Part shown: piece by piece, positions 1 through 64,000 of the stretch
Numbering within the stretch: the first letter of the stretch is position 1
Layout: the number at the start of each line of letters is the position of its first letter
Source of the DNA: Candidatus Nomurabacteria bacterium
Lineage (GTDB): Bacteria > Patescibacteriota > Minisyncoccia > Phycocordibacterales > UBA9973
Direction of reading: 5' to 3'
Length of the DNA stretch: 64,000 bases
Assembly (NCBI GenBank): GCA_963832025.1
Contig: CAWHSF010000002.1
Coordinates: 17,496 to 81,495 of the forward strand
The notes under the pieces: generated by a model
Databases searched by the model: none
Seen by the model: the letters and a program-made list of their open reading frames with translations, nothing else
What the model was told of the DNA's origin: nothing
Position numbers and translations under genes: made by a program

Positions 1-2338
1 GGAATTTGGCGAAATCCGGATAGTCCGAAGGCGCCTGACCACAAATACCGATGTATTTATTTTTATCTTTGCATTTGTGAATAATCTCGGCAATAAGTTT
101 TTTCACTGCGTCATTGTTTTCGTTGGCAATGTGAGTCACAATTCCAGAATCACGATCAAGACCCAGGGTAAGTTGCGTTAAATCATTCGAGCCGATTGAC
201 ATACCGTCAAAAATTTCCAAATACTGGTCTGCAAGAAGAATGTTTGAAGGAATTTCACACATAACGTAAACTTTTAGACTTTGGTCCTGCGCCCTATCTA
301 ACCCATTTGTTTTCATCACCTCAATTACTTGCTTCCCTTCTTCGGGCGTTCGGCAAAATGGAATCATTGGCACAACATTGGTAAAGCCCATTTCTTCGCG
401 AACTTTTTTCATCGCTCTACACTCTAAAGCAAAAGCATCTTTAAACTTTGGGTCATAATAACGAGAGGCTCCACGCCAACCAATCATTGGGTTTTCTTCG
501 TGGGGTTCATACAAATCTCCACCCAAAAGTGTGCGATATTCATTTGTTTTGAAATCAGAAAAACGAATAATCACCGGATGCGGATAAAATGTCGCCGCAA
601 TTTTGGAGATTCCTAACGCAAGTTCATCTACATAAAATTGAGCCTTGTCTTTATACAAAGGAGTCAGACGGTCAATTTCTTTTAATAGTTTGGTGATGTA
701 AGAAGTTTTCTTGCCTGCCTTTAATTTTTTATAATCAATCAAAGCATTTGGATGAAAACGAACATGTGAGGCAATAATAAATTCCAGTCTTCCTAGGCCG
801 ACACCTTCCACTGGTAAGTAATAATTCTTGAAGGCTTCATCTGGAGAGCCAATATTAACCATTATTTTTGTGGGTGCTTTTGGTATTTTGTCCAGATGAT
901 GTTCTTCTATGGTAAATGGAATTATGCCTTCATAGACATTACCTACTTTACCAGATGCATCGACTGTCACTCCTTTGCCATTTTTCAATACCTTAGTAGC
1001 AACATCAGCGCCGACAATACAAGGAATACCAAGTTCACGCGACACGATAGCTGCGTGAGAAGTACGCCCACCTTTATCTGTGACAATAGCGCTGGCAATT
1101 TTCATAATTGGCTCCCAGTCCGGATCGGTAATTTCTGTCACTAACACTTCCCCTTTTTTAAAAGAAGAAATTTGTTTTGCATTATGCAACACACGCACCG
1201 CTCCGCTACCAATCCTCGCGCCGACAGCAATACCACTCACCAAAATCTTGGAAGTTTTTTGTAATTTATATTCTTTCAGTACATTTTTGTCTTGGACTGA
1301 AGCGACGGTTTCCGGTCTGGCTTGAACGATAAAAAGTTCACCGGTTTTACCATCCTTGGCCCACTCAATATCCATCGGTTGATAATGACCATCTTTTTTT
1401 GAAAAATATTTTTCTATTTCATAACACCATTTTCCGAGCTTAATAACTTCTTCGTCCGTAATAGAAAATTTTTGTTGTTCCAATAACGGAACTTTTTCTT
1501 TTTTGGTTCCATTTCTCGCATAAACAAGTTTGATATTTTTTTGTCCGATGTTTTTTGCAATAATCGGACTCTTAACTCCATTATCTAAAGATGGTTTAAA
1601 AATTATAAATTCATCGGGAATCACTTCACCTTGCACGATAAATTCGCCGAGTCCATAAATGCCGTTGATTAAAATAACTTTATCAAAACCTGTTTCTGTA
1701 TCAATTGTAAAAGCGACACCGGAAGAAGCTTTATCCGAACGCACCATGCATTGGATACCGACTGAGAGTGCCACGTCAAAATGCGAGAATCCTTTGTCTT
1801 GTCGGTAAGAAATAGCCCGATCGGTAAAAAGCGAGGCAATGCATTTTTTTGTCGCAATCAGGACATTTGCAATCCCCTGCACATTCAGAAAAGTTTCTTG
1901 TTCTCCGGCAAAAGAGGCACCAGGTAAATCTTCCGCTGTGGCAGAAGAACGCACAGCAACATCTCTATTTTTTCCGTATTTTTGTTCCAAAAGAGCATAA
2001 GCTCCCGTAATCGCATCATTTAGATCGTCTGGCAAATCAGCTTTCAAAATTTCTTCGCGAACTTTTTTCCCGTGGGTTTGCAAATTACGAATATCTTTTG
2101 TATTTAAATCGGCAAGGATATTTTTTATTTTTTCATCTAAACCTGTTTGTTTAAAAAAATGACGATATGCATCGGCAGTCAAAGCAAAACCGTCCGGGAC
2201 ATTCACACCAAGTGGCACAAGGTTCCTAAACATTTCTCCGAGAGCAGCGTTTTTCCCTCCGACGGAAGGAACATCAACAATTCCCACCTCATTAAACCAC
2301 TTCACAAAAACTCTGTTTGTCTCTTTTGCTTCTGCCAT
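1..2338 (-). CDS. ppsA: Phosphoenolpyruvate synthase (pyruvate, water dikinase); 3' end cut by window edge
   Basis: The minus-strand frame is open from ATG at 2338 to the window edge, so it has no in-window stop and is absent from the ORF track. My translation starts MAEAKETNRVFVKWFNEVGIVDVPSVGGKNAALGEMF (PpsA N-terminus). The edge codons read KYIGICGQAPSDYPDFAKF (C-terminal barrel of PEP-utilising enzymes). Confidence 0.85.
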   Translation of the reverse strand, partial: MAEAKETNRVFVKWFNEVGIVDVPSVGGKNAALGEMFRNLVPLGVNVPDGFALTADAYRHFFKQTGLDEKIKNILADLNTKDIRNLQTHGKKVREEILKADLPDDLNDAITGAYALLEQKYGKNRDVAVRSSATAEDLPGASFAGEQETFLNVQGIANVLIATKKCIASLFTDRAISYRQDKGFSHFDVALSVGIQCMVRSDKASSGVAFTIDTETGFDKVILINGIYGLGEFIVQGEVIPDEFIIFKPSLDNGVKSPIIAKNIGQKNIKLVYARNGTKKEKVPLLEQQKFSITDEEVIKLGKWCYEIEKYFSKKDGHYQPMDIEWAKDGKTGELFIVQARPETVASVQDKNVLKEYKLQKTSKILVSGIAVGARIGSGAVRVLHNAKQISSFKKGEVLVTEITDPDWEPIMKIASAIVTDKGGRTSHAAIVSRELGIPCIVGADVATKVLKNGKGVTVDASGKVGNVYEGIIPFTIEEHHLDKIPKAPTKIMVNIGSPDEAFKNYYLPVEGVGLGRLEFIIASHVRFHPNALIDYKKLKAGKKTSYITKLLKEIDRLTPLYKDKAQFYVDELALGISKIAATFYPHPVIIRFSDFKTNEYRTLLGGDLYEPHEENPMIGWRGASRYYDPKFKDAFALECRAMKKVREEMGFTNVVPMIPFCRTPEEGKQVIEVMKTNGLDRAQDQSLKVYVMCEIPSNILLADQYLEIFDGMSIGSNDLTQLTLGLDRDSGIVTHIANENNDAVKKLIAEIIHKCKDKNKYIGICGQAPSDYPDFAKF

Positions 2339-2387
2339 AAAATATTTTGCACTCCGATCTGGATCGGAGTTTGTTATTAATAATTAG

Positions 2388-3623
2388 CTAGCCCGTCCTT
2401 TGGCGGGTAATTTTTTCTAACCTTTTATACTTTACCATTCTTTCCGGTTTTAAGGGAGAGCCAGCCTTCATTCCAAAACAATTAAAAGCAAAAGCAAGGT
2501 CAGCGATAAAATCATCAGTAGTCTCTTCTCCCCTGTGACTAACTATCAACTCAATATTGTTTTCCCTTCCTAATTTCATTGTTTCGAGCGTTTCAGAAAG
2601 GGTGCCGATTTGGTTGGGCTTGATAATCATTGCATTAATACTTCCTTTTTCTATCGCCTTTTTAAGAAGCATTTGGTTCGAAACGGTTAAATCGTCTCCT
2701 ACTATAAATAAATTCTTGTTTTCATCTTTTAACTTTCCAAAACTATCGAAATCTTCCTCGTCGAACGGATCTTCAATGGAAAATAAATTAAATTCCTTTA
2801 CTAAAGAATTATAAATATCCATCAATTCTTCCTCTGGTATTTCTTTCCCATCAACTTTATACATTCCGTTTGTAAAAAAAGATGAAGAGGCTGCATCTAT
2901 GGAAAACCTAACTTTACCCTGTAAATTATTTTCTTTTACAGCCTCAATTAAAAAAAGAAAGGGCTTTCGGACATCTGTAATTTTTAACGCAAAACCACCT
3001 TCATCGCCCAAAACAACAGACCCGAATTTTTCTATTATTATTTTTTTTAAAGTATTTTGTATCTTTATTCCGATATCAACAGCTTCGGAAACATCTTCTG
3101 TGTTGGGAACGACAAGATATTCTTGGAAAGCTAAAATATTGCTGGTATGTTTGCCGCCCTCAAGCAAGTTCATAAAAAGAAAAGGTGCTCTGCGCGACGG
3201 TTTGACTTCTGCAAGCGTTCTTAAATATTCATAAGTTTCAACTCCGGAAACCTTTGCGGCAACTTTCGCGCAAGCGATAGAAACTCCAATCATCGAATTA
3301 CCGCCCAAATTATCTTTATTTGGGGTACCGTCTAGTTCAATCATAGTTTTATCTATTTCGTTTTGATTTAAAATATCTTTTCCAAGCAAAACCGAAGAAA
3401 TATTATGGTTCACTTTCTCAATTGCATTTTTTACGCCTTTACCATCAGCATCTCGTAATTCGTGCGCTTCGTGAACTCCGGTAGACGCTCCAGATGGCAC
3501 CGAAAAACTATCAGATACATCACCTGACCATACTGTTACCTTCATTGTAGGATTTCCGCGTGAGTCTTTTATCTCTTCCGCCAAAATTTTACTAATTAGA
3601 AATTTTGGCTCATCGTTTATCAT
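2388..3623 (-). CDS. eno: Enolase
   Basis: 411-aa ORF with SGASTGVHEAHELRD, KPNQIGTLSET and SHRGEETTD enolase motifs. Confidence 0.92.
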   Translation of the reverse strand: MINDEPKFLISKILAEEIKDSRGNPTMKVTVWSGDVSDSFSVPSGASTGVHEAHELRDADGKGVKNAIEKVNHNISSVLLGKDILNQNEIDKTMIELDGTPNKDNLGGNSMIGVSIACAKVAAKVSGVETYEYLRTLAEVKPSRRAPFLFMNLLEGGKHTSNILAFQEYLVVPNTEDVSEAVDIGIKIQNTLKKIIIEKFGSVVLGDEGGFALKITDVRKPFLFLIEAVKENNLQGKVRFSIDAASSSFFTNGMYKVDGKEIPEEELMDIYNSLVKEFNLFSIEDPFDEEDFDSFGKLKDENKNLFIVGDDLTVSNQMLLKKAIEKGSINAMIIKPNQIGTLSETLETMKLGRENNIELIVSHRGEETTDDFIADLAFAFNCFGMKAGSPLKPERMVKYKRLEKITRQRTG

Positions 3624-3660
3624 GCTTTTAATTTTACCACATTTTTGCTACTATGAACAA

Positions 3661-4791
3661 ATGAAGTATTTTCTAACTAAAACTCGAAATCAGCTGATTC
3701 GGGATTTCTATGTTTGGATTTTAAAGCCCATTTTGTTTTGTTTTGACGCGGAAAACATTCATGATTCTTTCATTCAAATCGGACAGATTATAGGTAAATC
3801 TATAATTACCAAAAAAATAACGAGTTCCTTTTTTAATTACAAAAACTCATCTTTGGAACAAAATATTGTCGGTTTAAATTTTAAAAATCCCATAGGACTT
3901 GCGGCTGGTTTTGATTACGAGGGTAACCTGACGCAAACTATGCCTTGTGTCGGTTTTGGTTTTGAAACAATTGGAACTATTACCAATAATCCATATGAAG
4001 GAAATACAAAACCCAGACTCGGAAGATTACCTAAATCACGTTCACTTTTAGTTAACAAGGGATTCAAAAATCTTGGCATTCAGAAAACTTTGGAAAAACT
4101 CAACAAAGCACATTTTGAAATACCAACCGGACTAAGTGTTGGTGTGACAAATACTCTAGCTATCTCCAGTCAAGAAGAAGCTGTCTTGGATATTTTAAAA
4201 ACATTTGAGGCGGCAGAAATTTCAAAAATTCCTTTTGGCTATTATGAATTAAATATTAGCTGTCCAAATTTACAGGTTAGCGTAGAATTTTATTCGTCAA
4301 ATAATCTGGAGGAACTTTTGAAGGCTGTAACAAAAAATAAACTAAGTAAACCGTTGTTTATAAAAATGCCAATAGATAAAACCGATTCCGAGATTCTCGA
4401 AATGCTTAAAGTTATTGTAAAATATCCGGTCACGGCTGTTGTCTTTGGTAATTTGCAAAAGAATAAAAAAGATCAATCTCTTGATCCAGCAGAAGTGGCA
4501 CGTTTTACTAAAGGTAATTTTAGCGGAAAACCAACCGAAAAAAGATCCAACGAATTGATATCTCTGGCTTATAAAACCTGTGGCAATAAATTGATTATTG
4601 TTGGCTGTGGTGGAGTGTTTAATGCAAGTGATGCTTATCGCAAGATAAAAGCTGGAGCAACGCTCGTAGAGCTTATTACAGGCATGATATTTGAAGGTCC
4701 GCAAGTAATTAGCGACATAAACCTCGGCCTCGTAAAACTTCTTAAAAAGGACGGATATAAAAATATTAGAGAGGCTGTGGGTAAAGAATAG
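3661..4791 (+). CDS. pyrD: Dihydroorotate dehydrogenase (class 2-like)
   Basis: Motifs NPIGLAAGFDYEGN, LNISCPN and GCGGV...GATLVELITGMIFEGP. I moved the start to ATG 3661 (MKYFL...) because the track start at 3622 overlaps the eno start. Confidence 0.85.
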   Translation: MKYFLTKTRNQLIRDFYVWILKPILFCFDAENIHDSFIQIGQIIGKSIITKKITSSFFNYKNSSLEQNIVGLNFKNPIGLAAGFDYEGNLTQTMPCVGFGFETIGTITNNPYEGNTKPRLGRLPKSRSLLVNKGFKNLGIQKTLEKLNKAHFEIPTGLSVGVTNTLAISSQEEAVLDILKTFEAAEISKIPFGYYELNISCPNLQVSVEFYSSNNLEELLKAVTKNKLSKPLFIKMPIDKTDSEILEMLKVIVKYPVTAVVFGNLQKNKKDQSLDPAEVARFTKGNFSGKPTEKRSNELISLAYKTCGNKLIIVGCGGVFNASDAYRKIKAGATLVELITGMIFEGPQVISDINLGLVKLLKKDGYKNIREAVGKE

Positions 4792-4801
4792 TTCCATGGA
4801 G

Positions 4802-4849
4802 CTCCAGACGTTGGACGTCTGTAAGCTTACAGACGTCCAACGTCTGGAG
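4802..4849. repeat. Perfect 48-bp palindrome (GACGTTGGACGTC family) between convergent pyrD and glycerate kinase; probable bidirectional terminator
   Basis: CTCCAGACGTTGGACGTCTGTAAGCTTACAGACGTCCAACGTCTGGAG is its own reverse complement. Related copies lie at 5215-5254 and 22893-22934. Confidence 0.9.
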
Positions 4850-4862
4850 AATTATCCACTTC

Positions 4863-6164
4863 CTATTTCTTAGTAAGCAATATCATCAAATCCGAAACAT
4901 TAGCGCCGGTCGGACCGGTCATAATCAAATCGCCGGTCTTTTGAAAAAAATTATAGGAATCAAAACGAGTTGCATAATCATTCACATCTAATCCCAATTT
5001 TTCAACTTTCTCTATCGTTTCTTTATCTACCACTGCTCCGGCCATATCACTATTGTCCATGCCATCAGATGCAAAGGAAATAAACACCGAATCATCCCCG
5101 ACTAATTTCATTTTTATGGCTTCTAGTCCCATATGTAAATTCCTGCCTCCCTGTCCCGCATTTTTGGGTACCACAACACTCGGCTCGCCTGCTGCTAGAG
5201 TTACAGAGATTGGACCGACGTTGGACACCTGCTTTAGTAGATGTCCAACGTCGGGAGAATTCGTAAATATTTTTTCGAGCGCTCTATCAACTTCATCATA
5301 AAGTTCTGTAGAAACAATATTTACTTGTAAACCAAGCTCTTCCGATTTCTTCGCCATGGCATTAATCGCAGTGGTATTTGAAACGAGGACGAAGTTGTGA
5401 ACTTTTTCAAAATATTTATCTTCCTTTGGTGTCTCTACTAATTCAAAATTTCCCAAGTTATTTTCTGTAATAATTTTTTGCGCGTCGGTAATAGTTGTAT
5501 TGTCCTTATAAGTTGGACCAGAAGCAACATTCTCAAAAGAATTTCCAGGAATATCGGAAAAAACAAGCCCAATAATCGTTGCAGGATAAGCAACTTTAGC
5601 CAATCCCCCGCCTTTTAGAAGTGATAAATGTTTTCTGACAGTATTCATTTCCGAGATTGTGCCACCCGTTTTCAAGAAGCTATTATACAGGGCAACTCCT
5701 TGTTCACATTCTCTTTCGGGACAGCAAAGTAGTGAAGATCCACCACCAGAGACTAAAACAATAATTAAATCATTTTCCGTAGAATCTTTAATTGTTTCAT
5801 ATATCTTTATTCCAGCTTGAGCGTTTACCTCGGAAGGTCTTGGGTGGGTACCCGCAAAAGTTTCAATGCGTTTGCAATCAACTTTTTCCAAACCCACCAC
5901 AGCCCCAGCTGTAATTTTGTCTCCCAAAATTTTTTCCAACGTGAGCGCCGCCTTGCAGGAAGACTTTCCGAAACCAACAACTTTTATATTTTTAAATTTT
6001 GTTAAATCGAATTGCTCTCCTTTGATACACAAAACTTCTCCTTGCAGAGAAACCGAAGAGCTTATGACTTCTTCCGTGCTGATAGCATCAAGTCCAGCTT
6101 CTATTATTTGCAATGCTAGCTTACGATTTGGAGTTGTCGCCAGTTCATCAAAATTTTTAATCAT
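4863..6164 (-). CDS. Glycerate kinase (MOFRL family; glycerate 2-kinase/hydroxypyruvate reductase-type)
   Basis: 433 aa with motifs GFGKSSCKAA, LVSGGGSSLL, LLKGGGLA, GQGGRN and SDGMDNSDMAGAVVD. Confidence 0.8.
   Translation of the reverse strand: MIKNFDELATTPNRKLALQIIEAGLDAISTEEVISSSVSLQGEVLCIKGEQFDLTKFKNIKVVGFGKSSCKAALTLEKILGDKITAGAVVGLEKVDCKRIETFAGTHPRPSEVNAQAGIKIYETIKDSTENDLIIVLVSGGGSSLLCCPERECEQGVALYNSFLKTGGTISEMNTVRKHLSLLKGGGLAKVAYPATIIGLVFSDIPGNSFENVASGPTYKDNTTITDAQKIITENNLGNFELVETPKEDKYFEKVHNFVLVSNTTAINAMAKKSEELGLQVNIVSTELYDEVDRALEKIFTNSPDVGHLLKQVSNVGPISVTLAAGEPSVVVPKNAGQGGRNLHMGLEAIKMKLVGDDSVFISFASDGMDNSDMAGAVVDKETIEKVEKLGLDVNDYATRFDSYNFFQKTGDLIMTGPTGANVSDLMILLTKK
5215..5254. repeat. 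GACGTTGGAC palindromic element inserted in-frame in glycerate kinase
   Basis: CCGACGTTGGACA-cctgctttagtag-ATGTCCAACGTCGG, followed by GAGAATT as in the 4802 copy. It encodes SPDVGHLLKQVSNVG in the intact ORF. Confidence 0.8.
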
Positions 6165-6165
6165 T

Positions 6166-7149
6166 TTATTTATCCCGTAGTGAGCTTTGCTCTACTACTG
6201 GGACTAAATTAATCGGTGTGCCGGAAATAAGATTCTTAATGTTGTCTACTGTCGTGTGAATAATTCTCATCTCTGCTTCCACCGTATCAAAGGCAACGTG
6301 CGGAGTCATGACGACGTTTGGCAGATCAAGCATCGGCACATTGTCTCCTTTTTTTATTGCTCGTTCTCCTTCTAATACGTCCAAACCGGCACCAGCGATT
6401 ATGCCATCCTCCAAACCAACAACCAGCGCGTCAGTTTCAATCAATTCTCCACGAGCAGTATTGATCAAGTAAGCTCCTTTTTTAAACAAAGAAATATTTT
6501 CTTTGTTGATTAAATGATGATTCTCTTTTGTGTAAGGCGCATGAAGTGTGACAATGTCGGACTGTGCCAAAATTTCCGGCAAGCTTTTGTAGATAAAATT
6601 ATTTTCTTTGGCAAATGCTAAATCCGGATATAAATCATAAGCTATTACATTCATACCAAAGCCACGCGCGATGTGAATAACATTTTTGCCGATTTTCCCG
6701 GTGCCGACGACTCCCAGCGTTTTTCCGCTTAAATCAAAACCTTGCACATTTACGGGAACAGTATAATCTCTATTTTCTTTCAAAGATAAAATTGCTTCTC
6801 TCGTTTTTCTGGATAAAGTCAAAATTAAGGCAAAAGTAAATTCGGCCACCGTTTCGGAACCATAAGCCGGCACGTTGCAGATTTTTATATTTTTACTGTT
6901 GGCATAAGTGACATCGATATGGTCGAATCCGGTAGAGCGCGTGATAATCGCCTTTAAATTTGGCAAGCCATCGATAATTTCTTTTGTTATGACGGAATTG
7001 GTAAAAACACAGACAACGTCTACATCCTTGGCAAGTTCCAGATTGCTTTCGCTTAATTTTTCTTCATTAATAGAAATATCTACGCCGGCTAAAAGTTCCA
7101 AAAAAACAGCTTGTTCTGATTTTGGAACCTCAAAAAATGCGATTTTCAT
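6166..7149 (-). CDS. D-isomer-specific 2-hydroxyacid dehydrogenase (lactate/glycerate/hydroxypyruvate type)
   Basis: 327 aa with NAD-binding GVVGTGKIGKNV, plus NTARGELI and MTPHVAF motifs. Confidence 0.85.
   Translation of the reverse strand: MKIAFFEVPKSEQAVFLELLAGVDISINEEKLSESNLELAKDVDVVCVFTNSVITKEIIDGLPNLKAIITRSTGFDHIDVTYANSKNIKICNVPAYGSETVAEFTFALILTLSRKTREAILSLKENRDYTVPVNVQGFDLSGKTLGVVGTGKIGKNVIHIARGFGMNVIAYDLYPDLAFAKENNFIYKSLPEILAQSDIVTLHAPYTKENHHLINKENISLFKKGAYLINTARGELIETDALVVGLEDGIIAGAGLDVLEGERAIKKGDNVPMLDLPNVVMTPHVAFDTVEAEMRIIHTTVDNIKNLISGTPINLVPVVEQSSLRDK
6171..6203. repeat. ATCCCGTAGTGA/CTACTACTGGGA hairpin repeat (short form) forming the dehydrogenase C-terminus
   Basis: TATCCCGTAGTGAGCTTTGCTCTACTACTGGGA is nearly the same as 9721-9752. 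It encodes the last residues PVVEQSSLRDK; the stop codon (6166-6168) lies immediately 3' of it. Confidence 0.8.
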
Positions 7150-7172
7150 GGGTTTATTATACTCCCGATATT

Positions 7173-7544
7173 TTATTTAAACAAATTCTTAAACCATCCC
7201 CAAAAGCCGATAGGTGCGGGTGGCGGTGGCGGAGGGGTGTTGTCATCCAAAACCACAATTTCACTTTCCCCTGCTTTTGCTAAACCATAATTTTCCCGAA
7301 AAACTTCTTCTTTACCTTGGTCGGTATTTAGATTATTTATGTCTGATGTTAATTTTTCTTTTTGTTGCTCCATGGCAGTAATCTGATTCTCTGCAATTTT
7401 TTTATTCTTTTCCGTATCTTGCATTTTATTCCATAAACCCCAGATATTCCAGGCAAAAAACAATATTATTATTCCCAAGAGTACTAAGAATGGCTTAGAT
7501 TGAAAAACATCTCTCCAAACTCTTTTGCGTTGAAAATTTCTCAT
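7173..7544 (-). CDS. Septum formation initiator (FtsB/DivIC-like)
   Basis: One TM helix (FLVLLGIIILFFAWNIWGLW), then a coiled coil (ENQITAMEQQKEKLTSDINNL) and an RENYGLAKAGE motif. The start is ambiguous: the track start at 7613 (GTG) lies inside a repeat, so I prefer ATG 7544. Confidence 0.7.
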   Translation of the reverse strand: MRNFQRKRVWRDVFQSKPFLVLLGIIILFFAWNIWGLWNKMQDTEKNKKIAENQITAMEQQKEKLTSDINNLNTDQGKEEVFRENYGLAKAGESEIVVLDDNTPPPPPPAPIGFWGWFKNLFK

Positions 7545-7550
7545 AATATG

Positions 7551-7624
7551 ATCCCGGTAGTAGAACTTGGCAACGCACAAAGCGCGTCTTTTAAAGACCT
7601 TGCCAAGTCTCACTACCGGGTGAT
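7551..7624. repeat. 74-bp palindromic element (long form of the ATCCCGTAGT family)
   Basis: ATCCCGGTAGTAGAACTTGGCAA...TTGCCAAGTCTCACTACCGGGTGAT has inverted arms of about 25 bp. Its termini match the short copies at 6171 and 9721. Confidence 0.8.
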
Positions 7625-7753
7625 ATATTAAGTATATGCTTTTTAATAAAAAACATCAAAAGAAAATTCAAATTATTTGGATGATATTAAGTATTTTAAT
7701 GGTGCTTGGAATGATTTTACTTTACATCCCTAGTTTTAGACCTCAGTAATGCG

Positions 7754-7864
7754 AGGGGAAAATAAAACAAGTTTTTCCGGGTCGTAATTTTTCTGCTGAA
7801 AAATTTACTCCATCCTCGAGCTGTCGCTCTGCGGAGTCCCAGAAAAACTTGTTTTATTTTTCTC
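7754..7864. repeat. 111-bp structured inverted-repeat element spanning the lepA stop codon
   Basis: Left arm GGGGAAAATAAAACAAGTTTTTCCGGG (7754-7780) pairs with right arm CCCAGAAAAACTTGTTTTATTTTTCTCC (7837-7864). The 56-nt interior holds further small hairpins (TTTTTCtgctGAAAAA, ACTCC...GGAGT). Confidence 0.8.
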
Positions 7865-9704
7865 CAGCTCGCATCATTTTTAGGAACACATCTTGTGAGA
7901 TATTTACTTTGCCACGCTCTTTCATCTTCTTTTTTCCTTTTTTCTGTTTCTCGCGAAGTTTCATTTTTCGAGTAATATCCCCGCCATACATGTGTTGAGT
8001 CACATCTTTTTTCATACCACTTTTTGTGCTGGAAGAAATGATGCGTCCAAGGGCGCGACCTTGAATTTTCAAAGTAAACATTTGCCTAGGCAACAAGCTG
8101 TCCAATTTTTCTACGGCTTTTTCTGCTTCGGTTTCAGCTCTTTTTCTAGAGACAACCCTGGAAAAAGCTGGCACAACTTCATCCGCCACAAGTAAATCAA
8201 GTCTGGTCACATCTGCTTTGCGCATTTCTCCAACTTCATAAGAGATGGAAGCGTAGCCGGAAGAAGTGCTTTTAAGTTCGTCGAAGAAATTGCGCATCAG
8301 CTCACGAAGAGGCATTTTGATGGAAATGGTAGAACGGTTATCCCCGAAATTTTCTGTATCCCCCACCTCCCCTTCGTGGTCAAATAAGAGTTGCATAATA
8401 TTACCGACATATTCCACTGGAGTAATAATTTTTAAATTTACCCAAGGTTCAAAAACAGTTTCTATCAATCCATCGTCTGGAAAAAAATAAGGGGAATAAA
8501 TTTTTTCCTTCTTTCCGTTCTTTAACGTTACCTCGTAAGTGATGGATGGAGTGGTGATAACTAAGTCTAAATTAAATTCTCTTTTCAGTCTTTCGGTAAT
8601 AATTTCCAAATGAAGCATTCCTAAAAAGCCACAACGAAAACCGCGCCCCAGCGAACCACTCGATTCTTCTTCGTAAGAAAAAGCCGAATCAGAAAGTTTC
8701 AACTTACCCAAGGAAAGTTTTAATTCGGCAAAATCATCCGCATTCTCCGGAAAAACTGAAGCCCACACCACGGGCAAAGGTTGCATATAACCCGGAAAGG
8801 GCGGCAACGGATTTTTAGACATAGTGATTGTGTCACCGACTGAAGCAATGCCCGGTTTTTTTATACCCGTCACGATATAACCAGTGTCTCCGGCAGAAAG
8901 AAAATCTCTCGGCGTTTCTTCCGGAGAAAAAGTGCCAACTTCGAGAGCGGTAAATTTTTCACCGGAAACGCAAAAAAGCAAATTGTCACCTTTGCCAACT
9001 TTACCGTCAAAAATTCTCACAAAAACTATTACCCCCCGATGGTTGGAATATTTAAAATCAAAAACCAGAGCGCGCAAGTCATTTTCCCCCTCATAGGTTT
9101 CTTGCGGTGCCGGAATACGTTTGATAATTTCTTCTAAAAGGTTCGATACTCCTTCACCCGTACGTCCGGAAACCAACAAAATTTCACTAGGGTCACAATT
9201 TAAAAGTTCAACAACTTCCTCTTTTACTTCAGACACGCGAGCAAGTGGTGAATCAATTTTGGATAACACCGGAATTATTTTTAACCCTCCTGCGCGCGCC
9301 ATAGAGAGTGTCGTAAGGGTTTGCGCTTGTACTCCTTGCGTAGAATCCACAAGCAAAATGGAACCTTCTACAGCTTTTAGAGCGCGAGATACTTCATAAG
9401 AGAAATCTATATGCCCCGGAGTGTCAATGAGATTTAAAACAAATACCTCACCCGGCCTTTGGCCACCCTCTCCTTGCCAAGGAGAGGGGTTGGGGGTGAG
9501 GTCGGATTTGTATTCCATTCTTACGGGTTGCATTTTAATTGTGATTCCTCTCTCGCGCTCAATATCCATGGAATCCAAAACCTGGTCACGCATCTTGCGT
9601 GTCTCAATCGTGTGAGTAATTTCTAGCATTCTGTCAGCCAAGGTACTTTTGCCGTGGTCAATGTGCGCAATAATACTAAAGTTTCTTATATTTTCTAATT
9701 TCAT
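7854..9704 (-). CDS. lepA: Translation elongation factor 4 (LepA)
   Basis: 616 aa with AHIDHGKST and DTPGHIDF GTPase motifs, full-length LepA architecture and a basic C-terminal tail. Confidence 0.93.
   Translation of the reverse strand: MKLENIRNFSIIAHIDHGKSTLADRMLEITHTIETRKMRDQVLDSMDIERERGITIKMQPVRMEYKSDLTPNPSPWQGEGGQRPGEVFVLNLIDTPGHIDFSYEVSRALKAVEGSILLVDSTQGVQAQTLTTLSMARAGGLKIIPVLSKIDSPLARVSEVKEEVVELLNCDPSEILLVSGRTGEGVSNLLEEIIKRIPAPQETYEGENDLRALVFDFKYSNHRGVIVFVRIFDGKVGKGDNLLFCVSGEKFTALEVGTFSPEETPRDFLSAGDTGYIVTGIKKPGIASVGDTITMSKNPLPPFPGYMQPLPVVWASVFPENADDFAELKLSLGKLKLSDSAFSYEEESSGSLGRGFRCGFLGMLHLEIITERLKREFNLDLVITTPSITYEVTLKNGKKEKIYSPYFFPDDGLIETVFEPWVNLKIITPVEYVGNIMQLLFDHEGEVGDTENFGDNRSTISIKMPLRELMRNFFDELKSTSSGYASISYEVGEMRKADVTRLDLLVADEVVPAFSRVVSRKRAETEAEKAVEKLDSLLPRQMFTLKIQGRALGRIISSSTKSGMKKDVTQHMYGGDITRKMKLREKQKKGKKKMKERGKVNISQDVFLKMMRAGEK
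9446..9501. repeat. CCTCACCC...GGGGTGAGG palindromic element inserted in-frame in lepA
   Basis: CCTCACCCGGCCTTTGGCCACCCTCTCCTTGCCAAGGAGAGGGGTTGGGGGTGAGG encodes LTPNPSPWQGEGGQRPGE just before the DTPGH motif. A sibling copy lies at 32011-32077. Confidence 0.85.
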
Positions 9705-9720
9705 AAAAATTTCTAATGCC

Positions 9721-9752
9721 TATCCCGTAGTGAATTTATTCTACTACTGGGA
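9721..9752. repeat. ATCCCGTAGTGA/CTACTACTGGGA hairpin repeat (short form), intergenic
   Basis: TATCCCGTAGTGAATTTATTCTACTACTGGGA lies between lepA and the ABC transporter gene. Confidence 0.8.
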
Positions 9753-9772
9753 TGTTTTAAATCCATAAAATT

Positions 9773-11563
9773 TTAACTTTCTTCTTCGTTCTCATTTTCA
9801 TCTTCCTCATTGAATTGTAAAGAATGTAAACGAGCATAGGTTTCACTAGAATTTAATAACTCGGTGTGTGTGCCAATTGCTTCTATTTTCCCTTGATTGA
9901 ATACTATAATTTTATCTGCGTGAATAACAGTAGAAAGTCTATGTGCGATAATAAGCGAGGTACGATTTTTTATTAAAGCATCCGTGGCACGAGTGATAAG
10001 TTGCTCACTTTCAGTATCAAGATGACTAGTGGCCTCATCTAAAATCAAAATTTTTGGATCACGTAAGATAGCACGAGCAATACCAATACGTTGACGCTCG
10101 CCTCCAGAAAGCTTTACCCCTCTTTCTCCAACAATAGTATTATAACCATTTTCAAGTTTTAAAATAAAATCATGAGCTAAAGCTGTTTTTGCAGCATTTT
10201 CAATTTGTTCTTGCGAAACATTTTCACTACCATAAGCAATATTTTGAGCAACAGTCCTAGAGAACAAATCTACCTCTTGAGGAACAACTGCTATTTGGTT
10301 ACGTAAACTAACTTGCGTAACTGTCTTTATGTCAACACCATCCACAAGTATACTCCCTGACTGTGGATCATAGGAACGCAATAACAAGTTTATGAATGTG
10401 GTTTTTCCACCTCCAGACCTGCCAACCAAGGCATATTTAGAACCCGAAGGAATAATAACATTGATATCCTTTAAGGCATACTGATTGTCATCGCGATAAG
10501 AAAATGAAACATTTTTAAATTCAATTTGTTTTTTGAGAGTGTCTAGTACAGAAGCATCTGGCATATCAACTAAATTAAATGGTTCATCGAGAAGAGTATA
10601 CAAACGATCCACTCGTGTCATATTTCTCCTCAAGCGAGTAAAGAGCGAGCCTATATTCGCCAGTGGCTGATAAGCCATGTTCTGTAAAGTAACATACAAA
10701 ACAAACTGACCGATAGTTGCAGAACCTTGTAAAACAAACCAAGCGGAAAGCCCTAAAACCGCAACTCGACCAGTTGTAGATATGACTGACTGTATGTTTT
10801 CAACATGCTCCCAAAGACGCTCAGCTTCATATTGAATGACTCGTGCACTATCCATCATTTTGTAGTTATTTCGTGTTTCTGTTTCTTCTTGAGAAAATTT
10901 TTTTACAGTTAAGACATTTCCAGCTACGTCATACATTTCTTTGGAAACACCCTCAAACGCATCGTTGGATTGTTGTTCAATTAGATATATCTGATTAGCT
11001 ATACGACGAGTAGCTAAAATATAAATAGGAAATGGAATAAGAATTGCTAATGCTATCCAAACATTTGAATACAGAAGAGCAAAGAAGGCACCTATGAAAA
11101 TTAAAATGGGTGGAATAAAATTCTGCCCGACAATGTCATAAATTATGTTGTATAAAGAAGAAGCACCTCTTTCAATGCGTCCAATAATTTGTCCACTAGA
11201 TGCGCCATGATGAAACAATGCGTGAAGGCGCATATATTTTTCAAACGCCTTACTTCTTATATCATCCTCAATTTTAGTTGTTACTTTGAAAAGATTATAA
11301 TTGTAATTAGATTGCAACATGTTACCTAAAAGAGTAATAATCAAAATTCCTAAGGAACAATATATCAAGGTACCCAGAGGTAAAACTCCACGGTTTTTTA
11401 TAAAATTAGTCAATGAATCAATAAGAATTTTTGAGATAAAAGGCACAGCAATACTGGCTAACTGAGAGGCACCGATAAGAATAAACAAAAAAACAATCGT
11501 TTTTTTGCGATCCTTAAATAACGAAGCAACGCGCCTTAGTGTCGAAGATTTTTTATCTGACAT
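9773..11563 (-). CDS. ABC transporter, fused permease/ATPase (MsbA/exporter type)
   Basis: 596 aa with an N-terminal six-TM region, Walker A GRSGGGKTT, signature LSGGERQR and Walker B ILILDEATSHLD. Confidence 0.88.
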   Translation of the reverse strand: MSDKKSSTLRRVASLFKDRKKTIVFLFILIGASQLASIAVPFISKILIDSLTNFIKNRGVLPLGTLIYCSLGILIITLLGNMLQSNYNYNLFKVTTKIEDDIRSKAFEKYMRLHALFHHGASSGQIIGRIERGASSLYNIIYDIVGQNFIPPILIFIGAFFALLYSNVWIALAILIPFPIYILATRRIANQIYLIEQQSNDAFEGVSKEMYDVAGNVLTVKKFSQEETETRNNYKMMDSARVIQYEAERLWEHVENIQSVISTTGRVAVLGLSAWFVLQGSATIGQFVLYVTLQNMAYQPLANIGSLFTRLRRNMTRVDRLYTLLDEPFNLVDMPDASVLDTLKKQIEFKNVSFSYRDDNQYALKDINVIIPSGSKYALVGRSGGGKTTFINLLLRSYDPQSGSILVDGVDIKTVTQVSLRNQIAVVPQEVDLFSRTVAQNIAYGSENVSQEQIENAAKTALAHDFILKLENGYNTIVGERGVKLSGGERQRIGIARAILRDPKILILDEATSHLDTESEQLITRATDALIKNRTSLIIAHRLSTVIHADKIIVFNQGKIEAIGTHTELLNSSETYARLHSLQFNEEDENENEEES

Positions 11564-11599
11564 AAACTTAATTTGATTCTACCAAAAAAAGGGTATATT

Positions 11600-13279
11600 T
11601 TAAAGCTCTTCCTGAGATTCAGAGATAACTTTCGCACGCCAGAATTTAGTGCTGAGTGTTTTTGTTAGGTCTTTCAGTTCTTCGTTTTTAAGCAGATATA
11701 GGACAACAATAGCGGCTATGATGCCCAGAATTCCGGAAATTAAGCCTTGTAAAAAAATACCTGTAAACCGAGTCGTACCAAAAATTGGCGAAAGAACATT
11801 CAAGCTCAAGTAAGAAACTAGTCCAAGAAAAAAAGATGCGCCCAAGCTTTGGAAAAATGTCTTCGCAATATACTGCTCTCCCGGCATAAAATCTATTTTT
11901 ACAAAAATCCAATGTAGGACAAAATTGAGAGTGGTCCCCAGAGCATAAGCAAGTGGCAACATCAACACTTCTGTCCCCGGAATATCGTTCACTTTCAAAA
12001 GTGATTCAATAAAATATCGAAACATTAAATCATTTTCAAAAATTTTCATAAACACATAAGCAAAAACTATAATCAAAACTGAACAAATAAAATTTAAGAT
12101 TAATGGACGTGTAGTTTCCCCTTTCGCGTAATAAGCCCGAGAAACAAGTGAAATCATTCCTTGTCCTAAAACAGAAACAGAGAAGATCGCCAGACAAGCG
12201 GCAGCTAGACGAGTATCATTCCAAGAAAATGATCCGGAACCCAAAACCACACGGACAATTTGCGCCCGTAGAACAATAAAAAGAAAAGTTGCTGGAATAG
12301 ACCAAAAAACTATCGCTCTGGATGCAGATGTCAAATGTTCTTTAAATTTTTCATGTTTGCCCTCACCTATCGCTCGCGCCATGGTCGGAAAAGCAGCGAC
12401 GGCGTAAGAAACACCCACGATGGCGGCAGGAACCGACTGTAAATTGAAAGAAAAATTAAAAATAGAAATAGAGCCTGCAGTTAAAAATGAGGCAAAGGAT
12501 GTCATACCGATTTCCGCTACATTATTGAAAGCAAGCCCAAGCGTCCTCGGAAGCGAAGTGAGCGCCACTTTCCTTATTTCCTTAAAATTAATATTGAAGG
12601 AAAATTTCGGAGAAAAACCGCAATAATGCGAAGCGACAGCTTGAATGCCAAAATGCACCAAGGCTCCAAGGATAACACCATAAACCAAACCGGAAATACC
12701 GAAAATAGGATACAAAAATACGGCGCCGATGATAATTCCCACATTATAAAAAATTGGGCTCAGGGAAAAAATAAAAAATCTCTGGAAAAGCTGCGTAATC
12801 GTACCGAATAAATTTGAAAGACCAAGCAAAATAGGAGAAAGAAGCATTATTCTGGCAAGTAACACAACTTTAGCCTGATAATATGGCGTAAAACCCGGAG
12901 CGATAAAAAATACCAAATGAGGCATCAGGAAAAAAAGTATCACGGCAACCACCGCCATAACTCCAAAAAAAACGGTGAATACATCACCCAAAAATTTTTC
13001 AGCTTCTTTGGTCACTTTCCCGTTTGACATTTTAGCTGAAATAAAAGGAATCAAAACGGTAATTGAAGCAAGTGAAGCGATGCAAACAAAAATAAGATCC
13101 GGCACGCGAAAGGCCGCATAATATGCATCGAGTTGAGGTGAAGGTCCGATAAAATGAGCAATTGACCTGTCGCGAAACAGCGCCAATACTTGAGAAAGTA
13201 ACGTCAAACAACCCAAAAGTAATGCAGCTTGATTTACACTTCCAGATTCTTTAGTAAAAATTCGTAGAATCTTCTCCAT
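11600..13279 (-). CDS. murJ: Lipid II flippase MurJ
   Basis: 559-aa polytopic membrane protein. The N-terminus (LSQVLALFRDRSIAHFIG) and overall MVF/MOP architecture are typical of MurJ. Confidence 0.8.
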   Translation of the reverse strand: MEKILRIFTKESGSVNQAALLLGCLTLLSQVLALFRDRSIAHFIGPSPQLDAYYAAFRVPDLIFVCIASLASITVLIPFISAKMSNGKVTKEAEKFLGDVFTVFFGVMAVVAVILFFLMPHLVFFIAPGFTPYYQAKVVLLARIMLLSPILLGLSNLFGTITQLFQRFFIFSLSPIFYNVGIIIGAVFLYPIFGISGLVYGVILGALVHFGIQAVASHYCGFSPKFSFNINFKEIRKVALTSLPRTLGLAFNNVAEIGMTSFASFLTAGSISIFNFSFNLQSVPAAIVGVSYAVAAFPTMARAIGEGKHEKFKEHLTSASRAIVFWSIPATFLFIVLRAQIVRVVLGSGSFSWNDTRLAAACLAIFSVSVLGQGMISLVSRAYYAKGETTRPLILNFICSVLIIVFAYVFMKIFENDLMFRYFIESLLKVNDIPGTEVLMLPLAYALGTTLNFVLHWIFVKIDFMPGEQYIAKTFFQSLGASFFLGLVSYLSLNVLSPIFGTTRFTGIFLQGLISGILGIIAAIVVLYLLKNEELKDLTKTLSTKFWRAKVISESQEEL

Positions 13280-13290
13280 TCTTTATATTC

Positions 13291-15402
13291 CTATTTTTTA
13301 GTAGTGGTCGTAGGAGTAGTTGAAGTTGTGTTAGTAGAAGATGTTTTTGTTGAAGTAGAAGTAGAGCTAGAGCCATTTAGAGAATTTACGTACTGGGTTA
13401 TGTTGGGATCATTAGGAGATAGAGATAAAGCTTCTTGTGCGTAAGTAAGGGCTTGGCTATTATTTCCCTCACTCTGATATATTCTTGAAAGAGTAACTAA
13501 AGCATCGACATATTCTGGATTTAAAGCAAGAGCTTGGTTGGCGTAAGTTATCGCATCTGGTGTATCTCCATTAGCGAAGGAAACAGTGGCAAGAGAAAGT
13601 TTTAAACCTGGATTTAATGGATTTAAGCTGGAAGCAGTTTGATAAGCCGTGATTGCATTACCATATACATTTTTAGCTCCGAGATTCCCCACCGTTTGAT
13701 ATACTGACCCCAGCAACTGAAAATTAAGATAATTCTGAGAATCATACGCTGTAGCGGATTGCGCACTCTCTATTGCTTTTGAGAAGCTATCTTGTAATGA
13801 AGTTTTATCTGTATCAGACAACGACGCACCTTTACTGGCGATAGAATTCAACTTAACTAAATATACCTGTGCAGCAGTACGGAAATATAAATCATTTGGA
13901 TATAAAGATATGGCCTTATTGATTGAGTTTTCTGCTACGGGTTCTGTCGAAGCAGATACAGCTTGTCCAAAATAAGAAACGGAAACAAAACGCTCTATAT
14001 ATTTAAAAGCGATTGCTACCGAAAGCACCACAAGAAGAATAAGTAAAAGAATGGAGAAAAAACTTTTTCTATGATCGTTTAAAAACGACATGGATATCTC
14101 TTTGTTCGAGCTGGCCGTCGCGAGTCCTATAAAGACTCCGGTAAAGGCAAGTGCCAGTAAAAACACGACGACTCCGGTAAAGTAGAAAAAGGAAGAAATA
14201 AATAAATAAAGAGATAATATAAAGAATGCCATCATCTCCCAATTGATTCCGTGTTTAATACTGGAGAATACTGATTTAACTCCAATAATCAAGAACAAAA
14301 TAAAGAAAAGTGCCCAGGCAAGAATACCCAAGATGCCCGTGGTAGCTGTAAAAGTAGTTAATAATCCTGCACCCGAGTCAAAAGAAGTATCCCAAAACTG
14401 GGTATTGTTTACAATAGCTGGTTTATACATTGACCAAGCCTCTCCAAACATATTTGGACCAAGACCAAAGATGGGATGTTTTGAAAGGACTCCTTTAGTG
14501 ATGGTCATTGTAGCAGAAAAAGAAGGACCGACTTCAGTGTTTGATATCTGTAACTTGCTTGGAATAAAACTACCAACCAATTGCCCTGATATAAAGAATA
14601 AAACCGCGACTAGCATTACCACAAAGGAAGTTAGAGGGAAATGTTTTTTGTCTTTTTCTTCTGCTTCCTCATGCCTATCTAGAGTAATAGAAACTTTATA
14701 AACGAAAATTATCAAACTGGAAATGCCAATAAGTATCCAAACCAGTGGAAAATTTACCGCTGCCGCCAATAAAACTGAGAGTAAAATAAATATCTGAAGT
14801 AATATTTTTTCCATCTTGGAAATCGGAAAAAATTCAATAACCAAAAGGAACATCAAACTAGCAAACCCGGCAAACACCCCTAAGGCATTCCAAGATCCAA
14901 TAATATTACCAGTTTTGCCACTCAAAACTCCCAAAGATAAAGCATTAGGGAAAAATATATGGACTGCTTGAAATATTAATACGAGGGCTGAAGATAAAAT
15001 GGATCCGAGTAAAACTGTCTTTGCTTGTTTAGGAGTTCGAAAAGTAGTCGCGCACATAAAGAGAAACAGAAACCCCACGAAAATAAACCAGAAACTGCGG
15101 ATATCAAATATCGTCCCAAATAAAGATGTTTCAGGGCTTGCAGAAAAAAGCGCGGAGATCAAAAAAACCAGGGAGATAAGAAAGCCTGCGCCGATTAATT
15201 TTGATTTAGGGAAAACAATTTTTCCATCAACGAATCTGGCAATTGCCCAAAAAACTACACAAGCTGTCAACCCCAAAACCAAAAGCAAACCTTTTGCAGT
15301 TTCAACCGGCAAATTAGTAAAAGGTAAACAAAACAGAGGTAACAAAATTATAACTAGGAATAATGATAAAAACGAAAGTCTATCAAAAATACTTGTACGC
15401 AT
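13291..15402 (-). CDS. O-antigen ligase (Wzy_C)-like polytopic membrane protein fused to C-terminal TPR repeats and a Ser/Thr-rich tail
   Basis: 703 aa with about 12 TM helices, then TPR-like repeats (AISLYPNDLY..., ALALNPEYVDA..., ALSLSPNDPN) and a tail SSSTSTSTKTSSTNTTSTTPTTTTKK. Confidence 0.7.
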   Translation of the reverse strand: MRTSIFDRLSFLSLFLVIILLPLFCLPFTNLPVETAKGLLLVLGLTACVVFWAIARFVDGKIVFPKSKLIGAGFLISLVFLISALFSASPETSLFGTIFDIRSFWFIFVGFLFLFMCATTFRTPKQAKTVLLGSILSSALVLIFQAVHIFFPNALSLGVLSGKTGNIIGSWNALGVFAGFASLMFLLVIEFFPISKMEKILLQIFILLSVLLAAAVNFPLVWILIGISSLIIFVYKVSITLDRHEEAEEKDKKHFPLTSFVVMLVAVLFFISGQLVGSFIPSKLQISNTEVGPSFSATMTITKGVLSKHPIFGLGPNMFGEAWSMYKPAIVNNTQFWDTSFDSGAGLLTTFTATTGILGILAWALFFILFLIIGVKSVFSSIKHGINWEMMAFFILSLYLFISSFFYFTGVVVFLLALAFTGVFIGLATASSNKEISMSFLNDHRKSFFSILLLILLVVLSVAIAFKYIERFVSVSYFGQAVSASTEPVAENSINKAISLYPNDLYFRTAAQVYLVKLNSIASKGASLSDTDKTSLQDSFSKAIESAQSATAYDSQNYLNFQLLGSVYQTVGNLGAKNVYGNAITAYQTASSLNPLNPGLKLSLATVSFANGDTPDAITYANQALALNPEYVDALVTLSRIYQSEGNNSQALTYAQEALSLSPNDPNITQYVNSLNGSSSTSTSTKTSSTNTTSTTPTTTTKK

Positions 15403-15447
15403 GGATTGTATTATACTATATGCTGATAATGGAATGCAATGGAAAAA

Positions 15448-18426
15448 CTATAGAACGATGTTGATAAGTCTATTTTTTACGTAAATAACTTTCTTAATGT
15501 TCCGACCAGCTGTGTATTTTGAAATAAGTTCGTAAGAAATCGCTTGTTTTTTTATTTCCTCTTCGCTCTCATTGATATCTATTATAATCTCCGCTCTGAC
15601 TTTTCCATTTATCTGAATTATAATTTTTAATTTTTCATCTTGCATTAAACTTTCATCCGCCTGTGGCCAACCGGCAAGGTTGATAGAATTTTTTTGGCCG
15701 AGCATGTTCCATAATTCTTCCGTCACATATGGCGCAAAAGGTGAAAGAATTTGCAAGAATTTTTTATAGTCTTCCAAAGAAACGCTTTCTGCTTTTTCCA
15801 TTTCGGTCGCCAGTATCATCATGGAAGAAATGGCTGTATTAAAATGCATTTCTTCAATGTCCTCGGAAACTTTTTTGATAGTTTTTTGCAAAAGTTTTGA
15901 AACAGAAAAATTCTGAGTTGCTGAGCCTGCATGCTTTTGCGAAGGAGTGGCTGAGCGTAGCGAGGGACCGAGCGACTGAGCAAAAGTATCAGGCGAAGCA
16001 AGTTTCGCTCGGATTCTCCAAACTTTTTCGATAAATCTCCTAGAACCAATAATGCTTTCTGTGGACCAAGCAACCGATTGACTAAATGGCCCCATAAACA
16101 TTTCATACACGCGTAAAGTATCCGCTCCATAAGTTTTTACAATCTCATCCGGATTAATCACATTACCAAGCGATTTGGACATCTTTACTCCCCCTTCACC
16201 CAAGATCATTCCGTGTGAAGTGCGCTTTTTATACGGCTCGGATGTCGGCACCAGTTTTAAATCATATAAAAATTTATGCCAAAAGCGTGAATATAAAAGG
16301 TGAAGTGTGGTGTGTTCATTTCCTCCATTGTACCAATCAACTGGTATCCAATACTTTAAATTTTTCTTGCCTGCAAAAGCTTTTGTATTTTTTGGGTCAG
16401 TGTAGCGAAGATAATACCAGCTTGAACCGGCCCAGTTTGGCATGGTATCCGTTTCCCTCTTGGCAGGGCCTTTGCATTTTGGGCATTTTGTATTCACCCA
16501 TTTGGTAATATTTGCAAGCGGCGATTCTCCTGAATCCGTAGGTTGATAATTTTTTACTTTCGGAAGTTCTACCGGTAGATATTTTTCAGGGACAGGAACA
16601 ATTCCGCATTTCACACAATGTACGACCGGTATCGGCTCTCCCCAATAACGCTGACGAGAAAAAACCCAATCGCGAAGTTTGAAAGTTGTTTTTTCTTTTC
16701 CGCCGACAAATTTAATAATTTCTTTTTTGGCTTGTTCAGAATCTTGTCCATTAAATTTTCCAGAATTAGTCAATATTCCATCTTCGGTATAAATCGGAAA
16801 ATTATTATTTAGTTCATTCCAGGAATATCTCTGACTTAGTGGCAAATTAAATTTTTCTATCTCATTTTTTGAGAGCCAGACTACTTCGTGATTATCTTTT
16901 TCATTTTGCGCAATGTCTTCTTTTTCCCCATCCTGTAATTCAAAATAAAAAACATCGAAATGCGCAAATCTATTTAGATTTTTCGGAATATGGAAAAATT
17001 CACTATGACTTTTACCCAATTGTTTAATTAATTTTGGGCGTAAATAACCTGTTTCTTCTTTAATCTCCATGATTGCTCCTTCCACTGGAGTTTGTCCATT
17101 TTCGGGTCCCCCAGTTATGAAAGTTTCCCAATCAACTTTTTTCCACTTCAACCCAAGATATTTGTCCTCGGACCAATGTTTTACAATTGCCATTATTGCG
17201 TTACGCTCAACAATAGGTAGACTATCTCTTACCGCATCTAGTCCAGAACGCGAAACATAAACCGGTTCAATAACATTTTTTATCTCCAAACCATATTTTT
17301 TTGCAAATTCAAAATCTCTTTCGTCGTGCGCCGGCACTGCCATAATTGCACCTGTGCCATAAGTCGCGAGTACGTAATCTGCAATCCAAACTGGAATTTC
17401 TTCTTTGGTCGCCGGGTTAATAGCCTTGATGCCTTTTAGTTCAACGCCGGTTTTTGTTTTTTCTTCGGCTGTACGTTCAATATCTGTTTTATTTTTTACT
17501 TCTTTTATATATTTTTCAACTTCCGCCCAATTTTTTATTTGATCTTTTAACTTATTAACTAATTGGTGTTCTGGCGCCAATACCAAATATGTCGCTCCAA
17601 AAATTGTATCTGGACGTGTTGTGAAAACTTTAACAGCTGTAGAGCCTGCATGCTTTTGCGAAGGAGTGGCTGAGCGTAGCGAGGGACCGAGCGACTGAGC
17701 AAAAGCATCAGGCGAGACAGCTGTAGAAAATTCAATTTCCGCTCCTTCGGACTTTCCTATCCAGTTTCTTTGCGCCAGTTTTATTTGTGGTAAATAATCC
17801 ACATCATCCAAATCTTTATCCAATCGCTCGGCGTATTTTGTAATGGCGAGCATCCATTGTTCTTTCTCTCGTTTTTCTACTGGAGTGCCACAACGTTCAC
17901 AACACCCAGCGACAACTTCTTCATTAGCTAAACCGGTTTTATCTTTCGGACACCAATTAATTGCGATTTTCGCTTTATATGCCAAACCTTTTTTCAAAAA
18001 CTGTAAAAAAATCCATTGAGTCCATTTGTAGTATTTCGGGTCAGTAGTATTTACTTCCCTGGACCAATCAAAAGAAACTCCCAGAGATTTTATCTGCCGA
18101 CGAAAAGTATCGCTATTTTTTTTGGTAACGACTCGAGGATCAAGACCCGTTTTTATCGCGTAATTTTCTGTCGGCAAGCCAAAAGCGTCCCAGCCGATTG
18201 GATACAAAACATTATACCCTTCCAATCTTCTTTTTCTGGAAATGACATCCATGCCGATGTATGGCCTTGGATGCCCGACGTGCAGTCCATCACCCGAAGG
18301 ATAAGGAAATTCAATCAGACTATAATATTTCGGTTTTTTGGAAAAATCTTTGGCTTTGTATATCTGCTTTTTATCCCAAATATTTTTCCACTTTTTTTCA
18401 ATTTTTAAATGATTATATTCCTTCAC
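15448..18426 (-). CDS. leuS: Leucyl-tRNA synthetase carrying three insertions (two repeat-derived peptides and a Nudix-like domain)
   Basis: 992 aa with HIGH (HVGHPRPY), KMSKS (VKMSKSLGN), CP1 editing motifs TTRPDTIFGATY and AVPAHDERDFEFAKKYG, and RDWVFSRQRYWGEPIP. Confidence 0.93.
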   Translation of the reverse strand: MKEYNHLKIEKKWKNIWDKKQIYKAKDFSKKPKYYSLIEFPYPSGDGLHVGHPRPYIGMDVISRKRRLEGYNVLYPIGWDAFGLPTENYAIKTGLDPRVVTKKNSDTFRRQIKSLGVSFDWSREVNTTDPKYYKWTQWIFLQFLKKGLAYKAKIAINWCPKDKTGLANEEVVAGCCERCGTPVEKREKEQWMLAITKYAERLDKDLDDVDYLPQIKLAQRNWIGKSEGAEIEFSTAVSPDAFAQSLGPSLRSATPSQKHAGSTAVKVFTTRPDTIFGATYLVLAPEHQLVNKLKDQIKNWAEVEKYIKEVKNKTDIERTAEEKTKTGVELKGIKAINPATKEEIPVWIADYVLATYGTGAIMAVPAHDERDFEFAKKYGLEIKNVIEPVYVSRSGLDAVRDSLPIVERNAIMAIVKHWSEDKYLGLKWKKVDWETFITGGPENGQTPVEGAIMEIKEETGYLRPKLIKQLGKSHSEFFHIPKNLNRFAHFDVFYFELQDGEKEDIAQNEKDNHEVVWLSKNEIEKFNLPLSQRYSWNELNNNFPIYTEDGILTNSGKFNGQDSEQAKKEIIKFVGGKEKTTFKLRDWVFSRQRYWGEPIPVVHCVKCGIVPVPEKYLPVELPKVKNYQPTDSGESPLANITKWVNTKCPKCKGPAKRETDTMPNWAGSSWYYLRYTDPKNTKAFAGKKNLKYWIPVDWYNGGNEHTTLHLLYSRFWHKFLYDLKLVPTSEPYKKRTSHGMILGEGGVKMSKSLGNVINPDEIVKTYGADTLRVYEMFMGPFSQSVAWSTESIIGSRRFIEKVWRIRAKLASPDTFAQSLGPSLRSATPSQKHAGSATQNFSVSKLLQKTIKKVSEDIEEMHFNTAISSMMILATEMEKAESVSLEDYKKFLQILSPFAPYVTEELWNMLGQKNSINLAGWPQADESLMQDEKLKIIIQINGKVRAEIIIDINESEEEIKKQAISYELISKYTAGRNIKKVIYVKNRLINIVL
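15923..15996. repeat. 74-bp palindromic element, in-frame copy 1 in leuS (C-terminal region)
   Basis: GAGCCTGCATGCTTTTGCGAAGGAGTGGCTGAGCGTAGCGAGGGACCGAGCGACTGAGCAAAAGTATCAGGCGA. It is 73/74 identical to 17642-17715 and encodes SPDTFAQSLGPSLRSATPSQKHAGS. Confidence 0.92.
16780..17262 (-). other. Nudix-hydrolase-like insertion domain within the LeuRS CP1 editing domain
   Basis: GGPENGQTPVEGAIMEIKEETGY (nt 17046-17114) fits the Nudix box GX5EX7REUXEEXGU except for E->Q and R->M. It lies between the conserved LeuRS motifs FAKKYGLEIKNVIEP and GILTNSGKFNG. Confidence 0.7.
17642..17715. repeat. 74-bp palindromic element, in-frame copy 2 in leuS (entry to CP1 domain)
   Basis: Same sequence as 15923-15996 apart from one transition. 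It encodes SPDAFAQSLGPSLRSATPSQKHAGS between GAEIEF and VKVFTTRPDT. Confidence 0.92.
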
Positions 18427-18488
18427 AATTCAATCATTGTATCTAAAAAACCGCCTTTTTGCAAAGACGGTTTTTCTTTATAGAGTTT

Positions 18489-19415
18489 TTATTGAGCTGG
18501 TATGAAGGGTACTTTTTTGTATTGAGATAGTGGAATAGCTTCGGTAAAACAATAACGCCCTGCTGGATGACTCCACGTACTATATGCATTAGGAACTATC
18601 TCTTCGTTTTCTTGGGCTGTTGAATCTTTATTAAACACTGCGCACAAAGAATATGCTTTTGCGCTTTGACCAATCAAATGATATTCGTAAGAATTTTTGG
18701 TCTGAGGGTCTGTCGGTGGAACATAATAATTATTTGAACTAGATAAATCAGAGATGGAACCTGGAATAGAACCGTTCAGTTGATAATATTCTTGTACTTG
18801 ATTATTTATGTTTTGCAAATCCGAAATTCTCTGCTCATCATATTTTAATAATTGCTGTGTGCGAGGTGAACCAAGCACAGAAAAACCCCAAACAATTGAA
18901 CCCAAAATCAGTACACAGAAAATTCCCGTCCAGATTTTTCGAAGCTTAGAGTCTAACCTCCCCATAGAATCAAAAATATAGTAAAGGAATATAGCCAGAG
19001 CAATAATAAAAACCGTTATAATTTTCAAGACAAATCCCGTAGTCAATTCTTGTCCATCAATAAAATAATAAAGAATGGTCACTAAATCGCCGGCAATCGC
19101 CAGTCCGGCGAAAAACAAAGTTATATATGTCAACCATTTACGCACACTTAAATTTCTCTTTTCCGGAACAGCTCTATAGCTCCTTTCCAGAAGCCACATC
19201 AGTAAAATATAAATTGGGGAAAAAATAATCAATGTTGAAACAGGAAAACTGATTGAATAGGAAGAATAATCGTAATAATTCGAACCGGTCACTAACGGAT
19301 AAGCTTTATTGATAACCGTGAAAAGTAAATCGACCAAATTAAAAACAATTGTTCCTAAAGCGACGATTGCACCTAAATTTATAAAAAAATCTTTGGCACT
19401 TGTTTTTGTTTCCAT
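18489..19415 (-). CDS. Hypothetical polytopic membrane protein with soluble C-terminal domain
   Basis: 308 aa. Several TM helices in the N-terminal two thirds are followed by a hydrophilic C-terminal domain (YYVPPTDPQTKNSYEY...). I do not recognise a family with confidence. Confidence 0.55.
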   Translation of the reverse strand: METKTSAKDFFINLGAIVALGTIVFNLVDLLFTVINKAYPLVTGSNYYDYSSYSISFPVSTLIIFSPIYILLMWLLERSYRAVPEKRNLSVRKWLTYITLFFAGLAIAGDLVTILYYFIDGQELTTGFVLKIITVFIIALAIFLYYIFDSMGRLDSKLRKIWTGIFCVLILGSIVWGFSVLGSPRTQQLLKYDEQRISDLQNINNQVQEYYQLNGSIPGSISDLSSSNNYYVPPTDPQTKNSYEYHLIGQSAKAYSLCAVFNKDSTAQENEEIVPNAYSTWSHPAGRYCFTEAIPLSQYKKVPFIPAQ

Positions 19416-20323
19416 TACTCTATTTTACTCCAAACTGCTGTATTTGCCAACGAAATTAAACGTTTGTTGGATTTTTCTAAAATACAAAGTTCTCCTGCTT
19501 CTACAACCCCTTTAAATTCCTTCATCGTTTCAGAAAGAGCATAACCGAGCGAAAGTGATGAAGAATCAACCGCGTAAGAAGTCAAAATTACAAAAAGTGG
19601 TTTTTCGCTTAAAACTTTTTGCACCGCAAGTAAAAGTTTGGGCAACATATCTTCCAATTTCCAAATTTCGCCTTTCGGCCCTCTCCCAAATTTAGGCGGG
19701 TCCATAATTATCGCATCATATTTATTTCCTCTCTTCGCTTCTCTTTCCATAAATTTTAAGACATCGTCTTCAATAATTCTTAAAGGTAAATTTTCTAGAC
19801 CGGAAATTTTCTGATTTTCTTTTAACCAATTCAAGGTTTGTTTTGATGCATCTACATGTGTCACTTCCGCACCAGCACGAAGCGCAAAAAGGCTCGCAAC
19901 TCCAGTGTAGCCAAATAAATTCAAAACCTTATGCGGACGAAAATGCGAAGAATTCTTCGCATTTTCGTCCGCCAACCTTTCCTCTATGAAATCCCAATGG
20001 CTTGCCTGCTCCGGAAAAAATCCCAAATGCCGAAATGGCGTCGGCATTGCCAAAAATTTTATTCCTTTGTATTCCATTTCCCATTTATCTGTAATCTTTT
20101 TTTCAAATTTCCAACCGGCTTTCGCACCAATTTTAGAACTCCAAAATTTTCCGTCCGCTTTCGCCCACCCCTCCTCTCTCAAAGTTTTTTGCCAAACCGC
20201 ATCTTCGTACGGACGCACAAAAAGATATTTACCGAATCGCTCCAGCTTTTCCCCTTCGCCGGTGTCTAAAAGCTCATAGTCCAACCAATCCTTTGAATAA
20301 AAAATTTTAATTTGATTTTCCAT
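19415..20323 (-). CDS. Class I SAM-dependent methyltransferase (RlmI/RlmK-like)
   Basis: 302 aa with SAM-binding LNLFGYTGVASLFALRAGAEVTHVD and DAIIMDPPKFG. Confidence 0.75.
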   Translation of the reverse strand: MENQIKIFYSKDWLDYELLDTGEGEKLERFGKYLFVRPYEDAVWQKTLREEGWAKADGKFWSSKIGAKAGWKFEKKITDKWEMEYKGIKFLAMPTPFRHLGFFPEQASHWDFIEERLADENAKNSSHFRPHKVLNLFGYTGVASLFALRAGAEVTHVDASKQTLNWLKENQKISGLENLPLRIIEDDVLKFMEREAKRGNKYDAIIMDPPKFGRGPKGEIWKLEDMLPKLLLAVQKVLSEKPLFVILTSYAVDSSSLSLGYALSETMKEFKGVVEAGELCILEKSNKRLISLANTAVWSKIE

Positions 20324-21200
20324 GATTGTATTTTAATTTTAGATTCTCTGTAAGAAATAATACACCAAAGAAAAAGAAAAAGAGCGAAGTGCTTTGCCAG
20401 ATGGTCGGAATTTGATGAAAAATTATAAATGCAAAAAATAGTGTGAAAAGTGGTCCGATGCTGTTTAAGGCATTTGCTTTAGTCACGGATATGCGAGCGA
20501 TACCTTCCAACCAAAAAGCCTTAGACAGTCCTAAAATAATAAAACCATTTAATAGAATAAACCAAAAAGATTCCTTTATTTGCTGTAAAACAAGATGTTG
20601 ACCAAAGATATAAGCAATTAAAAGGATAAGTGGGGCTGCAACGATGCTACGTAAAAACAAAATACTTTCTATCGAAAAGGTTTTCGTGGCTTTTTGTTGG
20701 AAAAAATTTCCTATTGGCGCGCAGAAAGTCGCTATTAGAATAAATAAATCTCCTAAATTTAAAGAAGAAAAGTTAGGAGCAAGCACGATAACTGCTCCGA
20801 TAACCATTAATGTGGCTCCAATCTTTGATTCCAAGGAAAAAGGTTCTTTTCGAATGAGATTAAAAAATAAAAAAGAAGTACAAATTTCAAATAGAGCTAT
20901 GATACTGGCGTTTCCTGAAGTAGTTTTTGTTAATCCGAAATAATAAAAAACATAATATAAAATACCAATTGAAAATACAATCCAAAAAATATATTTCCAC
21001 AAAAGTGGATTTTTAAGTTCTGAAAATTTCTTTTTATAAATTACTATTACTAGAAAAAAGATACTGACAAAAAAAGTACTAAGGGCAAGTGAAATCATAC
21101 TCGGAAGTTCTATATACGATAAAATCGTTATTATAGGAAAAAAACTCCATATTATAGCTCCGCCAAATGTAAACAATTCTCCTTTGTGTTCTGGTTTCAT
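20307..21200 (-). CDS. EamA/DMT-family transporter
   Basis: 297 aa with ten predicted TM helices and two EamA-like halves. Confidence 0.7.
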   Translation of the reverse strand: MKPEHKGELFTFGGAIIWSFFPIITILSYIELPSMISLALSTFFVSIFFLVIVIYKKKFSELKNPLLWKYIFWIVFSIGILYYVFYYFGLTKTTSGNASIIALFEICTSFLFFNLIRKEPFSLESKIGATLMVIGAVIVLAPNFSSLNLGDLFILIATFCAPIGNFFQQKATKTFSIESILFLRSIVAAPLILLIAYIFGQHLVLQQIKESFWFILLNGFIILGLSKAFWLEGIARISVTKANALNSIGPLFTLFFAFIIFHQIPTIWQSTSLFFFFFGVLFLTENLKLKYNHGKSN

Positions 21201-22189
21201 ATTAAGAATTCAATAACATCCCCGTCTTCTACGATATAATCTTTGCCTTCGGTGCGTACCCATCCATGCTCGCGCGCTTTCGCAAAACTCCCGGCCAAAA
21301 TTAATTGTTCATAAGACACGACTTCCGCGCGGATAAATTTGTCGCGAAAATCCGTGTGAATTGCCATGCCAGCAACTGGTGCAGTGGAACCGATTTTTAT
21401 TGTCCAAGCTCGCGTCTCATCTTCTCCGGTTGTGAGAAATGTTTCTAAGCCTAAAAGTTTATAACTCTGTTTTATTAAGTCGTCAAAACCGGACTCAAAA
21501 ACAGGGTCTATCTTTACCGACAGGCCGGGTGCGGTGAAATTAATATTTTCACTGGCTTCCGAAGTGTTCAAAACATACAACATTGGTTTTAATGTCAACA
21601 AGTTTAAAGATTTTATTTTGAATTTTTCTTCTTCGGTCAAATTTGCTTCAGTCGCGAAATGACCTTCGGTTAAAACTTTTTCTACTCTTTGTAAAATTTT
21701 ATTTTCTAAAACGGCTTCTTTATCGTTCTTTTTTAAATCTCTGCCGAGACTAGAAATTCTTTTTGTGACAACTTCCATATCGGCCAACACAAGTTCAAGA
21801 TTTATGATTCCGACATCTTGCATAGGGTCAACTTTATTTGCCACGTGAATCACGGAATTGTCTTGGAAAGTTCGCACGACATGCGCAATGGCATCCACTT
21901 CTCGAATGTTGGTTAGAAATTTATTTCCCAGACCTTCCCCCTTTGAGGCTCCCGCAACAAGACCGGCAATATCCACAAATTCAATAACTGCCGGAATGGT
22001 TTTTTTTGATTTAGAAAAATCCGAGAGTTTTTGTACTCTTTCATCAGGCACTGGCACGATTCCTACTGAAGGGTCAATAGTGCAAAAAGGATAATTTTCT
22101 GCCGGCACACTTTTCTTGGTCAGCGCGTTAAAAAGCGTGGATTTACCCACGTTTGGCAGACCGACAATTCCGATTGATAGTGAAGACAT
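21197..22189 (-). CDS. ychF: Redox-regulated ATPase YchF (short form)
   Basis: [19 protein letters not shown]-loop, FCTIDP, DIAGLV, and a C-terminal TGS-like [15 protein letters not shown]. Confidence 0.88.
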
Positions 22190-22373
22190 TGATATCTGTT
22201 ACAGGAATGTAACCATAAACTTGTAATCTTTCCCTTGTGCGCTCATTAAAACTAATACCCATAAAATTTAGAGGAAGATAACCTGAGGAATAGAACCACA
22301 GGCCGAAAAGAAAATCCCCTAAAATTAGTCCAGCTCCAAACTTTGCTAAATCATGAAGAGTAGATTTTTGCAT
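22143..22373 (-). CDS. Hypothetical small membrane protein (weak call; 3' end overlaps ychF start)
   Basis: 76-aa ORF with a hydrophobic segment GAGLILGDFLFGLWFY. It overlaps ychF by 47 nt and matches no recognisable family. Confidence 0.3.
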   Translation of the reverse strand: MQKSTLHDLAKFGAGLILGDFLFGLWFYSSGYLPLNFMGISFNERTRERLQVYGYIPVTDINVFTINRNCRSAKRG

Positions 22374-22437
22374 AAAAAATATTTTATTAATTTATAATAA
22401 ATACATTACATTTTTCAAATATAGCAAAAAATTCAGA

Positions 22438-22653
22438 CTATGCCAATTTTTTGAGTTCACTTTCGTACTTTTTCATGACCTGCATTCCAGCGTCCATTTG
22501 ACTCATTCCGCTTTTCATTTTTTCTTGTATTTCCTCGGCAATCGTCTTGAACAGCTCCGGATTTTTTTCCATCATCCCTATAAACATATCTATCTGTGCT
22601 TCAGGAACCCCTTGGGTGCGAAGCATTTTTTTAAGTAAAAAATTTTTAAACAT
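22438..22653 (-). CDS. Hypothetical small Met/Lys-rich helical protein
   Basis: 71-aa ORF filling the gap between flanking genes. No family recognised. Confidence 0.45.
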   Translation of the reverse strand: MFKNFLLKKMLRTQGVPEAQIDMFIGMMEKNPELFKTIAEEIQEKMKSGMSQMDAGMQVMKKYESELKKLA

Positions 22654-22671
22654 GATTTTGTTATCATAACA

Positions 22672-24177
22672 TTACTCATCCAGAATTTCAAAATCACTTC
22701 CATCTTCTTTTGGAGCAACCTTTTTCCGACGGATGAAATACACGGCATAAGCAGAAGCTCCAATAAGAACAAAAGAGGTAATAAAAATTAATATCTTTCG
22801 CAGAGAGAAACTTGGGGTTGGATTATTGGAATTTTCAACATCATTTTGCAAGGCTTTAGCAGTTAGGCTGTTTACGGCAGGAATATCCATCCCAGACGTT
22901 GGACGTCTAGAAGCTTCCAGACGTCCAACGTCTGTAGGTTTATCCACAGTAGCAGTCATAATTGGGACAGTTGGTGGAGATAAGTAATCAAAAATTATAT
23001 TCCCTTGTGAGTCACTTAATTTTAAAGTATTTTCATCTGCGATGGAGAAATTTGTAATTTTTGGAGAAAGTGTAATCTTATCTTTTGAAGCCACTATTGT
23101 ATTTTTCGGAAAAACAAAACTTTTTTGTGTGCTGGATAAAATCCAACCGGAAATATCTGCACTGTAAGATGTGTTGTTGGTAAGTTCGACAAAAAAATCT
23201 CTACTGTCGCCGACATTGGAGATAGAAATATCTGCAGGAATTATTTTTACATCAATTTGATCGGTTGCATCGGGAATAAGATTCCCGGAATAATAATTTT
23301 CATAATAATCGAGAGAGACAACATAATCTCCCGTATAATAAAATGTGTGAGAAAAAGTTTTGCTATTGGTTAAATCAATTTCCTTTGAGTCTCCGTCACC
23401 AAAATTCCAAAAGTATTTTCCGAAAAATATTTTTTCTCCACCATATCCAGTTGTCGTAGCGTTGAAAGAAACGGGAATGCCAACAAAGTTAATTACTTGT
23501 CCTATGATTTTAGTTTTAATATTTGGTGACTCTGCCTGATTTTGACTCGTTGTGGCAGAAGTGACCGTGGGAGAAGAGCTATTATTTACAACGTTATTTG
23601 CCGGCAAACCACCTCCGACGACTGCATCTGAAGAGGTAGAAGAAACAACCGTATTTGCTGAAACATTTGCGACCCCTGGAGTCGGCGTAGCCCCCACCCA
23701 AGAACCATTTATTAGTTGTAAAGAATTCCCATCACCGGCTCCGCCCTCACTCGAAGTATAAGTTACAGAATCTACGACATTGCCATCTTGGTCTAAAATT
23801 TTTAATGTCGCACCGTTATTGTTTAAACTTGTGATACCTGTGTCATAGACTGTGCCGGAAAAATTTGGATTGTCCGCTAAAAAAGTATCTTTATCTCCGG
23901 CAAAAACAACATAGCTGTTTGCAGGAATAGAAAAATCTGTTTCATCATTTATCGTTCTGTTGGCAGAGCCGTCATAAATTCTCCACTTCGAAGCATCGAC
24001 AGAAACGGCACTTCCGTCAGGATTGTAAACTTCAACCCACTCTCCACTTTTACTATTTGTGGAATCCGACCCAGACAAATCGTACATGATTTCATCAATT
24101 GAAAGGCTCGCAAAAACCAAGTGATAAGAAAAAAAGAAAATAACACCAGCAAAAACTAAAATAAGTTTTTTAGACAT
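22672..24177 (-). CDS. Surface protein: signal peptide, lamin-tail domain, PKD-like domain, second LTD, C-terminal TM anchor
   Basis: LTD-like region SIDEIMYDLSGSDS...EWVEVYN...NNNGATLKILD, PKD-like YFWNFGDGDS...TGDYVVSL, second LTD FFVELTNNTS...GWIL...LKLSDSQGNI, and C-terminal helix ILIFITSFVLIGASAYAVYFI. Confidence 0.75.
   Translation of the reverse strand: MSKKLILVFAGVIFFFSYHLVFASLSIDEIMYDLSGSDSTNSKSGEWVEVYNPDGSAVSVDASKWRIYDGSANRTINDETDFSIPANSYVVFAGDKDTFLADNPNFSGTVYDTGITSLNNNGATLKILDQDGNVVDSVTYTSSEGGAGDGNSLQLINGSWVGATPTPGVANVSANTVVSSTSSDAVVGGGLPANNVVNNSSSPTVTSATTSQNQAESPNIKTKIIGQVINFVGIPVSFNATTTGYGGEKIFFGKYFWNFGDGDSKEIDLTNSKTFSHTFYYTGDYVVSLDYYENYYSGNLIPDATDQIDVKIIPADISISNVGDSRDFFVELTNNTSYSADISGWILSSTQKSFVFPKNTIVASKDKITLSPKITNFSIADENTLKLSDSQGNIIFDYLSPPTVPIMTATVDKPTDVGRLEASRRPTSGMDIPAVNSLTAKALQNDVENSNNPTPSFSLRKILIFITSFVLIGASAYAVYFIRRKKVAPKEDGSDFEILDE
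22893..22934. repeat. GACGTTGGACGTC palindromic element inserted in-frame in the LTD surface protein
   Basis: CAGACGTTGGACGTCT-agAAGCTTcc-AGACGTCCAACGTCTG encodes TDVGRLEASRRPTSG. It shares its arms and the central AAGCTT with 4802-4849. Confidence 0.88.
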
Positions 24178-24216
24178 TTGTTTTTAAATATGTTTATAAT
24201 ATGTTAAAATCATATC

Positions 24217-25230
24217 ATGGACAAAAATGGAGATGACAAAAAAATAGACTTTTTGGCGATTGGAGATACCGCAACCGATGTTTTTATCAAGCTTGAGGAT
24301 GAGAGCGGAGCGATTGTAAGTGGCATGCCGGACACGACAGATTATCGTATCTCACTCCCCTTTGCTACAAAAATTCCTTACAAGAGTGATGCAACTGTTG
24401 CGGGAGTCGGCAATGCCCCAAACGCTGCGGTAGCTGCATCTATCTTGGGGCTCGACGCAGCTTTAGTGGCCCATGTTGGCAATGATAGAGCAGGAGAAGA
24501 AACAATTGAATCACTAAAACAACATAAAGTAGATACAAATTTTATTGTGAAAGAGGCAGGCAAAAAAACAAATTACTCCTACATCCTCTGGTATAAAGAT
24601 GACAGAACAATCTTAAGACAGCATGAGAATTTTTCTTACGCCTTGCCTGATGCAGGATCTCCTTCATGGATTTATTTCAGCGCAGTCGGAGCAGGAGCTG
24701 ATAAATTTTATGAAGAGTTTGCTAACTACATCGAAAAAAACATTGAAGTTAATTTTGCATTTCAACCGGGAGGTAATGAAGTTAGCTTGGGAAAAAAGCT
24801 TCTTAGATTTTATAAACGCGCAAATATATTTTTATGCAACGTTGAGGAAGCAGAAACGATTTTGGACATTCAAGACCTGGAAGTTAAAGATCTCTTAAAA
24901 AAAATGCGGGAGCTCGGTCCGAAAACCGTAGTTATAACCGACGGACCGAAAGGCGCCTATGCTTATGACGGCACCGATATGTGGTTTATAAAACCATATC
25001 CTGACCCAAAACCTCCATACGAACGAACTGGCGCCGGAGACGCATTTTCTTCCACCCTGGTGACTGCACTAGCCCTGGGAAAAACTTTACCCGAGGCATT
25101 ACAATGGGGAGGCATAAATTCAATGTCGGTGGTTCAATATATCGGCTCGCAAGCCGGACTTCTTCCTCGCGAAAAAATTGAAGAATATATCAAAAATGCC
25201 CCGGCAGATTACAAAGCGGTAAAAATTTAA
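24217..25230 (+). CDS. PfkB-family carbohydrate kinase
   Basis: 337 aa with the GAGDAFSSTLVTAL signature and ribokinase-like architecture. Confidence 0.8.
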   Translation: MDKNGDDKKIDFLAIGDTATDVFIKLEDESGAIVSGMPDTTDYRISLPFATKIPYKSDATVAGVGNAPNAAVAASILGLDAALVAHVGNDRAGEETIESLKQHKVDTNFIVKEAGKKTNYSYILWYKDDRTILRQHENFSYALPDAGSPSWIYFSAVGAGADKFYEEFANYIEKNIEVNFAFQPGGNEVSLGKKLLRFYKRANIFLCNVEEAETILDIQDLEVKDLLKKMRELGPKTVVITDGPKGAYAYDGTDMWFIKPYPDPKPPYERTGAGDAFSSTLVTALALGKTLPEALQWGGINSMSVVQYIGSQAGLLPREKIEEYIKNAPADYKAVKI

Positions 25231-25240
25231 AGTTTATTTT

Positions 25241-26239
25241 TTAATTTTTTCTTTTCAAAACTTTTTTTACCGCATTTTTGATGGAATCTTTCCCCATACC
25301 GTAATGTTCAATGAGTTCATTCGGTGTACCGGACTGGCCGAATTTATCCTGCACCCCGAGAAATTCTATGGCTGTCGGATAATTTTTTGCCAAAACTTCT
25401 GCCACTGCGGAACCCATTCCACCAGCAACTTGATGTTCTTCTACCGTCACTATTGCTTTGGTTTCTTTTGCAAGACTTACTATCGCTTCCACATCTATAG
25501 GCTTGATACTTGAAAGATTCATCACTTTGGTTTTTATTCCTTCAGCTTCCAATTCTTTCGCAGCAAGCAATGCTTTATACATCAAACCGCCGGTAACAAT
25601 GATTCCAGCTTGCGCGAGCCCTACATCCGGCAGCCAATAAATTTCTGCTTTGCCTAAATCAAAAGGAGTTTCTTCGGTCGTGATAATTGGAGTTTTTTCA
25701 CGAACCAAACGCAAATATGCCGGCTTGGTTGTTTTCGTAAGTGCCAGCGTGGCTTTTTTTGCTTCAATTGAATCACAAGGAGAAACGACATCCATATTGG
25801 GAAGAATCCGCATCAGAGCAATATCTTCTAGTGCTTGGTGCGTACCACCATCAGGACCAACGGAAACGCCGGAATGCGAGCCGACAATTTTCACAGGTCT
25901 ATCGTTGTAAGCTATCGTTGTCCTGATTTGTTCCCAATTACGTCCCGGAGAAAACATGGCATAAGAGGTGCAGAAAGGAATTTTCCCCATCGCCGCCATC
26001 CCCGAAGCAACGGTTACTAAATTTTGTTCCGCTACGCCCATTTCGATGAATCTCTCTGTAAATTTGTCGGCAAACAGATTCATCTGGGTTGATTCTTTCA
26101 AGTCCGCGCAAAGACCGACAACGTTTTCATTTTCTTCGCCTACTTTTAGCAAGCCCTGTCCGAAACCTTTTCGGATGGGCACTTGCTCCACATCGTCATT
26201 CCAGATTTTCGGATTTAATTTTAGATTTGGATTTAACAT
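25241..26239 (-). CDS. Transketolase, C-terminal (pyrimidine-binding) subunit
   Basis: 332 aa with FIEMGVAEQNLVTVASGMA and VGPDGGTHQALEDIALMR. It pairs with the upstream N-terminal subunit gene. Confidence 0.88.
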   Translation of the reverse strand: MLNPNLKLNPKIWNDDVEQVPIRKGFGQGLLKVGEENENVVGLCADLKESTQMNLFADKFTERFIEMGVAEQNLVTVASGMAAMGKIPFCTSYAMFSPGRNWEQIRTTIAYNDRPVKIVGSHSGVSVGPDGGTHQALEDIALMRILPNMDVVSPCDSIEAKKATLALTKTTKPAYLRLVREKTPIITTEETPFDLGKAEIYWLPDVGLAQAGIIVTGGLMYKALLAAKELEAEGIKTKVMNLSSIKPIDVEAIVSLAKETKAIVTVEEHQVAGGMGSAVAEVLAKNYPTAIEFLGVQDKFGQSGTPNELIEHYGMGKDSIKNAVKKVLKRKN

Positions 26240-26253
26240 AAGCTTAAATAAAA

Positions 26254-27117
26254 TTATTGATTTTCACTTTTTATTTTTCCGCCTAAAGTACGCAACTCCC
26301 GCAAGGCCATTTCTGCTTCTTCTTTATTTGGCGCCTTACCGTGCCACTTATAATCTCTTTCAAATTCTCTTACGCCTTTACCGGGAATGGTGTGAGCAAT
26401 AATTACAGTTGGCTTTTCGTAAATATCTTGTGCCTCTTCCACTACTTCGTTTAAAGACTGAAAATCATGTCCGGAAACTTCAATGACATGCCAATTAAAA
26501 GCGCGCCATTTGCTTTGTAGTGGTTCAAGTGGCATGGTGTCTTCCGTAAACCCATCTATTTGAATATTGTTTCGGTCCACAATAGCAATCAAATTTCTTA
26601 ATTTGTTTTTTCCCGCCAGCATCACCGCTTCCCAAGTATTACCTTCATCCAATTCCCCATCGGACATAAAACAGTAAATAAATCTGTTCTTGTCTTTACG
26701 GTCGATTTTATCCGCGAGTGCCATGCCGACAGCTTGTGATAACCCGGAACCGAGCGGACCAGAAGAAGTTTCTACGTAAGGTAAATATTCCCGATGGGGA
26801 TGTCCTTGGAGTCTTGAACCGAATTTTCTCAAAGTGTTTAGTTCTTCGATTGGAAAATATCCAGCATGAGCCATCGTGGCATAAAGCACCGGACAAATAT
26901 GTCCATTGGAAAGCACTACACGGTCACGTTCCGGCCAAGAAGGGTTTTTGGGGTCATGTTTTAAGATATGAAAATAAAATAAGGTAAAAACATCCGCCAT
27001 GCCGAGCGGACCAGCCGTGTGTCCACTACCCGCTTCGAGTAACATAGAAATAATGCTTTCGCGAATATCGTTGGCTTTTTTTTCTAAATTTAAAATTTTT
27101 TCTTCGGATAAAAACAT
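26254..27117 (-). CDS. Transketolase, N-terminal (TPP-binding) subunit
   Basis: Motifs GHTAGPLGMADVF, SNGHICPVLYA, GPLGSGLSQAVGMA and DGELDEGNTWEA. I set the start to ATG 27117 (MFLSEEK...) to avoid overlap with the upstream gene. Confidence 0.85.
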   Translation of the reverse strand: MFLSEEKILNLEKKANDIRESIISMLLEAGSGHTAGPLGMADVFTLFYFHILKHDPKNPSWPERDRVVLSNGHICPVLYATMAHAGYFPIEELNTLRKFGSRLQGHPHREYLPYVETSSGPLGSGLSQAVGMALADKIDRKDKNRFIYCFMSDGELDEGNTWEAVMLAGKNKLRNLIAIVDRNNIQIDGFTEDTMPLEPLQSKWRAFNWHVIEVSGHDFQSLNEVVEEAQDIYEKPTVIIAHTIPGKGVREFERDYKWHGKAPNKEEAEMALRELRTLGGKIKSENQ

Positions 27118-27139
27118 TAGCTTAATTGTACCACAAAAT

Positions 27140-27844
27140 TTATATAAAACTTTGAAAGTTTTCGAGTGCGCCAATTGGGTCTGGATTTTTCCAGATAGCT
27201 GACCCCACAGTGAGTCGGTCTGCTCCGGCATCCAATATTTCTTTAGCATTGTTTAAATTCACACCAATATCCACGGATATAACAATGCCCGGTAAACTTT
27301 TCTTAAAAAATTTTATGGCTTCCAGGGCTTTATCGGAAAAAGGTTCACCCTGTAAACCAATCCTGTCTGAACCCATACAATGTAAGAAATCAACTTTGTG
27401 AGAAAGTTTAGAGACAGTCAGAAAATCATCACTGGGCTTAAAAGCGAGTCCAATCTGCACACTGTCTCGAATATAAATATCCAAGCCTTCCAAGAAATCT
27501 TCAAATTCTATAAGATTTTTATCCACTCCCAAGTGAAAAATAATCCTCTTGGGTCCCAGTTTCATATAAATATCAAAATTCTGGACCGCATCCGCCACCA
27601 TCAAATCCAATTCAAAATCAAAATCGGTCCAAAATGGCAGACCTTCTTCTTCATTCATAATCTTCTCAAAATCAAAATCCTCAAATCCCCCCGTCGCGAA
27701 AGGCCAAGTTTGACTTGCGACAAAAACTCCGTCACACATGTCCAAATGCACACATTTTGTTCTGCCGCGCAAAAAAGTAAGTTTGTTTTTTATCTCTCCA
27801 AAATCTTTTTCTAAAATTGCCGGAGTTATTTCTTTCATTTTCAC
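27140..27844 (-). CDS. Ribulose-phosphate 3-epimerase-like protein (divergent)
   Basis: 234 aa with HLDMCDGVFV, a DLMV...IIFH pattern, ISVDIGVN and GADRLTVGSAIW, resembling the Rpe TIM barrel. Context is the pentose-phosphate operon. Confidence 0.6.
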   Translation of the reverse strand: MKMKEITPAILEKDFGEIKNKLTFLRGRTKCVHLDMCDGVFVASQTWPFATGGFEDFDFEKIMNEEEGLPFWTDFDFELDLMVADAVQNFDIYMKLGPKRIIFHLGVDKNLIEFEDFLEGLDIYIRDSVQIGLAFKPSDDFLTVSKLSHKVDFLHCMGSDRIGLQGEPFSDKALEAIKFFKKSLPGIVISVDIGVNLNNAKEILDAGADRLTVGSAIWKNPDPIGALENFQSFI

Positions 27845-28656
27845 ATTATATCATTATTTAATTTTAACTTTTGCTTGTTTACTTCATCAACTAATACATC
27901 ATGAAATACTCCATTAGACGCAATAAAATAATTATTCGGAAAAATATAGGGGCTACCATCAAGCGCTGAAATTTTTCCTCCGGCTTCTTTTACTAAAATT
28001 ACTCCAGCGGCAAAATCATAAGAATTCAAACCAAGCTGAATATCTGCTTCAAATCCACCAGAAGCAACACAAGCCAAGTCAAGTGCCGAACAACCCATGT
28101 CTCGGACTGTGGTAACGACATTTTTGGGAAAATAATACATCAACTCTCTAAAAAGTCTTTCCACACTTTTTCCTTTACCTCTCGAAGCAGTAATCATACT
28201 ATGTGAAATGTCATCTTTGGAAACAAATATTCTTTTGCTGTTACAATATGCGCCTTTATTCTTTTCCGCATAAAATAAAATATCCGTTGTCGGGTTATAA
28301 ACAACTCCCAAAACAATTTCATTTTGAAAAGCCAGCGCAATTGAGACCGCAAAGACAGGAATATGATTTGAAAAATTTCTTGTCCCATCAATCGGGTCAA
28401 TGTACCAGACATAATCGCTCTTATTTACGGTCATACCTGTTTCTTCTCCCAATATTGAGTGTTCGGGAAAATTTCTGCAAATTATTTCCTTGATGATTTT
28501 TTCGGATTCCCTGTCAGCTAAAGTGACGGGAGAATTATCCTCCTTGAATTCTTTAATTATATCCGTCTCAAAGTGCTTTTCTAAAATTTTTCCGGCAGAT
28601 AAAGCCGCTTCTATCGCCACTTTTAATTCCGGTGATTTTTCCTCCATAAAAGTCAA
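27841..28656 (-). CDS. Inositol monophosphatase/FBPase-family phosphatase
   Basis: 271 aa with EETG, WYIDPIDGTRNF and YDFAAG motifs. Confidence 0.8.
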   Translation of the reverse strand: MTFMEEKSPELKVAIEAALSAGKILEKHFETDIIKEFKEDNSPVTLADRESEKIIKEIICRNFPEHSILGEETGMTVNKSDYVWYIDPIDGTRNFSNHIPVFAVSIALAFQNEIVLGVVYNPTTDILFYAEKNKGAYCNSKRIFVSKDDISHSMITASRGKGKSVERLFRELMYYFPKNVVTTVRDMGCSALDLACVASGGFEADIQLGLNSYDFAAGVILVKEAGGKISALDGSPYIFPNNYFIASNGVFHDVLVDEVNKQKLKLNNDIM

Positions 28657-29129
28657 TCAATTTTTATCGCGTCTATTTTTGCTAAACGGCGGATGTGCCT
28701 TTCGTCTTCACTAAAAGGAGTAGCAAGCCAAAGATTCACAGCATCCATCATGCTTTCTTCCGTCAGATATCGAGCGCCGAGAGATAGGACGTTTGAGTTA
28801 TTGTGTTCTCGAGAACGAACAATTATATCTGATTCATTATCAACCACAGGTACAGCTTTACCATAAAAGACAACTGCTCGAACATGGGGAAATTTATTTG
28901 CAGCAATAGCTTCACCTTGTCCGGTAGAGCCGAGAATAATACCTTTCACATTATCTGAATCTTTGGAAACAGCGCGAGCTACCGGCACAACAAAGTCAGG
29001 ATAGTCATCTACTTCATTGTATTCAAACGCTCCCATGTCTAAGACTTCATAGCCTTGACCTTTTAAAGATTTTACAAGTGCCTCTTTTAAAACATACCCT
29101 GCATGATCAGTGCCGATATATATTTTCAT
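28653..29129 (-). CDS. rpiB: Ribose-5-phosphate isomerase B
   Basis: 158 aa with N-terminus MKIYIGTDHAGYVLKEAL and GSTGQGEAIAANK, typical of RpiB/LacAB. Confidence 0.85.
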   Translation of the reverse strand: MKIYIGTDHAGYVLKEALVKSLKGQGYEVLDMGAFEYNEVDDYPDFVVPVARAVSKDSDNVKGIILGSTGQGEAIAANKFPHVRAVVFYGKAVPVVDNESDIIVRSREHNNSNVLSLGARYLTEESMMDAVNLWLATPFSEDERHIRRLAKIDAIKID

Positions 29130-29138
29130 ATGACAATA

Positions 29139-29800
29139 TTATACCACTTCACTTTCTCTACGCAATTCTGAAAACAAAGCCACCGTCTGTCCAAAATCTT
29201 TTTCTGCAACTATAAAGATAAATTCTGTCGGAGTAGAAACAAGTTCTTCTATATTTATACGGGCACGAGCCGTCACAGAAAGTAAGGAGAAAGAAAGTGT
29301 TTGGCACACTAAAAACATCTGGATCAAAAGAAATTCCAATCGCCGCCAAGTTATGATTGATAATTTTTGGTTTTATTTTAAAATGTTTTAATAACTTTAT
29401 TCGCCAAATTTGAAGAACAAATAATGTCAACTTCTTTTGTGCTCATGTTGGTCGTAAAAAAATCATCTCTAGATATTAAAATATTTTTATGCAAAGATTC
29501 CAATCCTTCAATAAATTTACTAGTATTTTCGTAAACAATTTCCGATAGTGGCAATTTTGTATTGATATTTAAAATTTCAACTTTATGAATCAGTGGCTTT
29601 TCTTTCTTGAATTCTTTGCGCAAGCGTGACAAAGTAACCACCAAGCTGGCAATTGTGACTTTCTTTTTTGTAAGCGCTTCCACTTGTGGACGAATGCGAT
29701 AAGCATAACTGCTCATATTCATATAACCGTTAGTCAAAGCAAATAAGGCTTCGATTTCTCCAAGCACAATTTCCCGCACCACCGGTTGAATCTTAATCAT
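29139..29800 (-). pseudogene. Hypothetical protein with ACT-like C-terminus, broken by two +1 frame breaks
   Basis: Three overlapping ORFs read through as ...NKVIKTF | KIKPKIINHNLAAIGISFDPDVFSVPNTF | SFSLLSVTARARINIEELVSTPTEFIFIVAEKD.... The breaks lie near 29380 and near 29290. Confidence 0.55.
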
Positions 29801-30021
29801 TTATATATTCTAACAGATTTAACAAATAGTTCAAATTGCAACATGGATGTTAAAAAACTTACTATGCCTTTGTGGCATTGATATAATTTATGGAAGGAGT
29901 GTTCCATGCGATACACTGCACAGGAGTTCAATGAGTGGGATAACGAAGAATAATCTCGTTGTCCTCCAATCCAACAGGTCGGGTCAGTCGCGTCGAAAAC
30001 GCCACTGACCCCACCAAATTT

Positions 30022-30948
30022 ATGCAAAAAGTATCAAAAAATATTTCGAGGGGATTATTGGAAGCTATTGGAAATACTCCATTGGTGAAAGTTCCTTTTA
30101 AAACTAAAGCAGAGGTTTTTGCCAAACTGGAATATTTAAATCCGGGTGGAAGTATTAAAGACCGTTCAGCGCGTTTTATGATTGAAGAAGCGGAAAAGAA
30201 AGGTTTATTAAAACCGGGAGGAACTATTATCGAATCTTCTTCAGGAAATCAAGGAGTTGCCTGCGCAATGATTGGGGCGATAAAGAGATATAAAGTTATA
30301 ATTACCGCATCTCCGGCTATGAGTGAAGAAAAAGTAAAGACAATCAAAGCCTACGGCGCAAAAGTTATAATGTGCCCCGCTGTTTCTATTTCTGACCCAA
30401 AAAGCAGACACAATATAGCCAAAGAACTTGTGAAGAAAATTCCAAACTCCTTCATGCCAAATCAATATTTTAATCTTTCTAATCCAAAAGCCCATTACAG
30501 TTCGTTGGGACCGGAAATTTGGCGTCAGACAAAAGGAAGAATCACCCACTTTTTTGCAGCAGCCGGAACCGGAGGCACGGTCAGCGGTGCGGGAAAATTT
30601 TTAAAAGAAAAAAATCCAAAAATTAAAATTATGGCTGTTGATATCGACACATCTTTTCATTCGACAAACGGTCATCCTAAGCCCTATAAAATGGAAGGAA
30701 TAGGAATTGATTTTAAAACGGATTGTTTAAATGAAAAAATCATTGATAAGTTTTTTCCAGTTTCAGATAAACACGGTCTTGGAATGCTCCCAGTGATGGC
30801 ATCTAAGTACGGTCTCCTAGTAGGTACAGGCAGTGGAGCTGTATCTTATGCAGTCAAAAGTTATTTAAATAGACTGAAAAAAGGCGATGTGGTGGTAATG
30901 CTTTTCGGTGATTCTGGCCGAGCTTACTTGTCAAAAAATTACTATTGA
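30022..30948 (+). CDS. PLP-dependent cysteine synthase/cystathionine beta-synthase family enzyme
   Basis: Motifs IGNTPLVKV, NPGGSIKDR and SSGNQGVA. I prefer ATG 30022 to the TTG at 29959 used by the track. Confidence 0.82.
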   Translation: MQKVSKNISRGLLEAIGNTPLVKVPFKTKAEVFAKLEYLNPGGSIKDRSARFMIEEAEKKGLLKPGGTIIESSSGNQGVACAMIGAIKRYKVIITASPAMSEEKVKTIKAYGAKVIMCPAVSISDPKSRHNIAKELVKKIPNSFMPNQYFNLSNPKAHYSSLGPEIWRQTKGRITHFFAAAGTGGTVSGAGKFLKEKNPKIKIMAVDIDTSFHSTNGHPKPYKMEGIGIDFKTDCLNEKIIDKFFPVSDKHGLGMLPVMASKYGLLVGTGSGAVSYAVKSYLNRLKKGDVVVMLFGDSGRAYLSKNYY

Positions 30949-30950
30949 TT

Positions 30951-31975
30951 TTATTTTATCCACTCCCCGGTTTTGATGACATGGTCCACGAGCATGTGCG
31001 TGTACCCCATTTCATTATCGTACCAACCCATTACTTTTACCAGATTGCCTCCGACAACGCGCGTCATTTTCAAGTCCGCGATTGAACCATACTTGCTTCC
31101 CAGAATATCACTCGAAACCAAATCTTCTTCCGTCACACTGAAAATATTTTCCCATCTTTTTTCCGAGGCAGCTTTTTTCAGGATTGCATTCACCTCTTCG
31201 GCGGTCGTATCTTTTTTGGAAATAAAAGTCACATCGACAATCGAACCAGCTGGCACCGGCACGCGCATAGAAATGCCATCAAAAAGTTTGTCTAATTTAG
31301 TAAATGCTTTCGTCACGGCGATGGCTGCGCCAGTCGAAGATGGCACAATGTTCTGCGCCGCCGCTCTGCCTTCACGAAAATCTTTTTTGTTTGGTCCGTC
31401 GACAATTCCTTGGCTCGCGGTGTATCCGTGTACTGTATTTAAAATCGCTTTTTCAATTCCGAGAGCCTCGTCCAAAATCGCGATGAGCGGGCTAGCAGCA
31501 TTGGTCGTGCAAGAAGCATTGGAAGTGATATCGCAGGTTCCAAATTTTTCTTCATTCACTCCAAGTAAAATAGTTTCGCCCGTCACACTACCGTCTCCTC
31601 TTAGCTGGAGCAGAAATGACAACTTTTTTTGCGCCAGCATCAAGATGCACCTTTGCTTTATCAAAAGCTAGTAAAAAGTCCGGTAGATTCCACCACCACA
31701 TCCACACCCAAATCTTTCCAGGGGAGCAACGTCGGGTCTCTTTGCGCCAAAACTTTTACTTTTTTTCCATCAATCACGATATTGTCTCCATCGATTTTAA
31801 TGTCATGTTCCCATTGCCTGGAAACCGTATCGTATTTTAATAAATAGGCCATATTTTTTATATCGCCCAAATCATTTAAGGCGACAACTTCAATTTCCGG
31901 CTTATCCCAAGCAACTTTTAAAAATGCTCTACCAATTCTTCCGAACCCATTTATTCCTACTTTGATTGTTTTCAT
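30951..31975 (-). pseudogene. gap: Glyceraldehyde-3-phosphate dehydrogenase interrupted by two +1 frame breaks
   Basis: The N-terminal ORF ends ...VVESTGLFTSF*. A third frame reads DKAKVHLDAGAKKVVISAPAK. The C-terminal ORF resumes GDGSVTGETILLGVNEEKF...SNASCTTN. All segments match the GAPDH consensus. Confidence 0.85.
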
Positions 31976-32010
31976 ATTAAATATTATACCAAAAGTTAAA
32001 ACAAATACTA

Positions 32011-32077
32011 CCTCACCCCGCCCTTCGACAAACTCAGGGCATCCCTCTCCTTGGCAAGAAGAGAGGCTGGGGTGAGG
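32011..32077. repeat. CCTCACCCC...GGGGTGAGG palindromic element, intergenic copy upstream of dnaE
   Basis: CCTCACCCCGCCCTTCGACAAACTCAGGGCATCCCTCTCCTTGGCAAGAAGAGAGGCTGGGGTGAGG shares its termini and the CCCTCTCCTTG core with the lepA copy. Confidence 0.85.
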
Positions 32078-32102
32078 TCTAATTTATGTTATCATAATCA
32101 AA

Positions 32103-35100
32103 ATGATAGAAGAAACACAATTTATCCACCTCCATACCCACTCCCATTATTCCCTATTGGATGGGCTTTCTAAGCTTGAAGATTTGGTTGATTTGGCTAA
32201 AGAAAATGACATGCCGGCGCTGGCGATTACCGACCACGGCAACATGTATGGCGCTATTGAATTCTATAAATTAGCAAAAAAGGCAGGAATAAAACCGATC
32301 ATCGGAGTAGAAGCATACATAACTACGGGTTCCCGCAAAGACAGGAATACAGAAGCTGGTGGCACAAAACGATACTATCACCTAACTTTGCTTGCAAAAA
32401 ATCTGCAGGGTTATAAAAACTTGATGCGATTGGTAACCATTTCCAATTTGGAAGGTTATTATTACAAACCGCGAATGGACAAAGAAATATTGAGACAATA
32501 TGGACAAGGAATAATTGCGCTCTCGGGATGTCTCGGTGGAGAATTGGCGCAATCGCTTGTAAACAAGGATGAAGAAAAAGCTCTAAGAATAATACGAGAA
32601 CATCAAGAAATTTTCGGCAAGGAAAATTATTTTCTGGAAATTCAAAGACATCCAAAATCTCCCAATGACGAAGAAGTGCACAAAAAGATTATTGCTTTGG
32701 GTAAAAAATTAAATATTCCTATTGTTGGAACGATTGATTCACACTACCCTTGCGCTGAAGACCGCAAAGCGCATGAAACTTTGCTCGCAATCCAGACCAA
32801 TTCCGATATTAAAGATGAAAATAAATTTTCCTTCGGTGAAGATGATTATTTTTTTGTAAATACACAGCAAGCGCAAGAACTTTTTAAAGACATTCCGGAG
32901 GCAGTAACTAATACGATGAAAATTTCCGATATGTGTAATGTCGAATTAAAATTGGGAGAATGGGTTTTCCCTGATTTTAAATTGGAAACCGGTGTTACTT
33001 ATGATGCAAAATTGCGTGAGTTAACTTATGCTGGTTTTGAAAAATTAAGCATAAAGCAAACACCCGAAATTACGGAACGCGTAGAATACGAACTAAAAAT
33101 TATTGCCGACAAAGGATATGCTCCGTATTTCTTGGTAGTCGGAGACTTGCTCCGCCATGCCAAAGAAAACGGCATTTTGAGCGCTATCCGAGGCTCCGTC
33201 GCCGGCTCGATGGTTACTTATCTTTTGCACATCACAAACATTGACCCATTGGAATATAAATTGCCGTTTGAGAGATTTCTAAATCCTTTTCGTCCTTCAC
33301 CACCCGATATAGATATGGACTATGCCGACAACCGTCGAGATGAAATGATTGAATATGTAAAACAAAAATACGGCGAAGAAAAAGTGGCGCAAATTGGAAC
33401 TTTTGGCACGATGATGGCGCGTGGCGCAGTCCGCGATGTGGCTCGAGCGCTCGCCTACCCATATACAATCGGCGACAGAATATCAAAAATGATTCCTATG
33501 GGTGCGCAAGGAATGCCGATGACCATAGACCGTGCGATGGAAATTGTTCCTGAATTAAAAGAAGCTTATGAAAAAGAAAAAGATACAAAAGAAATTATTG
33601 ATCTTGCAAAAAAACTGGAAGGATGTGTTCGTCATATTTCTGTGCATGCCGCTGGGGTGGTTATCGCTCCAAAACCAATCTATGAATACATGCCGACCCA
33701 GCTCGACCCGAAGGGTGGAAAAATTATCACTCAATACGATATGTATAGTGCCGAAGATGCCGGGCTTTTAAAATTCGACTTTTTAGGAATAAGAAATCTG
33801 GCAATATTAGCCGATGCAATTTCTCTAGTCAAAAAATTCTACGATATAAATATCAATATAAACCGTATCCCTTTGAATGATAAAAAAACTTTTGAACTTT
33901 TAGCTAGTGGGCAAACGGAGGGATTATTTCAATTAAACGGTTCCGGTATGACTAGATATTTAAAAGAATTGAAACCCACTTCTATTCACGATATCAATGC
34001 CATGGTAGCACTCTATCGTCCCGGACCGATGGAATCAATTCCTGAATATATCAAACGCAAACATAATCCAAAACTCGTAAAATATTTGGATCCAAGAATG
34101 AAAAAATTCTTGGGTGAATCTTATGGACTAATTGTTTACCAAGATGATTTACTTTTTTGCGCTATCGATCTAGCTGGCTACAACTGGGAAGAAGCAGATA
34201 AATTCCGCAAGGCCGTCGGAAAAAAAATACCGGCTGAAATGGCAGCCCAGCGAGAAAAATTTACCAAAGGAATAATTTCAAACGGTCAGACGCCGGAATT
34301 TGCCGAAAAACTTTGGAAACTTTTTGAACCTTTTCAAGCTTACGGTTTCAATAAAGCCCACGCCGCTTCATACGGCCAAGTCGCCTATCAAACAGCTTAC
34401 ATGAAGGCAAATTATCCGGTGGAATATATGACGGCAATTTTGACAGCTGAATCCGGCGATGTGGAAAAAATTGCCCAAATCATTGAAGAATGTAAAAACA
34501 TGAAAATACCGGTACTTCCACCGAATATCAATGAAAGTTTCGGGGGTTTTACATGTCTATCGGAAAAAACGGGAATAAATGTAAATAGCGAAAATAAAAG
34601 CAGTAAAATAAGGTTTGGTTTTTATACAATTAAAAATCTAGGTACCGATATTTCGGATGCCATTATTGCTGAACGAAAGAAAAATGGAAAGTTTCAATCT
34701 ATCTCCGATTTCCTGGATAGAATAAAACATAAAAATCTTAATAAAAAATCAATGGAAGCATTGATTAAATCTGGCTGTATGGATGACCTGCCTGCCGGCA
34801 GGCAGGATGGAAGCGACCGTGGAATTTTACTTGCAAATCTTGAAGCAATGCTTGAATACAATCATGAAAACGGAAAACAAAATGAAAATCAAGTTTCTCT
34901 TTTTGGCGGAACAAATAAAATATCCGCTCCGGAATTTAAATTGCAAACAGCTCCGGAAGCCACCCAGGCAGAAAAATTACTCTGGGAAAAAGAATTGTTG
35001 GGACTTTATATTTCCGGCCATCCGCTTGACCGCCTCCGTGAAAAATTAGAAAAAAGGCCATTGAATATAAAGAAGGTAAAAGAAGAATTTGGAAATGGAA

Positions 35101-35342
35101 TGCAAGTTACCTTAGCTGGCATAATCGAAACCGCGCGCCAAGTCGTGACAAAAAACAACGACCGAATGGCATTTCTAAAAATCTCAGATTTAACCGATTC
35201 CATTGAGGCTGTAGCTTTCCCTTCCATTTTTAAAGAAACAGTAGATTTATTTGTACCAGAAAAATGCATCGCTTTTTCCGGTAAAGTATCCAATCGTAAT
35301 GGAGAAAAGAGTATTATTATTGAAGCGGTAAAAGAAATTTAG
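32103..35342 (+). CDS. dnaE: DNA polymerase III alpha subunit
   Basis: 1079 aa with PHP domain FIHLHTHSHYSLLDG, polymerase core motifs (PDIDMDY, GLLKFDFLG) and a C-terminal OB-fold region. Confidence 0.93.
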   Translation: MIEETQFIHLHTHSHYSLLDGLSKLEDLVDLAKENDMPALAITDHGNMYGAIEFYKLAKKAGIKPIIGVEAYITTGSRKDRNTEAGGTKRYYHLTLLAKNLQGYKNLMRLVTISNLEGYYYKPRMDKEILRQYGQGIIALSGCLGGELAQSLVNKDEEKALRIIREHQEIFGKENYFLEIQRHPKSPNDEEVHKKIIALGKKLNIPIVGTIDSHYPCAEDRKAHETLLAIQTNSDIKDENKFSFGEDDYFFVNTQQAQELFKDIPEAVTNTMKISDMCNVELKLGEWVFPDFKLETGVTYDAKLRELTYAGFEKLSIKQTPEITERVEYELKIIADKGYAPYFLVVGDLLRHAKENGILSAIRGSVAGSMVTYLLHITNIDPLEYKLPFERFLNPFRPSPPDIDMDYADNRRDEMIEYVKQKYGEEKVAQIGTFGTMMARGAVRDVARALAYPYTIGDRISKMIPMGAQGMPMTIDRAMEIVPELKEAYEKEKDTKEIIDLAKKLEGCVRHISVHAAGVVIAPKPIYEYMPTQLDPKGGKIITQYDMYSAEDAGLLKFDFLGIRNLAILADAISLVKKFYDINININRIPLNDKKTFELLASGQTEGLFQLNGSGMTRYLKELKPTSIHDINAMVALYRPGPMESIPEYIKRKHNPKLVKYLDPRMKKFLGESYGLIVYQDDLLFCAIDLAGYNWEEADKFRKAVGKKIPAEMAAQREKFTKGIISNGQTPEFAEKLWKLFEPFQAYGFNKAHAASYGQVAYQTAYMKANYPVEYMTAILTAESGDVEKIAQIIEECKNMKIPVLPPNINESFGGFTCLSEKTGINVNSENKSSKIRFGFYTIKNLGTDISDAIIAERKKNGKFQSISDFLDRIKHKNLNKKSMEALIKSGCMDDLPAGRQDGSDRGILLANLEAMLEYNHENGKQNENQVSLFGGTNKISAPEFKLQTAPEATQAEKLLWEKELLGLYISGHPLDRLREKLEKRPLNIKKVKEEFGNGMQVTLAGIIETARQVVTKNNDRMAFLKISDLTDSIEAVAFPSIFKETVDLFVPEKCIAFSGKVSNRNGEKSIIIEAVKEI
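34787..34806. repeat. Perfect 20-bp GC-rich palindrome in-frame in dnaE
   Basis: CCTGCCTGCCGGCAGGCAGG encodes LPAGRQD in an otherwise AT-rich gene. Confidence 0.75.
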
Positions 35343-35866
35343 TTATAAATAGACATCGCTTTCTCTTTACTCTCTGTAAAAATACATTCAACTGCTTCGG
35401 CGACTTTTTTTGAAAGTTTTTTTATAATCTCCAATTCTGGTTTTTTGTAAACACCCAACAAAAAATTAAGAACTGCTTTCTCCCCTTTTGGTTTCTTCAC
35501 TATACCCTTTGGAGTAGATGGTGAGATACCGACTCTGATACGCAAAAATTCTTCACTTTTTAATGACTTGATTATTGAGCCCAAGCCATTGTGGCCGCCA
35601 GAAGAACGATTGAAGGAAATTTTAATTTTTCCGAGTGGTAAATCAATGTCGTCGTAAATGACCACCAAATCTTTTAAATCTTTTTTTGATTTTATTAGCG
35701 GAGCGACTGTTTTGCCGGAGTTATTCATAAAAGTATCTGGCGTGAGAAATTTAATTTTTTGATCTTCCATTTTTTTTTCCAATATCTCAACCAAAATACG
35801 TCCAGTGTTATGTCTGGTGTTTTCATATTCCTTCCCCGGATTCCCCAAACCGACAACTAATTTCAT
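35339..35866 (-). CDS. pth: Peptidyl-tRNA hydrolase
   Basis: 175 aa with LVVGLGNPGKEYENTRHN and GGHNGL motifs. Confidence 0.9.
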   Translation of the reverse strand: MKLVVGLGNPGKEYENTRHNTGRILVEILEKKMEDQKIKFLTPDTFMNNSGKTVAPLIKSKKDLKDLVVIYDDIDLPLGKIKISFNRSSGGHNGLGSIIKSLKSEEFLRIRVGISPSTPKGIVKKPKGEKAVLNFLLGVYKKPELEIIKKLSKKVAEAVECIFTESKEKAMSIYN

Positions 35867-35961
35867 GTCTCCCTATAATAACACAAGACTTTGTCATGTC
35901 TAAATTATTAGACAATAAATTAGACTATCATGTCAATAACTTTTTGTGTTATATTGTAGCA

Positions 35962-36552
35962 ATGGAACAAATAAAACCTATTGAGAAAGTGCAGGAGAAA
36001 ACTAAAATGCAGACATTTTGGGAGTTGGTACGTTTCGCATTAATAGCATTGATAATTGTTATTCCTATCCGTATTTTTGTCGCTGAACCGTTTATTGTGT
36101 CTGGCACTTCAATGGTGCCCACGTTTGAAAACAATGATTATTTAATTGTAGATAAAATATCTTATGAATTAGGGAGTCCACAGAGAGGCGACGTGGTGGT
36201 CTTCAGATATCCAGATGACACAACGAAATTCTTTATAAAAAGGATAGTTGGGCTTCCGGGAGATACGGTTGATGTTAATAGTAGTACGAATCAAGTGACT
36301 ATTACTAATAAAGAACATCCAAATGGATTTCAACTTGATGAATCTTTTGTGCAAAATCCTGGAGGAATAAATGGACATATTGTCTTAGGAGTCAATCAAT
36401 ATTATGTGATGGGTGACAACAGAATTGCCAGCTCGGATTCAAGATATTGGGGTCCGGTAAGTAAAAATCTTTTAGTAGGAAAAGTCTTTCTGCGTTTACT
36501 GCCAGTAAACAATATAGATGTTTGGCCCGGTAGCGTTAAAGAAGAACAATAA
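35962..36552 (+). CDS. lepB: Signal peptidase I
   Basis: Motifs SGTSMVPTF, KRIVGLPGD and GDNRIASSDSRYWG. Start moved to ATG 35962 (MEQIKP...). Confidence 0.88.
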   Translation: MEQIKPIEKVQEKTKMQTFWELVRFALIALIIVIPIRIFVAEPFIVSGTSMVPTFENNDYLIVDKISYELGSPQRGDVVVFRYPDDTTKFFIKRIVGLPGDTVDVNSSTNQVTITNKEHPNGFQLDESFVQNPGGINGHIVLGVNQYYVMGDNRIASSDSRYWGPVSKNLLVGKVFLRLLPVNNIDVWPGSVKEEQ

Positions 36553-36553
36553 A

Positions 36554-37855
36554 ATGAAAAAAACAACCCAAAAAAATAAAATAAACGAGATAGCTTCCCC
36601 AAAAGGAATGAGAGATTTAATGAACGAAGATTATTATGCTTTTCAAGGATTCTTTGAAAAAGCTCAGGAAGTGGCTGTGTATTACGGTTTCAAACCCATA
36701 GATACTCCGATGCTGGAATATGAGAATATTTTTACCACGACCATTGGAGAAGGCACAGATATTATAGATAAAGAAATGTACACTCTCAAAACTAAAGGTG
36801 GAGATCATCTGGCACTTCGACCTGAACACACCGCTCCACTCATGCGCGCATACATAGAACACGGTATGCAAAATATGCCTCAACCGGTAATGTTTTATCA
36901 ATACGGTCCGGTTTTCAGACATGACAAGCCTCAAAAGGGACGTTATCGACAACTTTGGCAATTCGATTTGGATTGTCTAGGAAACGAAAAAAGTATTATG
37001 GATGCTCTGGTGATAAAAACAGGTATGACTATTTTAGAAGAAGCTGGAGCAGAAAATCTTTCAATTGAAATTAATTCAATTGGAGACAAGGAATGCAGAA
37101 ATGGATATGTTAAAGAACTAACAAACTATTATAGAAAACATCTAAGCAGTCTGCCTGCAATAGACCGTGAGAGACTAAAAAAGAATCCTTTGCGTATTTT
37201 GGACTCCAAGGAAGAGAAAACAAAAGAGATAAATGTCTCCGCTCCGGACGCTGTATCTTTCCTCTGCCCTTCTTGTAAAAAACATTTCAAAGAAGTTTTG
37301 GAATATTTGGAAGAAATGAATATTCCATATAACATAAATAAAAATTTAGTTCGCGGACTTTCTTATTATACTCGCACTGTTTTCGAAGTTTACACAGAAA
37401 GTTCGGAAGAAGGCGGATCGCCCATACAGATTGCTTCCGGTGGACGTTATGACTATCTGGCAAAACAATTAGGCGGAAAAAAAGACGTGCCGAGTGTCGG
37501 GTTTTCGATCGGAGTAGATAGGACCGTAGAATCGAGTTGGTATAAAAAACTTGCGCCCCGCATCATAAAAAAACCAAAAATTTATTTTATCCAGCTAGGC
37601 TCTGAGGCAAAATTAAAGAGCTTAAATATTATTGAAATATTACGCAAAGCTCATGTTCCGATTGCTCAATCACTTTCCAAAGACAGCCTAGGCGCGCAAC
37701 TCGCAATTGCAGAAAAACTGGCTATTCCTTATGCCATAATCTTCGGAGTAAAAGAGGCTTTGGATAATTCTGTAATTGTGCGAGATATGTCAAATAGGTC
37801 ACAAGACACTGTAAAACTAAATAAACTTTTGGAATACTTAAAAGAAATAAAGTAA
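36554..37855 (+). CDS. hisS: Histidyl-tRNA synthetase
   Basis: Motifs PKGMRDL, LRPEHTAPLMRAY, FRHDKPQKGRYRQLWQFD and GGRYD. Start moved to ATG 36554. Confidence 0.9.
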   Translation: MKKTTQKNKINEIASPKGMRDLMNEDYYAFQGFFEKAQEVAVYYGFKPIDTPMLEYENIFTTTIGEGTDIIDKEMYTLKTKGGDHLALRPEHTAPLMRAYIEHGMQNMPQPVMFYQYGPVFRHDKPQKGRYRQLWQFDLDCLGNEKSIMDALVIKTGMTILEEAGAENLSIEINSIGDKECRNGYVKELTNYYRKHLSSLPAIDRERLKKNPLRILDSKEEKTKEINVSAPDAVSFLCPSCKKHFKEVLEYLEEMNIPYNINKNLVRGLSYYTRTVFEVYTESSEEGGSPIQIASGGRYDYLAKQLGGKKDVPSVGFSIGVDRTVESSWYKKLAPRIIKKPKIYFIQLGSEAKLKSLNIIEILRKAHVPIAQSLSKDSLGAQLAIAEKLAIPYAIIFGVKEALDNSVIVRDMSNRSQDTVKLNKLLEYLKEIK

Positions 37856-37859
37856 AAAC

Positions 37860-38393
37860 ATGAGAGAGATAGTCCAAAAAAACGATAAAGTTTTAAGAGA
37901 AAAATCAAAAGAAATACTAATTAAGGATATTAAAAATCTTAAAATAAGAAAAGTTTTGAAAGAAATGTCGCTAGCCCTAAAAAGCCAAAGCGATGGAGTG
38001 GCTATCGCCGCTCCACAAATAGGATATTCACTTTCAATTTTTATCGTTTCGGGAAAAATATTTCATAAAGACTTTGTCCGCGGAGAAGAAGCTCTTAAAA
38101 ATATTTCTGAAAAAGAAGTGCCGAAAGATTTAGTTTTTATTAATCCAAAAATTTCCAAACTGTCTCGTGAAAAAGAGTGGGTACCGGAGGGATGTCTTTC
38201 GGTGAGATGGCTTTACGGCAACACTTTTAGGTCAAAGAAAGCAACGGTCACAGCTTACGATGAGAATGGTAAAAAATTTATGCGAGGCGCATCCGGACTC
38301 CTAGCACAAATCTTCCAACATGAAACTGATCATTTAAATGGCGTTCTTTTCATCGACCACGCCAAAGATATTAAAGAAGAGCTGCCAAAATAA
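37860..38393 (+). CDS. def: Peptide deformylase
   Basis: Motifs GVAIAAPQIG, EGCLS and QHETDHLNG. Confidence 0.9.
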   Translation: MREIVQKNDKVLREKSKEILIKDIKNLKIRKVLKEMSLALKSQSDGVAIAAPQIGYSLSIFIVSGKIFHKDFVRGEEALKNISEKEVPKDLVFINPKISKLSREKEWVPEGCLSVRWLYGNTFRSKKATVTAYDENGKKFMRGASGLLAQIFQHETDHLNGVLFIDHAKDIKEELPK

Positions 38394-38398
38394 ATAAT

Positions 38399-39223
38399 AT
38401 GAGTGAAAAATTAAATTTTATATTTTTCGGCACTCCAGATGTTGCTAGAGATACCCTTGAGATTTTAAAACAAAATGGTTATGCGCCATCGCTTGTTGTC
38501 ACCTCTCCTGACAAACCACAAGGACGCAAAATGGTGGTTACCCCTACTCCAGTCAAGGTGTGGGCAGAAGAAAATAATATTTCATATATTCAACCCGACA
38601 AACTAGATATTTCCAACCTCACAGAAGCTGATTTTTTCATCGTTGTCGCTTACGGAAAAATTCTTTCTGAAGAGATTTTAAACCTGCCTAGGCTTGGTTC
38701 CATAAATATACACTATTCCCTTTTACCAAAATATCGTGGAGCTTCGCCCGTAGAATCCGCTATTTTAAATGGCGACACAGAAACAGGAGTGAGTATTCAG
38801 AAAATGAAATTCAAAATGGATTCTGGCCCAATCGTTGCACAAGAAAAAATTAAAATACTTCCGACTGAAAAAGCATCAGAATTAAGAAACCGCCTAATTA
38901 GAATTGGCGGAGAACTTTTGGTAAAGACTTTGCCAAAAATTATCGAAGGCGAGATTAAAGAAACTGAACAAAATGAAACCGAAGCGACCTTTTCAAAAAA
39001 AATAGCTAAAGAAGATGGACAAATAGATTTGAGCGATGATGCAGAAAAAAATTACAACAAATTTAGAGCACATGCCACTTGGCCCCGAACCTTCTTTTTC
39101 AAAGATGGCAAACGAATCATTATCACCGATGCATCCTTAGAAAATAACGTATTCATAATTAAAAAAGTCCTTCCTGAAGGCAAAAAAGAAATAACTTGGG
39201 AACAATTTAATACTTGGAAGTAA
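38399..39223 (+). CDS. fmt: Methionyl-tRNA formyltransferase (short form)
   Basis: 274 aa with IFFGTPDVA and NIHYSLLPKYRGASPVESAI; located immediately after def. Confidence 0.88.
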   Translation: MSEKLNFIFFGTPDVARDTLEILKQNGYAPSLVVTSPDKPQGRKMVVTPTPVKVWAEENNISYIQPDKLDISNLTEADFFIVVAYGKILSEEILNLPRLGSINIHYSLLPKYRGASPVESAILNGDTETGVSIQKMKFKMDSGPIVAQEKIKILPTEKASELRNRLIRIGGELLVKTLPKIIEGEIKETEQNETEATFSKKIAKEDGQIDLSDDAEKNYNKFRAHATWPRTFFFKDGKRIIITDASLENNVFIIKKVLPEGKKEITWEQFNTWK

Positions 39224-39605
39224 ATGGATTTCTTTTGGAAAGTCCTTTGGTCATTTTTTTCACACTAGCTGCGCCACGTCTGAATAGAGTTTGCTTACGG
39301 TCTTTGTTTTTACCAATATCATTAAAAAGTTGCTCTTTGACCACATCAATCGCAGTATATAAATCTTCGTGATCACTCTCTCCGTAATATTTTTGTCCGT
39401 CGACACTTATAGTGCAATCAGCGTGAAAAATTTCACCAGCTTTATGATGGTTGGTAGTTTTCGCAACTTCAAACTTCACTCTGGCTTCACCTTTATTTGT
39501 TTCAATGTTGGAAAGCAGTTTTTCCAAATTGGTCACTTTCTTGATGACATAATCTTTAATGGCGTCCGTTAATTCTATATTTTTACTTTGTAAATCTATT
39601 TGCAT
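39207..39605 (-). CDS. hpf: Ribosome hibernation promoting factor / ribosome-associated inhibitor family
   Basis: 132 aa. N-terminus MQIDLQSKNIELTDAIKDYVIKKV is typical of the HPF/YfiA family. Confidence 0.8.
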   Translation of the reverse strand: MQIDLQSKNIELTDAIKDYVIKKVTNLEKLLSNIETNKGEARVKFEVAKTTNHHKAGEIFHADCTISVDGQKYYGESDHEDLYTAIDVVKEQLFNDIGKNKDRKQTLFRRGAASVKKMTKGLSKRNPFTSKY

Positions 39606-39645
39606 AATTTCTTATTATATCAATTTATAATGCTATAATCAAATT

Positions 39646-40900
39646 ATGACCAAAACCATAAAAATACTTATAATCGGCAATGGGTTCGGAGGAATGTATA
39701 GTTTAAAGAATATTTATAAACAATTGCGTGACCACCAAAACATTGAACTATCAATGATTGGAGAGAAAAATTATTTTCTCTTTACGCCACTTTTACACGA
39801 AGTAGCCACCGGAGGAATAAACCCTCTAAATATTATTGAGCCAATACGAAAAGTTTTAGGCTGTTATTTAAATAATTTTTATCTAGGAAAAGCCGAGGAA
39901 ATAAACTTGCAGAATAAAACTGTAATGGTTGACAAAGTACTTATACCTTACGACTATCTGGTAATTGCTCCAGGATCAGAAACAAATTTTTTCAATACTC
40001 CCGGCACAGAAAAATATACGTTTACGTTGAAATCTATAAACGATGCAATCAGAATAAAAAATCATTCCATAATGCAGATGGAACGGGCTTCACACATAAA
40101 AGACAGTAAAGAAAGAAAGAAAATGCTTAGATTTTTGATCGTTGGAGGTGGACCGACTGGCGTAGAGTTAGCGGCAGAGATGGAAGAATTGGTCAGAGAA
40201 ACTTTTTCTCATTATTATAGAAAAGAAATAGTGGACGATGTATCAATTGTTTTGGTACAAGGAGGGGAGAGAATTAGTGCCTCAGTTTGGAAAAAAAATA
40301 CGGGAGAAGAGTTTATCTGTGTTGCAAAAAAAAGGAGTAGAAGTAATGCTCAACTCCATCGTTAAAAAAGTTGAATCATCCTACGTTGTGATTAATGACG
40401 AAAATAAAATTTTCACAGAAACAGTCATTTGGGTAGGTGGTGTAAAACCGGCCAGTTTAAACTTTGACCAACCCGTAGAAAAAGACAAGAGTGGAAAGTT
40501 GATAATCAATGAATATCTACAATTAGAAAATTACAAAGAAGTCTTTGCTATTGGTGATATTGCTTGCTTTAAAAATAAAGATGTCGTTTTGCCCGCTTTA
40601 GCACAAGTCGCTCAAAAAGAGGCAAAAAAAGTTGCGAAAAATATAAAATTTCTAATCGATGGATATACTCCGGAGAAATTTTCTTATCACAGCTCTGGCA
40701 ACTTGATGTCCCTCGGTCAGTGGATGGCCCTAGGTGAAATAGAAAAATTTTCTTTCAAATTTTCTTTCTCGGGCCATCTGGCTTGGTGGTTCTGGAGAAC
40801 GGTTTATCTTTCAAAATTAATATCTTTCAGGAAAAAAGTTCGCGTCGCTGTAGATTGGACGATGAATATCTTTTCTCCGAGAGACATTTCGCAGTTATAA
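39646..40900 (+). pseudogene. ndh: Type II NADH dehydrogenase (NDH-2) with one +1 frame break
   Basis: ORF1 has ILIIGNGFGGM and IVGGGPTGVELAAEM, then leaves the homologous frame after ...IVLVQGG. ORF2 continues RELVPQFGKKIREKSLSVLQKKGVEV.... The break is at the G-run 40264-40267. Confidence 0.8.
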
Positions 40901-40910
40901 TTTACTTCTT

Positions 40911-40948
40911 CCCGCCTGCAAAATCTATGCTTTAGCATTGCGGGCAGG
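40911..40948. terminator. GC-rich hairpin between convergent ndh and GH130 genes; right arm encodes the GH130 C-terminus
   Basis: CCCGCCTGCAA-(16 nt)-TTGCGGGCAGG forms an 11-bp stem with one mismatch. The arm overlaps the codons for ...PARNAKA*. Confidence 0.55.
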
Positions 40949-42865
40949 TTTAATATCTCGAGTCAAAGCTTTCAAAAGAATATCTAATTCTAAAGTAGCG
41001 ACTCCGACAACCGTGTCCGCACCGCCATAATATACAAAAAGCAATCCGTCTTTTTCAACCATTCCGCAAGGAAAAACAACATTATTTACAATACCACTTT
41101 TTTCGTATGTTTCTAGTGGTTCAAATATGGGGTCAGAAGTGCGAGCTAAAACAGTTGTTGGGTCATTTAAATCAAGCAGGAGGGCTCCGACACGGTAAGT
41201 ATGAGTTTGTTTTGAAATCCCATGATAAAGAAGAAGCCATCCATATTTTGTTTTTAAAGGTGGCGCAGAAATACCAACTTTTTCGCTATCCCAGGTATTT
41301 ATTCTTGGACCGATTACTCTAATGCACTTTTTCACTATTTCTGTTTTAAAATGGAGAGACTTTAAATAATCTCCACACATTTCGTTTCCCACTCTGTGTA
41401 AAATAAAATATTTACCTTTTATTTTTTCCGGAAAAATGCAAGTATCTTTGTCGTCGAAGCCGGCCGGAGTAATCAGCACGGGGGTTTCCCATTGCCAATT
41501 TTTCAACAGAAAATTTTTTTCGCTAATAGAGGTGACAGCCACTCGTGGCGGACCGATACCATCAAAGGCAGTATAGAACATGTAAATATTTTTCCCAATT
41601 TTTGTTAGTCTGGGGTCTTCGCAACCAGAGTTTGCGCCGGCAATTTTTTTTAATTCAAAACTTTCTCGTGGAACATAAATAGGAGTTGCTTCCCTTTCAT
41701 TAATCAAAAACCCGTCTTTACTACTCGCATAGCCGATTGAAGATGTGTTGTCCTTGGAAAGCGCCCTATATAATATATATGTTACATTCTTGATCCGTAT
41801 AGCCGCAGGATTAAATGTGGCTTGTGCTTCCCAAGGATGTGTTTCATCCTTAACGATAATTGGATTCTTATTAAAACGTTTAAAATGCCATTTAAGAGCC
41901 TTTTCGGGACGCATGGTAGACATAAGATCAGTAATATTCACGTGAGCCATGCAGGTAGTCGTATCGGCTGCCCCATAATATATATAAAGTGTTTCTTTCT
42001 CTAGAATAGCTCCTGAAGGAAAAACAATATCAGAGACATGCCCTAAAAGTTCATACGGTTCTCTGGGCACTAAAATGGGGCCTCCGGTACGTCCAACTAT
42101 TTTAAGGGGGTCATTCAAATCAAGCAGGGCTGCTTCAATACCAAATATTTTATCTCCTCCCGAAAAATAATTTTGAATATATGAGTATATAAAAAACCAA
42201 CCATTCGGGGTTTTGATAGGAGTGGCTCCGACTTCAGTATGGTCCGAAGATGACCTTTTAAAATCAATCGTATATTTATCTAAGTTCGCATACCATTTTT
42301 CCCAAAATTTTTCATTCCATAATTCTTCTATTTTATTTACTTGAGCAATTGCAATCTTTGCGGGTGGCATATCCGTATTGACTGTCACAATTACAGTTAT
42401 TTTTCCATTGATGCGTTCGGGAAAAAGTGTCATTGCTTTGGCGTTAAAGGGTGTGACTAAATGACGTTCATTTACTTTGGTTAAATCTTTAGAAACCGCA
42501 ACGGCAACTTTTATACCACTGGCATCAAAAGGATAAGTGGAAAGCGCTGTGTAAAATATATAATACTGTCCTTCAAAATAAGTAATGCGCGGATCCTCAC
42601 AACCATATTTTTCCCATTCGTCTTTAGGTATGATAAAGGGTACGCACTCTTCAAAGTGTGTTTTATCTTTGCTTTTTCCTAAACCGATTATGGAAATTTG
42701 TTCGGGAACACGAAGCACATCAGCTGCTCCGATCGCGCGATATACGCCATAAAAAATTTTTCCTTTTTTTACGACGCTCATATTGTAAGTCGCAAAAGAT
42801 TCCCAATTATGGTCTCTGTATGGAACTAAAATTGGATTATGGTGGGATCTTTTTACAACGTACAT
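40925..42865 (-). CDS. Tandem-domain GH130-family glycoside phosphorylase/glycosidase
   Basis: 646 aa comprising two GH130-like halves. Each half has a NPI(L/I)V..W.....N.. start, YRA, GCEDPR(I/L)T and YYG(A/G)ADT motifs. Confidence 0.78.
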   Translation of the reverse strand: MYVVKRSHHNPILVPYRDHNWESFATYNMSVVKKGKIFYGVYRAIGAADVLRVPEQISIIGLGKSKDKTHFEECVPFIIPKDEWEKYGCEDPRITYFEGQYYIFYTALSTYPFDASGIKVAVAVSKDLTKVNERHLVTPFNAKAMTLFPERINGKITVIVTVNTDMPPAKIAIAQVNKIEELWNEKFWEKWYANLDKYTIDFKRSSSDHTEVGATPIKTPNGWFFIYSYIQNYFSGGDKIFGIEAALLDLNDPLKIVGRTGGPILVPREPYELLGHVSDIVFPSGAILEKETLYIYYGAADTTTCMAHVNITDLMSTMRPEKALKWHFKRFNKNPIIVKDETHPWEAQATFNPAAIRIKNVTYILYRALSKDNTSSIGYASSKDGFLINEREATPIYVPRESFELKKIAGANSGCEDPRLTKIGKNIYMFYTAFDGIGPPRVAVTSISEKNFLLKNWQWETPVLITPAGFDDKDTCIFPEKIKGKYFILHRVGNEMCGDYLKSLHFKTEIVKKCIRVIGPRINTWDSEKVGISAPPLKTKYGWLLLYHGISKQTHTYRVGALLLDLNDPTTVLARTSDPIFEPLETYEKSGIVNNVVFPCGMVEKDGLLFVYYGGADTVVGVATLELDILLKALTRDIKPARNAKA

Positions 42866-42871
42866 AAGTAT

Positions 42872-44068
42872 TTAAATTCTGATTTTTTGATGTTCATCTT
42901 TAGGTGAGACGGATTTTAATTGCGATACCTCGGAATGCATCAGTTCTTGTAAGAATTTCTCCAGGTTGGCGGTGGCCACACAAGACACTTTGTCTGCACC
43001 ACCATAATATACAAAAAGCTCGCCGTCTTTCACAACCGCTCCACAAGAATAAATAACGCCAGATTTATATCCTTCGTTTTCGTACCATTTTTCCGGTTCA
43101 AGAATCGGTTGCACAGAACGATATAAAACTTTGGTCGGATTTTTAAGGTCTAAAAGCATTGCACCAATTCGATATCTATCCGGATTTTTATAATCCATTG
43201 CATGATAAATAATCAGCCACCCATATTTTGTCTTTATCGGAGACGGCCCCACTCCACGAAACCAACTATCCCAATCTCTGTCTTTGTCTATCGGCCTAGT
43301 ATTATTGCTGTGTATAAATTTTTTACCATCTAATTCATCTAGACTATCAAAATAATCAATCAGGATTTTAGGAGAAAAGCTATGCATGATTGCATATTTC
43401 CCTTGTATTTTTTCCGGAAAAAGGACCCAATTTTTGTGGATTTCTCCGGGTGGAGAAATCAGAACCGGTTTTTTCCAATCCCACTTTCTGTTTATAAAAT
43501 CTTCTAGACTGATTGAAGTCAAAGCCATGCGCAGAGAACCCCAGCCGTCAAATGCGGTGTATATCATATAAACCCTATCACCTAAAAGTGTGAGTCTGGG
43601 GTCTTCACAACCACCACCCCATCCTCCGCCAGAAGAATAATTTTGTATTTTGAGCGCTAAGTCTCTTTTTACTGCTTCTCTGTCTTTACTGTAATAAGCC
43701 ATTTCTTTTAATTTTTCATCAAAATGATATCCGTCATCGCTTCTCGCATAACCCAACACGGAAATATCGCTATCACCAATCGCTCGATAAATAACATGAA
43801 TTTTGCCGTCATGATAAATAGCGCTCGGGTTAAATGCGGCTTTTGATTCCCAATAGTTTTTTGATTCTGGCTTAATAATGGGATTTTTTATTGACCTTCT
43901 TAAATCTAAGTCGGAGAGTTTTTTTCTGGCAACAGCTTTTTTTATTGATACTTTTTTTCTTTTTATATCAGGAAAGGCGTGCCGAACAATAATTTTTTTG
44001 GTTTTTTTCTTTTTAATTTCCTCTATTCTTTTTTTGGGTTTTTTAAGTACGGCCATATTTGTCTTCAT
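42872..44068 (-). CDS. GH130-family glycoside phosphorylase/glycosidase with Lys-rich N-terminal extension
   Basis: 398 aa with a GH130 core (NPIIKPE..YWESKAAFNPSAIY, GCEDPRLT, YYGGADK) preceded by KKPKKRIEEIKKKKTKK. The start is uncertain. Confidence 0.75.
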   Translation of the reverse strand: MKTNMAVLKKPKKRIEEIKKKKTKKIIVRHAFPDIKRKKVSIKKAVARKKLSDLDLRRSIKNPIIKPESKNYWESKAAFNPSAIYHDGKIHVIYRAIGDSDISVLGYARSDDGYHFDEKLKEMAYYSKDREAVKRDLALKIQNYSSGGGWGGGCEDPRLTLLGDRVYMIYTAFDGWGSLRMALTSISLEDFINRKWDWKKPVLISPPGEIHKNWVLFPEKIQGKYAIMHSFSPKILIDYFDSLDELDGKKFIHSNNTRPIDKDRDWDSWFRGVGPSPIKTKYGWLIIYHAMDYKNPDRYRIGAMLLDLKNPTKVLYRSVQPILEPEKWYENEGYKSGVIYSCGAVVKDGELFVYYGGADKVSCVATANLEKFLQELMHSEVSQLKSVSPKDEHQKIRI

Positions 44069-44384
44069 ATCTCATCTCATCACTTTCCTCAAACTCTCCT
44101 TCGTCAATTTCCAAAAAAACTAAACCTGCTGGTCCGGCAATCGCACGGTGTTTTGCATTTACGGAAATATTGTGTTCATCACCTGGAATTGTATTGTATT
44201 TTTTTTCATCAATTTCTACAATTCCACTGCCACTAATAATCCGCCAAAACTCAGAACGTTTCGTATGACTCTGTAAACTTAAAGCTTCGTTCGGATTAAC
44301 CGTAATGATTTTAACTGTAGTTTCTTCGTTGTGTGTGAATTGATCAAACTGTCCCCAAGGCCTTTTTACGACAAGTGTTTTCAT
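44043..44384 (-). CDS. Cupin-domain protein (type II phosphomannose isomerase C-terminal-like)
   Basis: 113 aa with RPWGQFDQF...KIITVNPNEALSLQSHTKRSEFWRIISG, typical of a mannose-6-phosphate isomerase-type cupin. Confidence 0.7.
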   Translation of the reverse strand: MKTLVVKRPWGQFDQFTHNEETTVKIITVNPNEALSLQSHTKRSEFWRIISGSGIVEIDEKKYNTIPGDEHNISVNAKHRAIAGPAGLVFLEIDEGEFEESDEMRYEDKYGRT

Positions 44385-44414
44385 GTTACTTTTATTATAT
44401 ACCTAAATAATTTT

Positions 44415-45173
44415 TTAACCAAGCAAAGACAGTATTTTTTGCATCAATATATCCGCAGGAAGAAATTTTGCTTTCAAAGAAACATAGAATTTCCCTTTTA
44501 CTCTTGTTTTATCAGCCGATATTGGCGTTCCGCTCGCTTCCAGAAGTTCTTGGTCATTGTAATTATCTCCAATGGCCATGACATTCTCTTTTTTTAGTCT
44601 AAAAAGCTTCATGGCAGATTTTACTCCCAGAGCTTTGGTCTGAGTTTTTTTTATTAAAACATCGTATGCTTCTCCATTCCAAAGAGTACAAAGATTTTTC
44701 TCTCTTTTTACTACTTCTTCTATTTCTTTGATTTGTTTCTTGCAGTGTATGGTAATAATAAATTCTTTTGGTTCAAAGCCTTTGAAATTTTTATTTTCCA
44801 TGGCAACTTTTTTTAGTTTGGGAAATATATCTTTAAAATATTCGAAACTATTCACATGCTGATAAATACGCCCTTTATACCAAGTGGCACTACCGTTCTC
44901 ATAAGTCAAACTCACAAAAGGCAAAATTTCTCTGAACATCTCTTGCAACATATAGAGTCCTCTGCCCGAGCTTATGTTTATTAAAAAACCTAACTTATAA
45001 AGTTTTCTGATTTGCTCTATTTGTTTCGGAGCAATAACTTTCGTATTTAAAGTGGTTGTGTTTCCCACTTGTTTTATTTTGGTTCCTCTGGGCACCAGAA
45101 CTCCATCCACATCGAAAACAATCATTTTTATTTTTTTCAAATCTGTCTTTGTAAGTTCGTTTAAAGGTTTCAT
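44415..45173 (-). CDS. HAD-superfamily hydrolase (sugar-phosphate phosphatase-like)
   Basis: 252 aa with FDVDGVLV (motif I) and GDNYNDQELLEASG (motif IV). Confidence 0.7.
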   Translation of the reverse strand: MKPLNELTKTDLKKIKMIVFDVDGVLVPRGTKIKQVGNTTTLNTKVIAPKQIEQIRKLYKLGFLINISSGRGLYMLQEMFREILPFVSLTYENGSATWYKGRIYQHVNSFEYFKDIFPKLKKVAMENKNFKGFEPKEFIITIHCKKQIKEIEEVVKREKNLCTLWNGEAYDVLIKKTQTKALGVKSAMKLFRLKKENVMAIGDNYNDQELLEASGTPISADKTRVKGKFYVSLKAKFLPADILMQKILSLLG

Positions 45174-45697
45174 TTTTTTATTTTTAATTTTGCTTTTTTT
45201 ACTAAATCAGAAGAACTTTGTATTTTTCCGCCATGTCCGACATTGTATACCATTTTAATGCCAAGTTTTTTATGAATTTTCCTCTCTTTATATAAAGAAG
45301 AGTCTGGATTGCTTGCATCTTTTTCATCTCTATCACCTCCATTCGCAAAAATGTGTGGTTTTATTTTCATTAATCCAACACACACACTCATGTCTTTTGT
45401 GTCTTTTTTGTGATTGCTGATTACAACTTTATCCACCGCTTCAAATGCTTCAATAATTTCTTTTCGTTCATGCTCTGGCATGAAAACAAAACCTTTTTTC
45501 GCGCGTAACCAATGGTCATTGTTAATATAAACTACAAGTTCATCACCTAGTTTTTTTGCCTCATTAAACATCCTCACATGACCGATGTGAACAGGGTCAA
45601 ATCCCCCACTAACCATGATTATTTTTTTTCCTCTTTTCTTAGTCTTTTTTTGCATAACTAAAATGATTATACTCCCTATCCTTTTAAAAATAAACAA
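45170..45697 (-). CDS. Cytidylyl/adenylyltransferase-family nucleotidyltransferase (HldC/TagD-like)
   Basis: 175 aa with the GGFDPVHIGHVRMF HIGH-type nucleotidyltransferase motif. Confidence 0.7.
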   Translation of the reverse strand: MFIFKRIGSIIILVMQKKTKKRGKKIIMVSGGFDPVHIGHVRMFNEAKKLGDELVVYINNDHWLRAKKGFVFMPEHERKEIIEAFEAVDKVVISNHKKDTKDMSVCVGLMKIKPHIFANGGDRDEKDASNPDSSLYKERKIHKKLGIKMVYNVGHGGKIQSSSDLVKKAKLKIKK

Positions 45698-45727
45698 AAC
45701 CGATAGTCGTCGTTAAATTTCTTAGAA

Positions 45728-48184
45728 TCAATTATCATCGGTCACAATTTTTTTATAAAACCAGACTTTGGCGATTTCAATACTTATTAAATATACAACC
45801 GTAATTAATACTATTGAAACTATCGGCAACACTTGCAGTGCAGTAAAACCAAAAAGTTTTTTCAGTGGTAAATATACGATTGTACAAGCAACACAGACAG
45901 CTGTAACCGTACTCACTACAAGTGCCCTGCTCGGCCTGCTTTGCAGGAAAGGAATTTTTTTTGTCCTAATTATGTAAACGACAAAAGTTTGTGTAGCGAT
46001 TGATTCCAAAAACCAACCCGTTTGAAAAGAGCTTTCTCCGAAATGGAAAATAAAAAGCAAGATAAAAAATGTCAGAAAATCAAAAATAGAAGAAATTGGC
46101 CCAAAAATTACCATAAATAATTTAATAAAACGAATTTTAAACTTACGTGGTTTTATCATATATGATTCATCCACTTTATCCGTAGGAATAGCCAGTTGTG
46201 ATGAATCATACAAAAGATTGTTGAGGAGTATCTGTGGCGCAGTCATCGGCAAGAACGGCAAAAGGACAGACGCTCCGGCCATTGAAAACATATTACCGAA
46301 ATTTGAACTCAAGCTCATCATCAAGTATTTCAGTGTGTTGGCGAACGTTCTACGTCCCTCAGAAACTCCTTCAATTAAATTCTGTAAACTCTTTTTCAAC
46401 AAAATCAAGTCGGCAGCATCTTTTGCCACATCCACCGCATTGTTTACCGAAATACCAACATCGGCAGCTTTCAACGAAGGAGCATCATTGATTCCGTCAC
46501 CCAAAAAACCAACTACGTGATGAAGTGATTTTAAGACATTAATGATTCTTTCCTTTTGTTCCGGAGAAACTCTGGCAAAAATAGTTGTATTTTCGGCTTT
46601 AATCGCAAGTTCTTGATCTGATAGACTGGCAATATCCGCTCCCATCAAAACACCTTTGACCGGCAGAGAAATTTCACGAGTTATTTTTTCGGTTACCAGC
46701 TCATTGTCGCCAGTTAAAATTTTAATTTCAATACCGTGTTTTTCTAAAATCCGGAGAGTCTTGGTGACACTTTCTTTTGGCGGATCTAGAAAAGCGATAA
46801 AACCCAAAAAGGTCATTTCTTTTTCGTCGTCTTTTGAATAGGTTGTTTTGTTATTGGAAATGGTTTTCTGCGCTACACCCAGAACACGAAAGCCATCTTG
46901 GCTCAAAGTTTCATATTCTTTTAAAATAGCATTGCGAAAATCTGGCGTAATCGAAGCCTTCTCTTTGCCATAAAATGGACATATCTCAATCACTTGCTCC
47001 GGCGCGCCTTTGGCTATTAAAATATGTGTGCCATTTTTTTCTACCACGATAGAGTCTCTTCTACGCACAAAATCAAAAGGTATTTCATCTATTTTTTTAT
47101 AAGCATTGATATCTATCGATTTAAAATCTTTAATGGCAGAATCTAGAGGACTTTTAAAACTACCGGAAAGAATACTGTTTACGTAGGCAGCCACGAGAAC
47201 ATCATTTGAGTCTTCCCCTTCGGCGTTTACATATTTTACAAGTTTGATTTTATCTTCAGTTAGAGTTCCGGTTTTGTCGGTGCAAAGAATATCCATGTTG
47301 CCGAAATTTTGTATGGCGGAAAGTTTTTTAACTATCACTCCATGACGCGCCATCGCGAGCGACCCTTTAGAAAGATTGATGGCTATAATCATCGGCAAAA
47401 GTTCTGGCGTTAAGCCAACAGCCAAAGCAATAGAAAAAAGAAAAGATTCGAAAAGATCATGTTTAAGTATCGTATTTATAAAAAATACAAAAAGGACGAG
47501 AACAAATGTGAGCTTCATTATGAGAGAACTGAACTCTTTGATTCCGCGGTCAAACTCGGTCGGTTCTTCGTGTTTGATTAATGTTTCCGCAATGTGACTA
47601 AATTTTGTATTTTTCCCCGTGGCTTTTACCACCAAAAAAGCCCTACCTGTGTTCACACTGCTACCCATATACACAAAAGCTCCATCTTCTTTTTCCACGG
47701 GAAATGATTCTCCGGTGAGCTGAGATTCGTTCACAAATAGATCTTTGGCTTCTTCCACTTGCCCATCAGCTGGAATTATATCTCCTGGATTTAATACAAC
47801 CACATCATCCGGCACCACGTGAGAAAGTTCTATCTCACGAGGCACCCCATCGCGCAAAACAGTCGTCGTAATCATCACTCTCTTTTTCAAGTCTTCCGCA
47901 GCTTTCTGTGATTTATAGGTATTTATAAAATCAATTGAAACACTGACCAAAACAATAAAGATGATTATGCTGGCTGTTACTGGGTCACCCAAAATACCGG
48001 AAATAAGAGCACTGATAATTAAGATAATCAAAAGAGGATTTTTAAATCTACTCAGAAAATCCAAAAAGGCTGAAAGTTTTTTTGCCTTCACAATTTCATT
48101 TAAACCATATTTATTTAAATAAATCTCAGCTTGACTGGTAGAAAGTCCTTGGTTGGTCACGCCATTATTATAACAAAAATACAA
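45728..48184 (-). CDS. mgtA: Magnesium-translocating P-type ATPase
   Basis: Motifs ICTDKTGTLTEDK and GDGINDAPSLKAADVGISV with MgtA-like architecture. The true start may be GTG 48160, just after a TGTTATAAT box. Confidence 0.82.
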   Translation of the reverse strand: MYFCYNNGVTNQGLSTSQAEIYLNKYGLNEIVKAKKLSAFLDFLSRFKNPLLIILIISALISGILGDPVTASIIIFIVLVSVSIDFINTYKSQKAAEDLKKRVMITTTVLRDGVPREIELSHVVPDDVVVLNPGDIIPADGQVEEAKDLFVNESQLTGESFPVEKEDGAFVYMGSSVNTGRAFLVVKATGKNTKFSHIAETLIKHEEPTEFDRGIKEFSSLIMKLTFVLVLFVFFINTILKHDLFESFLFSIALAVGLTPELLPMIIAINLSKGSLAMARHGVIVKKLSAIQNFGNMDILCTDKTGTLTEDKIKLVKYVNAEGEDSNDVLVAAYVNSILSGSFKSPLDSAIKDFKSIDINAYKKIDEIPFDFVRRRDSIVVEKNGTHILIAKGAPEQVIEICPFYGKEKASITPDFRNAILKEYETLSQDGFRVLGVAQKTISNNKTTYSKDDEKEMTFLGFIAFLDPPKESVTKTLRILEKHGIEIKILTGDNELVTEKITREISLPVKGVLMGADIASLSDQELAIKAENTTIFARVSPEQKERIINVLKSLHHVVGFLGDGINDAPSLKAADVGISVNNAVDVAKDAADLILLKKSLQNLIEGVSEGRRTFANTLKYLMMSLSSNFGNMFSMAGASVLLPFLPMTAPQILLNNLLYDSSQLAIPTDKVDESYMIKPRKFKIRFIKLFMVIFGPISSIFDFLTFFILLFIFHFGESSFQTGWFLESIATQTFVVYIIRTKKIPFLQSRPSRALVVSTVTAVCVACTIVYLPLKKLFGFTALQVLPIVSIVLITVVYLISIEIAKVWFYKKIVTDDN

Positions 48185-48186
48185 AG

Positions 48187-48216
48187 AAAAATCCTTGCTT
48201 TTTGCAAGGATTTTTC
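48187..48216 (-). terminator. Rho-independent terminator after the small basic protein gene
   Basis: GAAAAATCCTTGC-ttttt-GCAAGGATTTTTC is followed by a T-rich tract on the minus strand. Confidence 0.7.
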
Positions 48217-48228
48217 AAGTCAAAAGTA

Positions 48229-48354
48229 TTATTTAAATTTTCGGCGCAAGGCTTTTTTTGCAAGCATTGCCCTCTTTATTTCCAGACGTTTTTTGGTCTT
48301 GTGAGAACGTCTTGATTTATTTTTCGGACTAAGGGTTGTGCCTCTTTTTGCCAT
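48229..48354 (-). CDS. 41-aa highly basic protein (possibly a ribosomal-protein-like small protein)
   Basis: My translation is MAKRGTTLSPKNKSRRSHKTKKRLEIKRAMLAKKALRRKFK, too short for the ORF track. It is flanked by a consensus-like promoter and a terminator. KSRRSH weakly recalls the bL32 N-terminus, but no zinc ribbon is present. Confidence 0.45.
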   Translation of the reverse strand: MAKRGTTLSPKNKSRRSHKTKKRLEIKRAMLAKKALRRKFK

Positions 48355-48362
48355 ATAGAGCT

Positions 48363-48391
48363 ATCATACTTTAAAATAATAAATAATGCAA
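48363..48391 (-). promoter_or_regulatory. Sigma70-like promoter for the small basic protein gene (near-leaderless)
   Basis: On the minus strand TTGCAT-17 nt-TATGAT is followed by the ATG 8 nt later. Confidence 0.55.
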
Positions 48392-48393
48392 CG

Positions 48394-49017
48394 CTAGACC
48401 AGAAAAGTATACATAGTTTTATAGACAGCATACATAAATATCGTAAAGATTAAAACGAACATGAGTGGAACTCCTCCTTGGGTAAAATTTATTAAAACAT
48501 AGAAAAAGTGTCTGATTAATTGAATCGGATGCACTAGTATGTCCCAACTATTGAAGCGTTCAAATCTTCCTAGATATACTCCGAAGCTTGCAATAGCACA
48601 AATAACCAAAACACTAAGTTCCGAAAGGAAATAATTTAAATGACCTTTTAAATATTGATGCATTTGAAAAAGAGAAAGCATCGCCAAAAATAGACCGATC
48701 CAGCCAAAGAAAAAGAAAAGAAGACTATCATACCACAGCGCCGGAGAACCGGCAGTTAAATGTAGAACATCAGTCACCAAGTAAGGCGCATTGGGAAAAA
48801 ATAAAAGCCAAACTAAAAATATTGGAATAAAATAATTTATGGATGTTTCTTTTTTTACAAAAAACAAAGAGATAATATAAGGTATCCAAGCCAAAAAAAG
48901 ATTCCATATTAAATATAAAAGATTAGTTGTTCCCCAAACATCCAACCGAGCCAGGTTGAAAATAATAGCAAAAACAGAAAGGATAATAAGGGGTTTGGTT
49001 GTATTTTTTCTTTCCAT
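48394..49017 (-). CDS. DUF1361-like integral membrane protein
   Basis: 207 aa with multiple TM helices and an IWNLFLAWIPY motif. Confidence 0.6.
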   Translation of the reverse strand: MERKNTTKPLIILSVFAIIFNLARLDVWGTTNLLYLIWNLFLAWIPYIISLFFVKKETSINYFIPIFLVWLLFFPNAPYLVTDVLHLTAGSPALWYDSLLFFFFGWIGLFLAMLSLFQMHQYLKGHLNYFLSELSVLVICAIASFGVYLGRFERFNSWDILVHPIQLIRHFFYVLINFTQGGVPLMFVLIFTIFMYAVYKTMYTFLV

Positions 49018-49020
49018 AAA

Positions 49021-49599
49021 TTAAACCACTTTTCTGAATTTATTGTAAACAAAATACCCAACTGGGATTAAGATAATTACTCCTATCACATAATATTGCA
49101 AATATGTTGGCCCGAAATGTAACGCCGCGCGACCAAAATAGAAACCAATCGATATTAAAATATATGACCGAATAAAGTTTAAAGAGAGCATGTATTCCAG
49201 AAATTTTTTCCATGACATGCGTGACGCACCACTAGCCACCATAAAGAGAGCACCTAATCCATAAGATATTTTTGCTATAATCATCGTTCTCCAAGGTGAT
49301 ACAGTAAACTGATTTTCCAATCTTTGCAATCGCTCTTCTGATATGTGCACAAATTTAAGAAATTTAATTATATATCTACCTCCCTGGCCTATAAAATAAA
49401 AAAGCAGATCGGAGGCTACGTCTCCCAAAAAAACCACCATTAAGGCTGGAAATAAATCTAAAACGCCACGTGACACCAAGAATCCGGAAACAATACTAAT
49501 GATTGGCCCTTCCAAAAACGCAACCGGAAAAATTGCCTGATATTTATATTTTATAAAAAACCTGATAATTTGTCGTAAGGTCACAAATATAATAGGCAT
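49021..49599 (-). CDS. DedA/SNARE-associated family membrane protein
   Basis: 192 aa with VFLGDVASDLLFYFIGQGG and DedA-like topology. Confidence 0.7.
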   Translation of the reverse strand: MPIIFVTLRQIIRFFIKYKYQAIFPVAFLEGPIISIVSGFLVSRGVLDLFPALMVVFLGDVASDLLFYFIGQGGRYIIKFLKFVHISEERLQRLENQFTVSPWRTMIIAKISYGLGALFMVASGASRMSWKKFLEYMLSLNFIRSYILISIGFYFGRAALHFGPTYLQYYVIGVIILIPVGYFVYNKFRKVV

Positions 49600-49745
49600 G
49601 CGGCGGATAAAAAAGATGCCTAGCCTTTATAATAACATTTGCTTTTGTAAATTGGAAACTAATAATATATAGACGTCGCTTTTTTGTAATAAATAGGTTA
49701 CAATACACGTCTTATTAATAGTAATAAATAATATAAAATAAAAAT

Positions 49746-50273
49746 ATGAGTACATGGAAAATTGACACAGCCCATTCGGAAATTGGTTTTAAAGTAAGAC
49801 ATCTTATGGTTACTACTGTGCGCGGTACATTCAATAAGTTTGAGGGAAGTGTAGAAACGGTAGATGATGATTTAACCAAAGCAAAAATTAATTTTAGCGC
49901 AGACGTAAATAGCATCAACACAAACAATGATATGAGAGACGGCCACTTGAAATCGCCAGATTTTTTTGATGCTACCAAGTTCCCCACTCTTTCATTTAAA
50001 TCTAGTAGTATTAGCAAGAAAGCAGATAACGATTTCTTAGTTACTGGAGACCTCGCAATGCACGGGGTCACAAAACCAGTTACTTTTGACGCTGTTTTTA
50101 ATGGCCAAAGTATTAACATGCATAAAAATAAAGTTATGGGTTTTGAGATATCAGGAGCATTGTCTCGCAAAGATTTTGGGTTGACTTGGAATGCACCTGT
50201 TGAAACCGGCGGTGTAACTGTATCAGACGAAGTGAAAATGGATATGAGCGTAGAATGCGAGGAAATAAAATAA
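49746..50273 (+). CDS. YceI-family polyisoprenoid-binding protein
   Basis: 175 aa with WKIDTAHSEIGFKVRHLMVTTVRGTF, the canonical YceI N-terminus. Confidence 0.85.
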   Translation: MSTWKIDTAHSEIGFKVRHLMVTTVRGTFNKFEGSVETVDDDLTKAKINFSADVNSINTNNDMRDGHLKSPDFFDATKFPTLSFKSSSISKKADNDFLVTGDLAMHGVTKPVTFDAVFNGQSINMHKNKVMGFEISGALSRKDFGLTWNAPVETGGVTVSDEVKMDMSVECEEIK

Positions 50274-50405
50274 TGGAATTTGAGGGGATGATTCTTACGC
50301 CAAATTAGCTAAGGTGCGCAGATATTATGATACGGTAGTAGAAACCTTAAAATAGGAGTACAATTACAGAAAGGTCAATCTATTATTAATTAAAATAATT
50401 TGCAT

Positions 50406-50780
50406 ATGTACATATCTATTGTTTTGGCTCAGATGTTAGGGATTAGTTTTGCTCTTTTGGGTTTATCAATGTTGTTCAATCAAAAATGGACAAATGTGGT
50501 CGTGGAAGAAATAACAAAAAACCAAGCGGTCATTTGGTTCGCAGGATTAATCACTTTGCTGCTCGGTTCAACAATCGTTGTTTTAAACAATGATTGGACT
50601 TCTGGGTTGCCACTATTAGTCACTGTTTTAGGTTGGTTAATCTTAATCAAAGGAGCAGTTATCGTACTCTTTCCCGATTTTACGATTTCCTATTATAGAA
50701 AAATGAATAAAGGAAATATTTTTATGTGGGGTGGATTGATTGTTTTCGTTTTAAGTTTAGTTTTGCTTTTCTATAGATAA
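50406..50780 (+). CDS. Hypothetical four-TM membrane protein
   Basis: About 124 aa and hydrophobic throughout. ATG 50406 lies just inside the TTG-initiated track ORF. Confidence 0.5.
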
Positions 50781-51265
50781 CTATCAAAATAAATAGCGTG
50801 ACAAGTGTATCCGCCGGGATTTTTCTCTAGATAATCCTGATGGTATTCTTCTGCCTGATAAAACTTTACAAGTGGTTCCAGAGTAGTGACCACAGGGTTT
50901 TTCCAGCGCTTGGACTTATTAACAATATCTATAAAATTTTCCGCCTCTTTCCTTTCTTCTTCGTCTCCATAAAAAATGGCAGAACGATACGATGTTCCTC
51001 GATCGTTTCCCTGCTGATTTAATGTCGTCGGGTTGTGGATTTGAAAAAAGAAATCTAGCAATTTTTTATATGAAGTTTTTTCCGTATCATATTCAATCTC
51101 CACCGCTTCGGCATGTCCCTCATGATTATGATATGTAGGATTTTCTACTTTTCCTCCGGTATAACCGACAGTGGTGTTTACCACCCCAGGTTGTTTCCTG
51201 ATTAAATCCTCTAATCCCCAAAAACACCCTCCGGCCAAAATTATTTTTTTGATTTTATTTTCCAT
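50771..51265 (-). CDS. msrA: Peptide-methionine (S)-S-oxide reductase
   Basis: 164 aa with the GGCFWG active-site motif and YHQDYL. Confidence 0.9.
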
Positions 51266-51269
51266 ATTT

Positions 51270-51641
51270 TTATTTCCCCGGAATAAATTTCATTGAAATT
51301 GAGTTCACGCAATGACGAATGTTTTTTTCCGTAAATCCTTCACCGGTGAATAAATGCCCCAAGTGTCCCCCACACTTTGCGCAAGTTATTTCTGTACGCA
51401 TTCCATCTTTGTCGACACTTTTGTGGACGGCGCCAGGAATCTCGTCATCAAAAGACGGCCAGCCACAGGTTGATTCAAACTTATCTTTTGAATTATAAAG
51501 TGGCGCTTCGCATTGTCTGCACACGTAAACACCCGTTTCTTTGTTGTTCACATATTCACCCGTAAATCTAGCCTCGGTGCCTTTATCAATAATTACTCTT
51601 TTTTCTTCTGGTGTAAGTTGATTCATATAGTTTTTATCCAA
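51270..51641 (-). CDS. msrB: Peptide-methionine (R)-S-oxide reductase
   Basis: 123 aa with two CxxC pairs (CRQC, CAKC) and RHCVNS. Confidence 0.9.
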
Positions 51642-53415
51642 ACGTAAATGTATAAGCGTCTAATGTCCCACTAACAACATCTATTTCAATTGTATGTGTC
51701 CCATAGCTACTGCCATTCACTATATTATACAGACGATTCTCTTTTATGGTTGCAGTACCGTCAGCATTGACATCTGCTCCTCTGTCTGTAGTGAGCGGTT
51801 TCCCGTCTAAAATAATTTTTACATTAGCACCAAGAGCTGAGCTTGCCACAAAATATAAATTCTTTGCATCATATTTGTAAACAATTTTTGCATTTACGTC
51901 CGAAGTCTCGGCATATTCGGGATTAAAATTCCAAGAACCTGCTAGATATAAATTATCTAAAGAAATATTATCAGGAATGGAAAGCTCTTGTACTCCGGAA
52001 ACATTTTGTTGTCCATTTGCTAAATATTCATTTCTATTCGAACCAAAATATGTTTCCGGACTATTGACTTGGCCTGGGTTAATACTGACGGCATTTACCG
52101 GTGTCACTATTCCACTCGAGACTGGTCCACTACCTAAAATACTTGCACGCTCCGCCAACGCTTTTTGTATTGCTTGTTCAGTCACATCATAATCTCCCTC
52201 CCCTGCATGGTCATGTACAATAAAACCATCTATATCAATCAAATATTCTCTCGGCCAGTATTGATTTCCAAATGCATTCCAAGTGCCGTAATCATTATCC
52301 AAAACAACCGGGTACTTTATTCCTAGGCTTGTGACAGCATTCTGAACATTACTCTGTACTTTTTCAAAAGAAAATTCCGGAGTATGAATACTGACAATTT
52401 CCAGACCTTGGTCGGCATATTTTTGATACCAAGCCTTTAAATAAGGCAAAGTTCGCAGACAATTTATACAACTATAAGTCCAAAAATCAACCAGCACAAC
52501 TTTCTTACCGACAAAACTGGAAAGTGTGATTGGTTGACCGTCGGTATTTATAAAACCACTTGGATCGGTGATTTCTGGCTCTTTTTGATATATCAAAGAT
52601 TTCATTTTTATGCGGTCTGCCGTAGATAACCCTGGTTGAATAGTAGGAGTGTTGGCCAACGGAGTAGTTTCTGAATTAATATTATTTGTGTTTGTTTGAT
52701 TGTTCAAAAGACTTTGTTCGATTTTAGTAACATCAAAAATGTGATTAGACACCAACACTTCAAATTTTTGATCAAAACCGAAAACAATAGCGACGCCCAA
52801 AATCAAAAATATCACGCCGACAATGCGCTTCAGCCACCCCCTACTATCAGATGCATAACCTAATTTTTCTATCGCTTTTTGACTCAAAACACTAATCACA
52901 AAAAGAAACCCGCACAAACCGACAGCATAAGCCAAGAGGTCAACAAACCCAGCTCCGAGACTTTTCGGTAAAACAGTAGCGAGAATTAAAAAATATGTGG
53001 GACTACAAGTGGAAAAGACCGGCCCAAGCGCAGCTCCCATGATTACATCTCCGATAAAATTATTTTTTTTGTAGCCAGTTGCCAATAAACGATTAGAGTC
53101 AAGGTTTATTTTGCCGACAAAAGGAATGCGTTCCCAAATGCTTGGGAAAATCATTATGAAACCGAGAATAGAAATAATCACTCCGGAAAATATTTGCCAA
53201 AATGATTGCGGAATATTTATAAAAAGCGTACTGACTTTCAGGATAAAAGTAAATAAAATAACAGAAACACCGAGCGACACTGTAACTACAAGCGCACGCA
53301 TCTTGTTATGACCATCCGCGATATTACCGCCGACAATCACCGGCAACAGAGAAATGGTGCACGGAGCGAGAACCGTTAAAACTCCGGCCAAAAATGAAAT
53401 GAAAAATAAAATCAT
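51634..53415 (-). CDS. DipZ-like fusion: CcdA/DsbD transmembrane thiol-disulfide transporter, TlpA-like thioredoxin domain and C-terminal beta-rich domain
   Basis: 593 aa with an N-terminal polytopic CcdA-like region ([10 protein letters not shown]...), thioredoxin fold WTYSCINC, and a C-terminal domain of about 190 aa. Confidence 0.78.
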
Positions 53416-53466
53416 GGACTAGTATTATACTAAAATAGTTGTAAAGTTAGCAACTATTATAAAAAG

Positions 53467-53497
53467 AAAAATCCCCGTCGAAAAAGGGATTTTTCTT
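53467..53497 (-). terminator. Putative rho-independent terminator after the Ala/Thr-rich secreted protein gene
   Basis: AAAAATCCC-(10 nt)-GGGATTTTT with a T-run. The GC stem is short. Confidence 0.45.
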
Positions 53498-53525
53498 TTT
53501 AAGTTTTTTATGGAAAAGAATCAGT

Positions 53526-53975
53526 TTAACTGCCACTTACTTCAGAAACAGAGTTTACAGAATCAGAAACACCGGTTGGAGCTTTACATGCTTTTGTAGC
53601 TGTTCTAAATGCAGTCCAAGCAGCATTGCGACTTGTTCTCCAAGTCAAAGTTGCAGCTTTGATAGATTTAGAAAAATCAGCCCAAGCGGTTTTAACTCCT
53701 ATCTTTACTGTGGCTACCGTAGTATTTGAATATGCACCTGCTAATTCTATGACACGAGTGGAATATGCGGCACTCACAGCAGTTGCATGTGCAGTAACTG
53801 CAGCATCAATCGCTGCTTCTCTGGTAGCCACCGCTCCTCCTACGCAAGCAATTTTAGTAGCTGTTGTGGAAACTGTGGTGGTGCCTGCACTAGTAGTGGT
53901 TTGAGCCAAGACCGGAGATACTGCCAAAGTTAAAGCCAACAACATGACAGAAATCATCAAAATTTTCTTTATCAT
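53526..53975 (-). CDS. Secreted Ala/Thr-rich hypothetical protein
   Basis: Signal peptide MIKKILMISVMLLALTLAVSPVLA followed by low-complexity A/T-rich helical repeats. Start moved to ATG 53975. Confidence 0.55.
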   Translation of the reverse strand: MIKKILMISVMLLALTLAVSPVLAQTTTSAGTTTVSTTATKIACVGGAVATREAAIDAAVTAHATAVSAAYSTRVIELAGAYSNTTVATVKIGVKTAWADFSKSIKAATLTWRTSRNAAWTAFRTATKACKAPTGVSDSVNSVSEVSGS

Positions 53976-54030
53976 TTTGTCGTTAATTAATTTTAAATTA
54001 CTAATAATACCGACCTCTATATATAATATA

Positions 54031-54519
54031 TTAAAAAATAACAATGACAAGAAAAATAATTAGAATTTGAGATAAAACACCGATGACGGGTTTGTCGTCT
54101 ATTCTATATTTTGTATGGGCCCAATTATGAAGTCTTTGAAATGTCGTTAATGGTTCACATTTCCATTTCCAATAACAAAATTGTAATGCATCTGGCGTCA
54201 TTCCTCCTATCGCGCCAAATAGAATTATTAAAAAAGAATGTGGATGTAATGCTCCGACTAAAATAAAAGACAATAATAATCCTAAAATCCCATCAATACC
54301 AATTTTTATAAAATCTACATAAGATTCCTTACGGATGATTAGTTTAGTATTTAAAGAATTTTGTTTATCTTTTTCTAAACTAGCGACGGAGTAAGACCAG
54401 TGCGGTATCGCATCCAAAAGATAATGGCTTCCAAAGCCAATAACAAAACCCAAAACTGGATAACTTGGAACCAAGGTAGCCAGCGTGGCGCCAACGACCG
54501 CGTGTGTTGTGAGTGTCAT
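54031..54519 (-). CDS. Membrane-bound metal-dependent hydrolase (YdjM/DUF457-like)
   Basis: 162 aa with TTHAVVGATLA and a DAIPH motif plus four TM helices. Confidence 0.6.
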   Translation of the reverse strand: MTLTTHAVVGATLATLVPSYPVLGFVIGFGSHYLLDAIPHWSYSVASLEKDKQNSLNTKLIIRKESYVDFIKIGIDGILGLLLSFILVGALHPHSFLIILFGAIGGMTPDALQFCYWKWKCEPLTTFQRLHNWAHTKYRIDDKPVIGVLSQILIIFLVIVIF

Positions 54520-54791
54520 GTTGCTATATTAACATTTCTATTTGAAAAAGCTAAAATATATCTATGATATTCTTATTAATCATATTTGTATTAATAGGTT
54601 TATTGTTACATGGTATTGTCGGTGGATTGATTGGGGTGGGAATAACATGCGTTTTATGGTGTCTTGTTTCTACGTTTTCCTAATTTATCTACTTACAATA
54701 AGTTGAACCCAGAGATGGTAAATCCCCATCCAGATATCGTTTGTTGTGAAATTGAGCTGTTTTTATGGGAAAAATTTGATAGAATAATTTC

Positions 54792-55046
54792 ATGACCAAA
54801 AAAGAAACTACCACTAATCTGCCTCATAAAATGCCAGCGGACTTTAGAGAAGCTCTGGCTTCTTCGCCCGTAGCAAAAGCAACATGGGATGATACTACCC
54901 TTCTCGCACACAATGAATGGATATGTTGGGTAATATCAGGTAAAAAAGCGGAGACAAGGGGTATACGCATCAAGAAAGCTCTCTCAAAACTTAAGGGCGG
55001 AATGCGCCGACCATGCTGTTGGGCTGGTTGTATTCATCGCAAATAA
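54792..55046 (+). CDS. YdeI/OmpD-associated family protein
   Basis: 84 aa with MPADFREALASSPVAKATWDD...HNEWICWVISGKKAETR, typical of this family. Confidence 0.65.
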   Translation: MTKKETTTNLPHKMPADFREALASSPVAKATWDDTTLLAHNEWICWVISGKKAETRGIRIKKALSKLKGGMRRPCCWAGCIHRK

Positions 55047-55135
55047 AATTAGTTTTTAAAATTATTTAACTTCACATGTCTGGCAAAACATTCCTACGCA
55101 TTTTTTGATTATAGCAAATATATTAAATTCTGTTG

Positions 55136-55163
55136 ACTCCGCACATAGAAAAATGTTCGAAAT
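55136..55163 (+). repeat. Degenerate copy (R0) of the GCTCCGAAC...GATGTTCGAAT intergenic repeat
   Basis: ACTCCGCACATAGAAAAATGTTCGAAAT compared with the minimal copy GCTCCGAACCTGGGAGGATGTTCGAAT (63854). Confidence 0.5.
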
Positions 55164-55189
55164 CTTTTTGTGGAGGGAATTAAAATATC

Positions 55190-55960
55190 TTAGAGTTGTT
55201 TTATTGATTTCTTTGAATCTCCTTGTAGGGTGGCAAAAGCTTCTTGGACTGTTGTCATAAACTGAGCTGGAAAGATAATTGTAGAATTTTTTTCAGTAGC
55301 AATTTCAGCCATTGTTTGAAGAGTACGGAGCTGCAAAGCAACCGGATGCGCGGCGATAAGGTCTGCCGCTTGACCTAATTTCTCGGCTGCTTGAAATTCG
55401 CCTTGGGCAGCCACAATTTTAGCACGACGTTCACGTTCTGCTTCCGCTTCTTTGGCCATCGCTCGTTGCATATTGTCGGGCAAGACAATATCTTTAATTT
55501 CCACAGCTGTTACTTCTGCACCCCATGGTTCTGTATGAGAATCAATCACATCTTTAATTTGAATATTAATGTCACTTGTTTGGGAAAGCAATTGGTCTAG
55601 AGAGAAACGCCCAACAACATTTCGTACTGTTGTCTGGCTGATTTGATTTACCGCATTGTAAACATTTTCAATTGCCACAACAGACTTTTGCGAATCAACG
55701 ATGTGATAATAAGCAACTGCGGCAATGTCAATTGATACGTTATCTTTGGTAATAATTTTTTGTGACGGAATATTCATGGTAATCGTACGTAATGTTACCT
55801 TGGTCATAAGTTCAAAAAAAGGAATTAGAAAAATAAGTCCCGGACCACGCACTCCTGTGCATTTACCAAGAAAAAAGATAACGCCACGGTCATACTCTTT
55901 TACCACTCTCAATGAAAACACAAGCAATACTACGATAATTCCTAAGATTATATATATCAT
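55190..55960 (-). CDS. SPFH/band-7 (stomatin-like) protein
   Basis: 256 aa with an N-terminal TM helix, [14 protein letters not shown] and an [12 protein letters not shown] coiled coil. Confidence 0.88.
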
Positions 55961-55972
55961 AAATAATTAAGA

Positions 55973-56155
55973 TTATTTCCAGGTGTAAAGGTGCACCGCA
56001 ATATACATGGCGAGCATGCCAAGTGCGAAGCCTGCGCATACTGTGACGACGTCATGGAAGGGTTTCCAAATTACCCCAAACCATGAGAGTGTGAGAATAA
56101 TTGCCCACACGACAGCTACTCCGATTACATACACATAAAGAGGACGTTTGTTCAT
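55973..56155 (-). CDS. Small two-TM membrane protein upstream of the stomatin-like gene
   Basis: 60-aa ORF with two hydrophobic helices, tightly coupled to the SPFH gene. Confidence 0.5.
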   Translation of the reverse strand: MNKRPLYVYVIGVAVVWAIILTLSWFGVIWKPFHDVVTVCAGFALGMLAMYIAVHLYTWK

Positions 56156-56204
56156 GGATACATTATACCATACTTTGTTGGAAAAAACTTATCTAAACGA
56201 AAGT

Positions 56205-56247
56205 CACCCCGGCATGTAGGTCGAGGGACCTTCATTGTGCCGGGGTG
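56205..56247 (-). terminator. GC-rich hairpin terminator of the higher-GC orphan gene
   Basis: CACCCCGGCA-(23 nt)-TGCCGGGGTG lies immediately downstream of the stop at 56254. Confidence 0.6.
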
Positions 56248-56253
56248 GTGATG

Positions 56254-56583
56254 TCAGAAGCAAGGACTTTGCTCAATTATGTCCGGTGGATTATCGTCGT
56301 TCTCCTTGCAGAGAGCGACAACTTGAGCCCATTTCGGCCCAAACTTGCCATCGGGTTTCAGCCCTTCGACTGGAACACCGAACACCAGTGCAGCGTTGAT
56401 GAAGTCGTCGCATTGACCCGGATACCTGCTTGCTCTCTCAACAGCCAAGAGAAACAAGCGAAACTTCTTCTCGGGAACTTCATCCACTAGTTTGATCTGA
56501 TCCCATTCGAGATCCCCCCGCGAAGCTGAGAGAATAAGAACTGCGCTTACGAAGTAAGCGCTTCTTTTCCATTTTTTGTTCAT
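56254..56583 (-). CDS. Orphan secreted/lipid-anchored protein in a locally GC-rich island
   Basis: MNKKWKRSAYFVSAVLILSASRGD... (109 aa). A strong AAGGAG RBS sits 5 nt upstream of ATG 56583. The composition is visibly more GC-rich than the flanks. Confidence 0.6.
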   Translation of the reverse strand: MNKKWKRSAYFVSAVLILSASRGDLEWDQIKLVDEVPEKKFRLFLLAVERASRYPGQCDDFINAALVFGVPVEGLKPDGKFGPKWAQVVALCKENDDNPPDIIEQSPCF

Positions 56584-56654
56584 TAGACTCCTTATTTCGA
56601 TTTGGTAGTACAAACTCAATATTGGTTTAACATAAAAAAACAAGGATGTCACGC

Positions 56655-56701
56655 TGACTTCGAACACAGTAAGTCTTTAGGCTCGAATGAGATGTTCAAA
56701 T
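56655..56701 (+). repeat. Divergent copy (R7) of the intergenic repeat family
   Basis: GACTTCGAACACAG...GCTCGAATGAGATGTTCAAAT. Its 3' part matches the R3 tail GACTCGAATGAGATGTTCGAAT. Confidence 0.6.
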
Positions 56702-56706
56702 TGTTT

Positions 56707-57090
56707 TCATCTTTCAACACTCAAGGCCTCTTGAATATCTTCTGGAAAATCAGACATTTCTTGTATCTGACGAATATCGACTACCCCATCTTGAAATGGG
56801 ATTTGCTTAGCCCAAGCAATTGCATCTTCTTTTGTTTCTACTTTGATAATCCAGTAACCGGCAACTAATTCTTCAGGGTTTGGAAATGGACCGTCAGTAA
56901 CCGTGGGTTCATTGTTGGAAAATAAAATTCTCGCTCCTTCAGAACTAGGGTGTAAACCATCAAGTGCAATCAAAACACCTGCATCTTGAAGTTTTTTATT
57001 ATATTTTTCCATCACAACAAACATCTCTTTGTCGGGCAAAGCACCTTTTTCAATCTCTTTGTTACTCTTTACAAACATTATGAATTTCAT
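56707..57090 (-). CDS. YciI/DGPF-family protein
   Basis: 127 aa with DGPFPNPEELVAGYWIIKVETKEDAIAWAKQIP, typical of the YCII-related domain. Confidence 0.75.
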   Translation of the reverse strand: MKFIMFVKSNKEIEKGALPDKEMFVVMEKYNKKLQDAGVLIALDGLHPSSEGARILFSNNEPTVTDGPFPNPEELVAGYWIIKVETKEDAIAWAKQIPFQDGVVDIRQIQEMSDFPEDIQEALSVER

Positions 57091-57103
57091 GAGTTTAATT
57101 AAA

Positions 57104-57544
57104 TTAAATTATAAAGCTAAACACCAAAACAATTACCAAAAATGTCACTAAATTTGATAGCGAATCAGAGAAAAATTTCTTCCATCTTAATTTTTGATCA
57201 ATGTTTCCCCAAAGCAAAGATTGCCCAATTATTGGAACAACAAAACAAAGCCAGACGGCAAACACTTCCCCATAAATAATTGCAGAGCCAAAAGTTTTTT
57301 GTTCTATCATTATAAAAGCTATAAAAGCGGATGTCAGAAACGAAAGAAACATCTGTGCTAAATAATATTTCCACATTTTTGGTTTCATTTCTTTCATTTT
57401 CAAATCTTGCTCTTCCTTGGAAAATTTAGAAAAACCAGTGGACTCTAAATGAACTTTCCCCATCGGAGTTTTCATCGAATACCAAAGTGACCCGATCACA
57501 GCACTGATAATAGCACCCAAAATTCCAAGTAAAATTATTGTCAT
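57104..57544 (-). CDS. DUF1761-like membrane protein
   Basis: 146 aa with four TM helices and N-terminus ILGAIISAVIGSLWYS. Confidence 0.6.
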   Translation of the reverse strand: MTIILLGILGAIISAVIGSLWYSMKTPMGKVHLESTGFSKFSKEEQDLKMKEMKPKMWKYYLAQMFLSFLTSAFIAFIMIEQKTFGSAIIYGEVFAVWLCFVVPIIGQSLLWGNIDQKLRWKKFFSDSLSNLVTFLVIVLVFSFII

Positions 57545-57620
57545 GAATTTATCTATTGTTTTTAAATCTTATAATGGATAAATTATAATATCTTTAGATA
57601 CTTTTGACTAGTACTCGCTG

Positions 57621-57703
57621 GCTCTAAACCTGCTTTGCTCTTCCAAAGTTTTAACGAAGGAGAGGGAGAGTTTACGCTGAGCTAGCTGAAGTGATGTTCG
57701 AAT
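57621..57703 (+). repeat. 83-bp intergenic repeat R1 (long form)
   Basis: GCTCTAAACCTGCTTTGCTCTTCCAAAGTTTTAACGAAGGAGAGGGAGAGTTTACGCTGAGCTAGCTGAAGTGATGTTCGAAT is 79/83 identical to R2. Confidence 0.92.
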
Positions 57704-57735
57704 TAGTTTACTTGATGAGAAGTCTTGATGAAGAA

Positions 57736-58668
57736 TTATAATTCATGCTGTTTTTTAAAGATAAACAGCTTATATAATAAAAAGAGGGCTGGTAAAAGAA
57801 TAATCATTCCGACAGCAAAACTCCATTCAATTAAAGTGAGAGATGTACTATTGGTAATGCTCGAAACAAGTGTAGTAGTCGGATAAACAATATAAGGTAA
57901 ATGCGCAATAAATAATCCCCAAAAAAACGTAGCCATGCATGCACACAAAAAAACAAAACTCCATGCATAGGCATCGACTACTTCTGTGATTAAAACTGCC
58001 GCAATGCAAAAAAGCATAATGCCTGCTATCCATGCCTCTATATTATTATTTACAAAAAGATACGGCAGGTCACGAGCGATAGTAATTAAAAAAAACGTTG
58101 CAGATAGAAAGAATAAGGTACCACTTAAACGTAAGAATTTTGTGAGTCTCACGTTTTTTTTGTAAACTCTAAAAAATGCAAGGGTCATAGTAGCAATATA
58201 GGCAATGGTGCTGAAAGAAAGCCAAAAATAAAGGGAGGTCTTAATATATAAGACCCAAGAACCAGTAAAAAAATATAAGAAAATTAGGGCGAAAAGGATT
58301 GGTACGATAAAACTGGTGAGAAAATAAATAACATCAATGGTCTTTGATTTTACATCACTGTATTGCTTAAATAAAATACAAATAATGCGCACAGAAAAAA
58401 TAATTAAAGTGGTAAATGTAATAGTGAACAAATCGGTACCCCATCTAGATGTTGCGCCAGGAAAACATGCAAACATCGAAGTTAGGGAAAAAACTAAAAA
58501 CACACTTGTTGTCTCCCATATCGGATTTAAATATTCGCGTATCGTATCTTTTTCAGGCAGTAAATTCGGGAAAACAGCAAAAATCGAAGACCCAAATTCA
58601 ATTGAAGAAAAAATAAAATATATAAAAAGAGAAGAAGCAGTTACAAAAAAAGCTATATTTTCTTTCAT
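57736..58668 (-). CDS. cydB: Cytochrome bd-type oxidase subunit II
   Basis: 310-aa polytopic protein translationally coupled (4-nt overlap) to the subunit I gene. Confidence 0.75.
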   Translation of the reverse strand: MKENIAFFVTASSLFIYFIFSSIEFGSSIFAVFPNLLPEKDTIREYLNPIWETTSVFLVFSLTSMFACFPGATSRWGTDLFTITFTTLIIFSVRIICILFKQYSDVKSKTIDVIYFLTSFIVPILFALIFLYFFTGSWVLYIKTSLYFWLSFSTIAYIATMTLAFFRVYKKNVRLTKFLRLSGTLFFLSATFFLITIARDLPYLFVNNNIEAWIAGIMLFCIAAVLITEVVDAYAWSFVFLCACMATFFWGLFIAHLPYIVYPTTTLVSSITNSTSLTLIEWSFAVGMIILLPALFLLYKLFIFKKQHEL

Positions 58669-60065
58669 ATATCAGATTTATCATTAATAAAGTATTCTGT
58701 ATCTAAATCTAGCTTTGTACGATTATAGTGACGAATCAAAATCCATGGAGTCAGAATAAGAAGAATCGTATAGATGCTTGGGAAAATAGAGCCGAACTCA
58801 ATCACTGTTTTAGAAGTCGTAAACGCTTGTGAGACGGTCATAATTCCCCGTATCACATAGGGCTGACGTCCCACTTCTGTTACTATCCAACCAAATTCCA
58901 TTGCAAGAAAAGAAGCTGCCCCGCTTAAGACTATAAGACCGAGTATTATGTGCGAGAAAGCATGTTTTCTTTTCCAAAAAAATAAAATAAAAAATAAAGT
59001 CACCACAAAAGCAATATACATGCCGAAGAAAACCATAAGGTCAAACATCGCATGAATCCAGAGTGGCGGCCAGGTATTTGGATTAAATGAATCAAGACCT
59101 CGTACCACCGCCGTTTCCCGACCAAAAGAAAGAAAACTCAAAAGTCTTGGTATTTGAATTGCATCTTCAAGGTGGCCGTTTCTTTCTATTCCTCCAATTT
59201 CCATTGGTGCGCCAGCTTGCGTGTGCTCCGCGATCTCGGCAGCGGCAAATTTAAGTGGTTCATTATTTGCAATGTATCGGGCAGATTGATCGCCAGTAAC
59301 AGTCATCAGTAAAGCGAAAACCGTGCCAATGACCATTGTGTACACAAGCGCCTTTTTGCGATAAGTTCTCAGTTTTTCGTGTTCCCTTTCGTCAGGAATA
59401 ATATTTTTTTTCTTTAGTAAATGTTTCGTTCTGTGCTTGTGGAAACCTAGACTCCACGCATAGATACCTGCAAAAACGAGCGCAGTGGTTAAATAATAAG
59501 AGACAATAGAGTGTGTCGTTTCAGTATACGTTGCCTTATTGAACATCGCAGCGATAGGATTGATATTTGAGGCTACTCCATTTGTATACATAAAACCAGC
59601 TGGGCTGTTCATCCACGCATTTGCGGTGGTAATAAAGAAGGCAGAAGCAAGTGAACCCAGCACGATAGGTAGCGAGCAAAGCCAATGTGTATATTTATTT
59701 TTAAAACGATCCCAAGAATATAAGTAAATTCCGAGAAATATTGCCTCAATAAAAAAAGCAAAACCCTCCATGTAAAATGGAAGTCCGATAACCCTGCCGG
59801 CAAGCGCCATAAAATTTGGCCAAAGCATACTGAGTTGATTGGAAATGATCATGCCAGAAACAGCTCCTACTACAAAAAGTGTACCCATAGCAAAACTCCA
59901 CCGTCTGGCCATAGTATAAAAATCATTGTCTTTTTTAAAAATACCGATAAGCTCTGCGAGCGAAATAAGCAAAGGAATACCCACTCCAAAAAGCGCAAAT
60001 AAAATATGAAATCCAAGAGAATCTCCCATGAAAACACGACCGGCTGAAAGTGAATTTCCATTCAT
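58665..60065 (-). CDS. cydA: Cytochrome bd-type ubiquinol oxidase subunit I
   Basis: 466 aa with GWIVTEVGRQPYVI and N-terminal FHILFALFGVG, typical of CydA. Confidence 0.85.
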   Translation of the reverse strand: MNGNSLSAGRVFMGDSLGFHILFALFGVGIPLLISLAELIGIFKKDNDFYTMARRWSFAMGTLFVVGAVSGMIISNQLSMLWPNFMALAGRVIGLPFYMEGFAFFIEAIFLGIYLYSWDRFKNKYTHWLCSLPIVLGSLASAFFITTANAWMNSPAGFMYTNGVASNINPIAAMFNKATYTETTHSIVSYYLTTALVFAGIYAWSLGFHKHRTKHLLKKKNIIPDEREHEKLRTYRKKALVYTMVIGTVFALLMTVTGDQSARYIANNEPLKFAAAEIAEHTQAGAPMEIGGIERNGHLEDAIQIPRLLSFLSFGRETAVVRGLDSFNPNTWPPLWIHAMFDLMVFFGMYIAFVVTLFFILFFWKRKHAFSHIILGLIVLSGAASFLAMEFGWIVTEVGRQPYVIRGIMTVSQAFTTSKTVIEFGSIFPSIYTILLILTPWILIRHYNRTKLDLDTEYFINDKSDI

Positions 60066-60142
60066 CTGAAAATTATATCACAAAGATATAGAAAAGCTGG
60101 CTGTTATATTTAGCTCTTGCTTCATTTTAAGTAAAAAGCTTT

Positions 60143-60225
60143 GCTCCGAACCTGCTTTGCTCTTCCGAAGTTTTAACGAAGGAGAGGGAGAGTTTACGCT
60201 GAGCTAGCCGAAGTGATGTTCGAAT
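60143..60225 (+). repeat. 83-bp intergenic repeat R2 (long form)
   Basis: GCTCCGAACCTGCTTTGCTCTTCCGAAGTTTTAACGAAGGAGAGGGAGAGTTTACGCTGAGCTAGCCGAAGTGATGTTCGAAT. Confidence 0.92.
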
Positions 60226-60243
60226 AGCAATAACTAAAAACGA

Positions 60244-60519
60244 CTAGAATATACCTGGCCCATCTCCATCTAAATACCACTTTCCTTCTATATTAACTAT
60301 TTTTATAGTCTGACCAGACGAAGTCTTACATATACCATAGGTATCAGTTTTTTCCAGCAACTGAACACAGCCCCTAAAAGCGTAGTAGTTTTCAAAAGTG
60401 CTGTGTACCTCGCGCAGATAAAACCACTGACTTATTGCAAGTCCTATTACTATTCCTGCGATAAAAGCTAATATCCGTGCCCATAAACATTTTTTCAAAG
60501 TCATTCTAATTGTTTCCAT
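60244..60519 (-). CDS. Hypothetical membrane-anchored small protein
   Basis: 91 aa with one TM helix (ILAFIAGIVIGLAISQWF) and a small soluble domain containing two Cys. Confidence 0.5.
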   Translation of the reverse strand: METIRMTLKKCLWARILAFIAGIVIGLAISQWFYLREVHSTFENYYAFRGCVQLLEKTDTYGICKTSSGQTIKIVNIEGKWYLDGDGPGIF

Positions 60520-60651
60520 ATGCTAAAAGCATATCACAAGTTCGAACTTCTACTAAGTTAGAAAAAATAACCGTTGAAAATTATGGTTTATTTTGATACT
60601 CGTTCGAGAGAGTTTAATGGAAAGACCGGCTTAATTTGTTATAATACTGAA

Positions 60652-61104
60652 ATGATGAATCCTATGATTTTTCTTTTAATAAACACAGCCCTAGGGTTTT
60701 ACAACGTAGGCACAATTTGGGCAATGGAAGTTGATATTTTTCGATCTTGGAAATTAGTTGGTCTAGAAAATTTTCGTAATATTCAAGAAGTTCATTGGAG
60801 GAAACTTCCCTATTGGATTTTTACACCTGTTTGTCTAGCTTTAATTGGTTCTATTATTCTTTTTTGGTATCACCCCCAAGGTTCACCCATCTGGGCAATC
60901 TGGGGAGTTTTTCTTTCTCAATTTTTATCTTTGGTGCTTACTGGAATTTTCTGGGGTCAATGGCAAGCCAAGCTAAGTAAAGATCCTCTCGGACCACAAA
61001 GTATATATCTTACTAAAATACTCAAAACCCATTGGGTGAGAACTTTACTAATTAATCTTTCCGCTATAATTTTGATTATTTGGATAATTCAATTGATGCA
61101 TTAA
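60652..61104 (+). CDS. Hypothetical four-TM membrane protein
   Basis: MMNPMIFLLINTALGFYNVGTIWAMEVD.... I prefer ATG 60652, which lies 6 nt after a TGTTATAAT box and may be leaderless. Confidence 0.5.
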   Translation: MMNPMIFLLINTALGFYNVGTIWAMEVDIFRSWKLVGLENFRNIQEVHWRKLPYWIFTPVCLALIGSIILFWYHPQGSPIWAIWGVFLSQFLSLVLTGIFWGQWQAKLSKDPLGPQSIYLTKILKTHWVRTLLINLSAIILIIWIIQLMH

Positions 61105-61106
61105 TT

Positions 61107-61124
61107 CTGGGAGGATGTTCGAAT
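61107..61124 (+). repeat. Truncated copy (R6) of the intergenic repeat (3' end only)
   Basis: CTGGGAGGATGTTCGAAT is identical to the 3' 18 nt of R5 and starts 3 nt after the stop codon. Confidence 0.7.
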
Positions 61125-61182
61125 GGTAATCACTCAACAATATATTAAAAAAGTTAATTTTAACATTATATCTACGTCATTG

Positions 61183-61210
61183 ATTGACAAAGTTTTAAAA
61201 AACTGTATAT
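61183..61210 (+). promoter_or_regulatory. Sigma70-like promoter of the higher-GC orphan gene
   Basis: TTGACA-16 nt-TATATT lies about 75 nt upstream of ATG 61287. Confidence 0.5.
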
Positions 61211-61286
61211 TGCAAGAATTACGTCGTCGAGGGTATTCCATCCTTCAGATGACTTAATTGTCCTTTACGGACACAAGGAGATTTTG

Positions 61287-61712
61287 ATGACTACCTTTAA
61301 TTTCACTGCAAGTTGTCTGATCGCCACAGAATTCATGCTACGAGTACTCAACGGAAAGTGGCAAGGAGGAAAACTCCAAGGTCCACCGAGTTGGGCGAGC
61401 AGAGTACCGTTCTTTTCGAAGATTACCGCTACCCCAATTAAAACATCGGCCCATCCAGCAAGCTATCGCTTGCTAGGCGCAACTTGGACCAAGGTGAAAC
61501 GAGAAGTGTCATTCTATCGGTTCGGTTTGTTGTTTGCGACTATAACTCTTTCAGGCTCGAAATATGGAAATGAGCTTGATAATGAATCGTCGTGGCGCGT
61601 AACAAAGATTCGTTGCGCTATGACGTGGGTTGGTTCTCTGGAAGATCTTGAGCCTAAAGATTGGATAGAAATTGAGGTCCAAGGAGAACCAAGTAAGATT
61701 AGTGTTCTGTAA
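61287..61712 (+). CDS. Orphan protein in a locally GC-rich segment
   Basis: 141 aa with an AAGGAG RBS 7 nt upstream and its own terminator. No family recognised. Confidence 0.55.
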   Translation: MTTFNFTASCLIATEFMLRVLNGKWQGGKLQGPPSWASRVPFFSKITATPIKTSAHPASYRLLGATWTKVKREVSFYRFGLLFATITLSGSKYGNELDNESSWRVTKIRCAMTWVGSLEDLEPKDWIEIEVQGEPSKISVL

Positions 61713-61734
61713 AACCATCTCCCGTACAATGAGA

Positions 61735-61760
61735 GCCCCGTGCTCCGTGTGCGGGGTTTT
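61735..61760 (+). terminator. Rho-independent terminator
   Basis: GCCCCG-tgctccgtgtg-CGGGG followed by TTTT. Confidence 0.65.
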
Positions 61761-61782
61761 CATTTATTATGTAATTTTGCTT

Positions 61783-61833
61783 GCTCCAAACCTGGGACAG
61801 TTTACACTGAGCTAGTCGAAGTGATGTTCGAAT
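61783..61833 (+). repeat. 51-bp copy (R4) of the intergenic repeat (internal deletion form)
   Basis: GCTCCAAACCTGGGACAGTTTACACTGAGCTAGTCGAAGTGATGTTCGAAT. Confidence 0.88.
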
Positions 61834-61891
61834 GAATTTGGTGGGAGAAATCGTAATAGACACACCTAAAATAACTTAGTATTATATAAAT

Positions 61892-62131
61892 ATGGAACAA
61901 AATCCTAAAGATAAACCAAAAGTAGGTGGTATAGAAAAAGGAGCAATATCATTGGGAAGACTAGAGAATAATAATGTTCGAAAAATTGAATTGGGTAAAG
62001 TTTATCCTATGGAAGATATTGAGCTTATGTTTGACGCAAGGTTGGGGGAACAATTAAAAACCATGTTGAAGAAACATTTTGAATACACGATTGATAATGG
62101 AAAAATTACCTTTACTAAAAAGGTAGGTTAG
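61892..62131 (+). CDS. Hypothetical small protein
   Basis: 79-aa ORF bounded by repeats R4 and R3. No family recognised. Confidence 0.45.
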   Translation: MEQNPKDKPKVGGIEKGAISLGRLENNNVRKIELGKVYPMEDIELMFDARLGEQLKTMLKKHFEYTIDNGKITFTKKVG

Positions 62132-62137
62132 CATTTT

Positions 62138-62156
62138 AGGACATCTGTCCTTTTCT
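62138..62156 (+). terminator. Weak hairpin plus T-run after the 79-aa ORF
   Basis: AGGAC-atct-GTCCT followed by TTTCT; the stem is only 5 bp. Confidence 0.3.
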
Positions 62157-62251
62157 GCTCCGAACCTGCTTTGCTCTTCCGAAGTTTTAACGAAGGAGAG
62201 GGACGTCGTTCAGACTCTGAGAGTCTTCAGACTCGAATGAGATGTTCGAAT
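62157..62251 (+). repeat. 95-bp copy (R3) of the intergenic repeat (alternative internal module)
   Basis: GCTCCGAACCTGCTTTGCTCTTCCGAAGTTTTAACGAAGGAGAGGGACGTCGTTCAGACTCTGAGAGTCTTCAGACTCGAATGAGATGTTCGAAT. Confidence 0.9.
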
Positions 62252-62279
62252 GAGTTTAATCGGTAAAAAAGGTTAATTT

Positions 62280-62843
62280 TTATAGTACCCAGAGAGGCTT
62301 ATAACGAAGAAAAATATTCCCTGATTTAAATTCATGGACTTTAACAAGTTTTAGTTTATACCTTTTTTCTATGTTTAAAAATAAAGATTTACCTTTACCG
62401 AGGATTACTGGGTTTATAATTAAACGATATTCATCAATCACCCCTAAATCAGCAAGAGCAGATACAATCATACCACTGCCAAAAATGGCAATATCTTTAC
62501 CTTCTGCTTGTTTTATTTTTTTTATTTCGTCTGCATTAATTTCAGAAAATATTTTTGAATTATTCCAAGCAAGTTCCTCTTTGGTTTTAGAAAAAACAAT
62601 CTTAGACAGGCTATTCATTTTATCTGCAACAATTGGATCATCCTTTAAGGCATTCTCTGTAGGCCAATAATTTGCCATGAGCTCGTAAGTAATACGACCA
62701 AACATAAGAGTATCTAAGGTATTGAGAAATTTAATAGCATAGTCATTAAATTCAGCGTCAACATTATGCCAATCGATTTCACCATCTGGTCCAGCAAAAA
62801 AACCATCAATCGTGATCATTTCTTGTACAATTATTTTTCTCAT
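62280..62843 (-). CDS. Dihydrofolate reductase-like (RibD C-terminal domain) family protein
   Basis: MRKIIVQEMITIDGFFAGPDGEIDWH...FGRITYELMANYWP...IFGSG. Start moved to ATG 62843. Confidence 0.75.
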   Translation of the reverse strand: MRKIIVQEMITIDGFFAGPDGEIDWHNVDAEFNDYAIKFLNTLDTLMFGRITYELMANYWPTENALKDDPIVADKMNSLSKIVFSKTKEELAWNNSKIFSEINADEIKKIKQAEGKDIAIFGSGMIVSALADLGVIDEYRLIINPVILGKGKSLFLNIEKRYKLKLVKVHEFKSGNIFLRYKPLWVL

Positions 62844-62847
62844 GGGA

Positions 62848-63246
62848 TTATTTTGGTTTCCACTCAGTGGCTTGGAGCAAGCCAAAGACATTGCCTTCAG
62901 TATCTATCGCACGAGAGAACCAACCCAGGCCTTTCATTTCCCACTTCTCTTTTCCCTCCCAGGGTTCAATCTCCCCACCATTAGCCTTAATAGCTGTGAT
63001 TACTTTATCAATGTCATCCACCAAAACTGTACAATCAAAACTGTTGAGTTTACCCATGGCATCCTTTCGTTTAAAAAGTCCACCATCAATTCCAGGCCCC
63101 TCTCCGGTCATCACCATCCAATAATCCATCCCGACACCAGGCATCTTTGATTTTTCTATCTTCCAACCAAGAGTATTTTCGTAAAACTTTTTTGCCCGTT
63201 CGGCATCGTCCGCTTGAACCTCAAAATGTATTGGTCTATTTGACAT
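62848..63246 (-). CDS. VOC/glyoxalase-family protein
   Basis: MSNRPIHFEVQADDAERAKKFYENTLGWKIE...GGL.... Start moved to ATG 63246. Confidence 0.72.
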   Translation of the reverse strand: MSNRPIHFEVQADDAERAKKFYENTLGWKIEKSKMPGVGMDYWMVMTGEGPGIDGGLFKRKDAMGKLNSFDCTVLVDDIDKVITAIKANGGEIEPWEGKEKWEMKGLGWFSRAIDTEGNVFGLLQATEWKPK

Positions 63247-63300
63247 ATTTAATATATAAAAAATTAATTTATAAACTCGACTAATTATATTATGACACAC

Positions 63301-63774
63301 TCATTTCCCCACCTTTTTCAATGTTTCAATATCAATCTTCTTCATCTGTAACATTGCTTCCATTTTTTCTTTTGCAATTTTTGGATTAGCATCTTCAAGT
63401 AATTCCGACATATTTTCTGGAACAATCTGCCATGAAACTCCAAACTTGTCTTTCAACCAACCGCATTGTTCCGATTCTTTAACTGCCGATAGTTTTGTCC
63501 AGTAAGAATCAATTTCTTCTTGTGACTGACACGGTATTATAAAAGATACAGCTTCATTCGCCTTAAAAAAAGGACCACCATTTAATGCCAAAAAAGGATT
63601 ACCATCGAGTTCGAAAGATACAGTCAAGACACTACCTATAGGCTTGTTGGAGGGTGATTCGGTACTGTATCGAGCAACATGCAGAATCTTAGAATTCTTG
63701 AAAACCGAAACATAAAAATTCGCCGCTTCCTCAGCTTCACCATCAAACCAAATACAAGGTGTAATTTTTTTCAT
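63301..63774 (-). CDS. VOC-superfamily protein (PhnB / 3-demethylubiquinone-9 methyltransferase-domain-like)
   Basis: MKKITPCIWFDGEAEEAANFYVSVFKNSKI...DKFGVSWQIVP, typical of this family. Confidence 0.75.
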   Translation of the reverse strand: MKKITPCIWFDGEAEEAANFYVSVFKNSKILHVARYSTESPSNKPIGSVLTVSFELDGNPFLALNGGPFFKANEAVSFIIPCQSQEEIDSYWTKLSAVKESEQCGWLKDKFGVSWQIVPENMSELLEDANPKIAKEKMEAMLQMKKIDIETLKKVGK

Positions 63775-63853
63775 ATTTTTTTGTTTTTACTGTTAATTAG
63801 TCGACCTCAAATATTATAGACGAAATTCAAACTTTTTCATTACTTAAATTTTG

Positions 63854-63880
63854 GCTCCGAACCTGGGAGGATGTTCGAAT
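63854..63880 (+). repeat. Minimal 27-bp copy (R5) of the intergenic repeat
   Basis: GCTCCGAACCTGGGAGGATGTTCGAAT consists of the two conserved ends joined directly. Confidence 0.85.
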
Positions 63881-63893
63881 AGCGATAAGAAGC

Positions 63894-63926
63894 GAAAAAC
63901 TCCCGAATCAATGAAGATTCTGGGAG
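63894..63926 (-). terminator. Rho-independent terminator for a minus-strand transcript entering from beyond the window
   Basis: On the minus strand CTCCCAGAATC-ttcatt-GATTCGGGAG is followed by TTTTT. Confidence 0.6.
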
Positions 63927-64000
63927 CGTTGATGGGTGTGAGATAAAATCATCACAAATGTAAACACAAAGGAACATTTACTTTCATGGCCTGGCGGGTG

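Follow-up and report, generated by a model that had tools for sequence, protein, structure and literature searches.

The right-hand end of the window (the whole stretch of 64,000 nucleotides that was analysed) is read here, with a probability of about 0.6, as the distal portion of a gene-cassette array on the chromosome, of a type that many Patescibacteria possess. An enzyme encoded elsewhere would insert the cassettes at the 3' end of tRNA-Asn, or at a 27-bp mimic of it, through site-specific recombination. The array behaves like an integron array but without an integron integrase or attC hairpins. The first-pass annotation had described an accessory block set off by a unidirectional, cassette-array-like repeat; this central reading held, since the same site is arrayed unidirectionally in about 50 other contigs and blocks of homology between contigs end at the sites. 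The array belongs to a tRNA-Asn-anchored system widespread in Patescibacteria, beyond what the window alone could show. No published description of such a tRNA-Asn-linked 27-bp cassette array was found.

Sites and gene units in the window

Of eight co-oriented copies annotated at first, R1 to R5 were recovered as full copies (Table 1). R6 proved to be a half copy, and R7 and R0 represent one or two decayed copies. All are on the + strand and confined to the final 9 kb of the window. The gapped two-end pattern had four matches in the window and none in 100 shuffles. When at most one mismatch was allowed, GATGTTCGAAT matched seven times, always on the + strand and within 56691-63880; shuffled sequences gave a mean of 1.83 matches and none of 100 reached seven.

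Table 1. Sites (R) and gene units at the right-hand end of the window
Feature	Position	Strand	Description
R5	63854-63880 (27 bp); 63854-63886 with conserved 6-bp right-hand extension	+	Intact canonical 27-bp site GCTCCGAACYTGGGASGATGTTCGAAT
R3	62157-62251 (95 bp)	+	Two inserts: module B (32 nt) after position 12, module D (36 nt) after position 16
R4	61783-61833 (51 bp)	+	Single 24-nt insert (module C) after position 16
R6	61107-61124; 27-mer frame 61098-61124	+	Core GGGAG and right arm intact, left arm decayed
R2	60143-60225 (83 bp)	+	Site with inserts B and C
R1	57621-57703 (83 bp)	+	Like R2 except two left-arm changes (GCTCTAAACCTG)
R7	56655-56701	+	Degenerate: right arm GATGTTCAAAT, weak left arm, module-D-like interior (resembles that of R3)
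R0	55136-55162	+	Possible decayed 27-mer of the same length; 19/27 identity to consensus (counted by hand)
Three-gene unit, R3 to R5	62280-63774	-	Pfam: RibD_C (DHFR-like), glyoxalase/VOC gene, 3-dmu-9_3-mt/VOC gene
One-gene unit, R4 to R3	61892-62131	+	79 aa, no family
One-gene unit, R6 to R4	61287-61712	+	141 aa, no family, gene GC 0.45
Two-gene divergent unit, R2 to R6	60244-61104	.	91 aa on - strand, 150 aa on + strand
cydB-cydA unit, R1 to R2	57736-60065	-	Pfam
YCII + DUF1761 unit, R7 to R1	56707-57544	-	Pfam
Orphan one-gene unit	56254-56583	-	109 aa, GC 0.49
SPFH/Band 7 gene + 60-aa ORF	55190-56155	-	Pfam
OmdA/YdeI unit	54792-55046	+	Homologous to cassettes in L016 and L011

R5 had been described as consisting of the ends only. 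Its length of 27 bp was confirmed, but it is the canonical element and not a reduced form; the long copies of the window are derived 27-mers carrying small inserts. A profile made only from the sites of other genomes detected R5 (E 1.6e-11), R6 (E 9e-6 over profile positions 10-30; PWM score 12.6) and half-sites of R1-R4, and nothing further significant on either strand of the 64 kb. The decayed left arm of R6 overlaps the stop codon of ORF 60652-61104. R7, whose right arm matches at 10 of 11 positions, was missed by the profile at E<=10. R0 is considered a possible relic because it was significant in neither the PWM nor the profile search, where only its right arm scored (profile E 1.1). The architecture of R4 was also found in L006 and L115. 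L061 and L083 have module D of R3 with 100% identity but in another context, and this insert is itself mobile. The sites grade from intact on the right to decayed on the left: tRNA-proximal R5 and R6 are intact apart from the left arm of R6, the distal R1-R4 are interrupted by small inserts, and R7 and R0 are decayed. Most of the array is therefore probably frozen.

Pfam agreed with the original gene assignments (YCII, DUF1761, cydAB, RibD_C and two VOC-type genes) and also identified the SPFH and OmdA genes to their left. The foreign-looking base composition claimed for two units was also found, the GC fraction being 0.48-0.49 in the orphan unit and 0.42-0.45 in the 141-aa unit against a background of 0.375 +/- 0.025. 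In keeping with the annotation, which saw no integrase or transposase, searches of the window for tyrosine recombinases (XerD probe) and for serine recombinases were both empty. A Logan contig (L001) matches the VOC unit identically over 895 nt and, from position 16 of the site, carries on with a different variant of it. The 79-aa protein has a 47% identical homologue in L097, a locus that also holds a 27-mer (co-presence in the locus only). The SPFH gene shares 91% nucleotide and 97% protein identity with that of L036, where it has other neighbours and is followed by site copies. The OmdA cassette was found in three arrays. Its homologue in L016 (3968-4303) is a cassette with sites on both sides, and the copy in L011 is flanked by two degenerate site-like sequences. 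The OmdA/YdeI unit is the oldest recognisable cassette, and the array reaches left beyond its reported start.

The 27-bp site and its arrays in other genomes

About 200 copies of the site turned up in about 125 contigs of Patescibacteria. The copies stand in dense arrays at a median spacing of 0.9 kb, with one or two accessory genes per interval (79 inter-site intervals, median 894 bp, mostly 1-2 ORFs), reaching 8-10 sites per 8 kb. Fourteen Patescibacteria-type MAG contigs contained the 27-mer of R5 with variation only at the degenerate positions of the pattern. Across 181 distinct contexts, conservation at positions 1-27 was at least 94%, except for 6, 7, 10, 16 and 27; conservation ran on to the right, where the extension, also in R5, includes T33 (98%), and not to the left. 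The 27-mer is nearly invariant across contigs of Paceibacteria, Saccharibacteria and Nomurabacteria, while the flanks are unrelated. Orientation was mixed in none of the 50 loci with at least two sites (139 loci fetched at that stage). Read on the - strand of the window, the direction of most cassette genes, a cassette ends in a 27-33-bp site ...A.A...ATTCGAACATCSTCCCARGTTCGGAGC. A 65-nt module M, a hairpin near the other end of the unit with stems CCAT/ATGG or CCTT/AAGG, precedes 41 of the 200 sites. By flank inspection only, cassettes seem to have terminators, and possibly promoters, of their own.

The same site builds unidirectional arrays in about 50 other contigs, each with different cargo, which supports the earlier suggestion that the recombination system may be an undescribed one. 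In the cargo, 118 ORFs fall into 83 Pfam families of varied accessory function, among them NUDIX, HIT, GNAT, Fic, AviRa and YafQ, and none is a recombinase. Blocks of homology between contigs stop at sites, homology endpoints being enriched there 5-fold (91 vs 18, of 818). In a sister-genome comparison, as had been proposed, both order and content differ at the same DsbD-MsrBA anchor. Sister L143 has cydAB at this chromosomal anchor in a different order; against the cassette reading, its cydAB and OmdA genes stand at the locus without recognisable sites. The cargo is modular and differs between arrays. The ERIC/REP/MITE-like repeat that had been considered was not borne out, as the rest of the window is free of copies and mixed orientation never occurs.

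Predicted single-strand folds of the site were no better than those of shuffled sequences (z-scores about 0), in keeping with the earlier failure to draw a convincing attC-type hairpin by eye. The arm changes G6 to A and A7 to C had no compensation in the partner arm, and covariation was absent. The integron array or CALIN proposed at first, in its classical form but with diverged attC sites, would fit the co-oriented sites between short gene units and the accessory-type cargo. It is nevertheless extremely improbable: besides the lack of hairpin stability and compensatory change, the XerD probe detected no IntI-like tyrosine recombinase in either the window or the 139 loci, and the canonical site, at 27 bp, is below the attC size range. 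The ends do contain AAC...GTT, the core noted at first, but do not fit RYYYAAC/GTTRRRY.

The folding data also bear on an RNA-level element, a tRNA-acceptor-like minihelix serving in 3' UTRs as a processing or termination signal. Such an element would account for the position of the site downstream of 73% of cassette ORFs on their own strand and in the place of tRNA-Asn upstream of the same terminator-like module, and a 6-7-bp stem ending in GGAGC is possible on that strand. However, site orientation does not follow gene orientation (27% of ORFs, four of them in the window, lie on the strand opposite to that of most cassette genes), and no Rfam family matches the site even at E<=10. Together with the absent covariation and the z-scores, this makes an RNA element very improbable.

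It is quite unlikely that the repeat is a short selfish element which an HUH enzyme (IS200/IS605-, RAYT- or PATE-like) moves as single-stranded DNA and which inserts, with passenger genes, just 3' of a GGAGC target (the tRNA-Asn end or the end of a prior copy). Such an element could explain the strict single orientation, the imperfect palindrome at one unit end with the module M hairpin near the other in a fifth of units, the apparent exchange at the palindrome boundary and the movement of module D, a small hairpin insert, between sites; head-to-tail arrays are expected if the element end re-creates its own target. Yet no Y1/HUH gene was seen among the recurrent families or the top cargo families (a check that was not exhaustive), the copies are restricted to one locus instead of being dispersed, and both the folds and the uncompensated stem of the 27-mer count against it.

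The tRNA-Asn anchor and the putative site of exchange

The arrays are anchored at tRNA-Asn, which their ends adjoin wherever these are visible. ARAGORN identified tRNA-Asn(GTT) in 17 loci and BLAST added intron-split copies in seven loci. In 14 loci with positions checked the tRNA is on the opposite strand at the same array end; the exception is L026, where a 27-mer shares the strand of the tRNA-Asn gene and lies on its 5' side. The window lacks a tRNA gene and stops 120 nt past R5, so anchoring was demonstrated in other loci rather than in this genome.

The 27-mer occupies the place held in other genomes by the tRNA-Asn 3' end. The 3' end of the large serine recombinase (LSR) meets tRNA-Asn in L074 and L045 but a 27-mer in L012, L047 and L082, and divergence starts directly after GCTCCG. 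One 150-nt unit is ahead of the tRNA in L028 and ahead of a 27-mer in L055, and in L008 and L013 the tRNA likewise follows M-like sequence. The outer end of the site (CGGAGC) is a copy of the tRNA-Asn 3' end; over the whole 27-mer the similarity, taken alone, is only modestly significant (0-3 of 300 shuffles for three of four tRNAs).

LSR is the only recurrent recombinase family and the most recurrent protein family of the loci; it also occurs at tRNA-Asn in loci without a 27-mer. No recombinase was tied to the site in the loci searched. A search of the window and 836 kb of loci for tyrosine recombinases was negative, but its sensitivity was limited because it used one XerD probe.

The repeats might instead be passive scars, that is, inactive att remnants displaced between decayed elements after repeated insertion of integrative elements such as LSR islands at tRNA-Asn. 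Tycheposon islands, with their partial tRNAs, would be a precedent, since sequential integration that displaces older elements outward is described for them (10.1101/2020.12.28.424599). LSR elements adjoin tRNA-Asn in L074, L089, L045, L026, L140 and L142, arrays contain LSR gene fragments, the tRNA 3' end is truly duplicated over 16-19 nt at a distance of 100-190 nt from the tRNA or a 27-mer, and several copies in the window are decayed or interrupted. We regard this explanation as doubtful: the 27-mer differs from the tRNA end by indels and is no copy of it, and scars should decay and match the local tRNA instead of staying near-invariant across classes with unrelated flanks. The intervals of about 0.9 kb, single-gene and complete, are unlike remnants of 5-10-kb elements, and some LSR islands have no 27-mer.

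For the cassette array favoured here, the following mechanism is proposed. A recombinase encoded elsewhere in the genome would recognise either the tRNA-Asn 3' end itself or its 27-bp mimic, exchanging DNA at or beside the end common to both, so that circular cassettes, each of one to three accessory genes, would enter next to the tRNA. The tRNA end would play the role of attI in an integron; older cassettes would be shifted outward, every site retaining the same orientation. Excision and insertion as circles, like the crossover position and the enzyme class, are what we infer; neither a circular cassette nor an empty-site pair was directly observed. In 81 site pairs sharing only the left flank, site polymorphisms agreed no better than chance, whereas in the four pairs sharing only the right flank positions 6, 7 and 27 agreed in 4/4. 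This linkage suggests a crossover near the left end, with only four right-flank pairs.

The dyad symmetry of the site conflicts with this result in suggesting a central crossover. A chromosomal Xer-like tyrosine recombinase, or a serine recombinase, could bind the arms of a double-stranded core site, with strand exchange in the GGGASG centre, and the units would resemble dif modules/IMEX or SCC with Ccr. The half-sites T.CGAAC.T (3-11 and 18-26) around an asymmetric 6-bp centre have dif-, lox- or hix-type geometry, G14 and A15 are nearly invariant, and variation at position 16 within arrays fits a 2-bp serine-type overlap or Xer-type spacer tolerance; the alternative junction of L001 starts at this position, and LSR is the most recurrent family. 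Against it, besides flank linkage, conservation is asymmetric, with an extension on the right only, and LSR islands exist without arrays. Central exchange with the tRNA-Asn end would also destroy the acceptor stem, yet tRNA and 27-mer have common left flanks. A scan of 185,579 species-representative genomes gave the strict pattern in contigs of about 14 Patescibacteria-type MAGs only, too few for a general dif of Patescibacteria; a terminus/dif locus is also at odds with the GC skew, which stays negative across the whole window. Central crossover is therefore rather unlikely.

Relation to known systems

Integrons and CALINs share with the present array the one- or two-gene accessory cassettes with one recombination site each at the 3' end of the gene unit, the co-orientation of all sites and most genes, a fixed entry point at one end with older cassettes further away, and exchange apparently at the outer edge of the cassette-borne site. 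The array differs in lacking IntI or any linked enzyme gene, in its 27-33-bp conserved sequence without covariation (attC is a structured hairpin of 57-141 bp), in having the 3' end of a tRNA gene as entry point and, apparently, in cassettes with their own terminators and possibly promoters.

Tycheposon islands of Prochlorococcus (10.1101/2020.12.28.424599) likewise adjoin a tRNA gene, are variable, displace older material outward by successive integrations, have tRNA-derived repeats between cargo blocks and tyrosine or large serine recombinase elements at the same tRNA, and reside in streamlined genomes with few classical mobile elements. Their repeats are true partial tRNAs and their elements or remnants kb-scale, whereas here a distinct 27-mer, conserved across classes, separates single-gene units, with up to 8-10 sites in 8 kb of array. 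At rlmH, SCC elements and composite islands (CcrAB large serine recombinases) also stack recombinase-less cargo cassettes head to tail at one chromosomal site, with short direct-repeat att sites between them, and are mobilised in trans, as the present cassettes would be. Target, site and host all differ; Ccr genes lie inside the SCC array, whereas the LSR here has its own attachment in the tRNA and occurs also without arrays.

The Xer-dependent IMEX at dif and the pdif modules of Acinetobacter plasmids have a similarly short site (27-28 bp, two inverted arms, 6-bp centre) and modules without their own recombinase, which would rely on a host enzyme. The present locus, in contrast, is not at a skew switch, all its sites are direct, unlike the alternating pdif sites, not all of the phylum carries the site, and the linkage data disfavour central crossover. 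REP/BIME and IS200/IS605-derived PATE repeats are also short, imperfect, intergenic palindromes that accumulate small hairpin inserts. REPs, however, are dispersed in both orientations, whereas the sites described here keep to one locus and strictly to one polarity, and mark off variable genes.

Repeat copies and interrupted sites in the window

The 3' end common to the repeat copies (R0 to R7, see the table), GATGTTCGAAT, had seven matches in the window at one mismatch or less, all on the + strand and all between 56691 and 63880. Shuffled sequence contained a mean of 1.83 matches, and none of 100 shuffles reached seven. A pattern demanding both ends retrieved R1, R2, R4 and R5 and gave zero hits in shuffles. 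The family of same-orientation repeats described in the first-pass annotation is thus real. Repeat finding, with 54.8-64.0 kb read directly, grouped R1, R2 and R3 as one family, to which R4 was joined through a shared 3' part. The earlier list of eight copies held for R1 to R5, whereas R6 consists of the core and right arm only, R7 is degenerate, and R0, with 19 of 27 positions matching the consensus by hand count, can at most be a relic. The window was searched with a PWM and with a sequence-only covariance model built from 39 sites of other genomes. Significant matches were found only between 57.6 and 63.9 kb and only on the + strand (R5, E 1.6e-11; R6, E 9e-6; R1-R4 as half-sites), so that this kind of model, which had been proposed as a check, confirmed the clustering and the single strand.

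Pfam assigned SPFH, YCII, DUF1761, cydA, cydB, RibD_C, two VOC-type genes and OmdA to the gene units, in agreement with the content first read from the sequence (YCII, DUF1761, cydAB, RibD_C and two VOC-type genes). Two of the units had been called foreign-looking in base composition, and their GC contents are indeed 0.48-0.49 and 0.42-0.45, compared with 0.375 +/- 0.025 in the remaining window. The window is chromosomal; it encodes LeuRS, MurJ, LepA, DnaE and HisRS, and its source is a Patescibacteria member of Paceibacteria type.

R5 is identical to a 27-bp element (the 27-mer, positions 1-27) that recurs in many Patescibacteria contigs. When aligned to it, the long copies resolve into the 27-mer plus inserts and are therefore interrupted sites, which are probably inactive. 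Other loci (contigs fetched from other genomes and metagenomes, L numbers) contain many different interiors at the same two insertion points, often GC-rich hairpins. One insert, the hairpin-containing module D, recurs with 100% identity in L061 and L083, there lying not within a site but within module M, a 65-nt sequence that precedes sites; in L113 it is inside a site. Because identical copies occupy different contexts in unrelated contigs, module D looks like a tiny mobile insert targeting the sites and their flanking module. The sites at the right of the window (R5, R6) are intact, those in the middle (R1-R4) are interrupted and those at the left (R7, R0) have decayed, a gradient compatible with entry from the right, at what is the tRNA-proximal end in other loci.

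Coordinates of repeat copies, inserts and associated features (LSR, large serine recombinase)
Feature	Locus and position	Composition or remark
R0	window 55136	
R7	window 56655	
R1	window 57621	positions 1-12 + 32 nt (module B) + GGGAG + module C + positions 17-27
R2	window 60143	as R1
R6	window 61107	
R4	window 61783	positions 1-16 + 24 nt (module C) + positions 17-27
R3	window 62157	positions 1-12 + module B + GGGAC + 36 nt (module D) + positions 17-27
R5	window 63854	positions 1-27
Module D	window 62205-62240; L061 11949-11984; L083 4786-4817; L113 565-589	GTCGTTCAGACTCTGAGAGTCTTCAGACTCGAATGA, 36 nt
LSR/tRNA-Asn overlap	L074 2146-2157; L140 11456-11470; L045; L089; L142	
LSR C-terminal fragment	L012 6278-6565; L047 1790-2074	95-96 aa
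LSR C-terminal fragment	L082 2937-3494	longer ORF
Split tRNA-Asn	L026 1385-1755; L069 644-1287; L123 7050-7688; L076; L079; L122; L068	
LOOT RNA; SAM riboswitch	L089 6852-6975, 11704-11821	
OmdA gene	window 54792-55046	
ORF left of array	window 53526-54050; L030 3740-4201	56% identity
Replaced segment	L144 8050-10000; L145 1136-2568	
cydAB	window 57736-60065; L143 6304-8623	
GC-rich last bases	window 63986-64000	ATGGCCTGGCGGGTG

The 27-bp site and its tRNA-Asn anchor

When one genome per species was scanned for the two ends, the 27-bp form turned up in 14 MAG contigs of Patescibacteria type. Their labels are Paceibacteria, Saccharibacteria and Nomurabacteria, with one contig each from a Rhabdochlamydiaceae and a Cytophagales bin besides. 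The contigs from these two bins (L009 and L017) are low in GC and carry typical 27-mers, in L017 a full array; they may be misbinned Patescibacteria contigs or represent transfer outside the phylum. A metagenome scan added at least 120 further loci, and the set then comprised 139, of which 50 had two or more sites. The 79 inter-site intervals had a median length of 894 bp and mostly held one or two ORFs, and 73% of the interval ORFs ran against the written orientation of the site. Relaxed searches of the loci from the one-genome-per-species scan found arrays of up to 8-10 sites per 8 kb, in one orientation per locus. None of the 50 multi-site loci was of mixed orientation, and the matches in the window are confined to one strand of 57.6-63.9 kb, which speaks against the dispersed REP/ERIC-type repeat considered at first: REP, BIME, ERIC and MITE elements are dispersed, occur in both orientations and are unlinked to gene-content variation. 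No 27-mer was found in IMG/VR, PLSDB or INPHARED, and a phage or plasmid origin was rejected on these 0 matches.

In 181 distinct contexts, positions 1-27 were at least 94% conserved except for 6, 7, 10 (C/T), 16 (C/G/T) and 27. Conservation extended rightward to T31, T33 (98%), T36 and A39; left of position 1 there was none. The half-sites T.CGAAC.T at positions 3-11 and 18-26 are dyad-related about GGGASG. Among 214 sites no compensatory arm changes were seen (G6, for example, was changed to A 34 times with C23 unaltered), and since arm changes are never compensated, the palindrome is not kept as a stem.

ARAGORN identified tRNA-Asn(GTT) in 17 loci, and BLAST detected additional copies split by group I introns in seven. 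In all 14 loci whose positions were checked, the tRNA gene lies at the same end of the array and on the strand opposite to the sites. L026 is an exception, with a 27-mer 5' of the tRNA gene and on the tRNA's own strand. The window stops 120 nt past R5, and ARAGORN found no tRNA gene in it. Its last bases form a GC-rich stretch, in which either a + strand gene may begin or a tRNA 3' end may be read in antisense (CACCCGCCAGGCCA); exact-protein look-ups for the sequence beyond the right end gave one 910-bp contig or none.

The reverse complement of the tRNA-Asn 3' end, GCTCCGYGGGTAGGRWTCGAACC, has GCTCCG, GGKAGGAT and TTCGAA in common with the 27-mer. The two differ by indels, and their similarity taken alone is only modestly significant; true duplicates of the tRNA end, 16-19 nt long, are also found nearby. 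Stronger evidence comes from positional equivalence. In L074 and L045 a large serine recombinase (LSR) gene extends at its 3' end into tRNA-Asn, and a homologous LSR 3' fragment runs into the 27-mer in L012, L047 and L082, with divergence right after GCTCCG. Similarly, L028 and L055 share a 150-nt unit, which is followed by the tRNA in the former and by a 27-mer in the latter. Module M, which consists of AGGTTCGAACTTCTAC, a hairpin (stems CCAT/ATGG or CCTT/AAGG) and AAAATTTT, was present before 41 of 200 sites (~20% of units) compared with ~1% of random windows, and M-like sequence also precedes tRNA-Asn in L008 and L013.

In several Patescibacteria contigs an insert of ~300 or 570 bp interrupts tRNA-Asn after the anticodon. 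Rfam identified the inserts of L026, L069 and L123 as group I introns, and the idea that the split copies were att crossovers in the anticodon loop was rejected on this ground.

The flanks of the sites indicate where exchange may take place. In 81 site pairs having only the left flank in common, site polymorphisms agreed at chance level, and in four pairs having only the right flank in common, positions 6, 7 and 27 agreed in 4/4. This linkage, with its small sample of four right-flank pairs, is one of four observations that together suggest a crossover close to or at the left end, within the GCTCCG block that the tRNA also has. The others are that the site is conserved on one side only, that the tRNA end and the 27-mer have left flanks in common, and that central exchange with the tRNA would break the acceptor stem. 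The dyad symmetry would suggest central exchange instead; the junction in L001 is compatible with either crossover.

Cassette cargo and the search for a recombinase

Endpoints of homology between loci fell within 12 nt of a site in 91 of 818 cases, compared with 18 for random positions. In L016 the homologue of the window's OmdA gene is a cassette with a site on either side, so the array reaches left of its reported start; another homologue, in L011, sits between two degenerate site-like sequences. The SPFH gene has 91% nucleotide identity to L036, where its neighbours differ. A Logan contig is 100% identical to window 62974-63868 and then, from site position 16, continues with CGTCGTTCAGACTCT, the interior of R3 and not of R5; the VOC unit in that sample therefore precedes a different site variant. 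In a sister genome (L143, GCA_031291825.1), a comparison of the kind proposed earlier as a check on synteny, cydAB and OmdA are found beside the same DsbD-MsrB-MsrA anchor as in the window; gene order and the remaining genes differ, and there is one clean 27-mer only. Accessory genes of diverse kinds make up the cargo across arrays (118 ORFs with 83 Pfam families), and the small families that recur are NUDIX, NYN, Fic, DUF1428 and small kinases, with no recombinases.

An ORF just left of the window's array has a homologue beyond tRNA-Asn in L030, therefore gene order round the array differs. L144 and L145 encode an identical DsbD-like protein, and the segment just upstream is wholly replaced, with AAA_18 and an AviRa rRNA methyltransferase in one and an unrelated 256-aa ORF in the other; there is no 27-mer at the replacement boundaries.

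The absence of an integrase from the window had been noted at first reading. In line with this, phmmer and jackhmmer searches of limited sensitivity, with one E. coli XerD probe, found no tyrosine recombinase in the window or in the 139 loci (836 kb in total), and Pfam found no Phage_integrase among the larger array-adjacent ORFs. No Y1 HUH transposase was present among the recurrent or top cargo families, a subset of the ORFs. The most recurrent protein family was the LSR (Pfam domains Resolvase, Recombinase and Zn_ribbon_recom), found in 15 loci. LSR islands are 5-10 kb long, carry an HTH_17 gene and restriction-modification cargo, and are attached inside the tRNA-Asn 3' end. This recurrence, and the overlap of the LSR 3' end with the tRNA or the 27-mer, made the LSR an attractive candidate for the array recombinase. 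The candidacy is weakened by two LSR homologues picked independently of the site, which abut tRNA-Asn with no 27-mer within 10 kb, and because of these the co-occurrence of LSR and array is best explained by a shared target locus.

The last codons of the LSR (WLRG) and its stop are encoded by the antisense strand at the 3' end of tRNA-Asn. In some homologues the frame runs through the tRNA, giving C-termini such as ...WLREQGSNLRPIA. A conserved C-terminal LSR fragment of ~95 aa recurs as a unit inside the arrays of three loci, as an ORF that starts from an internal Met and whose frame continues through the 27-mer (…NWLRTWDDVR…). The fragment may be either a relic or a small protein that has been kept. 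In L089 a LOOT RNA (80 bits) lies within the LSR island and a SAM riboswitch past the island's distal end.

Relation to known systems and proposed reading

The array resembles an integron in having a site at the 3' end of each unit, a single polarity and an entry point at one end; as in an integron or CALIN, short gene cassettes lie between co-oriented sites. It is unlike an integron in that no IntI-type tyrosine recombinase was found, although IntI is not required of a CALIN. The site differs as well: attC is an imperfect hairpin of 57-141 bp with R''/L''/L'/R' boxes and conserved structure, whereas the canonical site here has 27 bp. Single-stranded DNA folds of both strands of six copies gave z-scores of -1.3 to +1.2 versus shuffles, and the RNAalifold energy was -1.15 kcal/mol. 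As folding was no better than in shuffles and the arms are uncompensated, an attC-type hairpin was rejected, in keeping with the failure to fold one by eye. On the gene strand the site ends read TTCGAAC / GTTCGGA, in which only AAC and GTT match RYYYAAC/GTTRRRY, as had been observed before. The initial comparison to an integron cassette array or CALIN is therefore not supported, given the length of the site, its fold, its R''/R' ends and the negative search for IntI. Rfam reported no family in the window at gathering thresholds and none at E<=10 over the block; on this and the ARAGORN result, a known RNA family or tRNA-like gene was also rejected.

With its 27 bp, dyad half-sites and 6-bp centre, the site is similar in layout to the 28-bp dif, which has 11-bp arms and a 6-bp centre. 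Its sequence is unrelated to E. coli dif, and dif is present once per chromosome, at the replication terminus, which a GC-skew switch marks. GC skew in the window is negative in 52 of 64 1-kb intervals and does not switch at the array, and its sign is opposite to that expected if the terminus lay to the right. A dif function was rejected on the skew, the patchy distribution and the multiplicity of the sites. IS200/IS605 and PATE elements have subterminal hairpins, and here the hairpin of module M is found in ~20% of units. Tycheposons, which are tRNA-linked accretion islands (10.1101/2020.12.28.424599), and other tRNA islands are comparable in that arrays adjoin a tRNA gene in the 14 loci checked and integrase-carrying LSR elements use the same tRNA; in such islands the repeats between units are partial tRNA copies. 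The array has likenesses to SCC composite islands, in which a CcrAB-type LSR recombines the repeats on either side of a cassette, to Xer-dependent modules and to tycheposons, and is set apart from each of them by site, unit size or location.

The array was rated as belonging with known site-specific gene-cassette arrays and tRNA islands, and the probability that it represents an integron-like system of independent origin, served by an enzyme of its own, is substantial. The broader reading, to which we assign a probability of roughly 0.4, is that Patescibacteria carry a second, independently evolved integron-like platform for gene capture. Entry would take place at the 3' end of tRNA-Asn, each cassette would carry as its site the 27-bp sequence that mimics this end, a recombinase or nuclease encoded elsewhere would move single-gene cassettes between genomes across classes of the phylum, and small hairpin inserts would disable single sites and so fix cassettes in place. 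No published description was found of the motif, of CPR integrons or cassettes, of Patescibacteria Xer/dif or of serine-recombinase cassette arrays.

Patescibacteria (CPR) have tiny genomes, few recognised mobile elements and an unexplained pool of accessory genes, and to our knowledge no integrons have been reported in them. A conserved, searchable 27-bp site delimiting single-gene cassettes would give a handle on gene acquisition in the phylum. Such a site would permit cassette-targeted PCR and metagenomic mining, as with attC, and could lead to the discovery of an enzyme for site-specific recombination whose target is short and defined. Even as mere scars, the arrays would still mark a phylum-wide integration hotspot at tRNA-Asn. 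The cargo here includes oxidative-stress, detoxification, toxin and resistance-type genes and a cytochrome bd oxidase, an enzyme unusual in Paceibacteria-type genomes. Because cydAB occupies a variable locus both here and in the sister genome, the comparison suggests that it was acquired as cargo.

Follow-up and report, generated by a model that had tools for sequence, protein, structure and literature searches.

The oxidase genes lie between two members of a site array

The window analysed here is a 64-kb stretch of Candidatus Nomurabacteria DNA, in which the cytochrome bd oxidase genes cydB and cydA lie between two 83-nt repeats, R1 and R2 (Table 1). The initial annotation had described these as direct repeats flanking exactly the cydAB operon. 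R1 and R2 are indeed direct repeats: they are identical at 79 of 83 positions, and no match to their sub-patterns is expected by chance (0.00 in 100 dinucleotide-preserving shuffles). All four differences are CpG in R2 and TpG, CpA or TpA in R1. The stop codon of cydB is located 32 nt from the end of R1, and R2 begins 77 nt upstream of the cydA start codon. Both genes thus lie between the repeats as described, but the repeats do not form a pair dedicated to them: each is a long form of a 27-nt site (GCTCCGAACYTGGGASGATGTTCGAAT), and together they represent two of at least nine co-oriented sites in the window, at least four of which lie to the right of R2. All sites are intergenic and point in the plus direction, and they are confined to 54.7-63.9 kb of the 64 kb, where they stand between many unrelated units of one to three genes.

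Table 1. Genes and sites in the array region of the window. "Cargo" and "att-type" express our reading of the locus.
Feature	Position	Strand	Remarks
Older island part	50771-57544	-	decayed sites; msrA, msrB, Trx/DsbD fusion, 174-aa and 162-aa ORFs, OmdA-like (+ strand), SPFH, 60-aa and 137-aa ORFs, YCII, DUF1761; several genes recur as cassettes in other arrays
Remnant	54754-54766 (approximate; also ~54750)	+	strongly decayed; GAGCTGTTTTTAT
Decayed short site	55136-55162	+	ACTCCGCACATAGAAAAATGTTCGAAA
Decayed site	56670-56701	+	end of M3-type insert and R arm left (GGCTCGAATGAGATGTTCAAAT)
S1 (R1)	57621-57703	+	long form, att-type; L arm GCTCTAAACCTG, module M1, GGAG, module M2, R arm GATGTTCGAAT; left arm with 2 mismatches to the family consensus
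cydB, cytochrome bd subunit II	57736-58668	-	PF02322, E=6e-28; cargo
cydA, cytochrome bd subunit I	58665-60065	-	PF01654, E=2e-108; cargo
S2 (R2)	60143-60225	+	long form, att-type; module layout as S1; both arms equal to the consensus
91-aa ORF	60244-60519	-	no Pfam match; cargo of the unit after cydAB
B-type motif	60540-60559	+	GTTCGAACTTCTACTAAGT
176-aa ORF	60574-61104	+	no Pfam match; cargo
S3	61106-61124	+	partial short site CTGGGAGGATGTTCGAAT; no left arm
142-aa ORF	61284-61712	+	no Pfam match; cargo
S4	61783-61833	+	intermediate site; L, GGAC, M2, R; M1 absent
79-aa ORF	61892-62131	+	cargo
S5	62157-62251	+	long site; L, M1, GGAC, M3, R
Three-gene unit	62280-63774	-	RibD_C-like (62280-62891), glyoxalase/Ble-like (62848-63300), PhnB-like (63301-63774)
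S6	63854-63880	+	canonical 27-nt A site GCTCCGAACCTGGGAGGATGTTCGAAT; perfect consensus match, E=7e-14

The sites of the window are modular, with left parts (L or L+M1) and right parts (R, M2+R or M3+R) joined around GGAS in four combinations. Module M3 of S5 is related to a further kind of site, the D-type (GTTCAGACTC...CTTCAGACTCG). The B-type motif is found in other genomes about 50 nt upstream of an A site, directly after a true tRNA-Asn gene. The most decayed remnant occupies the position at which, in another locus (L012), an intact A site precedes a homologous OmdA-like cassette.

Regarding the genes, we found no record of the 91-aa protein encoded next to R2. The PhnB-like ORF matches PF06983, a family labelled '3-demethylubiquinone-9 3-methyltransferase', which we take to be a PhnB/glyoxalase-fold protein and no evidence of quinone synthesis. 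Outside the array region, the reported frameshift in ndh was reproduced, the NDH-2 gene being split into overlapping ORFs at 39646-40365 and 40238-40900. The GC skew of the window displayed no terminus-type switch.

Arrays of the site end at tRNA-Asn in CPR genomes

Co-oriented arrays of the 27-nt site are present in more than 130 CPR contigs. The site occurs widely in CPR MAGs and metagenomes and is conserved across CPR classes, being common to Saccharibacteria, Paceibacteria and Nomurabacteria. No copy was found in the viral contigs of IMG/VR, and a viral origin of the site was rejected for this reason. A PWM scan of all loci yielded 283 sites on the array strand and none on the opposite strand, and not a single locus carried sites on both. 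Short copies (222) dominate over long ones (about 20), and the median spacing within arrays is 894 bp. The short site has a 6-bp centre framed by imperfect inverted arms of 9 bp. Its left arm is far less conserved than the right arm and is missing from some partial sites, and comparison of the left (P-arm) half with the right arm revealed no clear dyad symmetry. Extended -10-like promoters are often found downstream of the site.

All visible array ends lie immediately 3' of tRNA-Asn(GTT). This gene adjoins arrays in 17 loci (identified by ARAGORN, with Rfam tRNA matches as well), and in all of them it is encoded on the strand opposite to the sites, downstream in terms of site orientation and with the 3' end toward the array. 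In 18 of 21 arrays, sites closer to the tRNA are of higher quality (mean Spearman rho 0.43, Wilcoxon p=2.5e-4), and the sites of our window follow the same decay gradient. Recurrent gene families appear in different arrays and beside different neighbours, yet their orientation and distance to the site are fixed. In one case, a 288-bp segment starting at the site is shared by a Saccharibacteria MAG and a Nomurabacteria MAG at 94% identity.

A large serine recombinase is linked to the sites

We analyzed the proteins encoded in the site-bearing loci and found a large serine recombinase (LSR; Resolvase, Recombinase and Zn-ribbon domains) to be the most recurrent family, occurring in 14 loci as compared to at most five for any other family. 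The three-domain architecture was found in related loci (L091, L126 and L135), and PDB matches comprised the TP901-1 integrase and a conjugative-transposon recombinase. Full-length LSR genes end either in an A site (L135, L110, L146) or in the 3' end of tRNA-Asn (L076, L028, L145, L144), and two LSR subfamilies use different reading frames through the site. Among 120 LSR homologues chosen by protein similarity alone, about 109 have tails that match these junction types (about 85 tRNA-type, 8 A-type with xTWDDVR and about 16 D-type). C-terminal LSR remnants lie beside sites in five loci (L009, L047, L066, L086 and L016). An intact LSR occupies only 3 of about 18 tRNA-proximal positions, and most arrays lack one in the DNA that was fetched. 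We considered L146 as a free circular element and rejected this since its termini do not overlap.

Regarding other recombinases, only an IS30-like transposase is recurrent (four loci). A phmmer search of the window and of 789 kb of site-bearing DNA with a XerD seed found no tyrosine recombinase or Xer-like protein; this is a negative of moderate strength. On this basis an Xer/dif system or a tyrosine integrase was rejected.

At the junctions between LSR genes and tRNA-Asn, the AACC...GGGA stretch of the site is missing, and the crossover would accordingly lie at or to the left of GCTCCG and not at the centre. Downstream of the shared GCTCNN, the motif TCGAA starts at +11 in 16 of 16 tRNA-Asn genes and at +16 in 36 of 36 A sites. 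Serine integrases are reported to have the ZD motif at positions 11-19 in attB and at positions 16-24 in attP (PMC3783163). At the level of sequence, the 5-bp shift between tRNA and A site matches this published attB/attP signature, and TCGAA is a candidate ZD-binding motif. Similarity of the whole site to the tRNA 3' end is marginal (z = 1.8-2.5), and the A site was therefore rejected as a partial copy of the tRNA.

Successive integration at tRNA-Asn as the proposed origin of the array

We propose, with a probability of roughly 0.7, that R1 and R2 are members of an array of att repeats that arose from successive LSR-catalysed integrations at the 3' end of tRNA-Asn(GTT). The canonical 27-nt site would then be composed of the tRNA-shared block (TG)GCTCCG followed by an element-borne attP-type arm (AACYTGGGASGATGTTCGAAT), with the crossover probably taking place within the block, although its exact position is deduced from aligned junctions. 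A new unit would enter at the tRNA and displace older units outward, and these would shed their recombinase genes, after which their sites would decay. The integrating enzymes would belong to the CPR-wide LSR family, whose members are predicted to recombine these sites, and cydAB would represent the cargo of one such older unit. The window carries neither a tRNA gene nor an LSR gene or LSR remnant beyond the site itself, so its tie to the LSR/tRNA system rests on the sequence of the sites and on analogy; by that analogy, its array is expected to end at a tRNA-Asn gene to the right of position 64000.

This model bears on the earlier suggestion that the oxidase operon is a mobile or acquired unit, inserted or excised by recombination between its two flanking repeats. 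The first part gained support: the repeats are boundaries of an accessory unit in a hypervariable region, the neighbours of cydAB vary and the repeat family is tied to a recombinase. The second part gave way, as site-specific integration by an LSR and accretion at tRNA-Asn appear more likely than simple recombination between R1 and R2. Canonical serine integrases are not known to recombine two attP-like junctions, and simple accretion followed by decay therefore leaves the single-gene spacing of intact sites unexplained. Single units devoid of an LSR may move independently.

Such movement is the core of an integron-like alternative, in which all A sites are equivalent and any two of them exchange at the centre (GGAS), so that single cassettes such as cydAB are excised as circles and re-inserted one by one. 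We regard this as unlikely. The inverted arms around the 6-bp centre of the short site are in line with it, as are the mostly single-gene units with sites tight at both borders and the recurrence of cassettes beside different neighbours. The four module combinations around GGAS would fit as well, but insertions, deletions or gene conversion could also yield them. Exchange at the centre conflicts with the crossover position indicated by the LSR-tRNA junctions, and the 5-bp motif shift suits attP and attB arms rather than equivalent sites. A left arm that is poorly conserved or altogether missing likewise speaks against the integron-like reading. Besides the lack of a tyrosine integrase, the sites do not fold like attC. 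Six of them, folded on both strands, did no better than shuffled sequences (z -1.3 to +1.2), and an attC-like hairpin was rejected on these grounds. Arm positions 6-7 vary with no compensating change at positions 22-23, and full B-to-A units (83-86 nt) gave weak and inconsistent folds. A search of the site and the repeats against Rfam returned nothing at the gathering threshold or at E<=10, and a known RNA family was likewise rejected.

A combination of both ideas, a CPR-wide integron-like gene-capture platform that is built on the LSR and the tRNA-Asn 3' end and carries single-gene units with promoters of their own, is a tentative proposal whose correctness we consider doubtful. If true, site-bounded units would be excised singly, exchanged among distant CPR classes and re-inserted, allowing streamlined symbionts to gain genes for stress resistance, oxygen handling (cydAB, msrAB) and defence.

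It is very improbable that the two repeats represent truncated pseudo-tRNA-Asn genes of the minus strand, displaced as copies by integrations inside the tRNA body. In a permissive alignment, the reverse-complemented R2 follows tRNA-Asn colinearly between its 5' end and the T-loop, module M2 matches the D-arm (GGCTAGCTCAGCG) at 12 of 13 positions, and M1 includes TTAAC, which on the opposite strand reads as the anticodon GTT followed by AA. However, neither the Rfam tRNA model (at E<=10) nor a profile built from tRNA-Asn produced a match, and Smith-Waterman scores fell within the shuffled range (z=1.1-1.5), with 10% of random 83-mers from the window scoring equally. The reading of the whole repeats as pseudo-tRNAs was rejected as not significant.

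We give the least credit to passive intergenic repeats without a role in site-specific recombination (REP/BIME-like elements, terminator or promoter modules, small RNA genes), where cydAB would be lost only if R1 and R2 happened to undergo homologous recombination: the mosaic of modules, the small hairpin-forming inserts, the promoter-like sequences after the site and the length and identity of R1 and R2 would be compatible with this, but the sites occupy one region of the window, keep one orientation regardless of gene direction (283 versus 0), are anchored at tRNA-Asn, are embedded in the 3' ends of LSR genes in two reading frames, fold at the level of shuffled sequence without an Rfam match and keep their 27-nt sequence across CPR classes.

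R1 and R2 are atypical sites, and cydAB changes its neighbours

Under the integration model, the two repeats flanking the oxidase genes are atypical long forms. Inserts of about 60 nt separate the core from TCGAA, which is found about 76 nt from the core as compared to 16 nt in the canonical site, making R1 and R2 a poor fit to a functional attP-type arm. Because the recombinase-arm motif is displaced by 60 nt, the repeats may be inactive, and they are probably fossil sites that have lost their function. A pair of 83-nt repeats with 95% identity suffices for rare RecA-dependent deletion, and such a deletion could still occur between R1 and R2. A solo repeat at an empty site, which had been proposed as a mark of excision, was not found: our contig search returned only unitigs of the source sample that end inside the repeats, and neither an empty site nor alternative junctions nor an excised circle was observed.

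The nearest homologues of CydA are all from CPR, with identities from 87% down to 50%, and the neighbours of cydAB differ in every relative examined. In the closest relative (L016, CydA 87% identical), cydAB resides in the same kind of island. R1/R2-type repeats are missing there, and sites do not flank cydAB in L016 or in L018. In our best reading, the oxidase genes represent cargo carried by one unit of an accretion island that is anchored at a tRNA and built by LSRs.

Comparison with known mobile systems

The islands show the features of tRNA-anchored accretion across loci: arrays lie 3' of tRNA-Asn, the repeats are direct and of one orientation, sites decay with distance from the tRNA, and integrase remnants lie beside sites. 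The tycheposon islands of Prochlorococcus are similar in that they are flexible parts of streamlined genomes and adjoin tRNA genes, older elements are pushed outward as others integrate one after another at the same tRNA, the islands contain scattered att repeats and degraded integrases, and the cargo is niche-adaptive (bioRxiv 10.1101/2020.12.28.424599). Tyrosine recombinases are present in 910 of 937 tycheposon-type elements (bioRxiv 10.1101/2020.12.28.424599), whereas the enzyme linked to the CPR arrays is an LSR. Furthermore, the CPR repeat resembles an attP-like element arm and not a clear partial tRNA, and the units are mostly single genes (median ~0.9 kb). The strict definition of a tycheposon combines a tyrosine recombinase, which was absent from the 789 kb, with a replication module, which the CPR units lack.

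Large serine integrases (A118/LI, Bxb1, phiC31, TP901-1; PMC3783163) share with the CPR system the three-domain architecture, a recombinase gene that abuts its own site and host and element arms with a motif shifted by exactly 5 bp, all of which are apparent from sequence in loci related to the window. In contrast to these integrases, the CPR system is devoid of phage genes and of matches in viral contigs, targets the 3' end of a tRNA, has a recombinase ORF that runs through the site and retains many tandem attP-like junctions as an array. We identified no recombination directionality factor (RDF). In SCCmec, the ccrAB serine recombinases integrate at the 3' end of a conserved gene (rlmH), and in SCCmec as well as in the streptococcal CIMEs direct repeats bound tandemly accreted units, many of which lack a recombinase of their own. 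The CPR islands share the serine recombinase at a conserved gene end and the repeat-delimited accretion. They differ in recombinase clade, target (tRNA-Asn) and host phylum, and their units are far smaller and more numerous.

Integrons resemble the CPR arrays in having co-oriented sites between mostly single-gene cassettes, polar entry at one end and cassettes common to distant hosts. Unlike in integrons, no tyrosine integrase (IntI) was found adjacent to the CPR arrays, the sites are not folded imperfect palindromes with compensatory changes or attC-type single-strand folding, and genes lie on either strand, often with promoter-like sequences of their own. Repeats of the REP/BIME or MITE kind are dispersed in both orientations, in contrast to the strictly one-sided sites described here. 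A dif/Xer module (IMEX, pdif) combines an 11-6-11 Xer site with Xer recombinases and a position at the replication terminus; no Xer-like protein was found in the searched DNA, the GC skew of the window has no terminus-type switch, and the XerD-arm consensus is presumably absent from the site.

A possible gathering place for accessory genes in CPR

The genomes of CPR bacteria are tiny, and few routes of horizontal gene transfer are described for these organisms. We found no description of the present architecture in the searchable literature. Our data suggest that one conserved locus 3' of tRNA-Asn gathers accessory genes in CPR as small, site-delimited units. If true, this would explain the patchy occurrence of isolated respiratory genes such as cydAB in CPR genomes. 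The site would also represent a sequence tag for the flexible gene pool in fragmented MAGs, whose assemblies break at these repeats, and the LSRs would constitute a serine integrase family with a predicted attP/attB pair that is directly testable. The cargo gathered at the tRNA-Asn locus would include genes for a terminal oxidase, methionine sulfoxide reductases, glyoxalases, peptidases, Fic proteins and nucleotidyltransferases.

The repeats around cydAB belong to a modular site family

The initial annotation had placed two 83-nt direct repeats, R1 and R2, around the bd oxidase genes cydA and cydB. Their coordinates proved exact: 79 of 83 positions are identical, and the expectation for the repeat sub-patterns in dinucleotide-preserving shuffles was 0.00. 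Positions and genes of the bracket were likewise right, but the pair is not unique, as at least seven further copies of the family lie on the same strand. Aligning the window copies revealed a modular build in which conserved ends, GCTCCGAACCTG and GATGTTCGAAT, surround the centre GGAS. Three inserts, M1 (32 nt), M2 (24 nt) and M3 (36 nt), are optional, and left and right modules assort independently around GGAS.

Features of the window that carry cydAB, the repeat family and NDH-2
Feature	Position	Strand	Remarks
NDH-2 ORF 1	39646-40365		N-terminal part of Pyr_redox_2
NDH-2 ORF 2	40238-40900		C-terminal part of Pyr_redox_2 and NDH2_C
Decayed copy	about 54754-54766	+	intergenic; heavily decayed
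Decayed copy	55136-55162	+	intergenic; heavily decayed
Decayed copy	56670-56701	+	intergenic; heavily decayed
R1	57621-57703	+	83 nt; direct repeat with R2
cydB	57736-58668	-	strong Pfam match
cydA	58665-60065	-	strong Pfam match
R2	60143-60225	+	83 nt; direct repeat with R1
Partial copy of R1/R2 family	61106-61124	+	intergenic
Copy of R1/R2 family	61783-61833	+	intergenic; arms intact
Copy of R1/R2 family	62157-62251	+	intergenic; arms intact
Canonical insert-free 27-mer	63854-63880	+	intergenic; perfect match

The copies decay from right to left: the site at 63854 is perfect, those at 62157, 61783 and 60143 retain their arms, the one at 57621 has two mismatches and heavily decayed copies follow. 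R1 and R2 differ at four positions, each of them CpG in R2 versus TpG, CpA or TpA in R1. These losses are consistent with deamination-type decay and fit R1 as the older, more distal copy. The arm motif of R1 and R2 lies ~76 nt from the core, versus 16 nt in the canonical site, and both repeats are probably dead as substrates of a large serine recombinase (LSR). The pair could still permit rare homologous deletion. Both repeats also contain a TTCCGAAG motif (60154-60170 in R2) ~15-22 nt past the GCTCCG block, almost at the TCGAA position of the canonical site, which makes the opening 28 nt of the long form look like a diverged short site. Just upstream of the copy at 61783 lies a terminator-like structure, a GC-rich hairpin with a T run behind it (61736-61774); its sub-threshold Rfam match 'ClpQY_promoter' is probably meaningless.

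The sites form one-stranded arrays in CPR genomes

A scan of species-representative genomes detected the site in CPR MAGs (Saccharibacteria, Paceibacteria, Nomurabacteria, Patescibacteria), with one match labelled Cytophagales and another in an Acidobacteriaceae MAG that is probably due to chance. The Cytophagales-labelled contig (L013, JBBRUH010000084.1) holds a typical CPR-type array of seven sites with B motifs, the motif found upstream of the canonical 27-nt A site elsewhere, and is probably a misbinned CPR contig. Metagenomes yielded at least 120 stretches; the viral-contig scan yielded none.

Among the loci listed, there were 222 short and about 20 long copies, with inserts always central within the site. 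A PWM scan of these loci placed 283 sites on the array strand and 0 on the opposite strand; none of the loci had sites on both strands, and median spacing was 894 bp. Genes between sites encode unrelated accessory functions on either strand, for instance peptidases S41, S66 and S49, Fic, nucleotidyltransferases, glyoxalases, HMA-DsbD, msrAB and OmdA-like proteins. Recurrent gene families appear in various arrays with varying neighbours, yet their orientation is constant, as is often their distance to a site.

Several other elements accompany the arrays. One of ~95 nt directly follows unrelated terminator hairpins (L010 7432-7530, L011 4460-4553, L006 1022-1119); it is conserved between MAGs of Saccharibacteria and Nomurabacteria (about 93% identity) and lacks an Rfam match. 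Right after an A site, L007 (5787-6043) and L011 (3598-3855), from two CPR classes, share a ~260-nt non-coding segment with 94% identity. Its minus strand carries a terminator-like hairpin, L027 and L141 contain similar starts, and the segment may represent an unknown small RNA. An IS30-like transposase (HTH_38 and a weak rve match) is encoded at L044 489-1490 and in three other site-bearing loci.

A large serine recombinase reads through the A site

Sites folded no better than shuffles on either strand, and arm positions vary with no compensating changes. The sites gave no Rfam match, a search seeded with XerD picked up no tyrosine recombinase in either the window or the 789 kb of DNA bearing sites, and GC skew gave no terminus signal. 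Taken together, these findings speak against integron attC sites, dif/Xer modules, REP/BIME elements and structured RNAs. R1 and R2 were not significant as whole pseudo-tRNAs, and the site shows marginal resemblance to the 3' end of the tRNA.

Clustering all ORFs of site-bearing loci into families revealed one that dominates, occurring in 14 of the loci listed versus at most 5 for any other. It is an LSR with Resolvase, Recombinase and Zn-ribbon domains, similar to the TP901-1 integrase and to a recombinase of a conjugative transposon. The A site forms the 3' terminus of the coding sequence in these genes. Subfamily 1 reads it as ...(W/M)LRTWDDVR... and subfamily 2, in another frame, as GSEPGTMFE* (L110 4025-4621), indicating a constraint on DNA rather than protein. 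In other loci the LSR gene continues into a convergent tRNA-Asn, whose 3' end it reads as ACT TGG CTC CGT GGG TAG (TWLRG, then stop).

As an independent test, we inspected the C-termini of 120 LSR homologues picked by protein similarity only. About 85 have tRNA-type tails, with final residues that vary in step with the acceptor stem of the tRNA (LRG, LPG, LGR, LRR), 8 have A-type tails, and in about 16 the tail is encoded by a diverged, A-like D-type site. C-terminal LSR remnants adjoin sites in several arrays, one of them beside the single intact site of L016. Neither an LSR nor a tRNA was found in the window, and an intact LSR is missing from most arrays within the fetched DNA.

Behind a B motif, D-type elements of ~110 nt (L006 2372-2480, L011 4575-4685, L013 4836-4943 and 5638-5748) can take the place of the A site. 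They begin with 27 nt that form the diverged A-like site, and this sequence also encodes the tail ...L(V/L)DEFRT found in some LSRs, suggesting a second specificity of site and recombinase. In L126, an LSR of the second subfamily (8622-10433), that of the GSEPGTMFE* gene, overlaps tRNA-Ala(TGC) (8700-8773). Elsewhere, LSR genes abut tRNA-Asn 3' halves cut at the same anticodon-loop point (L028 about 1380-1420, L144 11681-11735), which hints at a second kind of element integrating there.

The arrays are anchored at tRNA-Asn

ARAGORN located tRNA-Asn(GTT) next to the arrays in 17 loci, always on the strand opposite to the sites and with its 3' end toward the array. Of 21 arrays with at least four sites, 18 show better sites closer to the tRNA (mean Spearman rho 0.43, Wilcoxon p=2.5e-4), a gradient that the copies in the window share. 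LSR 3' ends share (TG)GCTCCG and then continue into either the tRNA body or the rest of the A site, placing the exchange at or left of that block. Downstream of GCTCNN, TCGAA starts at +11 in the tRNA-Asn genes (16/16) and at +16 in the A sites (36/36). In serine integrases, the zinc-ribbon-domain (ZD) motif lies 5 bp nearer the centre in attB half-sites than in attP (positions 11-19 versus 16-24; Rutherford et al., PMC3783163). As the two shifts match, the A site looks like a core with an attP-type arm and the tRNA T-arm like an attB-type arm; TCGAA would then be the ZD-binding motif.

The island was probably built by successive integrations at tRNA-Asn, after which sites decayed. Canonical serine integrases are not known to recombine two attP-like junctions, so accretion and decay fail to explain the many intact sites that tightly bound single genes. 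The independent assortment of modules around GGAS leaves integron-like exchange site by site as a less probable rival. The closest known kind are tycheposons, tRNA-anchored flexible islands that arise from successive integrations, although the enzyme class differs. Accretion of SCCmec type and of CIME type is also related, as is the attP/attB paradigm of serine integrases. The CPR arrays stand apart in their target (tRNA-Asn, where the ORF of the recombinase extends across the site), in their single-gene granularity and in the host phylum; we found no description of this architecture in the searchable literature.

cydAB is probable cargo of one island unit

The closest CydA relatives are all from CPR (87% down to 50% identity), followed by Bacillaceae at ~44%, and according to published trees CPR gained their bd oxidases horizontally (PMC9166423). 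Neighbours of cydAB differ in each relative examined. In the closest, L016 (CydA 87% identical), homology to the window ends at the cydAB gene ends and R1 and R2 are absent. The initial observation stands, and the proposal of a mobile or acquired cydAB finds partial support, with the two genes probably being cargo of a single island unit. The collections searched yielded no empty-site contig, and unitigs from the source sample break within the repeats.

Several island genes are common to the window (50100-55046) and L016 (8841-18693): YceI-like, msrA, msrB, a Trx/DsbD fusion, a 162-aa ORF and OmdA-like. These genes share 69-78% nucleotide identity, but their order and the genes between them differ. 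The msrAB (50.8-51.6 kb) and OmdA-like (54.8-55.0 kb) genes of the window are recurrent cassettes whose flanking sites are intact in L012 and decayed in the window. As initially annotated, ndh is disrupted: NDH-2 (39646-40900) is split into two overlapping ORFs, through either a frameshift or a sequencing error.
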